The notes under the pieces are model-generated. The model saw only the letters and a list, made by a program, of their open reading frames with translations. It was not told where the DNA came from and ran no database searches. A stretch of DNA of 56,208 nucleotides, from contig JBGTSP010000003.1 of NCBI GenBank assembly GCA_041940205.1, positions 1 to 56,208 on the forward strand. The letters are read 5' to 3'. The position numbers were made by a program, and so were the translations under genes. Each line of letters starts with the position of its first letter. Within the stretch, counting starts at the first letter, position 1. The DNA comes from Alphaproteobacteria bacterium (GTDB lineage: Bacteria; Pseudomonadota; Alphaproteobacteria; GCA-2731375). Shown here one piece after another: positions 1-56,208 of the stretch.

Positions 1-1193
1 GTCGACTTGCCGGCGCCGGAGGGGCCGATCAGGGCGACGGTTTCGCCCTTGCGGATCTCCAGATCGAGCGACGCGAACACTTCGGCGCCGTTGGCGTGCC
101 GGAAGCCCACCTTGTCGAAACGGATGCTCTCGGCGAGACCCGGGAACGGCGCCCCGTCGTCCAGCGCCTCCAGGTCGGCCCGGCTTTTCAGGCGTTCGCG
201 GACCAGGCCGAGGGAGGGCATGGTGGAGATGATCTTGGTGCGCAGGCTGACGAGATAGGTGATGTAGGTGATCAGCCGCTGGGCGACGAGTGCGAAGAAA
301 CCCAGGATCGGAATGATCTCGGCCGGGCTCATCTCGATATAGAGCGCGGTGACGAGCAAGGTGGTCGAGACCACGGCGAGAACGAACAGTTCGGTGAGGT
401 GGTAGGGCAGCTCGGCGAACATGATGAACAGGGTCTCGGCCCTGGTGTAGTGCCGCAGGTCCTCGGCCACGCCGGCAAGCCGGTGTTCGCTCAGGTCGAA
501 GATCTTGACCTGCCGGACGGTCGCGATGGACTCCGCGACATTGTCCGAGATCGACTGCGACAGCGAAAGCCGCAGTTCGCCGAACCGGCCGGCATAGGCG
601 TCCGTCAGCCGGCGGATCAGGAAGACCACCGCGGCGCCGGCGACAAGCACGAACACCGTCGCCTGGAAATGGGTGAACAGCAGCAGCACGGTGAGCGCGC
701 TGGCGATCATCGCCCGGTTCGCGAAATCGAGAATCTGCGTGATCGCCCGGGCCGCGACGTTGGTCTCCTGCAATACGTTCTGCATCACCACGCCCTGGGC
801 CTCGTCGGTGGTGCGGGCGTATTTCTGGTCGAGGAAGCGGCGCAGCAGCAGCACCGTCCAGCGCTGCCGCAGACGCAGGGCGAAATGGTAGGACATGCCG
901 CGGGCCGAGACCTGCAGCGCGGTCTTCAGGGCGAAGGCGCAGAGCAGCAGGATCAGGATCGTCGACAGCGCCAGCCCCGCGGTGATGTCGCCGATCAGCG
1001 GCAGCGGCGGGGTCGTTTGCTCCGGATCGATCAGGGCTGTAAGCAGGGGCAGAACCATCGCCAGCCCGAAGGTCTCGGCGACCGCGGAACACAGCATGAC
1101 GACCAGTACCAGCAGACCACGCCGGCGATGCCCTTCCAGCATGCGCCACAGGGCGCCGAGGCGATCGGTCATCCCGGTGGAGGAGTGCGCCAT
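1..1193 (-). CDS. ABC transporter permease/ATP-binding protein (MsbA/PglK-like glycan exporter), runs off the window edge
   Basis: Absent from the ORF track. Manual minus-strand translation from ATG 1193 gives MAHSSTGMTDRLGALWRMLEGHRRRGLLVLVVMLCSAVAETFGLAMVLPLL, several TM segments, then FDKVGFRH...LEIRKGETVALIGPSGAGKST (Walker A) at the edge. Confidence 0.85.
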   Translation of the reverse strand, partial: MAHSSTGMTDRLGALWRMLEGHRRRGLLVLVVMLCSAVAETFGLAMVLPLLTALIDPEQTTPPLPLIGDITAGLALSTILILLLCAFALKTALQVSARGMSYHFALRLRQRWTVLLLRRFLDQKYARTTDEAQGVVMQNVLQETNVAARAITQILDFANRAMIASALTVLLLFTHFQATVFVLVAGAAVVFLIRRLTDAYAGRFGELRLSLSQSISDNVAESIATVRQVKIFDLSEHRLAGVAEDLRHYTRAETLFIMFAELPYHLTELFVLAVVSTTLLVTALYIEMSPAEIIPILGFFALVAQRLITYITYLVSLRTKIISTMPSLGLVRERLKSRADLEALDDGAPFPGLAESIRFDKVGFRHANGAEVFASLDLEIRKGETVALIGPSGAGKS

Positions 1194-1229
1194 GCCGGCC
1201 TATGCCTCCCGCGTCGGCGCGACGGCGCC

Positions 1230-1904
1230 ATGAGGGCGTGGCGCGATCCGTCCTGGTACGTCTCCCGCGTCCTGATTGTCGGCCGCCTGATCGTGCAGGC
1301 GTTCGCCGACCTGTACGGCCGGGCACGGCTGTCGCGCGTCGGCGCCATGCGTCTGTTCGACGGTCGGCCCGCCGCCGCCAAGCCGCCCGTGCCCGCCGAC
1401 CTGTGGTTCATGTACGCGACGATACGCGCCCGCCGCCCCAGGGTCGTGCTGGAATTCGGCAGCGGCTGTTCCACCTACATCTATGCCCAGGCGCTGGCGG
1501 ACAATGCCGCCGAAGGCCATCCGGGCTACCTCTATTCCCTCGACGCCGATCCCCACTGGGGTCAGGTGACCATCGATGCGATGCCCGAGCACCTGCGCGC
1601 GCATTGCGAGGTGCGGATCTGCGAGGCCGTCGCCAGCGAGCACGAAGGCACGCCGGTCTGGCGCTATGCCGACATTCCCGACGTCGTCCCCGATTTCATC
1701 TATCTGGACGGCCCGGCCCTGGACAGGGTGCGGCGCGCCTCGGTCGACGTGCTCGATCTCGAACCCCGGCTGGCGCCGGGCTGCACCGTTCTCGTCGACG
1801 GCCGGATGTTCAACTGCGCCTATCTGGAAAAGCATTTCACGCGATCCTGGTCACGCCGGCGCGATATCGTCCTGCGCAACACGGTTTACGAACTCGCCGA
1901 CTGA
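1230..1904 (+). CDS. Class I SAM-dependent methyltransferase (Methyltransf_24-like)
   Basis: 3' part of ORF 96..1904. Motifs VVLEFGSGCST, YSLDAD, PDFIYLDGP and VLVDG. ATG at 1230. Confidence 0.75.
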   Translation: MRAWRDPSWYVSRVLIVGRLIVQAFADLYGRARLSRVGAMRLFDGRPAAAKPPVPADLWFMYATIRARRPRVVLEFGSGCSTYIYAQALADNAAEGHPGYLYSLDADPHWGQVTIDAMPEHLRAHCEVRICEAVASEHEGTPVWRYADIPDVVPDFIYLDGPALDRVRRASVDVLDLEPRLAPGCTVLVDGRMFNCAYLEKHFTRSWSRRRDIVLRNTVYELAD

Positions 1905-2611
1905 GCGGCGCGGTCGAGCAGCCACTCGGCCAGCTCCAGCTCGAACGGCTCGTCGATATTGACCAGAGGCCGCTCGATCACCAGCGCCGCGCAGTCCTCT
2001 TCGATGATGTGGCCGTCGTCCACCAGGGTGGCGCGCCGGAGCGCGTAGCAGACGCCGTTGCGGTGATAATAATCCGGAATGCTCTGGCGCAGCGCGTGCC
2101 GCGCGCCCGTCGCCAGGTAGAATCCGATGCGCCCGTCGCCATCGCGGGTCAGGGTCTTGTGCGGCGTGAAATGCGCCGGTGTTGGCGAGACCGTGGCGGC
2201 CGCCCGGGCGCCGCTGTCGAGCAGCAGGTCGACGGTGGCCGTCACATCTTCCGGACGGCGCAGCGGACTGGTCGGTTCCAGCAGCACCGAAAGATCGAAG
2301 CGCCGGCCGTAATGCGCCTCGGCGGCCAGCCAGGCATGCCGCCACATCTCCGCCGAACCCGCGCGGTCGCCGGCCAGCTCGTCGGGACGCAGGAAGGGAA
2401 AATCGAGGCCGGCGTCACGGGCCGCCTCGCCGATCTCCCGATCGTCGGTGGAGATCAGCGCGGCGTCGAGCCAGGGCAGCGCGGCGGCGACGTCGCCGGC
2501 CCGGGCGACAAGGCTGCGGCCGCCGACAGTGCACAGATTCTTCCGCGGGATCGACTTCGAGCCGCCCCGCGCCGGCACCACGGCCAGCACCGTGTGGTCG
2601 CGATAGGCCAT
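1886..2611 (-). CDS. neuA: Acylneuraminate cytidylyltransferase (CMP-nonulosonate synthetase)
   Basis: PARGGSKSIPRKN, STDD, LEPTSPLR, NG..Y and NIDEPFE motifs. Confidence 0.92.
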   Translation of the reverse strand: MAYRDHTVLAVVPARGGSKSIPRKNLCTVGGRSLVARAGDVAAALPWLDAALISTDDREIGEAARDAGLDFPFLRPDELAGDRAGSAEMWRHAWLAAEAHYGRRFDLSVLLEPTSPLRRPEDVTATVDLLLDSGARAAATVSPTPAHFTPHKTLTRDGDGRIGFYLATGARHALRQSIPDYYHRNGVCYALRRATLVDDGHIIEEDCAALVIERPLVNIDEPFELELAEWLLDRAAQSASS

Positions 2612-3607
2612 TCAGCGAAGTTCCACCTCGCATCCGCCGGCACTGCTTTGGCGCGCCGCCTCGATCATCCGCATCACCTGCAGGCCCTCCTCGAGACTGC
2701 AGGCGGGCGGCCGCTCCGGCCTTTCCAGCAGGGCCAGGAAATCGCGCGCGACGGCCACGAACATGTCGTTGCGCGCGCAGTCGAAGCCGATCTCCTGCCA
2801 GGTTCCCTCGGCGTCCCCGGCGATGGCGATGCGGTTGGGATTTTCCGTCCACAGCAGCGTGCCGGTCTCCCCGACGAAACGGATTTCCTTGCGGTGCGGC
2901 CGGCCGTAGAGATCGAGATGCAGCTGCACCCGGCGTCCGTCCTCGAAACACGCGAGCAGGTCGACATTGTCGTCGGCGCTGATCGGTAGGGCGCTGATCT
3001 TCTCGACCCGGCCGCTGATCGTGCGCGGCATGCCGAGCAGCCAGAGCATCTGGTCGAGCCAGTGGCTTTCGTCCAGCAGGGCGCCGCCGCCAAGCTCGGC
3101 ATGGGCCATGAAGAAGTCCTCGAGCGGCTCCCAGGGATGCCAGTCCTCGAGATGGGCCGACATCACGAAACTGGCGGAGAGCACCCGGCCGATCCGTCCG
3201 GCCGCCAGTTCCGCGCGCACCCGTTGCAACGGCGGCCACCAGCGCCACGTGTAGCCCAGCAATACCGGCCGCTGGCATCGCTCAGCGCCCCGGGCCAGTC
3301 GGCGGGCGCTTTCCAGGTCCATCGCCACCGGCTTCTCGAGCAGCAGCGGCAGGCCCGCCTCGAGACAGGCAAGGCCCTGTTCGACATGGAAGCGGGTGGG
3401 CGAACAGATCGCCGCGCCGTCCCAGCCGCCGGCGTCCAGCGCCTCCGGCAGGCCGGCGAACACCGGCGAGGCGAAGCGTTCGGCGAAGGCCGCGCGCCGG
3501 TCCTCCCGCGGGTCCACGGCACCGGTTTGCGCCCCCAGTTCCTTCAGGTTGTCGGCGTGGCGGGCGCCGACGCTGCCGGCGCCGACGATCAGGATCCTCG
3601 GGCTCAT
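2612..3607 (-). CDS. Gfo/Idh/MocA family NAD(P)-dependent oxidoreductase
   Basis: C-terminal part of ORF 2612..5206. IVGAGSVGARH, LLEKPVA and GGGALLDESH motifs. ATG 3607 overlaps the upstream stop. Confidence 0.9.
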   Translation of the reverse strand: MSPRILIVGAGSVGARHADNLKELGAQTGAVDPREDRRAAFAERFASPVFAGLPEALDAGGWDGAAICSPTRFHVEQGLACLEAGLPLLLEKPVAMDLESARRLARGAERCQRPVLLGYTWRWWPPLQRVRAELAAGRIGRVLSASFVMSAHLEDWHPWEPLEDFFMAHAELGGGALLDESHWLDQMLWLLGMPRTISGRVEKISALPISADDNVDLLACFEDGRRVQLHLDLYGRPHRKEIRFVGETGTLLWTENPNRIAIAGDAEGTWQEIGFDCARNDMFVAVARDFLALLERPERPPACSLEEGLQVMRMIEAARQSSAGGCEVELR

Positions 3608-5124
3608 CTGAGGTCGCGCACCATGTCCTGGTAGGCCTGCGGATCGCAGTCGGCCTGCACGAACAGCGGGCCGCGCTGGCCCAGCGCGGCGGCAAGCCCG
3701 TCGGTATCGTCGACCCGCGCAGTGGCGAAGCCCATGGCGTCGAACAGCGCCCTCCACGGCCGGTCCGGGGTCAGCAGCGGCTGCTGCGTCAGACCGGTGG
3801 CGATCGCCCGCGTGCGCACCGAGCCGTAGCCGCCGTCCGAAAACAGCACGATGACGAGCGGCAGGTCGAGACGGGCGGCGAGCTGCGCCTCGGCCAGGTA
3901 GGGCCCGAGGCCGCCGTCGCCGACCGCCAGCACGGTGGGCACCGCGGGATCGGCCAGCGCCGCGGCCAGCGCCTGCGGCAGGCCCATGCCCATGAACCGG
4001 CCCGAGCCCGAGCTCAGGCAGTGTTCGGCCCGGCGCGCGCGCCAGACATGCTCGCCGATGGTGCAGAAATAGCCGGTGTCGATGACCAGCCTGACATCCG
4101 GCCCCAGGATCTCGTCGATCCGGCGGAAGGCATGCGCCGGCAGGAAGCCGGGGGCGAACAGCCGGTCGCGCATCTTCCCGCGGGTCCGTTCGACAAGGTC
4201 CAGACCCCAGTCGCGCGCCTCGAGCAGCTCGAACACGCCCTCGGGTCCGACCGTGTCGGCGAACCCGAAACCCTCGTGGCCCGCGGCCTCGATGGAATCG
4301 ACGTTGATCGCGGGGCAGCCGAACGGGGCGGCGCGCAGCACCTCGCCGGCGCGCAGTCCGAGACCGACCACCAGATCGGCGGCCGCCAGGATCGTGCCCT
4401 CGGGCGCCAGTTCGAGGCCGACGCCGGTATAGACACCGGCGGCCTGCGGCAGGGTCTCGTCGACGACGCCCTTGGCGGTCGCGGTGGAAAAGACGGGAAC
4501 GCGCAGCGCGTTCAGCCGCGCCGACCAGCCCTCGCGCAGGGCCAGGCTGCCGGCGATGACCACGGGCTGGCGGGCGTTCTCCAGGTTCGTGGCGATCTTG
4601 CGGTTGGGCACCGCGCGCCAGGCCGCCGGCGGCTCGCGGCGGTCGTTGTCGCCGATCAGTTCCAGGACCACGGGACCGGGCTCCTCGCAGCGCGCCCAGT
4701 CCGCCATCCGCCGGTAGTCCGGTCCGGCGCTGCCCAGGGCGCGCCGGCCCTTGGCGACGGCGGCGGTGAAACCGCCGTGATCGAGCCGCTTGTGCGCCCG
4801 CGCCGCCGGCTGCCCGGGACCATAGGCCTCGACCGCCGCGATCACCGGCAGGGCTTCCAGGCGGCAGGCCGCGAGCCCGGCGGCGAGATTGGCGAAACCC
4901 GGGCCCTTGATGGCGACCGCCAGGCCCGGCGGGTCGCCCAGCCGGCCCAGCGTGCCGGCCATGATCGCCGCCGCACCCTCGTGCTGGGTGGTCACGAAGG
5001 TTGTGCCATGGCCTTCCAGGGCGTCGATCAGCTCGAGGCTCTGGCCGCTGCCGGGCACGCCGAAGGCATGGCGCAGGCCGGCCGCGGCGGCGTCTTCGGC
5101 GAAGCGCCGGGTGGGATCGCTCAT
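3604..5124 (-). CDS. Thiamine pyrophosphate-binding enzyme (acetolactate synthase-like superfamily)
   Basis: FGVPGSG, HEGAAAIMAG (catalytic Glu), GPGFAN, MGMGLP and VGDGG...VLFSDGGYG. ATG 5124. Confidence 0.88.
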   Translation of the reverse strand: MSDPTRRFAEDAAAAGLRHAFGVPGSGQSLELIDALEGHGTTFVTTQHEGAAAIMAGTLGRLGDPPGLAVAIKGPGFANLAAGLAACRLEALPVIAAVEAYGPGQPAARAHKRLDHGGFTAAVAKGRRALGSAGPDYRRMADWARCEEPGPVVLELIGDNDRREPPAAWRAVPNRKIATNLENARQPVVIAGSLALREGWSARLNALRVPVFSTATAKGVVDETLPQAAGVYTGVGLELAPEGTILAAADLVVGLGLRAGEVLRAAPFGCPAINVDSIEAAGHEGFGFADTVGPEGVFELLEARDWGLDLVERTRGKMRDRLFAPGFLPAHAFRRIDEILGPDVRLVIDTGYFCTIGEHVWRARRAEHCLSSGSGRFMGMGLPQALAAALADPAVPTVLAVGDGGLGPYLAEAQLAARLDLPLVIVLFSDGGYGSVRTRAIATGLTQQPLLTPDRPWRALFDAMGFATARVDDTDGLAAALGQRGPLFVQADCDPQAYQDMVRDLR

Positions 5125-6089
5125 GGCGGTGTCTCTCCTGCCGGCGCCAGGTCCAGGTGGCGCGCGATCTTCTCCGCCGCGCGGCGGCAGACCACGCGCA
5201 CCGCATCCGGCGAGAATCCCCCGCAATGCGGCGTGATGATCAGGTTGTCGTGGCGGCGGGCATAGGCCAGCAGCGGATGGGTCGCGATCTCCGGTTCGCC
5301 GTCCAGGACATCGAGCCCGGCCGCGCCGATGCGACCGGATTCGAGGCCGGCGAGCAGGGCCGCCTCGTCGATCACCGCGCCGCGCGAGGTGTTGATGACG
5401 ATCGCGCCGGGTTTCGCGCGGGCCAGCAGATCCGCGCTCAGCAGGCCGCGCGTCTCGTCGGAGAGATGCACATGCACCGAGATCACGTCGGCCTGGGCGA
5501 CAAGGTCCTCGGGCGCGCAGCGCTCGATATTCGCGGGCCAGTCCGCGAGATGGGGGTCGTGGCCCAGCACCCGCATGCCGAAGGCGCGGGCGTAGCCGGC
5601 CATCCACTGGCCGATGCGGCCGCAGCCGAACAGGCCGAGGCAGCGTCCGTTGAGCATCAGGCCGGGGAAGTTCTCCCGCGTCCAGCCGCCGTCGCGGACA
5701 TGCGCCGCCGCCGCCGGCAGCCGCCGGGCGCAGGCCAGCACCAGGGCCCAGCTCAGCTCCGCGGCGGGCGTGATGTTGCGCAGCAGCTCGGGATCCTCGC
5801 GCAGGGTGTGCAGCGCGACCCCGGCCGCCTCGAGACCGTCGCGCGCGATGTGATCGGAACCCGTTGTCGCCGTCGAGATGACCTTGAGGCGCGGCGCGGC
5901 GCGCAGCATCGCGTGATCCAGCCGCACCTTCATCGAGGCATCCAGCAGGGCGTCGGCGCCGCCCAGCGCGGTGGCCAGCGCCGCCGGCTCGGCCTCGACA
6001 TGACGGCAGTCGGCGACCCCGCCCAGCAGCGCCTCGAGCGCCTCGAAACCCTCGGGCGCGCCGACATAGAGAATGACCGGCCCGGCCAT
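5121..6089 (-). CDS. D-isomer-specific 2-hydroxyacid dehydrogenase (SerA-like)
   Basis: GLFGCGRIG, INTSRGAVIDE, GLDVLDGEP and TPHCGG motifs. Confidence 0.9.
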   Translation of the reverse strand: MAGPVILYVGAPEGFEALEALLGGVADCRHVEAEPAALATALGGADALLDASMKVRLDHAMLRAAPRLKVISTATTGSDHIARDGLEAAGVALHTLREDPELLRNITPAAELSWALVLACARRLPAAAAHVRDGGWTRENFPGLMLNGRCLGLFGCGRIGQWMAGYARAFGMRVLGHDPHLADWPANIERCAPEDLVAQADVISVHVHLSDETRGLLSADLLARAKPGAIVINTSRGAVIDEAALLAGLESGRIGAAGLDVLDGEPEIATHPLLAYARRHDNLIITPHCGGFSPDAVRVVCRRAAEKIARHLDLAPAGETPP

Positions 6090-7261
6090 CAGTAATGCAG
6101 CCGTTTCTGGATGGTGAAGGTGGCCTCGGCCAGGTGCCCGGCGATCCGCTCGCCGGCCCGGCCGTCGCCGAACATCATCGAGCGGGGGTAGCGCCCGTGC
6201 GCGATCTGTTCGCGGATCGTCCGCTCGATCGCGACGGCATCATGGCCGGCATGGCGCACGTTGGGACCGTGCTCGCGACCCTGCTGGCGGGTGCCGATAT
6301 TGACCACGGGCGTGCCCATCCAGGCGCCCTCGCGCAAGCCGGAGGAGGAATTGCCGACGACGCAGGCCGCATTGTTGATCAGCCGCGCATAATCCAGCGG
6401 TGGGAAGTTGCGGTAGAAGTGCAGCCGGCCGTCGCCCTGCTGCTCGCGATGCATGCGCAGCCCCTTGGAGACGTCGTCCGAGCCCGCGTCCACGTTCGGC
6501 CACAGCCAGGCGACCTGCATGTCGAGGGCGACCACCGCCTTCAGGGTCTCGCGGATCTGTTCGAACCCGCGGCCGTATTCGGTGGTGACCGGGTGCTGCA
6601 GGACCACGAGATAGGGCGCGTGCGGATCGATCTCGGCGCCGACCCCGAGATTGGCCGTGAACAGGTCGTCCGGCAGGCCGAGATCGGCATCGGCGATCAG
6701 GTCGATCGAGGGGCAGCCGGTCATGTGCACGCTGGCCGGGTCCTCGCCCATCTTGCGCAGGATTTCCGCCGCGCCCTCGGTGGCGGGGAAATGGATGTGC
6801 GCCAGCTTGGTGATGGCGTGCCGCACGCTCTCGTCGATCGAACCGGTGACCTCGCCGCCCTGGGTGTGGGCCAGCGGGATGTTCATGTAGCTCGCCGCCA
6901 CCGCCGTCGCCATGGTCTCGAAACGATCGGCCACGGTCAGCACCACGTCGGGCTTCAGGTTCTCGAACTGCGAGGCGAGATCCATGATCGCCATGCCCGT
7001 CGACTTCGCCATGGTCGTCGGGTTCTCGCCCTCGACGATGGAATAGATGTTGGCGGACGGCTCGAAGCCGTCCTGGCGGATCAGGTCGACGACCTTGCCG
7101 AAGCGGTAGAGCAGCGCGGAGGCGCCGACGATCAGCTGCAGCTCGAGGTCGGGATGGTCCTTGACGGCCTGCAACACGGACTTGATGCGCCCGTAGTTCG
7201 CCCGGTTGTTGACGACGATGCAGACCCGACGCGGCCGGCCGGCCGGCGGTGCGGCGCTCAC
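6089..7261 (-). CDS. neuC: UDP-N-acetylglucosamine 2-epimerase (hydrolysing)
   Basis: RANYG, ADRFE, HTQGGEVTGSIDESVRHAITKLAH, QHPVTTE, GNSSSG and NIGTRQ. GTG 7261 overlaps the neuB stop. Confidence 0.92.
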   Translation of the reverse strand: MSAAPPAGRPRRVCIVVNNRANYGRIKSVLQAVKDHPDLELQLIVGASALLYRFGKVVDLIRQDGFEPSANIYSIVEGENPTTMAKSTGMAIMDLASQFENLKPDVVLTVADRFETMATAVAASYMNIPLAHTQGGEVTGSIDESVRHAITKLAHIHFPATEGAAEILRKMGEDPASVHMTGCPSIDLIADADLGLPDDLFTANLGVGAEIDPHAPYLVVLQHPVTTEYGRGFEQIRETLKAVVALDMQVAWLWPNVDAGSDDVSKGLRMHREQQGDGRLHFYRNFPPLDYARLINNAACVVGNSSSGLREGAWMGTPVVNIGTRQQGREHGPNVRHAGHDAVAIERTIREQIAHGRYPRSMMFGDGRAGERIAGHLAEATFTIQKRLHY

Positions 7262-8304
7262 AGCAGGTCCTCCTCGCGCAGCAGCCGGTCGGCGGCGACG
7301 TCGCGCGCCAGGGTGCGGCCGATGAACTCCTCGCGCCGCCCGGCGGCGATGCCGGTTCCCGGCTTCTTGGCCGTCAGCATGTCCGCGGTCAGCACGGTGC
7401 CCCGGGCGAGATCGCGGCTCGGCGCCAGGCTCTTGGTGAACAGGCCGCGCATCGTCTCCAGTTCGTCGGCCAGCGCATCCTTGTCGACCGGGTGGCGGCG
7501 CATCACCGCGTGCGCGTCGCGGGCATCGGCCAGCAGGCGAAATTCGTCGAAGGTCAGCGATGCCGGCGTGTCGGGTCCGAACATCCGCTTGTCGAAGGTG
7601 ACATGCGCCTCGATCATGTCCGCACCCTGCATCAGCGCCGCGACCGCCGGCCAGGGACTGCCCGAATGATCGGACAGGCCGACCGGACAGTCGTGCGCAT
7701 CGCGCAGCGCGGGCAGCACATTCAGGCCGACCTGCTCCAGCGGGGTGGGATATTTCGAGGTGCACTGGAACAGCGCCACCGGCGCGCCGAGCGCGCGGAT
7801 GCGCGCCACGCCGTCGGCGATTTCGCTGTACCGGCTCATGCCCGTCGACAGCAGCACCGGCTTGCCGGTGGCGGTCATCGCGGCCAGCAGGTCCTCGGAG
7901 CGGAATTCCCCGGAACCGACCTTCCAGGCCGGCACGTCCAGCCGCTCCAGCAGTTCGACGGCGGCGACGGAAAAGGCGGAAGACAGGAAATCCACGCCCT
8001 TCTCGCGGGCATGGGCGGCGAGCCCGGCCCAGTGCTCGGGCGTGAACTGCATGCGCTGCCAGTATTCGTAGCGGGTCGAATCCTGTCGCGAGAAGCGAAC
8101 CCGGAACTCCTCGTCGCGGGTGCTTTCGGCGGCGGCGATGTGGGTCTGGAACTTGATCGCGTCGGCCCCGGCCTCCGCGGCGGCGTCGATGAAGGCGTGC
8201 GCGGTGCCCAGCGAACCGTCATGCGCCTGGCCGACCTCGGCGATCAGATAGCAGGGCGCGCCGCCGCCAAGCGTGCGGTCCGCCAGGGGAATCGTGGCGC
8301 TCAT
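7258..8304 (-). CDS. neuB: N-acetylneuraminate synthase family protein with C-terminal SAF domain
   Basis: IAEVGQAHDG, ADAIKFQTH, KVGSGE, LSTGMS, CTSKYP, GLSDHS and KKPGTGI. ATG 8304. Confidence 0.93.
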   Translation of the reverse strand: MSATIPLADRTLGGGAPCYLIAEVGQAHDGSLGTAHAFIDAAAEAGADAIKFQTHIAAAESTRDEEFRVRFSRQDSTRYEYWQRMQFTPEHWAGLAAHAREKGVDFLSSAFSVAAVELLERLDVPAWKVGSGEFRSEDLLAAMTATGKPVLLSTGMSRYSEIADGVARIRALGAPVALFQCTSKYPTPLEQVGLNVLPALRDAHDCPVGLSDHSGSPWPAVAALMQGADMIEAHVTFDKRMFGPDTPASLTFDEFRLLADARDAHAVMRRHPVDKDALADELETMRGLFTKSLAPSRDLARGTVLTADMLTAKKPGTGIAAGRREEFIGRTLARDVAADRLLREEDLL

Positions 8305-9704
8305 GCCGCCGGCCCTTCCGGTCCGCCGCTCTCGCCCAGGTCCCAGAAAATGCCGGTCATGATCTGCAGGCCTTCGCGGGCGATCGGCGCCAGCAGGTGC
8401 TCGTTGGGGGCGTGCTGCGAACAGGCGGCGTAGGAATGCGGCACCCAGACCGTCGGCACGCCGATGATCTCGGCGAACACGTCGTTGGGCAGCGAGCCGC
8501 CGAGGTTGGGCACGATCATCGGCGGCCGCCCGAGGGTCCGTTCGATTGCCGCGCGGGTCCACTGAACCCAGGGATGGTCGGGCAGCAGCCGGGTTGCCCG
8601 CATCAGCACGTCCGCTTCATCCCGCGCCACCGCGACCTCCGGGAACCCGTGGCCTTCGAGATGGCTGCGGATCGCCGGCAGGAACGTGGCGGGATCACGG
8701 TCGACGGTGAAGCGGATCTGGCACCAGGCGGTGGCCCGGGGCGGGATCGCGTTCACCACCTTCTCGGGATCGCCGGCCTTGAAGGCCAGCACTTCCAGCG
8801 TATTCCAGGCGAACACCCGTTCCTCGGGCGTCAGGCCGGGCTCGCCCCAGTCGGGCTCGATCGCCGGCGCGTCCGGGCCGCCGTCCACCCGGCAGCCCGC
8901 CAGCGCCATGCGCACGCTGTTGGGGATTGCCTCGGGCTTCAGCTCGGGCACCAGGATCTGGCCTTTCGGGCCGACGAGGCAGGCGATGGCGTTGGCCAGA
9001 CGGGTGCCCGCGTTGGCGATCAGCCCGCCCCAGTTGCCCGAGTGGTGACCGCCTTCGCGCAGGTCGATCGAGAGTGTGAAGTTGAGGGCGCCGCGGGTGC
9101 CCATGAACAGGGTGGGCGCGTCGGGCGTCAGCCGTGGGCCGTCCGAGGCGATCAGCACGTCCGCGGCGAGTTCCTCGCGATGCGCCTCGCAGAAGGCGGC
9201 GAGGCCGGCGGAACCGGTTTCCTCGGAGGTCTCGATCAGGATCGTGGAATTGAAGCCCAGCCGGCCCCGGGTCGAAAGCACCATGTCGAGCGCGGCCAGG
9301 TTGATGCTGTGCTGGCCCTTGTTGTCGGCCGTGCCCCGGCCGTACCAGCGCTCGCCCTCGCGGTTCAGGGTCCAGGGGTCGCGGTCCTGCGCCCAGCGTC
9401 CCTCCTGTCCGCGCACGGTGTCGCCGTGGCCGTAGGTCAGGACCGTCGGCAATGCCGGATCCTCGATCCGCCGGCCGATCAGCAGCGGCCCCTGATCGGG
9501 CTCGGGATTGTCGTGGATGGCGACCGAATAGCCCCGGGCTTCGAGCCAGGGTCCGATCTCCTCCCCGAGGTAGCGCTGCAGCGCCGGCCGGAAGGCGCTC
9601 TCCTGGCTGGTCGAGGGAATGGCGATGCGCCGCGCCAGGTCCTCGAAATACCCGTCCTCGTCGAAATACCGGGCCGCGGCGGCAAGGGCGTCGCTTCGGC
9701 TCAT
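8301..9704 (-). CDS. M20 family metallopeptidase/amidohydrolase
   Basis: YGHGD, GRGTADNKG, EETGS, HSGNWGG and QHAPNE motifs. Confidence 0.9.
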   Translation of the reverse strand: MSRSDALAAAARYFDEDGYFEDLARRIAIPSTSQESAFRPALQRYLGEEIGPWLEARGYSVAIHDNPEPDQGPLLIGRRIEDPALPTVLTYGHGDTVRGQEGRWAQDRDPWTLNREGERWYGRGTADNKGQHSINLAALDMVLSTRGRLGFNSTILIETSEETGSAGLAAFCEAHREELAADVLIASDGPRLTPDAPTLFMGTRGALNFTLSIDLREGGHHSGNWGGLIANAGTRLANAIACLVGPKGQILVPELKPEAIPNSVRMALAGCRVDGGPDAPAIEPDWGEPGLTPEERVFAWNTLEVLAFKAGDPEKVVNAIPPRATAWCQIRFTVDRDPATFLPAIRSHLEGHGFPEVAVARDEADVLMRATRLLPDHPWVQWTRAAIERTLGRPPMIVPNLGGSLPNDVFAEIIGVPTVWVPHSYAACSQHAPNEHLLAPIAREGLQIMTGIFWDLGESGGPEGPAA

Positions 9705-9795
9705 GGCTTCTCCCGTTCGTTGCGTTCCTGTCCGGCCATGCTGCCGCAGGCGGGGTGCGGGCCCCCGCCCGTCTCCGGCCGCGCAGCAGCGGACG

Positions 9796-10302
9796 TCAGT
9801 TGCGGGCCCGCTCGATCCTCTCGGCGGGAACAGTGGTCCGGACCTGCCGGCCCAGAAAATCGAGCAGCACGACCACCCTGTCGTTGTCGCTCATGCGTTC
9901 GAACAGTCCGATCTGGCGGGCCAGCGCGCCATGCTCGACGACGACGGCCTCGCCGGGTTGCAGCGGCGCTTCCGGCGCCAGGGCGATCAGCCCTCTCTCG
10001 TCCGTCCGACCCCGCAGTTCGGCGATCACCGCCTCGGGCACCCTTGTCGGGCGGCGTCCGAGGGCGACCAGACTGTCGACGCCGGGCGCGCTGGCAATCC
10101 GCGGCTTCTCGCCGGCTTCCAGATCGGCCTCGACGAACAGATAGCGGGGAAACAGCGGGCGTTCCACCATGTCGACCTTGCGCGCGTGCCGGCGCTTCTT
10201 CAGGTAGAGCGGCAGCAGCACCTCGAAACCGCGTTCCCACAGATTGCTGCGGGCCCACTTCTCCATCGACGCGTTGGTGTAGACGCAATACCAGGCTTTC
10301 AT
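9796..10302 (-). CDS. RfaH/NusG-paralog transcription antiterminator
   Basis: C-terminal part of ORF 9796..10989. WYCVYT, PLFPRYLFV (NGN domain) and KOW-like PGEAVVVEHG...RVVVLLDFLGRQV. Confidence 0.88.
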   Translation of the reverse strand: MKAWYCVYTNASMEKWARSNLWERGFEVLLPLYLKKRRHARKVDMVERPLFPRYLFVEADLEAGEKPRIASAPGVDSLVALGRRPTRVPEAVIAELRGRTDERGLIALAPEAPLQPGEAVVVEHGALARQIGLFERMSDNDRVVVLLDFLGRQVRTTVPAERIERARN

Positions 10303-10961
10303 GGTGCCGCATCTCCGTGTGCAGGGCGGACCGGGTCGGGCGAGACGCCGAGCAGCGGCGGGCAGAGAATCCGCGCCGGCGGGAAGTGCGGCCGCATGCG
10401 CGCGACCATGGTCTCGGGCGATTTCAGTTCGGTGATGAGGACGGCGTCCGCGCCGGTCAGCGCGGAGATCTCGCGAACCATCGGGACATGACGGAAGCGG
10501 TTGCTCTGGGCCTCGGGATCGATCACCCCGACGATCTCGATCTCGTACTGCAGGGCGCAGAGCAGGGCGACCTCGGCCAGTTCGCCGCTGCCGGCCAGCA
10601 CGACGCGACGGCAATTCTCGTCCGCGGCCTGCTCCAGCAGGGCATCCACCTGGTTGCGCGCACGACGGTAGAACCGGAAGGAGCGCGCGAGGTAACTCGC
10701 GGTCAGCCGGCTCTTCTCGCTGAAACCGCGCGGCGTGAGGTAATAGGCGTAGCGGTTGGCCGGCACCTTCTGGACCTTGATCAGGCCCTTGCGGATGCAG
10801 CGCTTGAGATAGGCGTTGGTCAGCCCCAGCGCGATGTTCAGGCCGGCGGCCATGGAGCGCTGCGAAATCGAGGCGTCCGCCTCGACGGCGCGCAGCACGC
10901 CCATGGTGATGCGGTCCTCCGCGTCGCTCGTCTCCTGAACCAGGGAGCCGTCGCTGGCCAT
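10299..10961 (-). CDS. EPS-locus-associated winged-helix (MarR-like) regulator with C-terminal Rossmann-like domain
   Basis: SQRSMAAGLNIALGLTNAYLKRCIRKGLIK, YAYYLTPRGFSEKSRLT and VVLAGSGELAE. Confidence 0.85.
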   Translation of the reverse strand: MASDGSLVQETSDAEDRITMGVLRAVEADASISQRSMAAGLNIALGLTNAYLKRCIRKGLIKVQKVPANRYAYYLTPRGFSEKSRLTASYLARSFRFYRRARNQVDALLEQAADENCRRVVLAGSGELAEVALLCALQYEIEIVGVIDPEAQSNRFRHVPMVREISALTGADAVLITELKSPETMVARMRPHFPPARILCPPLLGVSPDPVRPAHGDAAP

Positions 10962-10981
10962 CGAATTCCGTCCGCCGTTTT

Positions 10982-11023
10982 GCGTTCATCCCGTGAACGC
11001 CGCAGTGTTCATGTCATGAACAC
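10982..11023. promoter_or_regulatory. Two tandem 19-bp inverted repeats (GTTCA-N5-TGAAC), probable operators
   Basis: GCGTTCAtcccgTGAACGC (10982-11000) and GTGTTCATGtCATGAACAC (11005-11023), 21-62 bp upstream of the regulator start. Confidence 0.7.
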
Positions 11024-11222
11024 GAGGTTGACGGCAAGCGGCAATCACCTTCGATCGCGCTCGCATTCCGCTCGGCCGATTGTCTGCGCGGATTGGCGCC
11101 TCGGCGGGATGTTCGTGGAATCAAGACGTTAGTGCGGATCGACGGTTTTCCGCCGGGCCCGGGCCCGCTAGGATTCGCCTCCATGGCGCCGGGCTGTGCG
11201 GCGACCGGACCGGGAGGATGTC

Positions 11223-12503
11223 ATGCAGCATGCATCAGCGATTCGCGATGCCGTCGATGCCCTGTTCGACGACGAGGTGGCGTTTCTCGCCGATCTTGTC
11301 CGGCTGCCGTCGCTGCGCGGCCAGGAGGCCACGGCCCAGGATTTCATGGCCGCGGCCTTTGCCGAACGCGGCTACGGCGTCGACCGATGGCGCATCGATA
11401 TCGACGACATCGCCCATCTGCCGGGTTTCTCGCCGGTCCTCCACACCAGCTACGACAACGCCTTCAACGTCGTGGCGACGCATCGCCCGCAGGCCGTGCG
11501 GGGCCGTTCGCTCATTCTCAACGGCCATATCGACGTGGTCCCGGTCGGCCCGCTCGACATGTGGACGACGCCGCCGTTCGAGCCGCGCATCGCGGACGGC
11601 TGGATGTACGGCCGCGGTTCGGGCGACATGAAGGCCGGCCTCGTCGCCAACCTGTACGCACTGGATGCGCTCAGGCGCTGCGGTTTCCAGCCCGCGGCGG
11701 AAGTCTACATGCAGTCCGTGGTCGAGGAGGAATGCACCGGCAACGGGGCGCTCGCCTGCCTGCAGCGCGGATACCGCGCGGAGGCGGCGCTGATCTCCGA
11801 GCCGACGGCGAGCCGGCTTTCCGTGGCTCAGGTCGGGGTGATCTGGATGCAGCTCACCGTCCGCGGCACGCCCGCGCACGCGGCCTATGCGAGCGAGGGC
11901 TTCAACGCGATCGAGGCGATCTGGCCGATCACGAAGGCGCTGCACGAGCTGGAAGCGGCCTGGAACGCCGAACGGCCGCAGGTCTATGTCGATCACGGGG
12001 TCGATCATCCGCTGAACTTCGTGGTCAGCGGGATCGAGGGCGGCGACTGGACCTCCAGCGTGCCCGCCTGGTGCACCATCAACATCCGCATCGGCATCTA
12101 TCCCGACACCGATGTCGAGGAGAAGCGGGCCGAGGTCGAGCGGGTGATCTCCATGGCCGCGCGGGACAATCCGCAACTCTCGAACAATCCGCCGCAGATC
12201 GTCTATCACGGCTTCCTGGCGCCGGGTTACACGCTGCCCCGCGGGACGGCGCAGGAGGAAACGCTGGCTCAGGCGCATCGGGCCGTGCATGGCGCCGAGC
12301 TGCCGACGGCCGCCTTCACGGCGCTGACCGACGCCCGCTTCTTCGGCCTCTACCAGGACACGCCGGCGCTGGTCTACGGCCCCTATGCCGAGTTCATCCA
12401 CGGTTTCGATGAACGCGTGGAGCTGGAATCGCTGCGCCAGGTCACCCAGACCATCGCCCTGTTCATTGCCGAATGGTGCGGCCTGGAAGCACTGCCGGAC
12501 TGA
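11223..12503 (+). CDS. ArgE/DapE family deacylase (M20)
   Basis: LNGHIDVVP, GRGSGDMKAG, EEECTGNG and IHGFDE. GGAGG RBS before ATG 11223. Confidence 0.9.
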   Translation: MQHASAIRDAVDALFDDEVAFLADLVRLPSLRGQEATAQDFMAAAFAERGYGVDRWRIDIDDIAHLPGFSPVLHTSYDNAFNVVATHRPQAVRGRSLILNGHIDVVPVGPLDMWTTPPFEPRIADGWMYGRGSGDMKAGLVANLYALDALRRCGFQPAAEVYMQSVVEEECTGNGALACLQRGYRAEAALISEPTASRLSVAQVGVIWMQLTVRGTPAHAAYASEGFNAIEAIWPITKALHELEAAWNAERPQVYVDHGVDHPLNFVVSGIEGGDWTSSVPAWCTINIRIGIYPDTDVEEKRAEVERVISMAARDNPQLSNNPPQIVYHGFLAPGYTLPRGTAQEETLAQAHRAVHGAELPTAAFTALTDARFFGLYQDTPALVYGPYAEFIHGFDERVELESLRQVTQTIALFIAEWCGLEALPD

Positions 12504-12548
12504 AGGCCGAAGACCCGGCCGGCGCCGCGCCGGTCGCGCAAAAGCCGT

Positions 12549-13889
12549 TCAGCGGTTTTCCTGCAGGAAGCGCATGCGTTCCTCGAAACGGGCCAGCGCG
12601 CGATTGGTCTGGACCTGCCGGGCGGCCCGTTCGCGGTAGAGCTGCTGCAGCTGCTCGCGCCGTTCCCGGGTCCGGGTGATCCGCTGCTCGCGTTCGTTCG
12701 CCGCGATCTCCTGCTTCTCGGCCTCCCGCTTCAGCCGGTCGAAGCGCTTGCGCCAGGTCGAGGCGAGACGCTCGCCCAGCTTGACCTCGGTCTTCGACAT
12801 CTCGTTGGCGAGCGATTTCTGCGCCGCCTTGGCCGACGCCAGTTCCTGCCAGGCCGCGAGCGTGAGCCACTTGTAGGCAACCAGCTTGTTGCGCTTCACC
12901 CCCATGCCGCGGGCGTACATCACGCCGAGCTGGTACTGCGAATCCGGATGGCCCTTCTCGGCCGCCAGGTTGAAGAACTTGCGGGCGATCTCGTAGTCGC
13001 GCGTCGCCCCGTCATGGTTGGTCAGGTGCAGCGCCGCATACTCGTACTGCGCCTCGAAATAGCCGCCCTCGGCCGCCTTGCGCAGCCAGTCGCGCAGCTT
13101 CGTCTTGTCCTGCGATACCCCGGTGCCGGCGCGGTACAGGCCGGCGAGCCGGTGCATCGCGATCAGGTCGCCGCCCTTGGCCAGGCGCTCGTATTCCGCG
13201 GCGGCCAGCCGGAACCACTTGGCGGCCTGGGCCGGATCTTTCGGCACGCCCCAGCCTTCCTCGTAGATCTTGCCCAGGGTGAGGATCGAGGACAGCTTGC
13301 CGCTCTCGGCGACATCCTGGTTGACCGGCGCGGCCTTGCCGAACCAGAAATTCGCCTTGTCGTTGTCGGGCGCGACGCCGATGCCGTTCTTGTAGGCGAT
13401 CCCGACCTCGAACATGGCGCGCGGCTGTTCCAGTTCGGCCGCCTTGAGATAGTTGGTGAAGGCCTTCTCGTTGTCGCGCTCGGTGCCGCGCCCGGCGGAC
13501 TGCATCGAGGCGATCATGAAATAGCCGTCGCGATGGGGTTCGATCTCGACCGTCCGGGTGTACCAGTAGAAGGCCTCGACATGGTTCTGGCGCACGCCGA
13601 TACCGCTGAAATAGGCCTCGCCGAGCCGGTAGGCGGCGATCGACTCGCCCTCCTCCGCGGCCTCCTTCAGCAGCGCGATGCCGCGCTCGACATCCTGTGC
13701 GATGCCGCGGCCGCGCAGCAGCATCTCGCCCAGCCGGGCCTTTGCGCCGGCATCGCCCTCGTCGATGCGCTGCTGCAGCTCCTCTTCGCTCGGCCCCGCC
13801 GCGCTTTCCTGCGCCGCCGCGGGTGCGCCGAGCAGCGAGGCCAGCAGGAGGGCGAGCAGGCAGAGACGACCGTGTGCCAGCATGGTCAT
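12549..13889 (-). CDS. Secreted Sel1-like repeat protein with C-terminal coiled coil
   Basis: Signal peptide (LCLLALLLASLLGAPAAAQ), about 8 repeats of A...LG..Y..G.GV..D...A..W...AA, and a charged helical tail. Confidence 0.88.
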   Translation of the reverse strand: MTMLAHGRLCLLALLLASLLGAPAAAQESAAGPSEEELQQRIDEGDAGAKARLGEMLLRGRGIAQDVERGIALLKEAAEEGESIAAYRLGEAYFSGIGVRQNHVEAFYWYTRTVEIEPHRDGYFMIASMQSAGRGTERDNEKAFTNYLKAAELEQPRAMFEVGIAYKNGIGVAPDNDKANFWFGKAAPVNQDVAESGKLSSILTLGKIYEEGWGVPKDPAQAAKWFRLAAAEYERLAKGGDLIAMHRLAGLYRAGTGVSQDKTKLRDWLRKAAEGGYFEAQYEYAALHLTNHDGATRDYEIARKFFNLAAEKGHPDSQYQLGVMYARGMGVKRNKLVAYKWLTLAAWQELASAKAAQKSLANEMSKTEVKLGERLASTWRKRFDRLKREAEKQEIAANEREQRITRTRERREQLQQLYRERAARQVQTNRALARFEERMRFLQENR

Positions 13890-13934
13890 GGTCTCTGAAA
13901 GATAGGCCGTCGGGGCGTCATCGCAAACCACCGC

Positions 13935-15359
13935 CTATTGCTTGAGGGCGTTGTCCAGGGTCGTGAAGATGCGGTCGGTCAGGAAGGCCATGATGGTCTT
14001 CTCGCCGGTCTTGAACTCCACGTCCGCCACCATGCCGGCAATGATCGGCTTGTCGTCCGGATTGTTGCCCAGGTGCGCCTTGTCGGTCTTGACCACGACC
14101 CGGTAGGTGACGGCGCCGGTTCTCTCGTCCACGTCGGCATCGTCGGCGAGGGACTCGATCACGCCGTTCAGCTCGCCATACTTGATGAAATCGTAGGCGC
14201 GGATCTTCACCTTGGCTTCCTGGCCCAGATACAGGTCGCCGATGTCGGACTCCGCGACCTTGGTCTCGATGTGCAGCTTGTCGCCGATGGGCACGATGTT
14301 CATCACCGGCTCTCCCGGCCGGACGGCCTGGCCGACATTGGCGATCGCCAGGCGCTGCACGCGTCCCTGCCGGCCGTCGAGGTCCGGCACCAGAATGTTC
14401 ATCGAATCGATCCGCTCCTCCAGGGCGTTGGCCTGGGAGGCGATGCTGTCGCGCTCGGCCCGCCGCGCGGTCAGGTCGAGCAGGCGGTTGGAACTGCCTT
14501 CGTTGATCACCGCCTCGAGCTGGTTCTCCGCCTCGTCGCGACGGGCCCGCGCCGCGCGCAGGTTGGCCTGGTTGGCCTCGATCTCGCCCTTCAGGTCGTT
14601 GACCTGGCGCTTGACCGAGAGAAAGCGCAGCTTCGGAAAATACTCCTTGTCGACCAGGGTCTGGATGGCGTCGAGCTGTTCCTGCAGGGTTTCCAGGCCG
14701 GAGGCCTGGTAGCGCAGGGTCGCCTGCAGGCCGACAACCTGGCTCTGCGCCTCCTCCAGCGATTTCTCCGCCACCCGCCGCTGCGCGGCAAGCGCATCGC
14801 GCCGGGCGTAGAACAGCTGCAGCTGGGTCTGCATGTGCTGCGGCGCGATGCCCGGCGGGAAGTCGATCGTATCCTGGCCGCTGACCTCGGCTTCCAGCCG
14901 GGCGACCTCGGCGGCCAGACTCTGGTACTGGCCGCGCAGGCCCTGCAGTTCCTTCTCCAGCTGCGCCGAATCCAGTTCCAGGATCAGATCGCCGGTCTCG
15001 ACCCGGCTGCCCTCGCGCACGTGCAGCTGCTCGACCCGCCCGCCTTCGGGATGATTGATCACCTTGACCCGGCCGACCGGACGGACCTGGCCCTCCGCCA
15101 GCACCGCCTGTTCGACATGCGCGAACGAGGCCCAGGCGACGAACAGCAGGAAGAAGAAACAGACGACGACGATCAGCAGGGTCGCGATCGGCGAATGCCG
15201 GCGCGCCACCACCGCCTGCGAGTCCGGCAGGAAGTCGACATAGCTGGTCTGCACCTTCGACAACATGCCGCCGCCATGGCCCTGCGGGGCCGGCAGGTTG
15301 CGGCCCGTCGGCCGGGCCGGCGGCGCCGGCGGCCCCCGGTCGTCCGCGCGCATGCTCAT
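13935..15359 (-). CDS. HlyD family type I secretion membrane-fusion protein (LapC-like)
   Basis: N-terminal TM, AEGQVRP...GGRVEQLHVREG, coiled coil, AYDFIKYGELNG and GMVADVEFKTGEKT. Confidence 0.92.
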   Translation of the reverse strand: MSMRADDRGPPAPPARPTGRNLPAPQGHGGGMLSKVQTSYVDFLPDSQAVVARRHSPIATLLIVVVCFFFLLFVAWASFAHVEQAVLAEGQVRPVGRVKVINHPEGGRVEQLHVREGSRVETGDLILELDSAQLEKELQGLRGQYQSLAAEVARLEAEVSGQDTIDFPPGIAPQHMQTQLQLFYARRDALAAQRRVAEKSLEEAQSQVVGLQATLRYQASGLETLQEQLDAIQTLVDKEYFPKLRFLSVKRQVNDLKGEIEANQANLRAARARRDEAENQLEAVINEGSSNRLLDLTARRAERDSIASQANALEERIDSMNILVPDLDGRQGRVQRLAIANVGQAVRPGEPVMNIVPIGDKLHIETKVAESDIGDLYLGQEAKVKIRAYDFIKYGELNGVIESLADDADVDERTGAVTYRVVVKTDKAHLGNNPDDKPIIAGMVADVEFKTGEKTIMAFLTDRIFTTLDNALKQ

Positions 15360-18262
15360 GCCTGCTGTGCCTCCCGGGCGTTCTCGGCCATGCGCGTGCG
15401 GGCGAAGGCGATGATCTCGCGCGGCGGCCCGATGCGTTCGAGCTGACCGCCGATCACCAGGCCCACCTTGTCGGCGATGCTGACCGGTCCCATGCGATGG
15501 GAGATGACGATGATCGTGCGCCCGCGCGAGGCCCGGCGCAGGTTCTTCATGAAACGCTCCTCGGTCACCGGGTCGAGCGCGCTGGTCGCCTCGTCCAGCA
15601 CCAGGATGCGGGGATTGCGGATCAGCGCCCGGGCGATCGACAGCAGCTGGCGCTGGCCGGCGGACAGGCCGCCGCCGCGCTCGGTCAGGTTGGTGTCGTA
15701 GCCCTTCGGCAGATGCTGGATGAAGTCATGCGCGCCGACGAACTTCGAGACCGCGACGATGCGGGCGGGGTCCTTGTCGGCGACGCCCATCGAGATGTTC
15801 TCGCGCACCGTGCCGGCGAACAGCTGCACCTCCTGCGGCACCACGCCGATCTGCCGGCGCAGCGCGGCCGGCGAGATGTGCTGGATGTCCGTGCCGTCGA
15901 TCAGGACCCGGCCGGAGTCCGGCTCGTACAGGCCCTGCAGCAGCTTGGCGAGCGTGCTCTTGCCGCTGCCGGAAGGGCCGATGATGCCCAGCATCTCGCC
16001 GGTATTGACCTCGAAGCTGACCTCCTCGATCACCGGCGGGATGTCCTCGGCGTAGCGGAAGGTGACTTCCTCGAAGGCGATGTCGCCCTTCAGGGCCATG
16101 CCGGCGCCCAGTTCGCCGGGGCCGGCCTCGGTCGGCTCCGACATGATGTCGTTGATCCGGCTGAAGGCGGCCCGCACTTCCTGCACCTGGTGCCAGGCGG
16201 AGACCACCTGGCGCATCGGCGCCAGCGCCCGCGTGGCCAGGATGTTGGCGGCGATGAGCGCGCCGATCGACATCTCCTCGGCGATGATCTGGCGGGCGCC
16301 GAAGACGATGATCAGCAGCCCGATCGCCTGCTGCAGCACCTGGCTGGCGACGGCGATGGCATTGGCCAGGTTGCCGGCGCGGTAGCCGGTCCAGGCCGAA
16401 AGCCCCAGGCGCTGTTCCCAGCGGCGTTCGACATCGGCCTCCAGCGCCAGGCTCTTCACCGTCAGGGCGTTGTGCACGACCTCCGACAGCGCGCTGGTCT
16501 TGGCCGCCTGCCCGAGGAAGTTCTCTTCCGTCAGCTTCTTCTGGGTGGCGTGGAAGGAGGCCGAGAGGATCACGAAGATCGGCATCGCCCCCAGCACGAT
16601 GAAGCCGATCACCGGCGACATGAAGAACAGCACCGTCAGGAAGACGAAGACGAACAGCAGATCGACCAGGGTCATCGGCATCTGGCCGGTGAAGAAGGCG
16701 CGGATGGTATCCATCTGCCGCAGGCGCTCGGCGATCATGCCGGTCGGCGTGCTTTCGAAATGCTTGTAGGGCAGGCGCAGCAGGTGATGCATCACCTCGG
16801 CGCCGATCAGCGCCTCCATGCGGGCGCCGGTATGGGTCGAGATGTAGCCCCGCAGGATCCGCAGCAGCAGGTCGAAGGCGTAGACCGTGCCCATGCCGAG
16901 GGCGAGGATCGTCAGGGTGTCCAGCGCCTTCTGGCCGACGATCTTGTTGTAGACCGTCATGATGAACAGCGGCGCCGCGAGCGCGAACAGGTTGATCACG
17001 AAACTGGCGAGCAGCAGCTCCATGACCACGCCGCGCATCCGGCTCCACAGCATGCTGCGCCAGTCGTGCTCGCGGGCCTCGAACTCGTTCTCGGGCTTGA
17101 TCAGGATCGCCGCGTCGAAGGCGTCCGCCAGTTCCTCCGGTCCCAGCAGCGAGACCTCGCCGCTCAGCGGATCGAAGGTGACCACGGCATCGCCGTCGCG
17201 CGAAAGCACCGAGACGCAGCGGCCGCTGGCGCGGTCGTGGGCGAGGAAGGGCGGCGGCAGGTCGCCGGCGGTTTCGTGGTCGATCTCGGCGTCGCCGGTC
17301 TTGTAGCCCATGCGCTGGGCGGCGCGGCGGAACTCCTGCAGGCTCATGCCGTCCACGCCGATCGGCACCGCGAGCCGGATGTCCGCCTCGCTGACCGGGC
17401 GGGCGAAATGCTGGGTGAAGCGCAGCAGGCTGGCCAGCAGCGGATCCACGCGCTGCGCCTGGGGGGCCGCCTGCGGCTTTGCCGCGGTCGTCTCCCGATC
17501 GGGCGGTTCCGCCCCGGCACGGCCCGCCCCGGTCTCCCGCGCGGCCGGCATGGCGGCCGCGTCGGCGGCGGCCGCGCTCTCCCGTGTCGCGGCGTCGCGT
17601 TCGGCGGCTTCACGGTCGGCCGCCGCCCGCAGCGTGGCTTCGCGTCGTGCGGCTTCCTCTTCCATCGCGCCCCGGTCGGGCGGATGGCGCTCTGCGGCGG
17701 CGGGTTCGGCGTCCGCGATCCGGCCGCCGCGGTCGATCCCGACCACCGGCTCGTCCGCCCGTTCGGCCGCGTGTCCGGATTCCCCGGGCATCGGAGCCGG
17801 CCGCCGGCGCTGACGGCGCGGCCGGTCCTCGAGCCGCGCCTCGGCCAGTTGCGGGATCTCCTCCGGTTCCGCCGCCCGGGGCGGCGGATCGGCGGGCGCC
17901 CGGCGGCGCGGGCGGGCCGGCTCGACCGCCGACGCGTCGAGATCCTCGATATCGTCGCCGCGCGGTTCCGGCCGCCGGGATCGTTCGGCATGCGGCGGGG
18001 CGTGGTCCGCCGGTCCCTCGTCCGGCCGGCGCCGCCGGCGCGGGCGGTCCGCGGGCCGGTCGTCGTCGGTTCCGCGCTCGCGGCGCGGCGGGCGCTCGCG
18101 CATCTCCGCCGCCCGGTCGTCGCCCGCCGGTGCGCGGCCTCGCGCCTCCGCTCGCGCGGGCGCGTCGTCCTCGGGTTCTTCTCCGGCCTCGGCCCGGTTC
18201 AGGGCCTCCATCACCATCGCCCGCCACGAGCCGGGCGGCGGCGCGCCGCTGTCCTGGCTCAT
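15356..18262 (-). CDS. Type I secretion ABC permease/ATPase with C39-like domain (LapB/HlyB-like) and long low-complexity N-terminus
   Basis: DPLLASL domain start, INLFALAAPLFIMTVYNK, GPSGSGKST, LSAGQRQ and LDEATSALD. Confidence 0.92.
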   Translation of the reverse strand: MSQDSGAPPPGSWRAMVMEALNRAEAGEEPEDDAPARAEARGRAPAGDDRAAEMRERPPRRERGTDDDRPADRPRRRRRPDEGPADHAPPHAERSRRPEPRGDDIEDLDASAVEPARPRRRAPADPPPRAAEPEEIPQLAEARLEDRPRRQRRRPAPMPGESGHAAERADEPVVGIDRGGRIADAEPAAAERHPPDRGAMEEEAARREATLRAAADREAAERDAATRESAAAADAAAMPAARETGAGRAGAEPPDRETTAAKPQAAPQAQRVDPLLASLLRFTQHFARPVSEADIRLAVPIGVDGMSLQEFRRAAQRMGYKTGDAEIDHETAGDLPPPFLAHDRASGRCVSVLSRDGDAVVTFDPLSGEVSLLGPEELADAFDAAILIKPENEFEAREHDWRSMLWSRMRGVVMELLLASFVINLFALAAPLFIMTVYNKIVGQKALDTLTILALGMGTVYAFDLLLRILRGYISTHTGARMEALIGAEVMHHLLRLPYKHFESTPTGMIAERLRQMDTIRAFFTGQMPMTLVDLLFVFVFLTVLFFMSPVIGFIVLGAMPIFVILSASFHATQKKLTEENFLGQAAKTSALSEVVHNALTVKSLALEADVERRWEQRLGLSAWTGYRAGNLANAIAVASQVLQQAIGLLIIVFGARQIIAEEMSIGALIAANILATRALAPMRQVVSAWHQVQEVRAAFSRINDIMSEPTEAGPGELGAGMALKGDIAFEEVTFRYAEDIPPVIEEVSFEVNTGEMLGIIGPSGSGKSTLAKLLQGLYEPDSGRVLIDGTDIQHISPAALRRQIGVVPQEVQLFAGTVRENISMGVADKDPARIVAVSKFVGAHDFIQHLPKGYDTNLTERGGGLSAGQRQLLSIARALIRNPRILVLDEATSALDPVTEERFMKNLRRASRGRTIIVISHRMGPVSIADKVGLVIGGQLERIGPPREIIAFARTRMAENAREAQQA

Positions 18263-18293
18263 GGGATCCGCTCCGATGTCCGCCGGCGCATCT

Positions 18294-19079
18294 TCACTCC
18301 GCCTGCTTCCGGACCAGCAGGGTTTCCGGCCGGCGCTCGCGCGCGGTCGAGAACAGCGAGAAGGTGCGGTTGACGTAGTTGGTGACCCCGGCCATGCCCT
18401 CCATGTAGTCCTTCAGCGCGTCGGTGAGCTCCGCTTCCACCATGCGGACCTGGCGGCCGGGATCCTCGGTCTCGAAGCGCACGTAGAACCAGGGCTCGCC
18501 CCGGCGCAGAACGATGTCCTGGTCCGGCTTATGCCACTCGAAGGCCCACATCATCTGCCGCGGCCAGACATCGATCGGCAGGCGGCCGCAGATCAGCACC
18601 CCCGGCAGGGCCGGATCGCGGAAATGCAGGAACGGCGGCACCTGGCTCATGACCACCGGTTCGTCGGCGATGAAGGTGTAGGGCGTCACGATCTGGATCA
18701 CCGGCCGGTCGGGATGGCGCCACTCGTTGCGGGACGACACCGACACCATCTGCCGCAGGTGCTTGTTGCGGATGTTGCTGCGCTGGCCCGCCGCGTTGAT
18801 CAGCTGCGGCTGGCCGTTGTCGTCGAAGCGGAAGCGCAGGTGCAGGTCGATCGGGCACGGCACGACGAAGGTGCGCGCCTCGAAGTCCAGCACCGCCGGG
18901 CACATCTGCACCGCCTTGTTCGACGTCGGCGCGGCCTCGCGCCGCGCGAACTGTTTCGGCGCGTCCCAGATGAAGCCCGCCTTGTCGGTCGCCAGCAGCC
19001 AGCCGACCTCGACCACGCGCTTGCGCGCCGGCTTCGGCCGGGCCTGGCCGTCGAGGGAATCGATCCAGTCCTTCAGCAT
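18294..19079 (-). CDS. Hypothetical protein (possibly DUF6065/dUTPase-like fold)
   Basis: Coding-like ORF with CPAVLD, PCPIDL, G.LPIDVWPR and LRRGEPWFYV. The family guess is by eye only. Confidence 0.65.
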   Translation of the reverse strand: MLKDWIDSLDGQARPKPARKRVVEVGWLLATDKAGFIWDAPKQFARREAAPTSNKAVQMCPAVLDFEARTFVVPCPIDLHLRFRFDDNGQPQLINAAGQRSNIRNKHLRQMVSVSSRNEWRHPDRPVIQIVTPYTFIADEPVVMSQVPPFLHFRDPALPGVLICGRLPIDVWPRQMMWAFEWHKPDQDIVLRRGEPWFYVRFETEDPGRQVRMVEAELTDALKDYMEGMAGVTNYVNRTFSLFSTARERRPETLLVRKQAE

Positions 19080-19161
19080 CGCGAAATCCTGCAATCAAAA
19101 CTGATGCCAAACCGCGCCGGGCCCGGCGTGCGGTAGCGCGACAGTATTGTCACAACCGGAA

Positions 19162-20259
19162 TCATTGGGGAATCCCCCGGTGCGGCGACCACAGGCCGCC
19201 CAGCCGGCGCAGGTTGCGGTGCCAGGCGATGCGCGGTCCGGCGCTCAGGCGCACTTCGCGGCGCAGCCGCGCGAGGGGACCGTGCGGTTTTGCGAACAGG
19301 CTCTCGAAATCAGCCACGGCGCGCTCGAACTCGGCGACCGCGGGCGGGCGGGTCAGGGCCGCGGGCAGGTCCTCGAGCGGCGCGCCAAGATGCCCGGCCA
19401 GCGCCAGCCAGGCGTTCAGCGGCGCGAGAAAGCCGCCGCGCCGACCCCGCCAGACCAGCTCGTCGCCGTCGATCGGTCCGGCCCGGCCGGCCAGCAGCGC
19501 CATGCTGTCGACCATGCCCTTGGCGCTGGCCGGGCCCAGCAGGTCGCGGGCGCCGTGCGTCGCCGCCAGCAGCAGGGCATGACTGGCCGCCGGCACCGCC
19601 ATCGACCCCAGCTCGGTCTCGACCGGCCGCGCGGCGGCGATCAGGTCGTCCGCCGGCAGGCCGAGATGCACCGGCCAGGCGTCGGGATGCACGTGCAGGT
19701 CGAGATTGATGGCGCCCGTGGCGTCGATCACCGGCTGGAAACTGGCGTCGCCGACGAAACCCCAGGGCGATCGCGATTCCGGCGGGCGGAAATCCAGGCC
19801 TTCCGCCTGCAGCGCCGTCACCGCCGCGGGCAGTTCGGCCTCCGCGACCAGGACGTCGACATCGCTCAGGCCGCGATCGTCCGGGGCGGCATAGAGCGTG
19901 TAGGCCGAGGCCGCGCCCTTCAGCAGCACCGGGGCGAGGCCGGCCGCCTGCAGCCGTCCCACCGCCTTGAGGCCCGACAGGCGCCGGAACCGGGCAACGA
20001 GACGGGCCCCGGCCACGGTTTCCTCTTCGGTTCGCGGGGTCGCCAGCAGGGCGGCGGCGGTCGCCGGCGAGGTCAGATCGGCAAAGCGGCGCCAGGCCGC
20101 GGCCGCCACCGGCGCGTCGCCGGCCTCGCCGCGCAGGGCGGCGCGGGCGACGGTCCGCCACAACAGGGCGCCGTCCGTCCGGGCCACGCCGACGACCGGT
20201 CCCGCGGGATCGCCGGGGGGCGTCGGATCGGCTTCCGATACTGTCCTGGAATGGGACAT
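19162..20259 (-). CDS. Nucleotidyltransferase family protein (NTP_transf_5-like)
   Basis: LLKGAASAYTLY....RGLSDVDVLV and NLDLH motifs. Start uncertain (20259 or 20340). Confidence 0.75.
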   Translation of the reverse strand: MSHSRTVSEADPTPPGDPAGPVVGVARTDGALLWRTVARAALRGEAGDAPVAAAAWRRFADLTSPATAAALLATPRTEEETVAGARLVARFRRLSGLKAVGRLQAAGLAPVLLKGAASAYTLYAAPDDRGLSDVDVLVAEAELPAAVTALQAEGLDFRPPESRSPWGFVGDASFQPVIDATGAINLDLHVHPDAWPVHLGLPADDLIAAARPVETELGSMAVPAASHALLLAATHGARDLLGPASAKGMVDSMALLAGRAGPIDGDELVWRGRRGGFLAPLNAWLALAGHLGAPLEDLPAALTRPPAVAEFERAVADFESLFAKPHGPLARLRREVRLSAGPRIAWHRNLRRLGGLWSPHRGIPQ

Positions 20260-20326
20260 TGACGCTCCGTGTTCGCCTTCGTCTACGATGGGCAGCGACG
20301 CGAACGCGCCCAACATACTATATTTT

Positions 20327-20389
20327 GTGTCTCGAGACACGATCCGTGGTAGGTTCGATGGTCCCGAACTTGCAGGTCACAGTGTGACC
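20327..20389. promoter_or_regulatory. Two palindromes in a divergent promoter region
   Basis: Perfect GTGTCTCGAGACAC (20327-20340) and GGTCACA-g-TGTGACC (20375-20389) next to the AT-rich CATACTATATTTT tract. Confidence 0.4.
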
Positions 20390-20416
20390 CGCCCGCAACG
20401 GAGCACCATCCCGCCC

Positions 20417-21571
20417 ATGCTTCAGATTGGACAGTCGAGAGGGAAATCAACGCTCGCCGCGTTCGGATTCGCGCTCGTTCTCGCGCTCGCCGCGACCGGT
20501 CGCGCGGACGCCCAGGGCGTCAGCCGGGTCGATGCCCTGCAGGGCGCCCTTTCCGGCACGCCCGAGGGTCTCGAACTCGTGCGGGCCTATCTCGAGGGCG
20601 GCCGGGCCAATCCCGGCGGCATCTCGCAGCGCGCCCTCGATCTGATCAGCGCCCTGCCGGAATCCGAGGCGGCACAGGATTCGGTCCTGATCGCGGAAAC
20701 CGCCAACGTGATCTCGCAGGCCGCGGACGATGCAATGACCTCCCTGAAGATCATCAAGGTCAGCGTCCTTGCCGACTTCCAGCTTGCCCAGAACGCGCTG
20801 GGCTTCGATTTCGGCCCGGCCGACGGCGACACGATGCCCGGCTTCACCCGGGTCACCGCCAGCGACCCCCGTCTTGCCAACCAGCCGGTTCGCGCGTTGC
20901 GGCGGCCCAACGGCGATCCGCTGCTGACCGACGGCATGGAAGGCCTGCGCCGCTTCAGCGTGGACGTGCCCAACGGGCGCTGGCGGGTGGTGCTGCTGAC
21001 CGACAATACCGGCGTGGACGACCAGACCGTGCAGCCCTTCGGCGGCGCGCTCAACATCAACGGCGTGCGCCTGAACGTGGCGCGCCAGACCCCCGACAAC
21101 TGGGTCGACGAGGCCTTTCTCGGACGGTCCCGCCCCAACCTGCGGGCGCCTTCGGACAATGCCAGCGCTGAATCGCTGACCCAGCCGACCGCGCTGGAGG
21201 GTGGACTGCTCGACCAGGCCCGCCAGAGCGCGACCGGCACCCGGACCGGCGGCATGATCGTCACCGATATCGACGTCGACAAGGGCGCCATCAGCCTGGA
21301 CATCCAGGACCTGATCGCCGGCAATTCCTACATCACCGGCCTGATCATCGAGCCGGCCGAGGATTCCGGCGTCCTCGCCCTCTCGCCCGACGCCTACGAG
21401 CTGGCCGCGCGCAACCAGGAAGGCGTGCTGAACGCCAAGGAGGAGATCGCCTCCGCGGTCGGCGAACTGCTTTCGGAAGTGGCCTCGGCCGCCGGCCCCG
21501 GCGAACGCGCCGAGCTGCTGGACCTGGACGAACCGGTCGCGCGACCCAACGACGTGGTGAGCCCGAACTGA
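20417..21571 (+). CDS. Secreted hypothetical protein with galactose-binding-like beta-sandwich domain
   Basis: Signal peptide ending ADA-Q. FDFGPADG...PGFTRVT and FSVDVPNGRWRV resemble CBM-like modules. Ends VVSPN. Confidence 0.7.
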   Translation: MLQIGQSRGKSTLAAFGFALVLALAATGRADAQGVSRVDALQGALSGTPEGLELVRAYLEGGRANPGGISQRALDLISALPESEAAQDSVLIAETANVISQAADDAMTSLKIIKVSVLADFQLAQNALGFDFGPADGDTMPGFTRVTASDPRLANQPVRALRRPNGDPLLTDGMEGLRRFSVDVPNGRWRVVLLTDNTGVDDQTVQPFGGALNINGVRLNVARQTPDNWVDEAFLGRSRPNLRAPSDNASAESLTQPTALEGGLLDQARQSATGTRTGGMIVTDIDVDKGAISLDIQDLIAGNSYITGLIIEPAEDSGVLALSPDAYELAARNQEGVLNAKEEIASAVGELLSEVASAAGPGERAELLDLDEPVARPNDVVSPN

Positions 21572-21593
21572 ACGCATCCTGAACGGCAGGCCG

Positions 21594-23117
21594 ATGCAGG
21601 CGGACAACAACGGACGGCGCCCCGGGGGGCGCGGCGTCCGCCTGTCCGTTCTGGCGCTGGCGCTGGCGCTGCCCGCGCCGCTCGCCGCCCAGACCATCAA
21701 TCTCGCCAACGACCTCAAGGCCGAGGCCGATGCGCTGAAGGAGCGGGTGGGCAGCCGCGCCCGTCCGGAGTTCGATCCGATCGGCCTGCGTCTCGGCCAG
21801 GCGCTGCAGTTCCCCCTCGATCTCGTCATGGGCCGCGAGGACAGCCTGGGCGAGGCTTCGGGCGACGGTCTCGTGCGGCTGAAGTCGCCTGCTCTCGAGG
21901 GCGCCGGGCTGGAGCGGGTGGAAGACGACGAGAAGCAGGGTTTCTTCGACCGCTTCGACCTCTCCCGCATGCGCCTGGCGGACGGCTGGCTCGACGACTT
22001 CATCCTGAAGCCGTCGCTGGAAATCGGTACCGATTTCGACAGCAACATCTTCCGCGACCCGGACACGGATTCCACCGGCCGGTCGGGACGCACAGACGGC
22101 GACTTCATTACCGTGTTCAAGCCCGGCCTGACGCTGGAATCGGACTGGGAACAGCACAAGCTGACCCTGGCCGCCTCGACCGAGATCGGCCGCTACGCCG
22201 ACTTCGGCAAGGAGGATTACGCCGACTACACGGTCTCGATGAAGCCGCGGATCGACATCGACGAGGACACCTTCCTCGACCTCTCGGCGCAGTACACCCG
22301 CAACCATGTCTCGCGCGGCGCCATCGACCAGGCCTTCCAGGGCACCGATCCGTCGGTGCAGACCTCCTGGGACCTGCAGGCGCTCTGGAGCTACAAGCTC
22401 GATCCCTACTCGGTGCGCTACACCTATACCTACGACTTCACCAATTTCCGCGACGTCGACCAGACCGACAACGACTTCCTCGACCGTTACGACCACGACC
22501 ACGTGCTGCGCCTCGGCTACGAGTTCCAGCCCGGGACCGTGGCCTGGATCGCCCCGGCCTACAGCCAGCGCGAGTTCCGCCGCTCGCGCGACGCCAGCGG
22601 CCTGAACCGCGAGAACACCGGCATGCGGCTGCTGGGCGGCCTGACCTACGACGTCTCCGCCGTGACCTTCGCGGAAGTCGGCGCCGGCTATTTCACCCGC
22701 GACTTCACCGACAAGGCCATCGCCGGCGTCGAAGGGTTCTCCTACGACGCCCGCATCGTCTGGAACCCGACCCCGACCAACACCTTCGACCTGACCTTCA
22801 GCCGGGACTTCTCGGACCAGAACGTGGTCGGCGGTTCGGGCTCGGAATCCTCCAGCCTCAGCCTGACCGCGGAATGGGACCCGCTGCCCAATCTCGTGCT
22901 GTCCGGCACCTTCAGCTTCCAGGATGTCGATTTCGCCGCAGCGGCCGGTTCCAGCCGCGAGGACGACATCTATCGCTTCGCCCTGTCCGCGCGTTACCTG
23001 CTGTCGAAGAACATCTTTCTCGAGGGGCGCTACGAACGCCTGATCACGGATTCGTCAGACCGGGACAATGCCTTTGAAGCCGACGTACTTGGCATAAATC
23101 TTGGTTTCCAGTTGTAG
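21594..23117 (+). CDS. Outer-membrane beta-barrel, polysaccharide-export associated (BBP2/VpsM/EpsX-like)
   Basis: Signal peptide, RPEFDPIGLRLG, DSNIF, alternating beta-strands, C-terminal INLGFQL. Lies directly before the OPX gene. Confidence 0.85.
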   Translation: MQADNNGRRPGGRGVRLSVLALALALPAPLAAQTINLANDLKAEADALKERVGSRARPEFDPIGLRLGQALQFPLDLVMGREDSLGEASGDGLVRLKSPALEGAGLERVEDDEKQGFFDRFDLSRMRLADGWLDDFILKPSLEIGTDFDSNIFRDPDTDSTGRSGRTDGDFITVFKPGLTLESDWEQHKLTLAASTEIGRYADFGKEDYADYTVSMKPRIDIDEDTFLDLSAQYTRNHVSRGAIDQAFQGTDPSVQTSWDLQALWSYKLDPYSVRYTYTYDFTNFRDVDQTDNDFLDRYDHDHVLRLGYEFQPGTVAWIAPAYSQREFRRSRDASGLNRENTGMRLLGGLTYDVSAVTFAEVGAGYFTRDFTDKAIAGVEGFSYDARIVWNPTPTNTFDLTFSRDFSDQNVVGGSGSESSSLSLTAEWDPLPNLVLSGTFSFQDVDFAAAAGSSREDDIYRFALSARYLLSKNIFLEGRYERLITDSSDRDNAFEADVLGINLGFQL

Positions 23118-23161
23118 TGTCCGCCCCTTCGGACGTCCGCAACCGCCAGGGAGAGCGCGCC

Positions 23162-23701
23162 ATGGGTATTCTGTTCCGCCGTCTCGGCCTGATCGCCGGT
23201 CTGCTGCTGCTCGTGTCCGGTGCGGCGCAGGCGCAGCTTGCGGAGTACCGTCTGGGCCCCGGGGACAAGCTCAATGTCACCGTGTTCGGTCATCCCGACC
23301 TGTCGGCGGAGGCGACGGTGGACGCCAACGGGCGCGTGACGCTGCCGCTGCTCGGCCAGGTCGTGGCGGCGCCGCTGCAGGTGCATGAACTGCAGGACGA
23401 GATCGCCCGCCGGCTGAACGAGGACTACATCGTCGAACCCAAGGTCAGCGTCGAGATCACCAAGTACCGGCCGTTCTTCATTCTCGGCGAGGTCGAGAAG
23501 CCCGGCCGCTACGACTACACGCTGGGGATCACCGTCCGCATGGCGATCGCCGTCGCCGAGGGCTACACCAAGCGGGCCCGCGAGGAACCCGTGATCATCG
23601 TTCGCGAGAACGCCGAGGGCCAGGGCGTGCGCTATCGCGCCCGGCTCGACACCCTCGTCTTCCCGGGCGACACCATCCAGATCCAGCGCCGCCTGTTCTG
23701 A
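23162..23701 (+). CDS. Short polysaccharide export (OPX) protein
   Basis: YRLGPGDKLNVTVFG, G..TLPLLG and GEVEKPGRY. Single SLBB domain; ends RRLF. Confidence 0.9.
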   Translation: MGILFRRLGLIAGLLLLVSGAAQAQLAEYRLGPGDKLNVTVFGHPDLSAEATVDANGRVTLPLLGQVVAAPLQVHELQDEIARRLNEDYIVEPKVSVEITKYRPFFILGEVEKPGRYDYTLGITVRMAIAVAEGYTKRAREEPVIIVRENAEGQGVRYRARLDTLVFPGDTIQIQRRLF

Positions 23702-24123
23702 AGGATGGGCGCCCCGGCGGCGCCCCGACGCCGACCGGAACGCCGTGCAATCGCCGCCCTGTCGGCCATCTGACGGCGCGCCGTCGCGCCCCCTCTGCCG
23801 GCCCGGCCGATCACGAGTCCTTGTGAAGTGATTCGCGTGGCGCGTGATTTGCAGAGCATTTTATCAAAACAATCAAGATGTGGACGAGATGAGTCTGACG
23901 AACCACAACAAAATGCGGTTGAACCAAGCGTTCAGACGATTCATTAAAGGCCAGGTTGAGATTGTTAGGGTAACACACTGAAATTTAGGCATGTTCCTTG
24001 AGACTCGGATGCCATGTACAGGGATCGGACAATGACCTGTACGGATCTGAAACAGGGAACCAGGCTGGGAATCCTAATGTGGGTCACGGCGATACAGATT
24101 CGGGACACGGGAACGGCTAGGGG

Positions 24124-26721
24124 ATGAGCAACATCACCTACATGCCGGTGCCGGCGAACGACGGCCGACGCAACCCCGAGGATTTCCTCGAGGACGCGCC
24201 GGCGTTTTCCGCCGACCCGCAGGTTCCGCTCGTCGGACCGGGCGCGCCGCAGGGCCAGCCGCACGCACAGCCTTTCGGCCCCGGCTACCCGCCGATGGCG
24301 CCGGGTCACCTCAGCGCCACGATCGGCCAGTCCGGCGATTCCATGGTCGACCTGCGCCAGCTGCTGCACATGCTGTGGCGGCGCAAGTGGACGATCGTGT
24401 TCACCTCTGTCCTGTTCCTGGTGGCGGCCTTCTTCTTCCTGCAGCGCGCGGTGCCGCGCTACGTCGCCTCCGCCCAGGTGCTGATCGAGGAGCCGCAGAC
24501 CGGTCCGCTGGATTTCCAGCGGGTCTTCCAGGCCGGCGGTTTCGATTTCCAGCGCAACGACACCGAGGCCGCGATCCTGATGTCGCGCGAGCTGGTCCGC
24601 AAACTGGTGCTGCGGGATCTCGAGATCGACCAGATGACGCTGCTGGCGGAGATCGACGAGAGCGACCGCGAGGCCTGGGAGCAGGCCCGGCGCGCCGCCG
24701 ACCTGCAGGGGGTCGTGGCCGACAGCGGTCGCCTGAACCTGCTGGAAAACCCCTACTTCAATCCCTACGCGAAGCAGCGCGCCGAGGCGGCGCTGGCCGA
24801 GCTGGCCAAGGACGATCCCTCGTTGCGGGCGCCGGCATCGCTGCTCGACCACCTGAGCGGTTTCGATCCGCGCGCCCTGCTGCCCGAATGGGTGCGCCTG
24901 CAGCTGCAGCAGTCGAAGGAAGCCGAGGAAGTCGTCGTGCCGCTGACCGAGGGCCAGCAGCTCGCACTCGAGGTCGACGCGGTGATCGACAATTTCCTGC
25001 TCGGCGTCGGGGTCACCTCCTCGCAGAATTCGCGCGTGCTGACGGTGTCTTACGAATATCCCTCCGCCTATCTGGCCGCGGTCTACGCCAACGCGCTGTC
25101 GCAGGAATACGTCACCGACACCATCACCAAGAAGTCGGAGCGCTCGGCCCAGGATGTCGGCGCGCTCCGGGAATCGCTCGAGGTGCTGAAGGCCGAGGTC
25201 GAACAGGCCCAGCGCAAGCTCGAAGCCCATCGCCGAGAGGTCGGCTATACCGACATCAAGGGCCAGGCGGACCTGCTCGGCCAGCAGCTCGCGCAGCTCA
25301 ACGCCGACCTGATCCGCGCGCGCAACGAGCGCATCGAGGCCCAGGCCCGGTTCGACCAGGTCCAGAAGCTGCTGGAGAATCCCGACGGCGGCAACACCGC
25401 GCTCAGCGTGCTCAACAACCAGCTGATCCAGCGCCTGCGCGAGCAGGAAGCCGAGGTCTCGCGCGCCTTTGCCGATCTCTCGACGCAGCTCCGCGGCAAG
25501 CATCCCCGGCTGATCAACAAGAAGAACGAGCTGCTCGACATCCGCAAGAAGATCGACGAGGAAGTCGCCAAGATCGCCCTCAATCTCGGCAACGAGCTGG
25601 AGATCGCCGAGGTCCGCGAACTCAGCCTGTTCAACGCGGTCACCGATCTGGAAAACCAGATCAAGGAGCAGAACGAGAACCTGGTGACGCTCGAGGCGCT
25701 GCAGGCGGACGTCGAGGCCCAGATCGCGGTGCGCGATTCCGTGCTCGAGCGCTTCAAGGAACTCGACCTGCAGGGCCAGCAGATCCAGCGCGCCGACGCC
25801 CGGCTGATCTCGATGGCGGTGCCGCCGTCCAGTCCCTCCTATCCGCGCAAGGGCCTGATCATGGCGCTCGCCCTGTTCGCATCGATCGCGGTGGGCATCG
25901 TTCTGGTCTTCATTCTCGAGCAGCTCGATTCCGGCTTCCGTTCGATGCCGCAGCTCGAGCAGGTCACCGGCGTGCCGGCGATCGGCATCGTCCCCAAGCT
26001 GCGCTCCATGGGCATCCGCAACCAGGAGCCGCAGGACGTCATCGTCGAGAAGCCCAACTCGGTCTATTCCGAAGCGATCCGGACCATCCGCACCTCGGTG
26101 CTGCTGTCCGGTCCGCAGGCGCCCAAGACCGTGCTGTTCACCTCCTCGATGCCGGCCGAGGGCAAGACCTCGGTCGCGGCCTCGGTGGCCCGGTCGTCGG
26201 CCAAGGCCGGCCAGCGCACGATCATCGTCGATTGCGACATGCGCCATCCCTCGCTGCACGAGGCCTTCGACGTGCCGAACATTCGCGGCCTGGCGGAATA
26301 TCTCGGCGGCGAGTGCGCGCTCGAGGATGTCGTGGACATCGACGACCGTTCGGGCGCCCACTACATCTCCGCCGGCCATCACGTGCCGCATCCGACCGAC
26401 ATGCTGGGTTCGCGGCGGATGCTTGAACTGATCGAGCGCCTGAAGGCGACCTACGACCTGGTGATCTTCGACACCCCGCCGGTGCTCGCGGTCTCCGACG
26501 TGATGGTGCTGCTGCGCCGGGTCGACAAGACCGTCTACCTGGTGCGCTGGGGCGTCACCCGGCGCGAGGCCGTGACCGCCGGCGTGCGGCAGATGCTGGA
26601 CGGCAATGCCGATCTCGCCGGCCTGGTGCTGACCCAGGTCGATACCCGCAAGCATTCGGGCTACGGCTACGGCGGTTACCGCTACTACTATGGCGCCAAC
26701 CAGCGCTACTACCAGAGCTGA
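24124..26721 (+). CDS. wzc: Wzc-type polysaccharide co-polymerase/tyrosine autokinase
   Basis: Two TMs, coiled-coil periplasmic domain, TSSMPAEGKT, DCDMRHP, DTPP, and C-terminal Tyr cluster GYGYGGYRYYYGANQRYYQS. Confidence 0.93.
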   Translation: MSNITYMPVPANDGRRNPEDFLEDAPAFSADPQVPLVGPGAPQGQPHAQPFGPGYPPMAPGHLSATIGQSGDSMVDLRQLLHMLWRRKWTIVFTSVLFLVAAFFFLQRAVPRYVASAQVLIEEPQTGPLDFQRVFQAGGFDFQRNDTEAAILMSRELVRKLVLRDLEIDQMTLLAEIDESDREAWEQARRAADLQGVVADSGRLNLLENPYFNPYAKQRAEAALAELAKDDPSLRAPASLLDHLSGFDPRALLPEWVRLQLQQSKEAEEVVVPLTEGQQLALEVDAVIDNFLLGVGVTSSQNSRVLTVSYEYPSAYLAAVYANALSQEYVTDTITKKSERSAQDVGALRESLEVLKAEVEQAQRKLEAHRREVGYTDIKGQADLLGQQLAQLNADLIRARNERIEAQARFDQVQKLLENPDGGNTALSVLNNQLIQRLREQEAEVSRAFADLSTQLRGKHPRLINKKNELLDIRKKIDEEVAKIALNLGNELEIAEVRELSLFNAVTDLENQIKEQNENLVTLEALQADVEAQIAVRDSVLERFKELDLQGQQIQRADARLISMAVPPSSPSYPRKGLIMALALFASIAVGIVLVFILEQLDSGFRSMPQLEQVTGVPAIGIVPKLRSMGIRNQEPQDVIVEKPNSVYSEAIRTIRTSVLLSGPQAPKTVLFTSSMPAEGKTSVAASVARSSAKAGQRTIIVDCDMRHPSLHEAFDVPNIRGLAEYLGGECALEDVVDIDDRSGAHYISAGHHVPHPTDMLGSRRMLELIERLKATYDLVIFDTPPVLAVSDVMVLLRRVDKTVYLVRWGVTRREAVTAGVRQMLDGNADLAGLVLTQVDTRKHSGYGYGGYRYYYGANQRYYQS

Positions 26722-27436
26722 AGCGGGCCGGACCCACCGCCGCCGCCGGCCCTCGCCGGCGCACGGCGCGCTCTGCCTGTGCGCCGGGCTGGCGCTGATC
26801 GCGCTCGGCTGGCCCCGGGTTATGGCGGCACTGGAGGCCGCGCCGTCCGATCACGTTCTCTGGCAGATCGACCGCGGGATCGCGGTCGGTGACGACGAAC
26901 TGGCGCTGGCCGAACGCACGCTTGCGGCGGCGCTGAAGCGGCATGACGGGGCGGTGCATTCGGGCGAGCGCGGTCTCATCCTGATGCGCCTCGGCCTGCG
27001 TCACGGCTTCGGCGACATTCCGCCGGCGGTGCCGCCGCAGCGCCTCGTCACCACCCATCGCCACAGCCTGACCCTGGATCCGGGCGACCCCTATGTCTGG
27101 CTGCGCCTGGCCCAGAGTCATCTGCTGCGGGACGGCCGGGAAGCCGCCGGCGCGGCGGCCCTGTCGCGGGCGTTGCACCTGGCGCCGAACGAACGGGCGC
27201 TGCAGTACCGGCGGCTCGATCTCGCCCTGCTGTACTGGCCGCAGCTTGGCGAGGACGACCGGAGGATCGCCCGGGCCGACATCCGGGCCCTGGCCTGGCA
27301 CGACGTGAAATCGCTGATCGCGACGACGCTGCGGCGTCACGCCCTGGCCCCGGTTCGCCAGGCCCTGCTGGCCCAACCCGAACTGCTCAGGTCCTTCGAC
27401 CGCTTCTACCGCGAGGCGCTGCTGGCGCGCAGCTAG
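26690..27436 (+). CDS. Membrane-anchored TPR-like protein (VpsP-like)
   Basis: N-terminal TM, LDPGDPYVWLRLA, ALHLAPNE and LLYWPQL. Follows wzc. Start uncertain. Confidence 0.6.
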   Translation: MAPTSATTRAEAGRTHRRRRPSPAHGALCLCAGLALIALGWPRVMAALEAAPSDHVLWQIDRGIAVGDDELALAERTLAAALKRHDGAVHSGERGLILMRLGLRHGFGDIPPAVPPQRLVTTHRHSLTLDPGDPYVWLRLAQSHLLRDGREAAGAAALSRALHLAPNERALQYRRLDLALLYWPQLGEDDRRIARADIRALAWHDVKSLIATTLRRHALAPVRQALLAQPELLRSFDRFYREALLARS

Positions 27437-27455
27437 AGACGGTCGCCCGGCCGGG

Positions 27456-28874
27456 TCAGGTCGGCTTGGTCCGGGACCTGCGCCGGCGACGCTGTGGCTG
27501 GGCGTGCGGCTCGCCTTCCGGCTCGCCGTTCCGGGTCGACCAGGACTGCGCCACGCCGATGCCGAGGATCGCCATGTAGGTGATCGCCACGGCGGGTATC
27601 TGCAGCGAGAAGTCGACCAGCGCGTGGGCGGCCACCAGCACCGTCGCCGACAGCGCCACCGCGGGATAGATGGTGTCGCGCTGGCGCCGGCTGAGGCCGC
27701 GGATGCAGATGCCGACAAGCATGGCGAAGATCGCCAGCAGGACCCCGAGCGCCGGCAGGCCCGCTTCCATCGCGAACTCCAGGTAGCTGTTGTGGGCCTT
27801 GTCGATGCCGCTGAGCGAGATCAGGGCCTCGCTGCGGAACGGCCGGAAGGCATTCTCGAAGGTGCCGAGCCCGGTCCCGGTCAGGGGATAGGCGGTGATC
27901 GCCTGCCAGACGTCGCCGTAGAGCTTGAGGCGCCAGTCCAGATCGTCGGCCGAGCTGGCATCGAAGCGGGCCATCGTCGCGCCCCCGGCCAGCGCCAGCA
28001 GCACGGCCACGGCGCCGAAGATCAGCAGCGACAGTCCGCGGGCGGCATTGCCGGCGAAGAAGCGCAGGGCGACCAGGGTGATGATGCCCAGCGTCATGGC
28101 GGCGAAGCCGGCGCGCGAATGGCTGAGCAGGATGGCGCCGGACAGCAGCATCACCCCCGCCATCAGCAGCCAGCCCCGCGCGGCGAACTGCTCGAAATAG
28201 GCGACCCTGTGATCGCGGCGGACATGCGCCTCGTATTCCGCCTCGATCAGCGCCTGCATCAGCAGGCCGATGGTCACCAGCAGTACCAGTCCGGCATAGG
28301 TGGCGAAGGAGTTGCGGTTGACGAAGGTGGCGGACACGCTGTCGCGATAAGCCCAGCGGTCGTACCAGAGGATCATGTTGGCCTCGCTGAGCAGCGACCA
28401 CAGGCCGTAGACCGCATAGCCCAGGCCGGCCAGCGCCAGGCACCACAGGAACCGCCGGGCGCGCTGCCGGTCGCGGCCGAGCTGGCAGGCCAGCAGGAAG
28501 ACGCCGCCATAGGCGAGGAACCGCATCGCCCCGTCGACGGTGGCCTCGGGCGACAGGCTGATGGCGCCGGCGAGCGGCCGGTCCATCGCCGCGGCGGCGG
28601 CGGCCCAGTCGGGATGATGCCAGGCCGAAGGCAGGAAGGGGGCGGTCTGCAGGAAGAACCAGGCGATCAGGCCCGCGAACAGGACCAGCGGGCCGCGCAG
28701 GCGGTGCAGCGACAGCGGCTCGTGCGGGGTCAGGCGTCCGGCCACCACCCAGCCGAGCAGCAGCACGCCGACCAGCACCGCCATTGCCGCCCAAAGGCCG
28801 GGGCGGTTGCCGCCGAGCGGCAGTGGCGCCAGGGCGACCAGGAAGACGAACAGCCAGTACAGGACCGCGGACAT
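27456..28874 (-). CDS. O-antigen ligase/Wzy_C family membrane protein
   Basis: Multi-TM. FVNRNSFA, SHSRAG, GTGLGTF, AHNSYLE and HALVDFSLQIP. Confidence 0.9.
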   Translation of the reverse strand: MSAVLYWLFVFLVALAPLPLGGNRPGLWAAMAVLVGVLLLGWVVAGRLTPHEPLSLHRLRGPLVLFAGLIAWFFLQTAPFLPSAWHHPDWAAAAAAMDRPLAGAISLSPEATVDGAMRFLAYGGVFLLACQLGRDRQRARRFLWCLALAGLGYAVYGLWSLLSEANMILWYDRWAYRDSVSATFVNRNSFATYAGLVLLVTIGLLMQALIEAEYEAHVRRDHRVAYFEQFAARGWLLMAGVMLLSGAILLSHSRAGFAAMTLGIITLVALRFFAGNAARGLSLLIFGAVAVLLALAGGATMARFDASSADDLDWRLKLYGDVWQAITAYPLTGTGLGTFENAFRPFRSEALISLSGIDKAHNSYLEFAMEAGLPALGVLLAIFAMLVGICIRGLSRRQRDTIYPAVALSATVLVAAHALVDFSLQIPAVAITYMAILGIGVAQSWSTRNGEPEGEPHAQPQRRRRRSRTKPT

Positions 28875-28954
28875 CGGCGGTCAGGGGGCGGAAGCGCGTC
28901 GGGGGGTCATGCAGGAGGGCTCCGCGATAGGGCCACGGCCGCGTCGGGGCGGGC

Positions 28955-30379
28955 TCAGTAGGCGTTTTCGTGCACGAACCCGACGAACAGGGTCAGGAAG
29001 ATGATCTTCAGATCCAGCATCAGGGACCAGTTTTCAATGTAGTAGAGATCGTACTCGACGCGTTTCTCCATTTTTTCGAGCGTTTCCGTCTCGCCGCGAT
29101 AGCCGTGGATCTGCGCCCAGCCGGTAATGCCGGGCTTCACCCGGTGGCGGCCGAAATACTGGTTGATCACCTCGCCGTACTGCTGGTTGTGCGCCACGGC
29201 GTGCGGTCGCGGTCCGACGATCGACATGCTGCCCTCGAGCACGTTGAGGAATTGCGGCAGTTCATCGAGGCTGGTGCGCCGCAGGAAACGGCCGACCGCG
29301 GTGATGCGCGGGTCGTGGCGCTGGGCCTGCGGCGTCCCCTGCTCGGCATCGGGCACGCGGCCGTGATACATCGAACGGAACTTCAGCACGGTGATCAGGT
29401 TGTTGTTGAAGCCGTAGCGCTGCTGGCGGAACAGCACGGGACCGCTGCTCTCCAGCTTGATCGCCAGCGCGATCAGCAGCATCAGCGGCGAGACCAGCAG
29501 CAGGATCAGCGCCGCCAGCACCCGGTCCTCGATTTCCTTGAGCACGTAGTTCCAGCCGGTCAGCGGGCGCTCGAACACGGTGATCATCGGCACGCCGGCG
29601 GTGTAGTCGATGCGGCGCTCGAACAGGCGGAAGCCGATATCCTCGGGGCAGAGCTGCAGGTCGACTGGGCACTGGCGCAGCTTGTTGATGATCTGCACCA
29701 GCCGGTTCTCGGCGGTCCAGGGCAGGGCGATGATCACCTGGTCGATCCGCTTCCTGCGGGACTGCTCGATCAGGTCGTCGACGCTGCCGAGGATCGGCAC
29801 GCCCTCGATGTCGTGCGCGGGAATGCGCGTCGTGCGGTCGTCGAACAGGCCGATCAGGTTGAACCCGCCGCTCTCGCTCTGGGCCAGCAGGTGCTCGATC
29901 AGCCGCCGACCGTGCGCCCCGGCGCCGACGATCGCGACGTTGCGGTTGAGCTGGCCCTGGGCGCGCCAGCGCATCAGGCTGATCTTCAACCAGATCCGGA
30001 CCAGGGCGAAACCGGCGAGACTGGCGGCGAACCAGGTCGCCGCCCAGACGCGCGAGAAGTCCTCGCCGGTCTTGGTGAAGAACATCATCGCGATCAGCAG
30101 CATGCCGACGGCGCCCCAGGCGGGCAGCAGCAGGCCGAGCTGGCGAAACAGCCGGTCCAGCACCGAGAACATGTAGAGGCGGGAGAAGTGGAAGATCTGG
30201 GCCGTCAGCAGGGCCGCGATGGCCAGCGCCAGCCAGTAGCGTTCGGGCAGTTCGGTGAACCCGTGGCGCCAGAAATAGGCGGCGACGCCACAGACAACGA
30301 CCATGGCGATATCGCCGAACCGCAACAATCCGAGCAGGACCGTCGGCGAACGCGTGAATATTGAACCCTGTCCCTCCAT
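28955..30379 (-). CDS. wcaJ: Undecaprenyl-phosphate glucose phosphotransferase (WcaJ/GumD-like)
   Basis: Four N-terminal TMs, [26 protein letters not shown] and KPGITGWAQ. Confidence 0.92.
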
Positions 30380-30472
30380 CGCGAGACATAAACTATTGAT
30401 ATGAATAGTATTATTCAACGACCAATGCGGTCGCGCCGGAGCTCCTGAATCGACCCGGGACGAACCGGCGTC

Positions 30473-31138
30473 TTACTGCGCGGGGCGGTGCAGCCACCAG
30501 CCGCCCTCGTTCAGCGAATAGATCGGGCGATAGTGTCGGATGGTCTGTTCGGAGACGATCTGGCTGATCTGGTTGTCCAGGATCAGGGCGCCGCGGTTGG
30601 TGTAGACCGCCAGCACGGCGTGCGGCGCCTTCAGGTTCAGGTCCTGCAGGATGACGATGCGCAGATACTTGTCCGGCACGCCGAGCCGGCGCAGCGTCAG
30701 ATACTTGGCGATCGCGTAGTCCTCGCAGTCGCCGTGCTTGGCGAAGAACTGGCCCGGCGTCGCCCAGTGGTCCTTCACGCCCCAGTTGATCGGGTCGACC
30801 ACGTAGCGGTGGGTGTTCATGAAGCTGTTGACGCCTTTCAGCTTGGCCGCCAGCGACTGTTCCTTCAGTTCGGCGATCAGGGCTTCCCACTTGCGGGCGT
30901 GGCAGGCATTGAAACTGCGCTCGCGGCAGTCGCCCTCGCGCAGGCTGGCCTGCCGGAAATGGCGTTCGAGGGCGTCGGTCCACTTGCCGAACGGCTTGAG
31001 GTTCTTGTTGTGCACCTCGGTGCTGCGGAACAGGCCCGCTCTTTCGGCCTTCTTCGCCCGTCCGTCGCCGGCGGCCGCGAGAAGGCAGGCGGCGGCAAGC
31101 AGGATCGCAAGGACGGGTCTGGAGCTGGCGGCGGCCAT
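30473..31138 (-). CDS. Transglutaminase-like cysteine peptidase (BTLCP, LapG-like)
   Basis: Signal peptide, DPINWGVKDHWATP, GDCEDYAIAKY (Cys), HAVLAV (His) and LILDN (Asp). Confidence 0.92.
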   Translation of the reverse strand: MAAASSRPVLAILLAAACLLAAAGDGRAKKAERAGLFRSTEVHNKNLKPFGKWTDALERHFRQASLREGDCRERSFNACHARKWEALIAELKEQSLAAKLKGVNSFMNTHRYVVDPINWGVKDHWATPGQFFAKHGDCEDYAIAKYLTLRRLGVPDKYLRIVILQDLNLKAPHAVLAVYTNRGALILDNQISQIVSEQTIRHYRPIYSLNEGGWWLHRPAQ

Positions 31139-31161
31139 CGGCGAATCTTGTCGGCTTCGCG

Positions 31162-31177
31162 TTAACGCGGTGTGAAC
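31162..31177 (+). promoter_or_regulatory. CtrA-like binding site
   Basis: TTAA-cgcggtg-TGAAC, one mismatch to TTAA-N7-TTAAC, in the divergent intergenic region. Confidence 0.45.
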
Positions 31178-31280
31178 GATTCTGTTCTGGTCTCGCCGGA
31201 ACGCGGCGTGCAGGATTGCCGCGCGGTCCGGGTCGGAAACGGTCTGCGCGCAAGAATAAGACAAACGGATCGGGGTTGCG

Positions 31281-33452
31281 ATGAGCGATCAGGCAATGGA
31301 TGGGGCAGGGGCGAGCGCCGGGGAAAGCGGCGGCACCCAGGCCGTCGAACGGCGTGCCAGGCGCTCGACCTTCATCGTTCTCGGCCTGCTGGCGCTGCTG
31401 GCCCTGGCCTCGGCGTTCGGCATCTTCCGCTTCGTCGAGAACGAGCGCGAACGCACCCGGCTCGACTGGCAGGTCCGCCTCGGCATCGTCGCGGACAGCC
31501 GGGTCGCCGCGGTGCGCGAGAATGTCGGCCGCGCCCGCGCGGTGGTGCGCGATCTCGCGGACAATGTCTCGCTGCAGCTCTTCCTCACGGAACTCTCGCT
31601 GACCGGCGATCTCGAACAGGTGACCGACCGCGAAGGCCAGCAGGACTATCTGCGCAACCTGCTTGTCCTTACCGCCCGGCAGTCCGGTTTCGTCGCCGAG
31701 GATTCCGGGCCAGAGATTGCCGCCAACGTGGAGCGTCGCGCCGGATCGGGCCTGGTGTTCCTGGCCGCCGACGGCCGGGCGCTGGTCGCCAGCGAGCGCA
31801 TGCCGCCGTTCGAACCGGTTCTCGCCGCCCTGCGCGAAAGCACCCCGGCCGGCGCGCCGGGCTTTCTCGATGTGTTCGCGGGCCATGACGAGCGCCCGGC
31901 CGTCGCCTTTCTCGAACCGGTCTATTCGGTGCAGGGCGACCGCAGCGCCTCGGACGTGGTCGGCTACGTGCTTGGCATCCGCCAGCTCGACGCGCGCTTC
32001 TTCGAGGCGCTGCGCCAGCCCGGCGAAGTGCTGCAGAGCGCCGAGAGCCTGCTCATTCGCGCCGAGGGCGGGCTGGTGCGCTACCTGTCGCCGCTGGCCG
32101 ACGGTACGGCGGCCTTCCAGCGCACCCTGAGCCGCAAGACCGAGAATCTCGCGGCGGCCGCCCTGCTGGAGGATCCCGGCGGGTTCGGCCTCTATCTCGA
32201 CTATCGCGGCACCGAAGTGCTGGCGACCGCGCGCGCGGTGCCCGGCCTGCCCTGGCTGCTGTTGCGCAAGGTCGATCGCAGCGAGGCGCTGGGCGCCAGC
32301 GACAGGCGTCTGAGCGTGCTGCTGACCGGGCTGCTGCTCGGCCTCGCGGTGCTGGTGCTCGCCGTGCTCGGCCTGTGGCGCCACGGTACCTCGCTGCGCG
32401 CCGCGCAATCGGCCGAGCGGCAGCGCCAGTCGAGCGCCCGGCTCGCGGAACTGTCCAGTTTCCTGCAGGCGGTGAGCGACGGTCAGCCGACCGCGACCAT
32501 CGCGGTGGACCGCGGTGGCGCGATCAGCTTCGCCAACCGCATGGCGGGCGTGCTGGGCGCCGTGGAGGCCGGCGAGCTGACCGGCAAGAGCCTGACCAGC
32601 GCCTTCGGGCCGCGGCTGGGCGACCGGCTGCACAAGCTCAATGGCGAGGCGCTGGTCCACGGCATGCGCGAGGAGACCAACGAGATGGTGTTGCCCGACG
32701 GGCGCACCCGCCTGCTGCGCTCGACCCACATTCCGCTGCCCGATGCCGCCGGCGAACGCGCGGCGGTATTGCTGGTGCTGGACGACGTCACGAGTTTCGT
32801 CGAGGAGCGCGAGGCGCGCGAGCGGATCATGCGCCAGCTCATCGAGACCCTGGTCACCATCGTCGATCGGCGTGATCCCTTCTCCGCGCACCATTCCGCG
32901 CGGGTCTCGGAAGTGGCACGGGAGATCGCCGACGAGATGTCCCTCGACGAGGACGAGGTCCGCTGCACCGACATCGCCGGCGCGCTGATGAATCTGGGCA
33001 AGGTCTTCGTGCCCCGCGAGGTGCTGACCAAGACCGGCATCCTCAGCGACGCCGAACTTGCCCAGGTGCGCGACAGCATCCTGACCAGTGCGGAGCTGAT
33101 CCAGCAGATCGATTTCGGCATGCCGGTGGCCGACACGATCCGGCAGATCCAGGAACGCTGGGACGGCAGCGGCAGTCCGAACGGGCTTGCCGGCGAGAAG
33201 ATCCTGCAGTCCGCCCGGATCCTGGCCGTCGCCAACGCCTTCGTCGCCATGGTCTCGGCCCGCTCCTGGCGGGCCGGCCTGGATTTCGACCGCGCCGCGG
33301 CGGCGCTGATGGAGCAGAGCGGCAGCGCCTTCGACCGCCGGCCCGTCAGCGCGCTCCTGAACCTGCTCGACAATCGCGGTTTCCGCGACAACTGGGAACA
33401 TTTCTCGACCCCGCCGAAGGACGGGGAGCGGGATTCGGTTTCGCCCGACTGA
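31281..33452 (+). CDS. Membrane-bound sensor: TM - periplasmic Cache-like domain - TM - PAS-like - degenerate HD-GYP
   Basis: HSARVS, ALMNLGK, IQERWDGSGSP, ARILAVANAFVAM and FD motifs. Two TMs flank an approximately 290-aa periplasmic region. Confidence 0.85.
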   Translation: MSDQAMDGAGASAGESGGTQAVERRARRSTFIVLGLLALLALASAFGIFRFVENERERTRLDWQVRLGIVADSRVAAVRENVGRARAVVRDLADNVSLQLFLTELSLTGDLEQVTDREGQQDYLRNLLVLTARQSGFVAEDSGPEIAANVERRAGSGLVFLAADGRALVASERMPPFEPVLAALRESTPAGAPGFLDVFAGHDERPAVAFLEPVYSVQGDRSASDVVGYVLGIRQLDARFFEALRQPGEVLQSAESLLIRAEGGLVRYLSPLADGTAAFQRTLSRKTENLAAAALLEDPGGFGLYLDYRGTEVLATARAVPGLPWLLLRKVDRSEALGASDRRLSVLLTGLLLGLAVLVLAVLGLWRHGTSLRAAQSAERQRQSSARLAELSSFLQAVSDGQPTATIAVDRGGAISFANRMAGVLGAVEAGELTGKSLTSAFGPRLGDRLHKLNGEALVHGMREETNEMVLPDGRTRLLRSTHIPLPDAAGERAAVLLVLDDVTSFVEEREARERIMRQLIETLVTIVDRRDPFSAHHSARVSEVAREIADEMSLDEDEVRCTDIAGALMNLGKVFVPREVLTKTGILSDAELAQVRDSILTSAELIQQIDFGMPVADTIRQIQERWDGSGSPNGLAGEKILQSARILAVANAFVAMVSARSWRAGLDFDRAAAALMEQSGSAFDRRPVSALLNLLDNRGFRDNWEHFSTPPKDGERDSVSPD

Positions 33453-33525
33453 CTTGGAAAAAAAGCGTGGCGATCCGTGCCGTCGCCCGGGTGCATGATC
33501 GCTCCGGCGCGGATATAAGGCCCTC

Positions 33526-34272
33526 ATGTTCAAGTGGCTCTGGGGCGGCAGGAAGGCGGCGGTGCGCGGGCCCGGGGATTGCCGCGTCTATGCCATTGGC
33601 GACATTCACGGCCGCGTCGACCTGCTGGACGAACTGCACCGCATGATCGCCGCCGACGCGGCGAACGCGCGGGACGAACGCCTGATCGTCTATCTCGGCG
33701 ACTATATCGACCGCGGCCTGCACAGCCGCGAGGTGGTCGACCGCTTGATCGCCGGGCCGCCCGCCGGCTTCGCCGCGGTGCACCTGATGGGCAATCACGA
33801 GGACATGCTGCTCGACTTCGTCGAGACCACCGAAGGCGGCGTGAACTGGCTGCACAACGGCGGCAACACGACGCTGCATTCCTACGGCGTCGCCCTGCCG
33901 GCAAATCCGCGCGAGGACGAGGACCTGGTGCAGGCGCGGCTCGATTTCCTCGAGGCCTTGCCGGAGCGACATCTCGCCTTCTATCGCGGGCTCAGGCTGA
34001 CCCATGTCGAGGGCGACTATCTGTTCGTGCATGCCGGCGTCCGGCCCGGCGTGCCGCTGGAAAAGCAGGATCCCGACGACCTGATCTGGATCCGCAACAG
34101 TTTCCTGAATTCCACCGCGGATCACGGCTACTGCGTCGTGCACGGCCATTCGATCAGCAACGAGGTGGACGACCGTCCGAACCGGATCGGCATCGACACC
34201 GGGGCCTATGCCACCGGCCAGCTCACCGCGCTGGCGATCGACGGCGAGAATTCCTGGTTCCTGCAGACCTGA
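33526..34272 (+). CDS. Metallophosphoesterase (PPP-family Ser/Thr/Tyr phosphatase)
   Basis: GDIHG, GDYIDRG, GNHE, HAG, HGH and IDTG motifs. Confidence 0.92.
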   Translation: MFKWLWGGRKAAVRGPGDCRVYAIGDIHGRVDLLDELHRMIAADAANARDERLIVYLGDYIDRGLHSREVVDRLIAGPPAGFAAVHLMGNHEDMLLDFVETTEGGVNWLHNGGNTTLHSYGVALPANPREDEDLVQARLDFLEALPERHLAFYRGLRLTHVEGDYLFVHAGVRPGVPLEKQDPDDLIWIRNSFLNSTADHGYCVVHGHSISNEVDDRPNRIGIDTGAYATGQLTALAIDGENSWFLQT

Positions 34273-34287
34273 CCGGTACTCCCGGCC

Positions 34288-35499
34288 TCACTCGGTCTCC
34301 GGCAGGTCCTTCACGCCGTAGGCCAGGGTCTGGTCGCCGCCGACCCGGCGGTTGATGAACGGCCGGCGCCACTTCAGGAACTTCACCATCCGGGGGTTCT
34401 CGAACCGGGCGTAATAGGGTTCCATCCAGTCCAGCGCCGCGGAGCAGACGAAGCACATCAGCTGGCGATACTTGCTGTACTGCATGTGGGTCTCGACATC
34501 CTCGATGCCGTCGAGCACGAACCCGACCAGGTCGTGAATGTCGTTGCCGTCGATTTCCATGCCGTAGAGATCGACGCCGTTCGCCTCGGCGATCTCGGCC
34601 ATCAGCACGAGCGGTTCGAGCGCGAAATTGTGATAGTCCAGCGAACGCCAGCCGCGCTTCATTTCCCGCGGCAGCTTGCCGCCGGCCTGCATCTGCGCCA
34701 TCGCCAGGCGGTAGCGGCCGACACCGAAGTCGAACAGCACCTTCTGGTTCAGCACCACGCCGTTCAGCATCGCCGTCAGGCCTTCCCAGTAGGCGTGGTT
34801 GTTGTACTCGGCGTGGGTGTTCAGCGAACGCGACGAGAGATTGCCGATCCACTGCAGCACCCGCTTCGTCTTGGCGGGATCGAGCCCGTCATGATCGCGG
34901 ATCTTCAGCCAGACCCAGGCGATCGTGCCCGAGAACCAGCGGCGCTCGACCTTGCCCGCATGGTTCTTGGGATCGCCATGCACCATGGCGCCCTTGCTGC
35001 CCCAGGCATGCAGCCAGTCGAGCACGCAGGCGGCGATGCGGCCGGAAGCCGGCTGCACCAGGACATATTCGTCGGACAGCGCGACCAGCATGTCGAGATA
35101 GTAGTAGAGCGGCCGGATTCGCCGGTACCAACCCGAACGGTTGCGGTCGAAGTCCGGCGGCTCGAGAAACTTGATCGCCTGGGGGACCTGCGGGCATTCG
35201 AACTCGCCGGTGAACTGGTAGCCGAACAGGTTCCGGCGTTCGGAGATGTCGATCGGTCCGCGCAGACGGTCGGCGGCGGCCAGAAGCTTCTCGTTGTAGT
35301 AGTGCTCCTGCGGCTCGATATCGACGATGTACTTCTTCTCGATCTCGCTGAGTTCGTTGGCCGCCAGCGCCGGCGGTCCGCCGGCCGTCAGGGCCGCGGC
35401 GAGCAGCGCCAGGACGAGGGACAGTCGGGCGATTGCCGCGGCGGGAGCGGGCCGGTGCTGTCGCGGGCGGTCCGGAACTTGCTGGAGTATGGCTTTCAT
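34288..35499 (-). CDS. Periplasmic alginate lyase-family protein (AlgL/PL5-like)
   Basis: Signal peptide, NNHAYW (compare AlgL NNHSYW), SLDYHNFALEPL and RRVGGD. Confidence 0.85.
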   Translation of the reverse strand: MKAILQQVPDRPRQHRPAPAAAIARLSLVLALLAAALTAGGPPALAANELSEIEKKYIVDIEPQEHYYNEKLLAAADRLRGPIDISERRNLFGYQFTGEFECPQVPQAIKFLEPPDFDRNRSGWYRRIRPLYYYLDMLVALSDEYVLVQPASGRIAACVLDWLHAWGSKGAMVHGDPKNHAGKVERRWFSGTIAWVWLKIRDHDGLDPAKTKRVLQWIGNLSSRSLNTHAEYNNHAYWEGLTAMLNGVVLNQKVLFDFGVGRYRLAMAQMQAGGKLPREMKRGWRSLDYHNFALEPLVLMAEIAEANGVDLYGMEIDGNDIHDLVGFVLDGIEDVETHMQYSKYRQLMCFVCSAALDWMEPYYARFENPRMVKFLKWRRPFINRRVGGDQTLAYGVKDLPETE

Positions 35500-35567
35500 C
35501 CTGCCTGTTGTATCGTGCGGGCACGCCGGGTGAATCGCGTACGACCACAGCGTAACGGGACGGCACG

Positions 35568-36896
35568 ATGGCGTTAAGCCAATCCCTGGTGCTGCGTGGC
35601 ATCCTGTTCATCTGTCTCGCCGGCGCCCTGGGCATCGACGAATACGTACCGCAGCTGCCCTTCCTCGAAGGCGCGGCCCTGCTGACGATCCTGACGTTCG
35701 TCTGGCTGTCCCTGACCGTGCCGCTGGGCATCGGCACCTGGGCCAAGGTGGTCGCGATGCCGGCGGTGCTGATCGCCGGCGTGATGGTGACCTATGCCAC
35801 CGTGTTCAGCCTGAACACCGGGGCGCCGACGCTGCCGAGCCTGCTGGCCCTGCGCTTCTTCCTGTTCTTCTTGCTGGCGCCGCTGGTCTATCTCTGCTTC
35901 CTGGCCGGCGTGACCCTGCGGCAGATCAAGGAAGTGCTGTTCGCCGCGCTGATGGTGGCGGCGCTGATCTATGTCGTCGCCTTCCTCGTCCTGCCGCTGG
36001 AGGAATATGCCCGCTCGGCCGATCCCGAGAAACGGCGGCTGGTCACGCTCGATGCCTGGCGGGGCGTGCGGCTGAAGAGCCCGGTGTTCATCTTCGTGCT
36101 GCTGCTGGCCTACAACCTGCGGCGGATGTTCCTGAAGGAACATATCCAGGCGTTGCCGATGGTGCTCTTCGTGCTGGTGATCGTCGGCAGCATCTTCCTG
36201 CTGAACGTGCCGCGGATGCATCTCGCGGCGCTGCTCGCCTCCTGTCTCGGCTATTTCCTGTTCTTCGCCGGCCGCTACCGCCTGCGGGCGACCCTGTTCA
36301 TCACCCCCTTCGTGATCGGCGGGCTGGTATCGATCTCCGGCCTCGTGCTGGATCTGCTGGTCGAGTTCTTCTCCGGCGACGCCTCGCTGGTGGCGCGCTA
36401 TCACTCGATCCAGATCGCCATCCGGGTGTTTCTCGAGAACCCGCTGCTCGGCCAGGGCCAGGCCAGCTACCACTCGGTTTCCTTCCAGCAGCTCTACGGC
36501 ATCGGCTTCTTCCCCTCCGACATCGGCATCATCGGTACGCTGTTCCGGTTCGGCATCGTCGGCGTGGTGCTCTACCTCGCCTGGGGCATCGGCCTGCTCT
36601 CGGGCCTGCTCGGCGTGCACCTCTCCGACTATGTCAACAAGCGCGACCCGGCGGTCTGGGCGCTGCTGTTCACGCTGCTGGCGATGTTCGTGGCCTCGTT
36701 GATCCAGCCGATCCTGATCGATAAGGAGGGCATTCCGATCACCGCGTTCATGTGCGGCATCATCATGATCTACCGCCACCAGTTCCGCGCCCTCGACGCG
36801 CGCCGGCAACTCGCCTCGCGGCATGTGGCGAGCAACCGCCTGCGGCAGTCCCGTCAGGGCCGCAATCCGGCGATGACGCCCGGGCGTCACCGCTGA
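35568..36896 (+). CDS. Putative Wzy polysaccharide polymerase
   Basis: About 11 TMs, a large loop with ENPLLGQG and FPSDIGIIG. First gene of the glycan operon. Confidence 0.7.
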   Translation: MALSQSLVLRGILFICLAGALGIDEYVPQLPFLEGAALLTILTFVWLSLTVPLGIGTWAKVVAMPAVLIAGVMVTYATVFSLNTGAPTLPSLLALRFFLFFLLAPLVYLCFLAGVTLRQIKEVLFAALMVAALIYVVAFLVLPLEEYARSADPEKRRLVTLDAWRGVRLKSPVFIFVLLLAYNLRRMFLKEHIQALPMVLFVLVIVGSIFLLNVPRMHLAALLASCLGYFLFFAGRYRLRATLFITPFVIGGLVSISGLVLDLLVEFFSGDASLVARYHSIQIAIRVFLENPLLGQGQASYHSVSFQQLYGIGFFPSDIGIIGTLFRFGIVGVVLYLAWGIGLLSGLLGVHLSDYVNKRDPAVWALLFTLLAMFVASLIQPILIDKEGIPITAFMCGIIMIYRHQFRALDARRQLASRHVASNRLRQSRQGRNPAMTPGRHR

Positions 36897-36897
36897 C

Positions 36898-37929
36898 GTG
36901 ACTGTCCGCGAGCTGCCGCCCGAACCCTGGCTGCCGGGCGAGTCCCCCTTTCCGGTCCGCCGGGGCCTGTTCCTGGTCTGGAAGCCGGAGTGCCATCGCT
37001 CGCTGATGACGGCGCGCTGCTTCAATCTCGCGCTGTGCTGCATCTGGCCCTTCGACGACCGCAGCGCCGTGCACAAGCTGGCGCGCTACGGCGTCTCGAT
37101 GATCCAGAGCCTGCTGCTGCTGCTGCGCCGGCGCCCGGACTTCCTGGTCTGCCTGAACCAGCCGCCCTTCCTGGTCCTGCTGACGGCGCTGTACGGCCGG
37201 CTGGCGGGCGTGCCCTATGTCCTCGATTCCCATTCCGGCGCCTTCGGAAAGAGCCAGTGGGCCTGGTTCCTGCCGCTCTACCGCTGGTGCGCCCGGCATG
37301 CCCTGTTCAACATCAACCACAATCCGCTGGAACGCGACCGGGTGGCGGGCTGGGGCGCCGAAACCCGGCTGATCCCCGAGATCCCCGGCGAGATCGCGAT
37401 CGCCACGCCGCCGCCGCCGGTCGACACCCGGCAGATCGCCTATGTCTGCTCGTTCGCCCCGGACGAGCCGCTGGAGATGGTGTTCGAGGCCGCCCGGCGC
37501 TGTCCGGAGCTGACCTTCCGGGTGACCGGCAACCATCGCAAGGCGCCGGCCGCGCTGATCGAAAGCCGGCCCGGGAACGTGCAGTTCACCGGATTTCTCG
37601 AACGCACCGCCTACCTCGACCTGCTGCGCGGCTCGGCCGCGGTGCTGACGCTCTCGGACCGGCCCCACATCATGCAGATGGCGGCGGAAGAGGCGCTCTG
37701 CCTGGCGGTGCCGATCGTGACCAACCGCTCGCCGGTGCTGGAGAGCAGTTTCGCCCGCGGAGCCCGCTTCGTCGAACTCAATGCCGACGATCTCGTCCCG
37801 GCCCTCGAGGCGGTCTGCGACGACAACGCGTATTACCGCCGGGAGATCGCGGCCCAGCGAGAGATCCGCCGGGACCACCTGCGCGCCCTTCTTGACGAGA
37901 TTGCTTCCTTCTATAAGGCGACCCGATGA
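36898..37929 (+). CDS. Glycosyltransferase (GT-B fold)
   Basis: NQPP, DSHSGAF, SFAPDEP, FTGFL and EALCLAVPIVT. Confidence 0.8.
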   Translation: MTVRELPPEPWLPGESPFPVRRGLFLVWKPECHRSLMTARCFNLALCCIWPFDDRSAVHKLARYGVSMIQSLLLLLRRRPDFLVCLNQPPFLVLLTALYGRLAGVPYVLDSHSGAFGKSQWAWFLPLYRWCARHALFNINHNPLERDRVAGWGAETRLIPEIPGEIAIATPPPPVDTRQIAYVCSFAPDEPLEMVFEAARRCPELTFRVTGNHRKAPAALIESRPGNVQFTGFLERTAYLDLLRGSAAVLTLSDRPHIMQMAAEEALCLAVPIVTNRSPVLESSFARGARFVELNADDLVPALEAVCDDNAYYRREIAAQREIRRDHLRALLDEIASFYKATR

Positions 37930-38519
37930 ACGCGTTCGATCCGCTCTCCCTTTTCACGACCGTCCTCGACGAGCACGAGGCCGTCTGCCGCGCGGTCCGC
38001 GCGGAGCTGGCGCCGGGTTTCGCCGCGATGCACGAGGCCTGGGTACGCACCATCCGCGGCGGCGGCAAGATCCTGTTCTTCGGCAACGGCGGCAGCGCCG
38101 GCGACGCCCAGCACCTGGCCACGGAACTCGCGGTGCGCTACCGGGACGACCGGCCGGCCATCGCCGGCCTCGCCCTCACCACGGATACCTCGGCCCTGAC
38201 GGCGGCGGGCAACGACATGGGGTTCGAGCGGATCTTCGCCCGGCAGATCGAGGCGCTGGGCCGGCCCGGCGACCTGGCGCTGGGGATCACGACCTCCGGG
38301 CGCTCCGCCAATGTCATCGCCGCCCTCGAAACCGCGCGCGAGCGGGGCCTGGTTGCGGCGGCCCTTTCGGGCGGCGACGGCGGGGCCCTGCCGGGGCTTG
38401 CCGATCCATTGCTGATCGTGCCGTCGACGACGACGGCGCGGATCCAGGAGATGCACATCATGCTGGGGCAGATGCTCTGTCAGGCGCTCGAGACCGAGCT
38501 CGGGCTGGTGGCGCCGTGA
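37926..38519 (+). CDS. gmhA: Phosphoheptose (sedoheptulose-7-phosphate) isomerase
   Basis: GNGGSAGDAQH, TAAGND, TSGRSANV and RIQEMH. Confidence 0.93.
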   Translation: MNAFDPLSLFTTVLDEHEAVCRAVRAELAPGFAAMHEAWVRTIRGGGKILFFGNGGSAGDAQHLATELAVRYRDDRPAIAGLALTTDTSALTAAGNDMGFERIFARQIEALGRPGDLALGITTSGRSANVIAALETARERGLVAAALSGGDGGALPGLADPLLIVPSTTTARIQEMHIMLGQMLCQALETELGLVAP

Positions 38520-40015
38520 GCGTGAAGGAAACGGCGCGTCCCGGCGGCGACGGCGGTCTGCGGTCGCTGCTCGACGATCTCGCCGGCCGGCGGGTGCTGT
38601 GCCTGGGCGACATCATGCTGGACCGCTACGTCTACGGCAGCGCCGAGCGGGTCTCGCAGGAAGCGCCGATCCCGATCCTCAAGGTGCGCGATGCCAGCGC
38701 CATGCTGGGTGGGGTTGGCAATGTCGCCCGCAACATTGCGGCGATGGGCGGCGAAGCCCGGGTGCTCTCGGTGTGCGGGGACGACGAGGCGGGACGGATT
38801 CTGGCCGGCCTCGGCGAGGGCCAGGACCGGCTGGCTCTCGACCTGCTGACCGATCCCGACCGTCCGACCACGGTGAAGACCCGCTATGTCGCCGCCGGCC
38901 AGCAACTCCTGCGCACCGACGAGGAAACCGAACGGCCGGTGGGAGACGGCCTGGCGCGCGCGCTCGGCGAGCGGCTGCGCCAGGCGCTGGGCGAAAGCGA
39001 TGCCCTGGTGGTCTCCGACTATGCCAAGGGGGTGCTCGCGGACGCCGTCCTGGGCGACGCGATCGCCCGGGCGCGCGATGCCGGCCTGCCGGTGATCGTC
39101 GATCCCAAGCGCGCGGCGCTCTCGGCCTATGCCGGCGCGAGCGTGATCAAGCCGAACCTGAAGGAGCTGGCAGTCGCGACCGGTCTGGCGGTCGACGACG
39201 ATGACGCGGTCGAGGCCGCGGCCCGCGCCGCGCTTGCCGATGCCGGGGTCGAGGCGATCCTGGTCAGCCGTTCGGCCCGCGGCGTCTCTCTGGTGCCGCG
39301 CGAGGGGCCGGTGCATCACTTTCCTTCCGTCGCGCGCGAGGTCTACGACGTCTCGGGCGCGGGCGACACCGTGATCGCCGCGCTGGCGCTGTGCCTGGCG
39401 GCCGGCGCAGCGCTGCCCGAAGCGGCCCGTCTCGCCTCGGTGGCCGGCGGCATCGCGGTCGAGAAACTCGGCACCGCCGCGGTCGGCAGCGCCGACATCG
39501 CCGATGCCTTGCGCCTGCTCGCCGGCGCCCCGCACGAGGCCAAGCGGGTCGACCGCGGCACCGCCGCCGATCGCACCCGGCGCTGGCGCCAGGAAGGCAA
39601 GACGGTGGCACTGGCCAACGGCTGCTTCGACCTGCTGCATCGCGGTCATCTCTCGATGCTGCGGCAGGCCCGTGACCGGGCCGACCGGCTGGTGGTGGCG
39701 CTGAACACCGATGCTTCCGTGCGCCGGCTGAAGGGCGCGGACCGGCCGCTGCAGGACGAGGACACCCGCGCGGCCGTCCTGGCGGCGCTGGAGATGGTCG
39801 ATCTCGTCGTGCTGTTCGCCGAGGACACCCCGGTCGATCTGATCAACGCGCTTCGGCCGCACCTGCTGGTCAAGGGCGACCAGTACGACCCCGACTCGAT
39901 CCCCGGCGTGCGCGAGATCCGCTCCTGGGGCGGTTCGCTGTTCCTGGCGCAGGTCGAGGAGGGATATTCGACAACCGGTACGGTGGCGCGCATGCGCGAC
40001 GGGCCGTCGGCGTGA
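38516..40015 (+). CDS. hldE: Bifunctional heptose-7-P kinase / heptose-1-P adenylyltransferase
   Basis: GDIMLDRY, SQEAPIP, SDYAKG, DVSGAGDT, GCFDLLHRGH and VKGDQY. GTG 38516. Confidence 0.93.
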   Translation: MSVKETARPGGDGGLRSLLDDLAGRRVLCLGDIMLDRYVYGSAERVSQEAPIPILKVRDASAMLGGVGNVARNIAAMGGEARVLSVCGDDEAGRILAGLGEGQDRLALDLLTDPDRPTTVKTRYVAAGQQLLRTDEETERPVGDGLARALGERLRQALGESDALVVSDYAKGVLADAVLGDAIARARDAGLPVIVDPKRAALSAYAGASVIKPNLKELAVATGLAVDDDDAVEAAARAALADAGVEAILVSRSARGVSLVPREGPVHHFPSVAREVYDVSGAGDTVIAALALCLAAGAALPEAARLASVAGGIAVEKLGTAAVGSADIADALRLLAGAPHEAKRVDRGTAADRTRRWRQEGKTVALANGCFDLLHRGHLSMLRQARDRADRLVVALNTDASVRRLKGADRPLQDEDTRAAVLAALEMVDLVVLFAEDTPVDLINALRPHLLVKGDQYDPDSIPGVREIRSWGGSLFLAQVEEGYSTTGTVARMRDGPSA

Positions 40016-42045
40016 GCAACGAAGCGCAGGCCGAGGAAACCGGGACAGCCGGCCGGGGCGGCGGCCGGCTGGAGCGCCTGCGCTGGTACCGCAACCGGCT
40101 GGCTTCGATGTCGGCGCCCGAGGTCGCCTTCCGGGTCCACGAGCAGGTCCGGCGCGCGATCTCCCGGCGGCTGCTTCCCAACTTCGCCGCGGCGGTGAAC
40201 GACGACGGCGCGGCTGCGGGATTTCCCGCGCTGCCCGGCCTGGCCCAGGGCGTCGGCCGGCTCGCCGGCTCGCCCGGCATGATCGCCGCATGGCAGGACA
40301 TGGCCGCGCGGGTGCGCGACAACCGTTTCGAGGCGCTGGGCGTGGCCTGGCCGGCCCGTGGCGGCCTGCCCGGCTGGCACCTCGATCCGGTGAGCGGCAG
40401 GGAATGGCCGGACGACGTCTACTGCTTCGATGTCCGCTATCGCCACTCGCCGGGCTATGGCGATGTGAAATATGTCTGGGAGCTCAACCGCCTGCAGTAT
40501 CTGCAGCCGCTGGCCGCGCTGTCGGTGCTGGCGGAGGACGAGGACCTGGCGGAACTGGTGATCGGACATGTCGAATCCTGGATCGACGGCAACCCGCCGT
40601 TTCGGGGCGTGCACTGGGCCAGCGGCATCGAGCTGGCGCTGCGCATCGTCAGCCTGCTCGTGGTCTGCTCGCTGCTCGGGCCCGAACGGTTCTCGGCCGA
40701 TCGCCGCCGCAAGCTGCTGGAATGCCTGGCGGCTCACGGCTACTGGCTCAAGCGCTATCCCTCGCGCTATTCGTCGGCCAACAATCACCGCGTGGCCGAA
40801 GGCGCCGGCCTGTTCCTGCTCGGCGCGCTGGCGCCGCAGATCCGCTGGGCGTCCCGCTGGCAGGCCTACGGGCGCGCGGTGCTGGAGGCGGAGGTCCAGC
40901 GGCAGTTCCACGCCGACGGCGTCGGCGCCGAGCAGTCGCCGACCTACACGGCCTTCAGTCTCGAATGGATGCTGCTGTGTCAGCGTGTCGCCCGGTTGCT
41001 GGGCGCGCCCTTCTCCGATGCCTATACCCAGAAACTGCTGACCGTCGGTTCCTGCCTGCGGGCCTTCAGCGATGCCGCCGGCAACCAGCCGCGCATCGGC
41101 GACGACGACGAGGGCTTCGTGCTCGGCGGCGCCGACGGCGCCGACCGTTACGTGAACTCGGTGCTGTCCTGTCTCGCGGCCGATTCGGGCCACGCGGAAC
41201 TGGCGCCGCCGCGCCTGCACCTGCAGTTCCGCAACGCCCTGTTCGGCATTCCCGACCCCTCCGGCGACCGGCCCGAGGAGTTCCGGCATTTTCCCGACGG
41301 CGGCTACAGCGTCGCCCGCAATCACGATTTCGGCGTCGAAAGCCTGTTCGTGTTCGACCACGGCCCGCTGGGATTCCTGGCGATCGCGGCGCACGGCCAT
41401 GCCGACACCCTGGGCGTCTGGCTGCATGTCGGCGGCCGCCCGGTGCTGATCGATGCCGGCACCTATCTCTATCACGCCGGCGCCGACTGGCGGGACCACT
41501 TCCGCAGCACCGCCGCGCACAACACCCTGAGCATCGGCGGCGACGACAGCTCGGTGATCTCCGGTCCCTTCAACTGGTCGCGCAAGGCGACCTGCCGGCT
41601 GCGCGAGGTGGTCAGCGATCCCGCGCACTGGGCCGTGGAGGCCGAGCATGACGGCTTCGTCGAGAACTACGCCTATCGCCATCGCCGCCGGGTCGAGCGC
41701 ATCGCACCCGGGCGCATCGACATCACCGACTGGCTGGACGGCGAGGGCGGCGCCGAGCGGATCGAGGTGGGCTTCCTGTTCGCGCCGGACCTGACGGTCA
41801 GCATGTCCTCGCGGGGCTGGCTCGTCACCGACCGCGAGCATCGACGGATCCTCCAGCTTCGACATGCCGGGCCGCTGAAGGGCTGGGTCGAGAGCGGCCT
41901 GGCCTCGCCCAAGCGCGGCTGGTTCTCGCCGCGCTTCGGCCACAAGCAGCCGGCCTCGCGTCTGGTCTTCGCCGGGAAGATGTGGGAAGGCTTGGAGGCG
42001 CGGTTCACCATCGAGGTGGAGCCGCCCGCGGGAGTACGGGGATGA
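40012..42045 (+). CDS. Heparinase II/III family protein
   Basis: DVKYVWELNRLQ, SANNH, EQSPTY, AHGHADTL, DAGTY.Y and FRSTAAHNT. Confidence 0.88.
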   Translation: MSNEAQAEETGTAGRGGGRLERLRWYRNRLASMSAPEVAFRVHEQVRRAISRRLLPNFAAAVNDDGAAAGFPALPGLAQGVGRLAGSPGMIAAWQDMAARVRDNRFEALGVAWPARGGLPGWHLDPVSGREWPDDVYCFDVRYRHSPGYGDVKYVWELNRLQYLQPLAALSVLAEDEDLAELVIGHVESWIDGNPPFRGVHWASGIELALRIVSLLVVCSLLGPERFSADRRRKLLECLAAHGYWLKRYPSRYSSANNHRVAEGAGLFLLGALAPQIRWASRWQAYGRAVLEAEVQRQFHADGVGAEQSPTYTAFSLEWMLLCQRVARLLGAPFSDAYTQKLLTVGSCLRAFSDAAGNQPRIGDDDEGFVLGGADGADRYVNSVLSCLAADSGHAELAPPRLHLQFRNALFGIPDPSGDRPEEFRHFPDGGYSVARNHDFGVESLFVFDHGPLGFLAIAAHGHADTLGVWLHVGGRPVLIDAGTYLYHAGADWRDHFRSTAAHNTLSIGGDDSSVISGPFNWSRKATCRLREVVSDPAHWAVEAEHDGFVENYAYRHRRRVERIAPGRIDITDWLDGEGGAERIEVGFLFAPDLTVSMSSRGWLVTDREHRRILQLRHAGPLKGWVESGLASPKRGWFSPRFGHKQPASRLVFAGKMWEGLEARFTIEVEPPAGVRG

Positions 42046-43355
42046 GGATCAGCGTCTTCGGATTGGGCTATGTCGGCGCGGTCTCCTCCGCCTGCCTCGC
42101 CCGGGACGGCCACCGGGTCATCGGTGTGGATCCGAACCCCACCAAGGTCGAGCTGATCAACGCGGGCAAGACTCCGGTGATCGAGGCCGGCGTGGGCGAG
42201 ATGATCGCGGAGGCCGTCGATGCCGGCCGCCTGAGCGCGCTCTCCGACGGCGCGCGCGCGGTCGCCGAGAGCGATCTCAGCCTGGTCTGCGTCGGCACGC
42301 CGAGCCAGGCCAACGGCAGCCTGGACCTGAACTATGTGCGCCGGGTCTGCGAGGAGATCGGTGCGGCGTTGCGCGACAAGGAGGGCGGGCATGTCGTCGT
42401 GCTGCGCTCGACGATCCTGCCGGGCACCATGCGCGACCTCGTGATCCCGACGCTGGAGGAGGCTTCGGGCCGGCGTGCCGGCGAGGACCTGGGGGTCTGC
42501 AACAATCCCGAGTTCCTGCGCGAGGGCACCGCGGTCTACGACTACGACCATCCCCCGAAGACGGTGATCGGGGAAAGCGACACCCGCGCCGGCGACCTCC
42601 TGGCCAGCCTCTACGAACATCTCGACGCGCCGCTGCTGCGCGCGCCGATCGAGGTCGCCGAGATGGTCAAGTATGCCGACAACGCCTGGCACGCCCTGAA
42701 GGTCGGCTTCGCCAACGAGATCGGCAACATCTGCAAGGCTCTGGAAATCGACAGCCATGCGGTGATGGAGATCTTCTGTCAGGACACCAAGCTCAACCTT
42801 TCGCCCTACTATCTGAAGCCCGGCTTCGCGTTCGGCGGATCCTGCCTGCCCAAGGACGTGCGGGCGCTGACCTACAAGGCCCGCAGTGTCGACGTCGAGG
42901 TGCCGATCCTCTCGCACCTCCTGCCCTCGAACCGCCTGCAGGTGGAGCGGGCGATCGACATGGTGCTGGCCGAAGGCCGCCGCAGGATCGGCATCCTCGG
43001 CTTCTCCTTCAAGGCCGGTACGGACGACTTGCGCGAGAGCCCGGCCGTCGAGCTGATCGAGACCCTGCTGGGCAAGGGGCACGATCTGAAAATCTACGAC
43101 CGCAATGTCAGCGTCGCGGCGCTGACCGGGGCCAACAAGAACTACATCCTGAACCTCATTCCCCACATCTCCAGCCTGATGGTCGACAGCATCGACGACG
43201 TGCTTGAACACGGCGAGACCCTGGTGGTCTGCAACGGCGATCCGGCGTTCGACGACCTGCCCGGCCGGCTTCGGGCGGATCAGGTGCTGATCGACCTGGT
43301 GCGCATCAAGGGCGAAACGCAGGGTGACGGACGCTATGTCGGCATCTGCTGGTGA
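42042..43355 (+). CDS. algD: GDP-mannose 6-dehydrogenase (UDP-glucose/GDP-mannose dehydrogenase family)
   Basis: MRISVFGLGYVGAV, CVGTPS, NPEFLREG, YLKPGFAFGGSCLPKD and FKAGTDDLRESP match the AlgD pattern. Confidence 0.85.
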   Translation: MRISVFGLGYVGAVSSACLARDGHRVIGVDPNPTKVELINAGKTPVIEAGVGEMIAEAVDAGRLSALSDGARAVAESDLSLVCVGTPSQANGSLDLNYVRRVCEEIGAALRDKEGGHVVVLRSTILPGTMRDLVIPTLEEASGRRAGEDLGVCNNPEFLREGTAVYDYDHPPKTVIGESDTRAGDLLASLYEHLDAPLLRAPIEVAEMVKYADNAWHALKVGFANEIGNICKALEIDSHAVMEIFCQDTKLNLSPYYLKPGFAFGGSCLPKDVRALTYKARSVDVEVPILSHLLPSNRLQVERAIDMVLAEGRRRIGILGFSFKAGTDDLRESPAVELIETLLGKGHDLKIYDRNVSVAALTGANKNYILNLIPHISSLMVDSIDDVLEHGETLVVCNGDPAFDDLPGRLRADQVLIDLVRIKGETQGDGRYVGICW

Positions 43356-44574
43356 GGCGCGGCCGCTCGCCGGCCGCCGCATCCTGTTCATCGTCGAGAA
43401 CCTGCCCTCGCCGTTCGACCGGCGGGTCTGGCAGGAGGCGACGACCCTGCATGCCGCGGGCGCCCAGGTGGCGATCATCTGCCCGACGGGCAAGGGCTAC
43501 GAGGCGCGCTACGAATGCCTCGAGGGCATCCACATCTACCGCCATCCGCTGCCGCTCGACGCCTCCGGCGCGCTGGGCTACGCGCTGGAGTATTCCGCCG
43601 CCCTGTTCTGGGAATTCCTGCTGGCCTGGCGGGTGCTGTTCCGGCACGGTTTCGACGTGATCCATGCCTGCAATCCGCCGGACAACATTTTCCTGATCGG
43701 CGGTTTCTTCAAGCTCTTCGCCGGCAAGAAGTTCCTGTTCGACCATCACGACATCAACCCGGAACTGTATGAAGCCAAGTTCGGCCGGCGCGACCTGTTC
43801 TATCGCCTGATGCTGGCCTGGGAGCGCTGGACTTTCCGTACCGCGGACATCTCCATCGCCACCAACGAGAGCTACCGACGCATCGCCATCGAGCGCGGCG
43901 GCATGCCGGCGGACAAGGTTCATGTCGTGCGCTCGGGCCCCAGCCTGGAGCGGCTGCGGGTGCTGCCCGCGGTGCCGGCGCGCCGGAACGGACGGGACTA
44001 TCTGGTGGGCTATGTCGGAGTGATGGGCCAGCAGGAAGGCCTGCACTACCTGCTGCAGGCGGCCCGCCACATCGTGCATGTGCGCGGCCGCCGGGACGTG
44101 CATTTCGGACTGGTCGGCGGCGGCCCCTCGCTCGAGGAGCTCAAGGCGCTGGCGGTCGAGCTCGAGGTCGACGATCATGTCACCTTCACCGGCCGGGTGC
44201 CCGATCAGGACCTGCTCGAGGTGCTCAACACGGCCGATGTCTGCGTCAACTCCGACGAACACAACGACATGAACGACAAGTCGACCATGAACAAGATCAT
44301 GGAATACATGGCGCTGGGCAAACCGATCGTGCAGTTCGACCTGACCGAGGGCCGCTTCTCCGCCGGCGAGGCCTCGCTCTATGCCCGGCCCAACGACGCT
44401 GTCGACATGGCCGAGAAGATCCTGGAGCTGCTGGACGATCCCGAGCGTCGCGAACGGATGGGGAGCCTCGGCCGGCACCGGGTGGAGAACGAGCTGGCCT
44501 GGCCCTACGAGGTGCCGAAGCTGCTTGCGGCCTATGCCGCGCTGTGGGCCGATGAAGCGGAGCGGCCGGCATGA
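43336..44574 (+). CDS. Glycosyltransferase family 4
   Basis: VENLPSPFDRRVWQEA, HACNPPD, DHHDINPE and NKIMEYMALGKP. Confidence 0.9.
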   Translation: MSASAGEARPLAGRRILFIVENLPSPFDRRVWQEATTLHAAGAQVAIICPTGKGYEARYECLEGIHIYRHPLPLDASGALGYALEYSAALFWEFLLAWRVLFRHGFDVIHACNPPDNIFLIGGFFKLFAGKKFLFDHHDINPELYEAKFGRRDLFYRLMLAWERWTFRTADISIATNESYRRIAIERGGMPADKVHVVRSGPSLERLRVLPAVPARRNGRDYLVGYVGVMGQQEGLHYLLQAARHIVHVRGRRDVHFGLVGGGPSLEELKALAVELEVDDHVTFTGRVPDQDLLEVLNTADVCVNSDEHNDMNDKSTMNKIMEYMALGKPIVQFDLTEGRFSAGEASLYARPNDAVDMAEKILELLDDPERRERMGSLGRHRVENELAWPYEVPKLLAAYAALWADEAERPA

Positions 44575-45758
44575 AACTGAGCTACGAACTGCTGACCCGC
44601 GGCGGCCTGATCCTGTTTCTCTGCATTGCCACGATCGCGCTGTTCAACCTGAGCGACCGCTACCGCCCGATCGGCGAGAACCTGCTCGCCGACAGCGGCT
44701 TCGACGGGGAACTGCGCGACTGGCGCATCGACGACAATGGCGGCGAGGTCGCTGCCGGCGGCGGCGTGCTGCGGATCGTCAACCGCACCTACGATGCCGC
44801 GCCGGTGGCCGAGCAGGTCATCGGCCGTCCGGAGACCGACTATGTCGCGGTGCGCGCCGAGGTGCGCTACCGCGACGTCGAGGCGTCCGCGATCGACTGG
44901 CAATCCGCCCGGCTGCTGCTGGTGCAGCAGCTCGAGGGCGGGCGCAGCGACTGGAAGCTGCCGCATACGGCCTTCGCCGCCACCGGCACCAGCGACTGGA
45001 TGTCGGTGGAGCACGTCTTCTGGCTTGCCAATACCGTTCAATCGCTGCTGTTCCGGGCCCAGGTCACGATCGTCACCGGCGAACTCGAGGTCAGGAACCT
45101 GCAGATCCTGCCGATGAAGGAGCGCGACGGCTTCACGGTGCTGCGCTACATGCTGATCCTGCTCTGGCTGGTCGCCTGGGTCTGGATCGTCGGCCCGCTG
45201 CTGTCGGTGCAGTACCGGCGGATCCCGCATTATCTCGCGCTTCTGGTCGGGCTCGCCATTCTCGCCGGCTCGCTGACCCCGCACATTGCCAAGAACGAGC
45301 TGCGTCAGACCCTGTGGAAGAGCTGGCACACCGTCAGCGATGCGGTGCGTGGCGAAAGCGCGGCGGACAAGCCGGCCCCGGTCATGACGCAACCGGTGCC
45401 GACTGACGAGACGGTGAAGGAAAAGAAGGTCCGCGTGCAGCGCGAGATGAAGGTCTGGGAACTCTGGTTCAAGATCCAGAAGAGCGGCCATTTCGGCCTG
45501 TTCCTGCTGCTCTCGCTGTTCGTGGTCTGGGCCCGTCCGGACCGGCGATGGTATGAACTGGCCGGGGTGCTGCTCAGTTTCGCCGTGATCGCCGAGATCC
45601 TGCAGCTCTTCGCCGTCGACCGGCATTCGCAACCCCGGGACGCCCTGATCAACGTCGTCGGCGTGACGGCCGGGCTGATCGTCGCCCTGGCGATCCGGAT
45701 GTTCTGGCGCCTGATGTTCTCGCGACGCGCCCGCCGGGCCAGGCCGGCGCCGGGCTGA
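44571..45758 (+). CDS. Membrane protein with periplasmic CBM-like domain and C-terminal VanZ-like domain
   Basis: NLLADSGFDGELRDW, then TMs, KSGHFGLF, EILQLFAVDR and DALINVVG. Confidence 0.75.
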   Translation: MKLSYELLTRGGLILFLCIATIALFNLSDRYRPIGENLLADSGFDGELRDWRIDDNGGEVAAGGGVLRIVNRTYDAAPVAEQVIGRPETDYVAVRAEVRYRDVEASAIDWQSARLLLVQQLEGGRSDWKLPHTAFAATGTSDWMSVEHVFWLANTVQSLLFRAQVTIVTGELEVRNLQILPMKERDGFTVLRYMLILLWLVAWVWIVGPLLSVQYRRIPHYLALLVGLAILAGSLTPHIAKNELRQTLWKSWHTVSDAVRGESAADKPAPVMTQPVPTDETVKEKKVRVQREMKVWELWFKIQKSGHFGLFLLLSLFVVWARPDRRWYELAGVLLSFAVIAEILQLFAVDRHSQPRDALINVVGVTAGLIVALAIRMFWRLMFSRRARRARPAPG

Positions 45759-45823
45759 GGGTCGGGACGTCCTCGAAGCCGGAGGCGGAATTGCCCCGGA
45801 GGCCGGTTCAGCGCTGGGCCGGT

Positions 45824-46321
45824 TCAGCGCAGCGCCGGTGCGGCGCCGCCCCGCTGCGCGACGGCATCCTCGTCCAGCGCCGTCAGCCGCCGCGCCGCCG
45901 TGAGGGCGAACCGGCGGGTGATCTCGTTGCGCCGCGCGCCGCTCAGGCGCGGGCCGTCGTCGCCGGCCGGCCGGACGATCTCGGCGCCGAAGCGGTCGGC
46001 CAGGATCAGGCCGCGATCCTCGGGCAGGACCTCGGATGGAAAGCCCGGAGACACCGCGAAGAAGAAGCGGTCGCACCAGTCCTCGTAGTCGAGCCACTTG
46101 GTATCGGCGCGAAAGTCCGCCAGCGACGACTTGATCTCGACGATCAGCAGCGTCCCCTTGCGGTCGAGCGCGCAGATATCGGCCCGGCGTCCGGAACGCA
46201 GCGAGAATTCGCTCAGGCTGGCATAGTTCATCTGCGTCAGCAGGCGGACGACGCCGCGGGCGATGTCCGCCGCGCCGTTCGCCACCGCGCCGTTCGCGGC
46301 CATGTCGGGAGCCGGGCTCAT
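45824..46321 (-). CDS. mmcB: MmcB family DNA repair protein
   Basis: IARGV.R, EF.L.SGRRADI, IVEIKSSLADFRADTKW..Y.DWCDRFFFAV and GLILADRFGAEI. Confidence 0.9.
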   Translation of the reverse strand: MSPAPDMAANGAVANGAADIARGVVRLLTQMNYASLSEFSLRSGRRADICALDRKGTLLIVEIKSSLADFRADTKWLDYEDWCDRFFFAVSPGFPSEVLPEDRGLILADRFGAEIVRPAGDDGPRLSGARRNEITRRFALTAARRLTALDEDAVAQRGGAAPALR

Positions 46322-47142
46322 CGCTTGTTCTTCAGCCTGCCGTGCGCGAGCGCCTTCAGGGGGCTGTCGGCGTCCCTGGCGCCTTCGAGGGTGAAATAGT
46401 TCCTGTTCAGGATCCGGCAGAGATAGCGCTCGCCGTTCTCGCGGTCGAAGGCATAGGCGACCTCCTTCTGCCGGATCGTCGGCGGCAGTTTCACCTCCAG
46501 GTCGGCGCCGTCGATCTGCCGCGCCTTCTGGATGATCCGCAGGCACATCCTGACATCGCCGGCCGCGGCCTCGGTGATGCGGTCCATCGGAGTTTCGCTC
46601 GGCGGTGGCGGCGCGCGCACTTCGAGGATGTGCCGGTGGAAGGGGGCGCCGCGACGGAAGCGATAGCGGAATTCCAGGCCGCCGACCTGCAGGGTGCGAT
46701 CCTCGCGTCCCAGAAAATATTCCTCCGAGCGTTCGATGCCGGCGATCTCGTCGGCGCCGATGAAGGACGCGGTCAGGCGCCGCAGCAGGGCTATCGCGAC
46801 CTCGCGGTCGGCATCTTCCGGCGGCGAGGCGCCGGTGCTGCGCCGGCCGTGCCAGCGCTGCCAGGTGAGCTGCAGGATGGCGGTTTTCTCGGCCGCGCCC
46901 GGTTCGCGGCGAACGCTGTACTGCACGGTGCGGTGACGCCCGGCGAAGCAGCGAAAGATCTCGATGCCGCCGCGCGCGTTCAGCGGCGAGATGATGTTGG
47001 TGCACCCGGTCTCGCCGTCGATGCGCGCACGGTCCTCGTGCACCGTCCCCAGCGACGGCCGGGCCTTCGGCGTGGCCTGCTGGGCCGGCGCGGGCGCGGC
47101 AAGCAGCAGCAGGATCGGAACGATGAACAGCAGGTGGGGCAT
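46318..47142 (-). CDS. Secreted hypothetical protein, paralog of 47259..48053
   Basis: Signal peptide MPHLLFIVPILLLLAAPAPA. LQLTWQRWH and ADREVA shared with the neighbour. Confidence 0.7.
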   Translation of the reverse strand: MPHLLFIVPILLLLAAPAPAQQATPKARPSLGTVHEDRARIDGETGCTNIISPLNARGGIEIFRCFAGRHRTVQYSVRREPGAAEKTAILQLTWQRWHGRRSTGASPPEDADREVAIALLRRLTASFIGADEIAGIERSEEYFLGREDRTLQVGGLEFRYRFRRGAPFHRHILEVRAPPPPSETPMDRITEAAAGDVRMCLRIIQKARQIDGADLEVKLPPTIRQKEVAYAFDRENGERYLCRILNRNYFTLEGARDADSPLKALAHGRLKNKR

Positions 47143-47258
47143 GGCGAGCGCGTCCTCGGGCCGGTCGGGGACACCGTCAGCATAGCCCGCGACCGTGCCT
47201 GCGGCCATGTCGCCGCGGCATTCGGCGGGGCCGCGCGCTCCCGCGCGGCCGCGGTCCG

Positions 47259-48053
47259 TCAGCGCAGCAGGCCCTGGCCCAGGATGCGCACGCTGCCGCC
47301 GACACCGGCGACCCGGCGAAGCTGGTAGAAGCCGCCCTCATGCACCTGGCAGTGAAGCTGGTCGCCGCCGCCGCCGGCCAGCACCACGGTCCGGACGTCG
47401 AAACCCTCGCGCGGGGCGCCGAGCACGCGCAGGTTCCCGTCGGTGGCGCCGATCGCCCGCGCGGCGGCCTGCCGGCAAAGGTCGGTCAGGTCGCGGGCTT
47501 CGGGCCGCTCCAGCCGGGTCCGCTTCAGGCCCTGCGTGTCGACCAGTTCGATAACCCGCCGGTTGAGCCGGGGGCCGGGCTTGTAGCTGTAGGCGACGCG
47601 ATAGCCGTTCAGCGTCATGCTCTCGGAGTTCTGCGAGAAGAACAGCGCGGTCAGCCGCCCGGCGTGACCCGGCAGAAAGCGCTCGGCCAGCGTCCGCACG
47701 AAGGCTTCCGCGACCGCCCGGTCGGCGGCCTGCGGAACCTTGCGGCCGGCCCGCGACGGATCGTGCCATTCGCGCCACTCGAGCTGCAGCCGGGCGGGAC
47801 GGCGGCCGACCGGCTCGCCGTCGCCGATCCGCAGGCGCACGGTCTTCCAGTTGCCGCCGACGCACAGCGCTTCGGGACCCTGGCGGGCCGCCCCTGTGCC
47901 GTGCCGGATCATGGCGCAGTCGAAACCCGACAGCGCCTTTCTCGTTTCGGGACGGAGCGCGCCGAGGCCGCCGGTCGCGGCCTGGACGCCGGCAGCGGCG
48001 AAACCGCAGAAAACGGCGAGAAAGATCAGAAGAGCGGGAGTTTTGCGAGACAT
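47259..48053 (-). CDS. Secreted hypothetical protein, paralog of 46318..47142
   Basis: Signal peptide, LQLEWREWH, ADRAVA and four Cys in the mature part. Confidence 0.7.
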   Translation of the reverse strand: MSRKTPALLIFLAVFCGFAAAGVQAATGGLGALRPETRKALSGFDCAMIRHGTGAARQGPEALCVGGNWKTVRLRIGDGEPVGRRPARLQLEWREWHDPSRAGRKVPQAADRAVAEAFVRTLAERFLPGHAGRLTALFFSQNSESMTLNGYRVAYSYKPGPRLNRRVIELVDTQGLKRTRLERPEARDLTDLCRQAAARAIGATDGNLRVLGAPREGFDVRTVVLAGGGGDQLHCQVHEGGFYQLRRVAGVGGSVRILGQGLLR

Positions 48054-48233
48054 TTGCAGGGCTTTTTAGGTGTTTTCCTGCAGGCTTTTACGCAAGTTCG
48101 ATGCCAAGTCCGATCAAGCAGTTAGGGCGTTTTCCTGTTCCGTTTCGGCAACCGCGGGCGCGCGCATAGGCTCGCCCGGCCGCGGAAATTTTCGGACCGG
48201 ACGGGCGTCCGCGCGTGGGGGCCGACCGTCCGG

Positions 48234-49073
48234 TCAGTCGCCGTCGACGACGAGCATCTTCTGCAGGGCCTCGCGGCGCATCTCGGTCTCCGACCACATC
48301 CGGCCGCCGGTCAGGCCCCCGTCGACCACCAGCGCATGGCCGTTGACGAAGCTCGAGGCGTTGCTGGCAAGCCAGAGCGCGGCTTCCGCGATGTCGTCGG
48401 GCGAGCCGGCCCGGCGGATCGGCTGCATCTGCGCCAGCAGCGGCTGCATGCGGACCGCGGACTGCTGTGCCGCCTCGGCCGACTGGCCCATCGCGGTGCC
48501 GAAGATCGCCGTGGCGATGCCGCCGGGACAGATGCAGTTCACCCGCACGCCCTTCTCGCCCAGTTCCAGCGCCGTCGTCTGGGTCAGGTGTTTCACCGCG
48601 GCCTTGCAGGCGCTGTAGACATGCGGGCCGAAACCGCCCGACAGCGCCGCCACGCTGGCGGTGTTGATGATCGAACCCTCGCCCTGCCCGACCATCACCC
48701 GGCCGGCATGCTTGATGCCGGCCAGCACGCTGCGCAACAGCACGCCGACGGTATCGTCGAAGGCCGCCAGATCGGTTTCCAGCACGGAACCGCCGACACC
48801 GGGCACGCCGGCGTTCGAGAACATGCAGTCCAGCCGGCCGAAGGTTGCGACCGCCGCGCCGACGGCGGCCTCGATGGCGGCCTCGTCGCGCACGTCGACC
48901 TGGCGAAACAGGGCCGCCTCACCGAGCGGTTCGGCCACGCGGGCGCCGAGCTCGGCGTTGTAGTCGGCCAGCACGACCTTCGCCCCTTCCTGCACGAACA
49001 GGCGCGCGCTCGCCGCCCCGATGCCGCTCGCCGCTCCGGTGATCAGCGCCACCTTGCCTTGCAGTCGTCCCAT
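48234..49073 (-). CDS. Short-chain dehydrogenase/reductase
   Basis: TGAASGIG, SNAG, YSACK and VNCICPG. ATG 49073. Confidence 0.92.
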   Translation of the reverse strand: MGRLQGKVALITGAASGIGAASARLFVQEGAKVVLADYNAELGARVAEPLGEAALFRQVDVRDEAAIEAAVGAAVATFGRLDCMFSNAGVPGVGGSVLETDLAAFDDTVGVLLRSVLAGIKHAGRVMVGQGEGSIINTASVAALSGGFGPHVYSACKAAVKHLTQTTALELGEKGVRVNCICPGGIATAIFGTAMGQSAEAAQQSAVRMQPLLAQMQPIRRAGSPDDIAEAALWLASNASSFVNGHALVVDGGLTGGRMWSETEMRREALQKMLVVDGD

Positions 49074-49214
49074 CTCCGGCCCTCTCCTGGTTAAATCACT
49101 CGCTTTAGATATTTGAATGCTGCTATGCTGCCGCGCAACGGACAACGAGTCGCACGCGCCGGAGGACAGACCCCGGCGCCGCACCGCGAACAGCAGGACG
49201 GGAGACGCCTTAGC

Positions 49215-50447
<1,233 letters not shown>

Positions 50448-50557
50448 CGCCCGCGCCCGCGCCCGCCCGCGCGGTGGCACGCCCCGGCCCGCTTCTGTAG
50501 ACTGATTCGCACTGCCCGCGGGCCCGAAAATCCGCGCGCGCGAACAACAGGACGGGC

Positions 50558-51310
50558 ATGAAGTTTTTTGTCGATACCGCGGATGTGGCGGAAATCAGGG
50601 ACCTGTCGGCGACCGGTCTGCTCGACGGCGTGACCACCAATCCGTCGCTGATGGCGAAGTCCGGCCGGGACGTCTTCGAGGTCCTGGCGGAGATCTGCGA
50701 GGCCGTCGACGGCCCGGTCAGCGCCGAGGTCACCGCGACCGATAGCGAAGGCATGATCGCCGAAGGCGAACGGCTGGCTGCCATCGCCGACAATATCTGC
50801 GTGAAGGTGCCGCTCACCTGGGACGGGCTGAAGGCCTGCCGGGCGCTCACCGGCGCGGGCAGGCAGGTCAATGTCACGCTGTGTTTCTCGGCCAACCAGG
50901 CGCTCCCCTGGGCTGGCCTGCGCGCCACGCGGGCCTTTTCGGACGAGGGCATCCGCACCAATGTGACCCTCTGCTTCTCGGCGGCCCAGGCCATGCTGGC
51001 GGCCAAGGCCGGGGCCAGCTTCATCTCGCCCTTTGTCGGCCGTCTCGACGATATCGGTCTCGACGGCATGGAACTGATCGACGAGATCGTCACCATCTAC
51101 GCCAACTATCCCGCGCTCTCGACCGAGGTGCTGGTGGCCTCGGTGCGGACCGTCAACCACGTCGCCGAGGCGGCCAGGCTGGGTGCCGATGTCGCCACGG
51201 TACCGCCGGGCATCCTGCGCGACCTTGTCAAGCATCCCCTGACCGACAAGGGACTCGCGGCGTTCCTGGAAGACTGGAAGAAGACCGGCCAGTCGATCCT
51301 GCCGGGCTGA
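50558..51310 (+). CDS. fsa: Fructose-6-phosphate aldolase/transaldolase with internal 30-aa duplication
   Basis: [25 protein letters not shown] (twice) and SPFVGRLDD. Confidence 0.9.
50813..50992 (+). repeat. Diverged in-frame 90-bp tandem duplication inside fsa
   Basis: [30 protein letters not shown] followed by [30 protein letters not shown]. Confidence 0.85.
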
Positions 51311-51317
51311 CACGGCG

Positions 51318-52046
51318 ATGAGCGGCAAGGGGTCCCGAAGCGAACCGGCGGTGCCGGCGCCACCGGCGCCGAGCGACGAACAGGTCGCGGCCTTCCTGCG
51401 CGCCCGGCCCGATTTTCTGCAGACCCACGCGGACCTGATCGACGTGCTGGCGCTGCCGGCGGAGTTCAAGGGGCGCAACGTCGTGGATCTGCGTCAGGCG
51501 ATGATGGACCGCCTGCAGGACGAGCTGCAGCGCCTGCGCGATCACCGCGGCCAGCTGCTGGCCAACGCCCGCGCCAACCAGTCCGCCCAGAGCCAGACCC
51601 ACCGGGCCGTGCTGGCGATGCTGGAGGCGCCCAACTTCGAGCATCTGATCCACATCGTCACCCGCGACCTGCCGCAGATCCTGGCGGTCGACGCCGTGAC
51701 CCTCTGCGTCGAGGTGAACGGACCCGACACACTGGGACAGCCGGCCACGCCGGGCGTGCGCCGGCTCGAGCGCGGCGCCGTCGATGCGCTGATGGGTCCC
51801 GGCGAGGACCTGCTGCTGATCGACGCGGCGCCGCAGACCCGCGACGTCTTCGGCGCCGCGGCCGACCTGGTGCGCAGCCAGGCGCTGGTCCGCCTGCACA
51901 CCAGCCATACGGCGCCGGCCGGCCTGCTGGCGATCGGCTCGCGCGAGCGCACCCGCTTTCATGCGGGCCAGGGCACCGAGCTGCTGAACTTCCTGGCCCG
52001 CACGCTGGAACGGCTGATTCGCGCATGGCTGGGCCTGCCGGCCTGA
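51318..52046 (+). CDS. DUF484 family protein
   Basis: VAAFLRARPDFL, NVVDL, GLLAIGSR..RFHAGQGTELLNFLAR. Canonical position upstream of xerC. Confidence 0.88.
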   Translation: MSGKGSRSEPAVPAPPAPSDEQVAAFLRARPDFLQTHADLIDVLALPAEFKGRNVVDLRQAMMDRLQDELQRLRDHRGQLLANARANQSAQSQTHRAVLAMLEAPNFEHLIHIVTRDLPQILAVDAVTLCVEVNGPDTLGQPATPGVRRLERGAVDALMGPGEDLLLIDAAPQTRDVFGAAADLVRSQALVRLHTSHTAPAGLLAIGSRERTRFHAGQGTELLNFLARTLERLIRAWLGLPA

Positions 52047-52999
52047 AGGCACCGGCAGCCAGGCCGGTCCCGGGCGAAACGGTCCCGGCGGCGCGCGACG
52101 ACTTTCTCGACTGGTTGCTCCACGAACGCCGCTGTTCGCTGCATACGGTCGCCGCCTACCGGCGCGACATCGACGGCTTTGTCGATTTCCTGACCGGGCA
52201 CCTCGAGGCCGCGCCGACCCTTTCTGAACTGTCCGGCCTTGTGCCACGGGATTTCCGCGCCTGGTTCGCGCGGCGGCAGCGCGACGGCCTGGACCCGGCC
52301 TCCACTGCCCGCGCCCTGTCGGCGGTGCGCAGCTTCTGCCGCTATCTCGGTCGCCGCGGCGCGATCGACACATCGGTGATCGAAGGCATCCGCGCCCCCC
52401 GGCGTCCGGCGCGGGCGCCGCGCCCGCTGTCGGTGGACGACACGGCCCGGCTGCTGGACGGCGCCGCGACGCCGTCGTCCGCTGCGGACGCCGCCTGGAC
52501 CGACCGGCGCGATGTCGCGGTGCTGCTGCTGCTCTATGGCTGCGGCCTGCGGATCTCGGAAGCCCTGTCGCTGCCGCGCCGGGCGGCGCCGCTGGCGGAG
52601 ACGCTGACGATCACCGGCAAGGGCGGCAAGCAGCGCATGGTGCCGGTGCTGGCGCTGGTGCGCGAGGCGGTGGAGGACTATCTGGCGGCCTGTCCGCGAA
52701 CGCTGGATCGGGAGGGACCGCTGTTCGTCGGGGTCCGCGGCGGCCGGCTCAACCCCCGGCAGGTCCAGAAGCGCCTGGCGACGCTGCGCGCGGTCCTCGG
52801 CCTTCCGGCGGATGCGACGCCGCACGCCCTCCGCCATTCCTTCGCCACCCACCTGCTTGGCGACGGCGCCGACCTGCGGACCATCCAGGACCTGCTGGGA
52901 CACGCCAGCCTGTCGACGACCCAGCGCTACACCGACGTCGATGTCGCCCGCATGATGGCGGTCTACCGCGACGCCCATCCGCGCGCCCGCGGCGACTGA
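52025..52999 (+). CDS. xerC: Tyrosine recombinase XerC
   Basis: LYGCGLRISE, GKGGKQR, HALRHSFATHLL and LLGHASLSTTQRYT. DUF484 synteny. Confidence 0.9.
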   Translation: MAGPAGLKAPAARPVPGETVPAARDDFLDWLLHERRCSLHTVAAYRRDIDGFVDFLTGHLEAAPTLSELSGLVPRDFRAWFARRQRDGLDPASTARALSAVRSFCRYLGRRGAIDTSVIEGIRAPRRPARAPRPLSVDDTARLLDGAATPSSAADAAWTDRRDVAVLLLLYGCGLRISEALSLPRRAAPLAETLTITGKGGKQRMVPVLALVREAVEDYLAACPRTLDREGPLFVGVRGGRLNPRQVQKRLATLRAVLGLPADATPHALRHSFATHLLGDGADLRTIQDLLGHASLSTTQRYTDVDVARMMAVYRDAHPRARGD

Positions 53000-53014
53000 C
53001 GGGCAGCCCGCGTT

Positions 53015-54226
53015 TCAGCGCGACGTCCCGGCGTCGCGGGTCAGGAACAGCAGGGCGAGCGGTGCGATCAGGGCCATGGCGCCCATGCTCGCGAATGCCG
53101 CGCCCCAGGCGAACGCGGCGTCGGGTCCTCCGGCGGCGTCGAGGGCGAGGCCGGGAAGGAGCGATCCGAGAAAGGCGAAGCCGAAGCCCGCCATCGAGTG
53201 CACGGCCATGGTCGCGCCCTTCTGGGCCGGCAGGGCGTAGGCGATCGTGCCGCTGGTGATGGCCGAGGAGTCGGCCATGATCAGGGCGCCGTAAAGCGCC
53301 AGCAGGGCGACCACGAGGCCGAACGGCAGACCGCTGGAGAAGCCGACGCCCATCGCCAGCGCCGCGCTCGCCAGCATCAGCACGCAGACCGTGCGCCGCC
53401 GCCCCAGCCGCAGGGCCGCCTCGTTGCCGAGAATGCTGGCCGGCGTGCCCAGCAGGTTGAGCCCGGCGGCAATCGCCGTGACCGACCACCAGTCGGCGGC
53501 ATCCCCGGGCTGCCGGGCCAGGGCGAAGGCAAGAAAGGCGACCAGCCAGGCCCGGTAGCCGAAGATCTCCCAGCTGTGGGCGGCATAGGCCAGGATGTAA
53601 CCCAGCGCCGGTCGGTTGCGCAGGACCGGGCGAAAGTCGAGCAGCGCGGTCTCGGGCGTCGCGGCGGGGGCCGGCTGCGGACGCAGGGCCAGCGCGGCGA
53701 CGACCCCGCCGAGGGCGATGCCCAGCGTGGTCAGCATGAACGCGCCCTGCCAGCCGACCTGTTCGGCAAGCAGTCCGGCGACGAGATAGGACGCGCTGGA
53801 GCCCACCGCGAAGGAGGCGGTGTAGAAGGACACCGCGCGCGGCTGGGCGCTCTCCGGCAGCCGGTCGGTCAGCGCCTTCAGTCCCGGCATGTAGGTACCG
53901 GCCAGGCCGGCGCCGGCCAGCAGCCGCAGCGGTGCGGCGCTCCAGAAGTCCCGGGCCAGAAAGGCGAAGGCGAGAGTGGCGAACAGCGTCAGGCCGACCG
54001 AGACGAGGTAGATACGTCGCGCGTCGATGCGGTCGGTCAGCGCGGTCAGGACCGGCACCGCCAGCATGTAACCGGCCGAGAACAGCCCGTTCAGCCAGCC
54101 TGCCTCCGTCCCGCTCAGCCGCCATTCCGCCATGAAGGTCGGCAGCAGCGCCGGGAAGGTGGCGAAGGACAGCATGCTCAGCGTCTCCGCCAGGCAGAGC
54201 GCGGCGATCAGCCTCGCGTTTGTCAT
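53015..54226 (-). CDS. MFS transporter
   Basis: About 12 TMs, LTDRIDARR and YMPGLKALTD. Confidence 0.88.
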   Translation of the reverse strand: MTNARLIAALCLAETLSMLSFATFPALLPTFMAEWRLSGTEAGWLNGLFSAGYMLAVPVLTALTDRIDARRIYLVSVGLTLFATLAFAFLARDFWSAAPLRLLAGAGLAGTYMPGLKALTDRLPESAQPRAVSFYTASFAVGSSASYLVAGLLAEQVGWQGAFMLTTLGIALGGVVAALALRPQPAPAATPETALLDFRPVLRNRPALGYILAYAAHSWEIFGYRAWLVAFLAFALARQPGDAADWWSVTAIAAGLNLLGTPASILGNEAALRLGRRRTVCVLMLASAALAMGVGFSSGLPFGLVVALLALYGALIMADSSAITSGTIAYALPAQKGATMAVHSMAGFGFAFLGSLLPGLALDAAGGPDAAFAWGAAFASMGAMALIAPLALLFLTRDAGTSR

Positions 54227-54290
54227 TGCCCCCTCTCTCCGCGACCGCTCTGCCCCTTCTACCATCGTCGTCGCCGGTCCGGGACTTGAA

Positions 54291-54329
54291 ATAGTTCAAC
54301 GATAAACGATATATAGTTCAACGTTGAAC
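54291..54329. promoter_or_regulatory. Tandem operator-like repeats upstream of the Acg/MarR operon
   Basis: ATAGTTCAACG at 54291 and 54313. The second copy extends to the perfect palindrome GTTCAACGTTGAAC (54316-54329) just before the AAGGAGG RBS. Confidence 0.65.
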
Positions 54330-54342
54330 AAAGGAGGTGGCC

Positions 54343-55488
54343 ATGGCCCTGTCACGACGTTCCATCCTGATCACCGGCGGCGCCCTCGCCGGGGCATTCG
54401 CGGTTGGCGGCGCCTATTTCTTCACCCGGACACCCACGGCGGCGCTGCGCCCCTGGCAGGCGGCCGGCGATCCCGTGGAGCCGCGCCTGAAGGCGCTGTC
54501 CTACGCCATTCTCGCGCCCAATCCCCACAACCGGCAGCCCTGGCTGATCGAGCTGGCGGGCGAGGACCGGGTGCGGCTGTTCTGCCAGCTCGAACGGCGA
54601 CTGCCGGAAACCGACCCCTTCGATCGGCAGATCACCATCGGCATGGGCTGTTTCCTCGAGATGCTGCGTCTCGCCGCCGCGGCGCAGGGCTGGCGGCTCG
54701 AGATCGCCGCCTTTCCCGAGGGCGAACCGGCGCCGCGCCTGGACGAACGACCGGTGGCCGACATCCGCTTTGTTCGCGACACCGGCGTCCGCCCGGATCC
54801 GCTGTTCGCGCATGCCCTCGCCCGGCGCTCGCTGAAGGAAAACTTCGATACCGCGCGGCCGGTCGCGCCCGGCCTGCTGACCGAGCTGCTCGGCCAGGTG
54901 GCAACGCCGGTGCGGGCCGGCGGCAGCGTGGCGACGGACGACGTCGCCGTCCTTCGCGCGCTGACCTGGCAGGCGCACGAGCGCGAGACCCGGACCCATC
55001 GCACCAACATGGAAAGCGTCCGGCTGATGCGCATCGGCAAGCGCGAGATCGAGGCCAACCCGGACGGTATCGATCTGGGCGGTGCATTCCTGGAGACCCT
55101 GAACCGCCTCGGCATGTTGGATCGCGAGCAGCTCGCCGATCCGGACTCCCAGGCCTTCCGGCAGGGCCACGAGATGTACCGGGAGATGCTGGGGAGCGCG
55201 ATGGGTCACGTCTGGCTGATCACCCCGGGGAACAGCCGGGGCGAACAGCTGGCGAGCGGCGCGGCCTGGCTGCGGGTCAACCTCGCGGCGACGGGCCTCG
55301 GCCTGGGTCTGCATCCGCTCAGCCAGGCGCTGCAGGAGTTTCCCGAGATGGCGGACCTGCACGCCGATGTGCATGCCCGGCTGGCTCCGGACGGCGGGCG
55401 CGTGCAGATGCTGGGACGCATCGGCTATGGTCCGGCGGTGAACGCCAGTCCGCGCTGGCCGCTCGAGAGCCGGGTGCGTTCCGCCTGA
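54343..55488 (+). CDS. Acg-family FMN-binding oxidoreductase with twin-arginine signal
   Basis: SRRSIL Tat motif, APNPHNRQPW, GCFLE and HPLSQALQE. RBS before ATG 54343. Confidence 0.85.
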   Translation: MALSRRSILITGGALAGAFAVGGAYFFTRTPTAALRPWQAAGDPVEPRLKALSYAILAPNPHNRQPWLIELAGEDRVRLFCQLERRLPETDPFDRQITIGMGCFLEMLRLAAAAQGWRLEIAAFPEGEPAPRLDERPVADIRFVRDTGVRPDPLFAHALARRSLKENFDTARPVAPGLLTELLGQVATPVRAGGSVATDDVAVLRALTWQAHERETRTHRTNMESVRLMRIGKREIEANPDGIDLGGAFLETLNRLGMLDREQLADPDSQAFRQGHEMYREMLGSAMGHVWLITPGNSRGEQLASGAAWLRVNLAATGLGLGLHPLSQALQEFPEMADLHADVHARLAPDGGRVQMLGRIGYGPAVNASPRWPLESRVRSA

Positions 55489-55507
55489 GGCCTGCCGAGG
55501 ATCCGCG

Positions 55508-55969
55508 ATGCCCGACCGTCCGCCGCCGCGTCCCGACGATCCGCTGATCTTCGAGTTCTTCAACGAGATCGGCATCATCGACCAGCTCGCCAGCACGCAT
55601 TTCGAGCGGGTGATGCCGTCGGGACTGCGGCTGCCGCACTTCTCGGTGCTCAACAACCTGACCCGGCTCGGGGGCGACAAGACCCCGGCGCAGCTTGCGC
55701 GCGCCTTCCAGGTCACCAAGGGCGCGATGACGAACACCCTGCAGCGCCTCGAGCACGCCGGCTATGTCACGGTTTCGCCCGACGGCAGCGACGGCCGGCG
55801 CAAGCGGGTCAACATCACGCCAGAGGGCCGCGCCGTGCGCGATCGCGCGATCGCGGCGCTGCTGCCCGAGGCCGAAAGCCTGCTGGCGGAGGTCTCGGAA
55901 GGTTCGCTGCGCCGGCTCCTGCCGACGCTGCGCCGGATCCGGCAGATCCTCGATGCCGCGCGGGACTGA
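55508..55969 (+). CDS. MarR family transcriptional regulator
   Basis: TPAQLARAFQVTKGAMTNTLQRLE and DGRRKRVNITPEG. Confidence 0.9.
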   Translation: MPDRPPPRPDDPLIFEFFNEIGIIDQLASTHFERVMPSGLRLPHFSVLNNLTRLGGDKTPAQLARAFQVTKGAMTNTLQRLEHAGYVTVSPDGSDGRRKRVNITPEGRAVRDRAIAALLPEAESLLAEVSEGSLRRLLPTLRRIRQILDAARD

Positions 55970-55989
55970 ACGTTCCGGTCCGCGCCGGG

Positions 55990-56208
55990 TCAGATCTTCC
56001 GGCCGGCCTGCTCCCAGTGGGCGTCGCGCAGCTTGCGCTTGAAGATCTTGCCGGAATCCTCGCGCGGCAGGGCGTCGTGGAACTCGACAAGGCGGGGCAC
56101 CTTGAAGCGGGCGAGGCGGGCCTGCAGAAACGCCCGGATCTCGTCCGCGTCCGCCGGCCCCTCGACCTGCACCGCCGCCGCCACCGCCTCGCCGAACTCG
56201 TCGTCGGG
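55990..56208 (-). CDS. Acyl-CoA synthetase/AMP-binding protein, C-terminal fragment (truncated by window)
   Basis: PDDEFGEAVAA...LARFKVPR...LPREDSGKIFKR. Confidence 0.85.
   Translation of the reverse strand, partial: PDDEFGEAVAAAVQVEGPADADEIRAFLQARLARFKVPRLVEFHDALPREDSGKIFKRKLRDAHWEQAGRKI

Follow-up and report, generated by a model that had tools for sequence, protein, structure and literature searches.

Which sugar is made by a sialic acid operon that carries three further enzymes between neuC and neuA? The question is raised by a 56,208-nucleotide stretch of an alphaproteobacterial contig (JBGTSP010000003.1; the window). There, the original prediction saw a trio of 2-hydroxyacid dehydrogenase (HADH), thiamine diphosphate (ThDP) enzyme (TPP) and Gfo/Idh/MocA oxidoreductase (Gfo) inserted into a Neu5Ac pathway, and proposed a new nonulosonate. 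First of all, the operon structure was borne out by the ORF listing and a start-codon analysis: six co-directional genes overlap or abut in the order neuB-neuC-HADH-TPP-Gfo-neuA, and the predicted limits of the block (1886-8304, minus strand) coincide exactly with the neuA stop and the neuB start. A third-position GC of 0.83-0.95 in exactly the six called frames supports coding. All six products matched Pfam families above the gathering score (NeuB and SAF, Epimerase_2, 2-Hacid_dh(_C), TPP_enzyme_N/M/C, GFO_IDH_MocA(+C), CTP_transf_3). Features are summarized in Table 1.

Table 1. Genes of the block, its neighbours and the two paralogous modules of the same genome.
Feature	Position	Strand	Details
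neuB-like nonulosonate synthase	7258..8304	-	348 aa, ATG start
neuC-like hydrolysing UDP-GlcNAc 2-epimerase	6089..7261	-	390 aa, GTG start, 4-base overlap with neuB
D-2-hydroxyacid dehydrogenase, PGDH-like (HADH)	5121..6089	-	322 aa, 1-base overlap with neuC
ThDP enzyme, acetolactate-synthase-like (TPP)	3604..5124	-	506 aa, 4-base overlap with HADH
Gfo/Idh/MocA NAD(P) oxidoreductase (Gfo)	2612..3607	-	331 aa, 4-base overlap with TPP
neuA-like CMP-ulosonate synthetase	1886..2611	-	241 aa, abuts Gfo
M20 metallopeptidase/deacylase	8301..9704	-	NF005478, 708 bits; 4-base overlap with neuB start
NusG-like antitermination paralogue	9796..10302	-	PF02357; conserved at this upstream position in 10 loci
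MarR-family EPS-associated regulator	10299..10961	-	TIGR04176, 68 bits, below cut-off of 88; HTH_24 matches
Methyltransf_24 SAM methyltransferase	1392..1904	+	PF13578; convergent with neuA
MsbA/PglK-like ABC exporter	3..1193	-	ABC_membrane and ABC_tran; cut by contig end
Second module, neuB2-neuC2-HADH2-neuA2	contig C31
Third module, NDP-sugar-DH-neuA3-HADH3-neuB3	contig C19

Using TPP as query, a total of 64 loci were retrieved, 57 of which hold a full-length orthologue (42-58% identity). All related loci stem from MAGs, some of which are broken up or carry frameshifts here (L050, L054, L056). Whether the inserted genes accompany neu genes in other genomes had been set beforehand as the refutation test. 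They do: HADH was found directly upstream of TPP in all 49 judgeable loci, Gfo downstream in 50 of 51 and neuA downstream in 46 of 49, with neuC and neuB upstream in 29 and 28 of 44, respectively. In all five tested genomes without adjacent neuB/neuC an orthologous NeuB was encoded elsewhere (53-76% identity), in two of them within a MarR-NusG-M20-neuB-neuC arrangement. Judged by record titles, the hosts include Alphaproteobacteria, Desulfobacterota, Gemmatimonadaceae, Burkholderiales, Nitrospira, Binatia and a Methanoregula archaeon. Within its own family, 15 of 24 further genomes carry a TPP orthologue, which was absent from 16 genomes representing 16 further families of the class. Recurrence of one gene order in dozens of unrelated genomes puts the arrangement far beyond chance; the block is genuine and conserved as a unit.

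Does the core belong to the Neu, Leg or Pse type? NeuB matched PF03102 (216 bits) along with SAF, NeuC scored 363.4 bits against TIGR03568 (cut-off 235.9) and NeuA 40.7 bits against PF02348 (cut-off 22.6). NeuB remained under the cut-offs of TIGR03569 (286.4 of 399.65 bits) and of the PseI model (214 of 340 bits), while NeuA reached 103 bits with the PseF model (cut-off 205.7) and passed no equivalog cut-off. Due to these shortfalls against TIGR03569 and every equivalog model, the substrates of NeuB and NeuA are not secured by the family models, and their Neu-type assignment is a putative one. Among solved structures, the top relative of NeuB was N. meningitidis NeuB/SiaC (187 bits; SpsE 144, PseI 141), that of NeuC the human GNE epimerase domain (251 bits; LegG-type diNAcBac 2-epimerase 170), and those of NeuA were CMP-Neu5Ac synthetases, at only 81 and 67 bits. 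NeuA is nevertheless highly conserved within the block, with 57-74% identity between phyla. As these rankings place NeuB, GNE and CMP-Neu5Ac synthetase above the Leg and Pse enzymes, the core looks Neu-type and neither Leg nor Pse. In the phylogenetic check suggested along with the original prediction, block-associated NeuBs form a single clade (36 rows, support 98/96); paralogues of NeuB2 type and PseI type from these genomes fall outside it.

The window had been described as free of a Leg/Pse dehydratase, an aminotransferase and NeuD, which holds across the 46 predicted proteins scanned (short ORFs at 1169-1474, 48343-48618, 48661-48963 and 55990-56208 lay outside the scan). The same proteins contained no LegB dehydratase, LegC aminotransferase or LegH N-acetyltransferase of the legionaminic pathway; this pathway was rejected, with NeuC also scoring GNE over the LegG-type epimerase. 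A pseudaminic acid pathway was rejected as well, the block epimerase being of NeuC type with no PseG, and the PseI score as given above. Leg/Pse-type genes do occur elsewhere in this genome, such as PseB (TIGR03589, 499 bits) in a separate Pse set on contig C19; another Pse set lies beside the block in locus L024. The 30 commonest ORF families across the 57 loci likewise include no aminotransferase or dehydratase, and LegH is also missing from the recurrent neighbours. DegT homologues were found only in L024, within its separate complete Pse set, and in a Binatia locus (L057), where HADH-TPP, without Gfo and neuA, sits beside one gene for a DegT aminotransferase and another that resembles 4,6-dehydratases. 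Compared to the CMP-Neu5Ac pathway of N. meningitidis (SiaA/SiaC/SiaB) and E. coli K1, the block uses the same three enzyme families, with Neu-type solved structures ranking first, but has three extra enzymes between neuC and neuA, its own NeuB clade, and loci with an ABC exporter of MsbA-like type and GT-B proteins from unnamed families.

Of the three inserted enzymes, HADH matched PF02826 (173.6 bits) and PF00389, in keeping with the two-domain fold of PGDH-like D-2-hydroxyacid dehydrogenases. Its scores against NCBIfam equivalogs (all at most 187 bits) were so far under the cut-offs (at least 261 bits) that the enzyme cannot be named more precisely. Motifs readable in the sequence are presumably the canonical catalytic Arg/Glu/His motifs of the family. 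The genome carries three paralogous NeuB/HADH/NeuA modules, two of them without TPP and Gfo, and HADH1, 2 and 3 form one clade (support 95/96) apart from seven other 2-HADH paralogues. Natural fusions of CTP_transf_3 and 2-HADH made up 6 of the 11 long matches scanned, and one further match joined an NDP-sugar-DH to HADH. The fusion proteins and paralogous modules show HADH to be a general partner of NeuA, i.e., of the cytidylyltransferase step. Consequently, the predicted trio holds as far as conserved co-occurrence with neu genes is concerned, but not as one functional set, as HADH also occurs in two modules without TPP and Gfo and fused to NeuA; the add-on pair, confined to this module among the three of the genome, is TPP plus Gfo. 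For the same reasons, and given the common clade with the other copies, the role foreseen for HADH as a YerF-like reductase of a new C2 branch is unlikely to be its primary one. To our knowledge, the reaction of all characterised 2-HADHs takes place at C2 of their 2-oxo or 2-hydroxy acid substrate. Such a reaction on Neu5Ac would destroy the anomeric centre needed by NeuA, leaving the HADH role without a satisfying chemical model.

The coupling of HADH to NeuA brings up a purely redox explanation, in which HADH and Gfo would turn Neu5Ac into an epimer or keto form and the ThDP enzyme would be an accessory, for example handling a 2-oxo-acid co-substrate. Besides the natural NeuA-HADH fusions, a precedent is given by 8-epi-pseudaminic acid of Acinetobacter baumannii, where EpaA, a fusion of CTP_transf_3 and reductase, and EpaB tailor Pse (PMC12053666). 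This cytidylyltransferase-oxidoreductase coupling is paralleled by NeuA-HADH adjacency and by fusions in other organisms; however, EpaA carries an aldo-keto reductase and EpaB is an SDR (PMC12053666), while the block has a 2-hydroxyacid dehydrogenase and Gfo/Idh/MocA, plus a ThDP enzyme without counterpart in that system. We consider this explanation very unlikely: no gene is more constant in the block than TPP, with HADH next to it in all and Gfo in all but one of the judgeable loci, and an accessory role leaves its strict linkage and its absence elsewhere (in the loci found) unexplained.

What, then, might TPP and Gfo contribute? TPP shows TPP_enzyme_N/M/C with a short middle domain (the Pfam M model aligned from position 3 to 93 of its 137). 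In 29 orthologues E49 and G402-D403-G404 are invariant, which we take to be the cofactor-activating, catalytic Glu and the GDG motif for ThDP, respectively. TPP belongs to the ALS superfamily of ThDP enzymes, and its cofactor motifs are intact. Its best sequence matches were catabolic acetolactate synthase (ALS; 89 bits) and carboxyethylarginine synthase (CEAS; 81 bits); the AF2 model (pLDDT 89) placed it closest to carboligases, with catabolic ALS as best fold matches (TM 0.84-0.85; CEAS 0.78) and identities of only 19-23% to the ALS and CEAS fold matches. As judged from sequence and predicted fold, TPP is closest to FAD-independent catabolic ALS. Compared to AlsS and CEAS, which share the conserved ThDP motifs, it is shorter (506 aa), shows an invariant motif not shared with them, Y352-H359 (YFCTIGEH consensus; G357 only nearly invariant in the 29 orthologues), and resides in a sialic acid operon instead of among acetoin or clavulanate genes. 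Gfo matched PF01408, PF22725 and PF02894. EKP and D-x3-H motifs are readable in it, presumably with their usual meaning in the family. Its nearest solved relatives, all at no more than 57 bits, were sugar/glycoside 3-dehydrogenases, PmdC and inositol dehydrogenases, with the 3-ketoreductase KijD10 also among the nearest relatives.

These relatives of Gfo lend some weight to a narrower form of the branching chemistry that had been predicted after YerE: Gfo would oxidise one hydroxyl on the ring or side chain of Neu5Ac or CMP-Neu5Ac, the resulting ketone would receive a C2 unit from pyruvate through the ThDP enzyme, and HADH would reduce the branch or supply an unusual 2-oxo-acid donor. YerE is a flavoenzyme, whereas the short middle domain of TPP and its nearest folds speak for the FAD-independent ALS type. 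In a comparison set holding no YerE or ErwE sequence, neither sequence nor fold placed TPP nearer to a known sugar-branching enzyme than to ALS. The presence of HADH in modules without TPP and Gfo, and fused to NeuA, also argues against a main role tied to the branch. On the other hand, HADH-TPP of L057 adjoins a 4,6-dehydratase-like gene, a keto-sugar-making enzyme type, and ThDP-dependent branching of keto sugars is established: YerE and ErwE add acyl branches onto keto sugars, and gamma-hydroxy alpha-keto acids are usable as donors (PMC9306805). YerE/YerF and ErwE/ErwF share with the block an ALS-superfamily ThDP enzyme, NAD(P)-dependent oxidoreductases, an aldol-type 2-oxo-acid-forming enzyme and a surface-glycan locus; as described there, they act on a dehydratase-made CDP-4-keto-3,6-dideoxyhexose, while the block lacks dehydratase genes and its sugar is of CMP type (PMC9306805). 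The nearest folds of TPP are catabolic ALS, and Gfo would have to supply its keto acceptor. The analogy serves as a mechanistic lead only, and the scheme itself appears unlikely, although far from negligible.

Alternatively, Neu5Ac itself, a gamma-hydroxy alpha-keto acid, could be decarboxylated by the ThDP enzyme and ligated to an acceptor in an ErwE/MMAR_2332-like or ALS-like manner. HADH and Gfo would restore a 2-ulosonic acid of other length for activation by NeuA. In ALS-type enzymes, the closest fold, donor and acceptor are both 2-oxo acids, and an HADH step from 2-hydroxy to 2-oxo acid just ahead of NeuA would agree with the NeuA-HADH fusions. The substrates of ErwE-type enzymes include gamma-hydroxy 2-oxo acids of C4-C8 length (PMC9306805), and CMP-activated C10 ulosonic acids with genes unassigned are reported in Magnetospirillum (preprint 10.64898/2026.04.20.719630). 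The latter sugars, however, reportedly lose two N-acetyl groups (10.64898/2026.04.20.719630), which fits the Leg/Pse and not the Neu type. On paper, simple head-end extension puts the N-acetyl group where the ring oxygen must be, so that the usual pyranose could not form; moreover, the base modules hold HADH without any ThDP enzyme. We regard this route as distinctly improbable.

Overall, we slightly favour the view that the six genes form a self-contained, horizontally mobile module for a CMP-activated Neu5Ac derivative. By family membership, NeuC would hydrolyse and epimerise UDP-GlcNAc to ManNAc, which NeuB would condense with PEP to Neu5Ac. Gene order, and NeuA being the least canonical core enzyme despite its conservation, suggest that the free 2-keto acid is remodelled prior to activation. 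Gfo would most likely oxidise a hydroxyl to a carbonyl, or reduce the product, and the ALS-like ThDP enzyme might make or break a C-C bond using a 2-oxo acid, with a C-branched or chain-altered nonulosonate as conceivable outcome. HADH would partner the cytidylyltransferase step, and NeuA would then form the CMP-sugar. Our best guess for the product is a carbon-skeleton-modified, CMP-activated sialic acid. No description of the six-gene set was found in the literature searched; this, together with the conserved block, its co-occurrence with neu genes and the apparent Neu-type core, makes an undescribed nonulosonate a reasonable inference, and with the gene set recurring in many phyla, its product is probably an undescribed surface sugar. 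More tentatively, and in our estimate rather doubtful, the loci could represent a new sialic acid class with a skeleton rebuilt by thiamine-dependent C-C chemistry, i.e., CMP-ulosonic acids with a carbon branch or an extended chain (C10/C11). These would be common among environmental bacteria, occur in at least one methanogen and belong to a larger undescribed NeuB, 2-hydroxyacid dehydrogenase and NeuA family. If true, such surface-glycan systems would each have their own GT-B transferases, sulfo- and methyl-tailoring and ABC exporter.

The same loci carry GT-B-fold proteins of two unnamed families, methyltransferases, sulfotransferases and a deacetylase, which, along with the MsbA-like ABC exporter, may use and export the sugar. 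Neither a KpsMT-type exporter nor a known sialyltransferase family appeared in the Pfam matches of the neighbours scanned. The product could also be plain CMP-Neu5Ac, and the three extra enzymes could make a separate small hydroxy-acid or aldehyde part, substituent or aglycone, of the same glycoconjugate. The HADH family does make glycerate-, lactate- and glycolate-type acids, ThDP decarboxylases make aldehydes, and many tailoring genes (for methyltransferases, sulfotransferases and deacetylases) occur in the loci. We give this arrangement only a slim chance: no conserved acyltransferase or ligase for attachment is found among the families that recur next to the block, and the NeuA-HADH fusions place HADH on the NulO line. 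Methyltransf_24 homologues adjoin the block in 20 loci and homologues of the ABC exporter were found in 24, the nucleotide-binding domain of the exporter itself probably continuing on contig C31. In this lineage the enzyme genes of the operon begin with the M20 gene, which has the same position in L003, L048, L089 and L090, and the MarR-family regulator is conserved together with the NusG-like gene.

The six-gene block of the window is a real and conserved variant of the sialic-acid pathway, which is apparently undescribed. As the GC content of the window is approximately 70%, genes were placed by third-position GC and ORF structure. The original prediction of six overlapping or abutting genes from neuB to neuA, in a window lacking a Leg/Pse dehydratase, an aminotransferase and NeuD, was borne out: ORF analysis and Pfam matches gave six minus-strand genes at 1886-8304, each overlapping or abutting the next, and neither a Leg/Pse dehydratase nor an aminotransferase nor a NeuD-type acetyltransferase was found among the 46 window proteins scanned. 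The operon starts upstream of neuB, where three further co-directional genes are located. With six genes on about 6.4 kb the module is small, and it looks self-contained. The remainder of the window comprises a Wza/Wzc/Wzy-type exopolysaccharide (EPS) locus and other genes. A type I secretion set was observed on the minus strand at 12549-18262 (968-aa ABC transporter with C39 peptidase domain, HlyD-family adaptor, Sel1-repeat protein). Within the EPS locus, the stretch 37926-43355 holds a GmhA-like SIS protein, an HldE-like kinase/nucleotidyltransferase, a heparinase II/III-like protein and an enzyme of the UDP-glucose/GDP-mannose dehydrogenase family.

Genes of the block and its surroundings in the window
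Feature	Position	Orientation	Remark
MarR-family EPS regulator	10299-10961	-	co-directional with block
NusG paralogue	9796-10302	-	co-directional with block
M20 deacylase	8301-9704	-	4-base overlap with neuB start
neuB	7258-8304	-	Pfam above gathering score
neuC	6089-7261	-	Pfam above gathering score
HADH, D-2-hydroxyacid dehydrogenase	5121-6089	-	Pfam above gathering score
TPP, ThDP enzyme	3604-5124	-	Pfam above gathering score
Gfo/Idh/MocA oxidoreductase (Gfo)	2612-3607	-	Pfam above gathering score
neuA-like cytidylyltransferase	1886-2611	-	Pfam above gathering score
Methyltransf_24 gene	1392-1904	convergent	downstream of block
MsbA/PglK-like ABC exporter	3-1193		downstream of block; cut by contig end

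Using the TPP enzyme as query, one genome per prokaryotic species was searched, and 64 loci were obtained. A full-length TPP orthologue (42-58% identity) was present at 57 of them, while the remaining 7 contained distant ThDP enzymes alone (23-38% identity). Going by record title, the hosts of the 57 loci are metagenome-assembled genomes (MAGs) of Alphaproteobacteria (Rhodospirillaceae, Rhizobium sp., Bradyrhizobiaceae, Xanthobacteraceae, Devosiaceae), Desulfobacterota, Gemmatimonadaceae, Burkholderiales, a gammaproteobacterium, Nitrospira, Binatia and a Methanoregula archaeon. Neighbours were counted by tblastn of the window proteins against the loci, considering those with enough flank to judge. 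HADH was found directly upstream of TPP at 49 of 49 loci, Gfo downstream at 50 of 51 (missing at L057, a Binatia locus) and neuA downstream at 46 of 49 (missing at L002, L047 and L057), with neuC and neuB upstream at 29 and 28 of 44 loci, respectively. Chance adjacency of the block genes is ruled out by these counts. Loci without adjacent neuB/neuC belonged mostly to marine relatives from the window's own family. All five such genomes tested encoded a NeuB elsewhere (53-76% identity), in two of them in the arrangement MarR-NusG-M20-neuB-neuC. From the neighbour counts and these distant NeuBs it follows that the six genes are one conserved set, at times divided over two loci. Within the window's family the TPP orthologue was detected in 15 of 24 other genomes; it was absent from 16 of 16 genomes representing 16 other families of the class.

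The NeuBs associated with the block, 36 of the 44 sequences in a NeuB tree, formed one clade (98/96), apart from NeuB2-type and PseI-type clades drawn from the same genomes. A second tree was calculated for 24 HADH sequences (10 copies from the window's own genome with at least 70% coverage and 14 block orthologues, picked from 15 of 47 available loci); its branches are long and exact placement is uncertain. Nitrospira grouped with Burkholderiales in both trees, and the Methanoregula HADH grouped with Thermodesulfobacteriota and a deltaproteobacterial MAG. These sequence groupings indicate that the whole block spread horizontally, and the position of the Methanoregula HADH suggests a transfer between domains. 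The Methanoregula MAG carries a complete Pse set (PseC, PseF, PseG/H, PseI) directly upstream of the six-gene block (L024:332-11269), which argues that the block constitutes a pathway distinct from Pse.

The type of the core was assigned from HMM scores and from the order of matches among solved structures. NeuC scored 363 bits and thus passed the curated NeuC cut-off of 236; its best solved relative was the human GNE epimerase domain (251 bits), compared to 170 bits for the LegG-type diNAcBac 2-epimerase. NeuB reached 286 bits, under the NeuB equivalog cut-off of 400, and ranked closest to Neisseria meningitidis NeuB (187 bits), followed by SpsE (144 bits) and PseI (141 bits). Solved structures matching NeuA were CMP-Neu5Ac synthetases only, at weak scores of 81 and 67 bits; within the block family NeuA is 57-74% identical across phyla. 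Leg/Pse feeder enzymes were not found among the recurrent neighbour families of the loci. Based on the three rankings and this absence, the core is read as Neu-type, with UDP-GlcNAc as its starting point. Gene order suggests, together with NeuA deviating more from its canonical relatives than the other core enzymes do, that the free keto acid is remodelled after the NeuB step and before the NeuA step.

According to the original prediction, HADH, TPP and Gfo may act together as a trio. This grouping did not hold, since HADH recurs in other modules and in NeuA fusions, while TPP and Gfo form the block-specific part. The window's own genome, a MAG of 464 contigs with 78% completeness, encodes three more NeuB-family genes besides the block neuB. 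One contig, C31 (L085/L086; regions of interest 4546-8439 and 18242-21014), harbours a neuB2-neuC2-HADH2-neuA2 module without TPP and without Gfo. Another, C19 (L087/L088; 4444-8913 and 15615-21900), carries an NDP-sugar dehydrogenase gene followed by neuA3-HADH3-neuB3, with neuB3 encoding a NeuB without SAF domain. HADH1 of the block, HADH2 and HADH3 are mutually 36-42% identical and formed one clade (95/96) in the 24-sequence tree, to which seven further 2-HADH paralogues from this genome did not belong. Furthermore, an exhaustive search yielded 54,820 HADH1 relatives, and 11 long proteins from the best 150 of these were scanned. In six of the 11, a CTP_transf_3 (NeuA-like) domain at the N-terminus was fused to a 2-HADH at the C-terminus; the others were one NDP-sugar dehydrogenase-HADH fusion, one protein with a NeuA-like fragment, two tandem HADHs and one canonical SerA. 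Longer, fused relatives were also sought with NeuA, giving two matches of uninformative architecture. The cluster names of the fusion proteins, HADH and TPP were generic. The two additional modules, the common HADH clade and the fusions show that HADH repeatedly accompanies the cytidylyltransferase step across a broader family of NeuB/NeuA modules. TPP and Gfo form the block-specific pair. The closest TPP relatives in the own genome are just 27-28% identical, and no Gfo relatives were detected there at E < 1e-8.

The ABC exporter of the window is interrupted at the Walker A motif (window position 3), and the missing part of a nucleotide-binding domain of this kind is encoded at C31:24545-25078; C31 therefore probably continues the left end of the window. 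In one frame at C31 24524-25716, part of a sodium:dicarboxylate symporter is fused to the ABC nucleotide-binding domain, and the final ~200 contig bases are AT-rich; this frame is probably an assembly chimera. C31 also contains two unnamed 460-aa families, sulfotransferase-like genes, methyltransferases and an asparagine synthase. The C19 module is accompanied by methyltransferases, a radical-SAM/SPASM protein and an ABC exporter, and a separate Pse set (PseI-like, PseB with 499 bits, Pse-associated methylase) is located beside it on the same contig.

The HADH sequence contains readable motifs which we take to be the canonical catalytic Arg, Glu and His motifs, and it stayed far under the cut-off of every specific NCBIfam model. 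Enzymes of this family work at C2 of 2-oxo acids. The only such centre of Neu5Ac is the one needed by NeuA, so no satisfying model for HADH acting on Neu5Ac emerged. The NDP-sugar dehydrogenase-HADH fusion and the C19 module had raised the idea that HADH acts on the tail-end alpha-hydroxy acid of a uronic-acid-derived nonulosonic acid (NulO). This found no support for the block, as just 4 of 64 loci have an NDP-sugar dehydrogenase in its vicinity, at the edges.

Across 29 TPP orthologues, E49 and G402-D403-G404 do not vary, presumably representing the cofactor-activating Glu and the ThDP-binding GDG motif; Y352-H359 is an invariant motif specific to this family. The folds closest to its AlphaFold model (pLDDT 89, pTM 0.92) were FAD-independent catabolic acetolactate synthases (TM 0.84-0.85), followed by carboxyethylarginine synthase (0.78) and 2-hydroxyacyl-CoA synthase (0.73), all at 19-23% identity. 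Judged from these folds, TPP looks like a carboligase handling 2-oxo acids. An ESM Atlas search returned unnamed "thiamine pyrophosphate-binding protein" clusters alone, the best with 674 members. Gfo contains EKP and Asp/His motifs, and its distant relatives are sugar and glycoside 3-dehydrogenases, PmdC, inositol dehydrogenases and KijD10. A role as a NanOx/YjhC-type sialic-acid oxidoreductase was discarded, as the structures 6z3b and 6z3c, which we take to be NanOx, matched at just 29 bits, far under other family members.

In general terms, the reading with the best support is that remodelling of a Neu-type acid would precede its CMP activation, with the predicted chemistry of NeuC, NeuB and NeuA supported by family membership. 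Gfo would form or reduce a carbonyl, and TPP would perform ThDP-dependent C-C chemistry with a 2-oxo acid; this combination is the most economical model for the TPP/Gfo pair. At the Binatia locus (L057:237-9692; a single contig, truncated upstream) HADH and TPP orthologues with 59% and 42% identity occur without Gfo or neuA; the genes after them encode methyltransferases, a GT2, a DegT aminotransferase and a GDP-mannose-4,6-dehydratase-like enzyme. This single locus hints that the HADH-TPP pair might serve other keto sugars, for example a keto-deoxy sugar. Coupling of cytidylyltransferase and oxidoreductase occurs in nonulosonate tailoring by EpaA/EpaB, according to excerpts of PMC12053666. 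Passages of PMC9306805 describe that YerE equips a keto sugar with a C2 unit derived from pyruvate, and that the donors of ErwE-type enzymes are aldolase-made gamma-hydroxy alpha-keto acids. Neu5Ac belongs to the same chemical class as the latter donors.

Nonulosonic acids cap microbial surface glycans. To our knowledge, the known classes (Neu, Leg, Pse, Aci, Kdn and epimers) vary in their amination, deoxygenation and stereochemistry, and rebuilding of the carbon skeleton is not what sets them apart. A conserved ThDP enzyme in a sialic-acid operon, across phyla and an archaeon, would suggest a different way of diversifying these sugars, and the recurrent NeuA-HADH coupling brings an unassigned enzyme into a pathway usually treated as three-enzyme. 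Full-text literature searches found no description of this gene combination, and the sections seen of PMC7371886, PMC5378307 and PMC12247030 contain neither HADH nor ThDP enzymes in NulO clusters. The block would also offer candidate genes for unexplained higher-carbon CMP-ulosonic acids found by mass spectrometry. In the portions seen of a preprint (10.64898/2026.04.20.719630), CMP-activated C10 ulosonic acids of Magnetospirillum gryphiswaldense are reported without assigned genes; since their fragmentation tree includes the loss of two N-acetyl groups, they are linked to the block in concept only.

Neighbour recurrence was counted over the 57 TPP-orthologue loci. Sulfotransferase and polysaccharide deacetylase genes, which often overlap, were found at 25 loci each, an ABC exporter at 24, a Methyltransf_24 gene at 20 and a Methyltransf_23 gene between neuC and HADH at 15. 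Two unnamed families of about 455 aa recurred at 15 and 13 loci; C31 encodes members of both, and C19 a copy resembling one of them, family B. The predicted model of family B (pLDDT 90) has a GT-B fold matching UDP-GlcNAc 2-epimerases, HepE, MshA and TarL with query-normalised TM-scores of at most 0.49; it is a candidate transferase for the CMP-sugar. The pairing of sulfotransferase and deacetylase resembles N-deacetylase/N-sulfotransferase logic, and by this analogy the sugar or polymer may be de-N-acetylated and sulfated. At L003:11896-13769, just after the block, the sulfotransferase gene overlaps the polysaccharide deacetylase gene.
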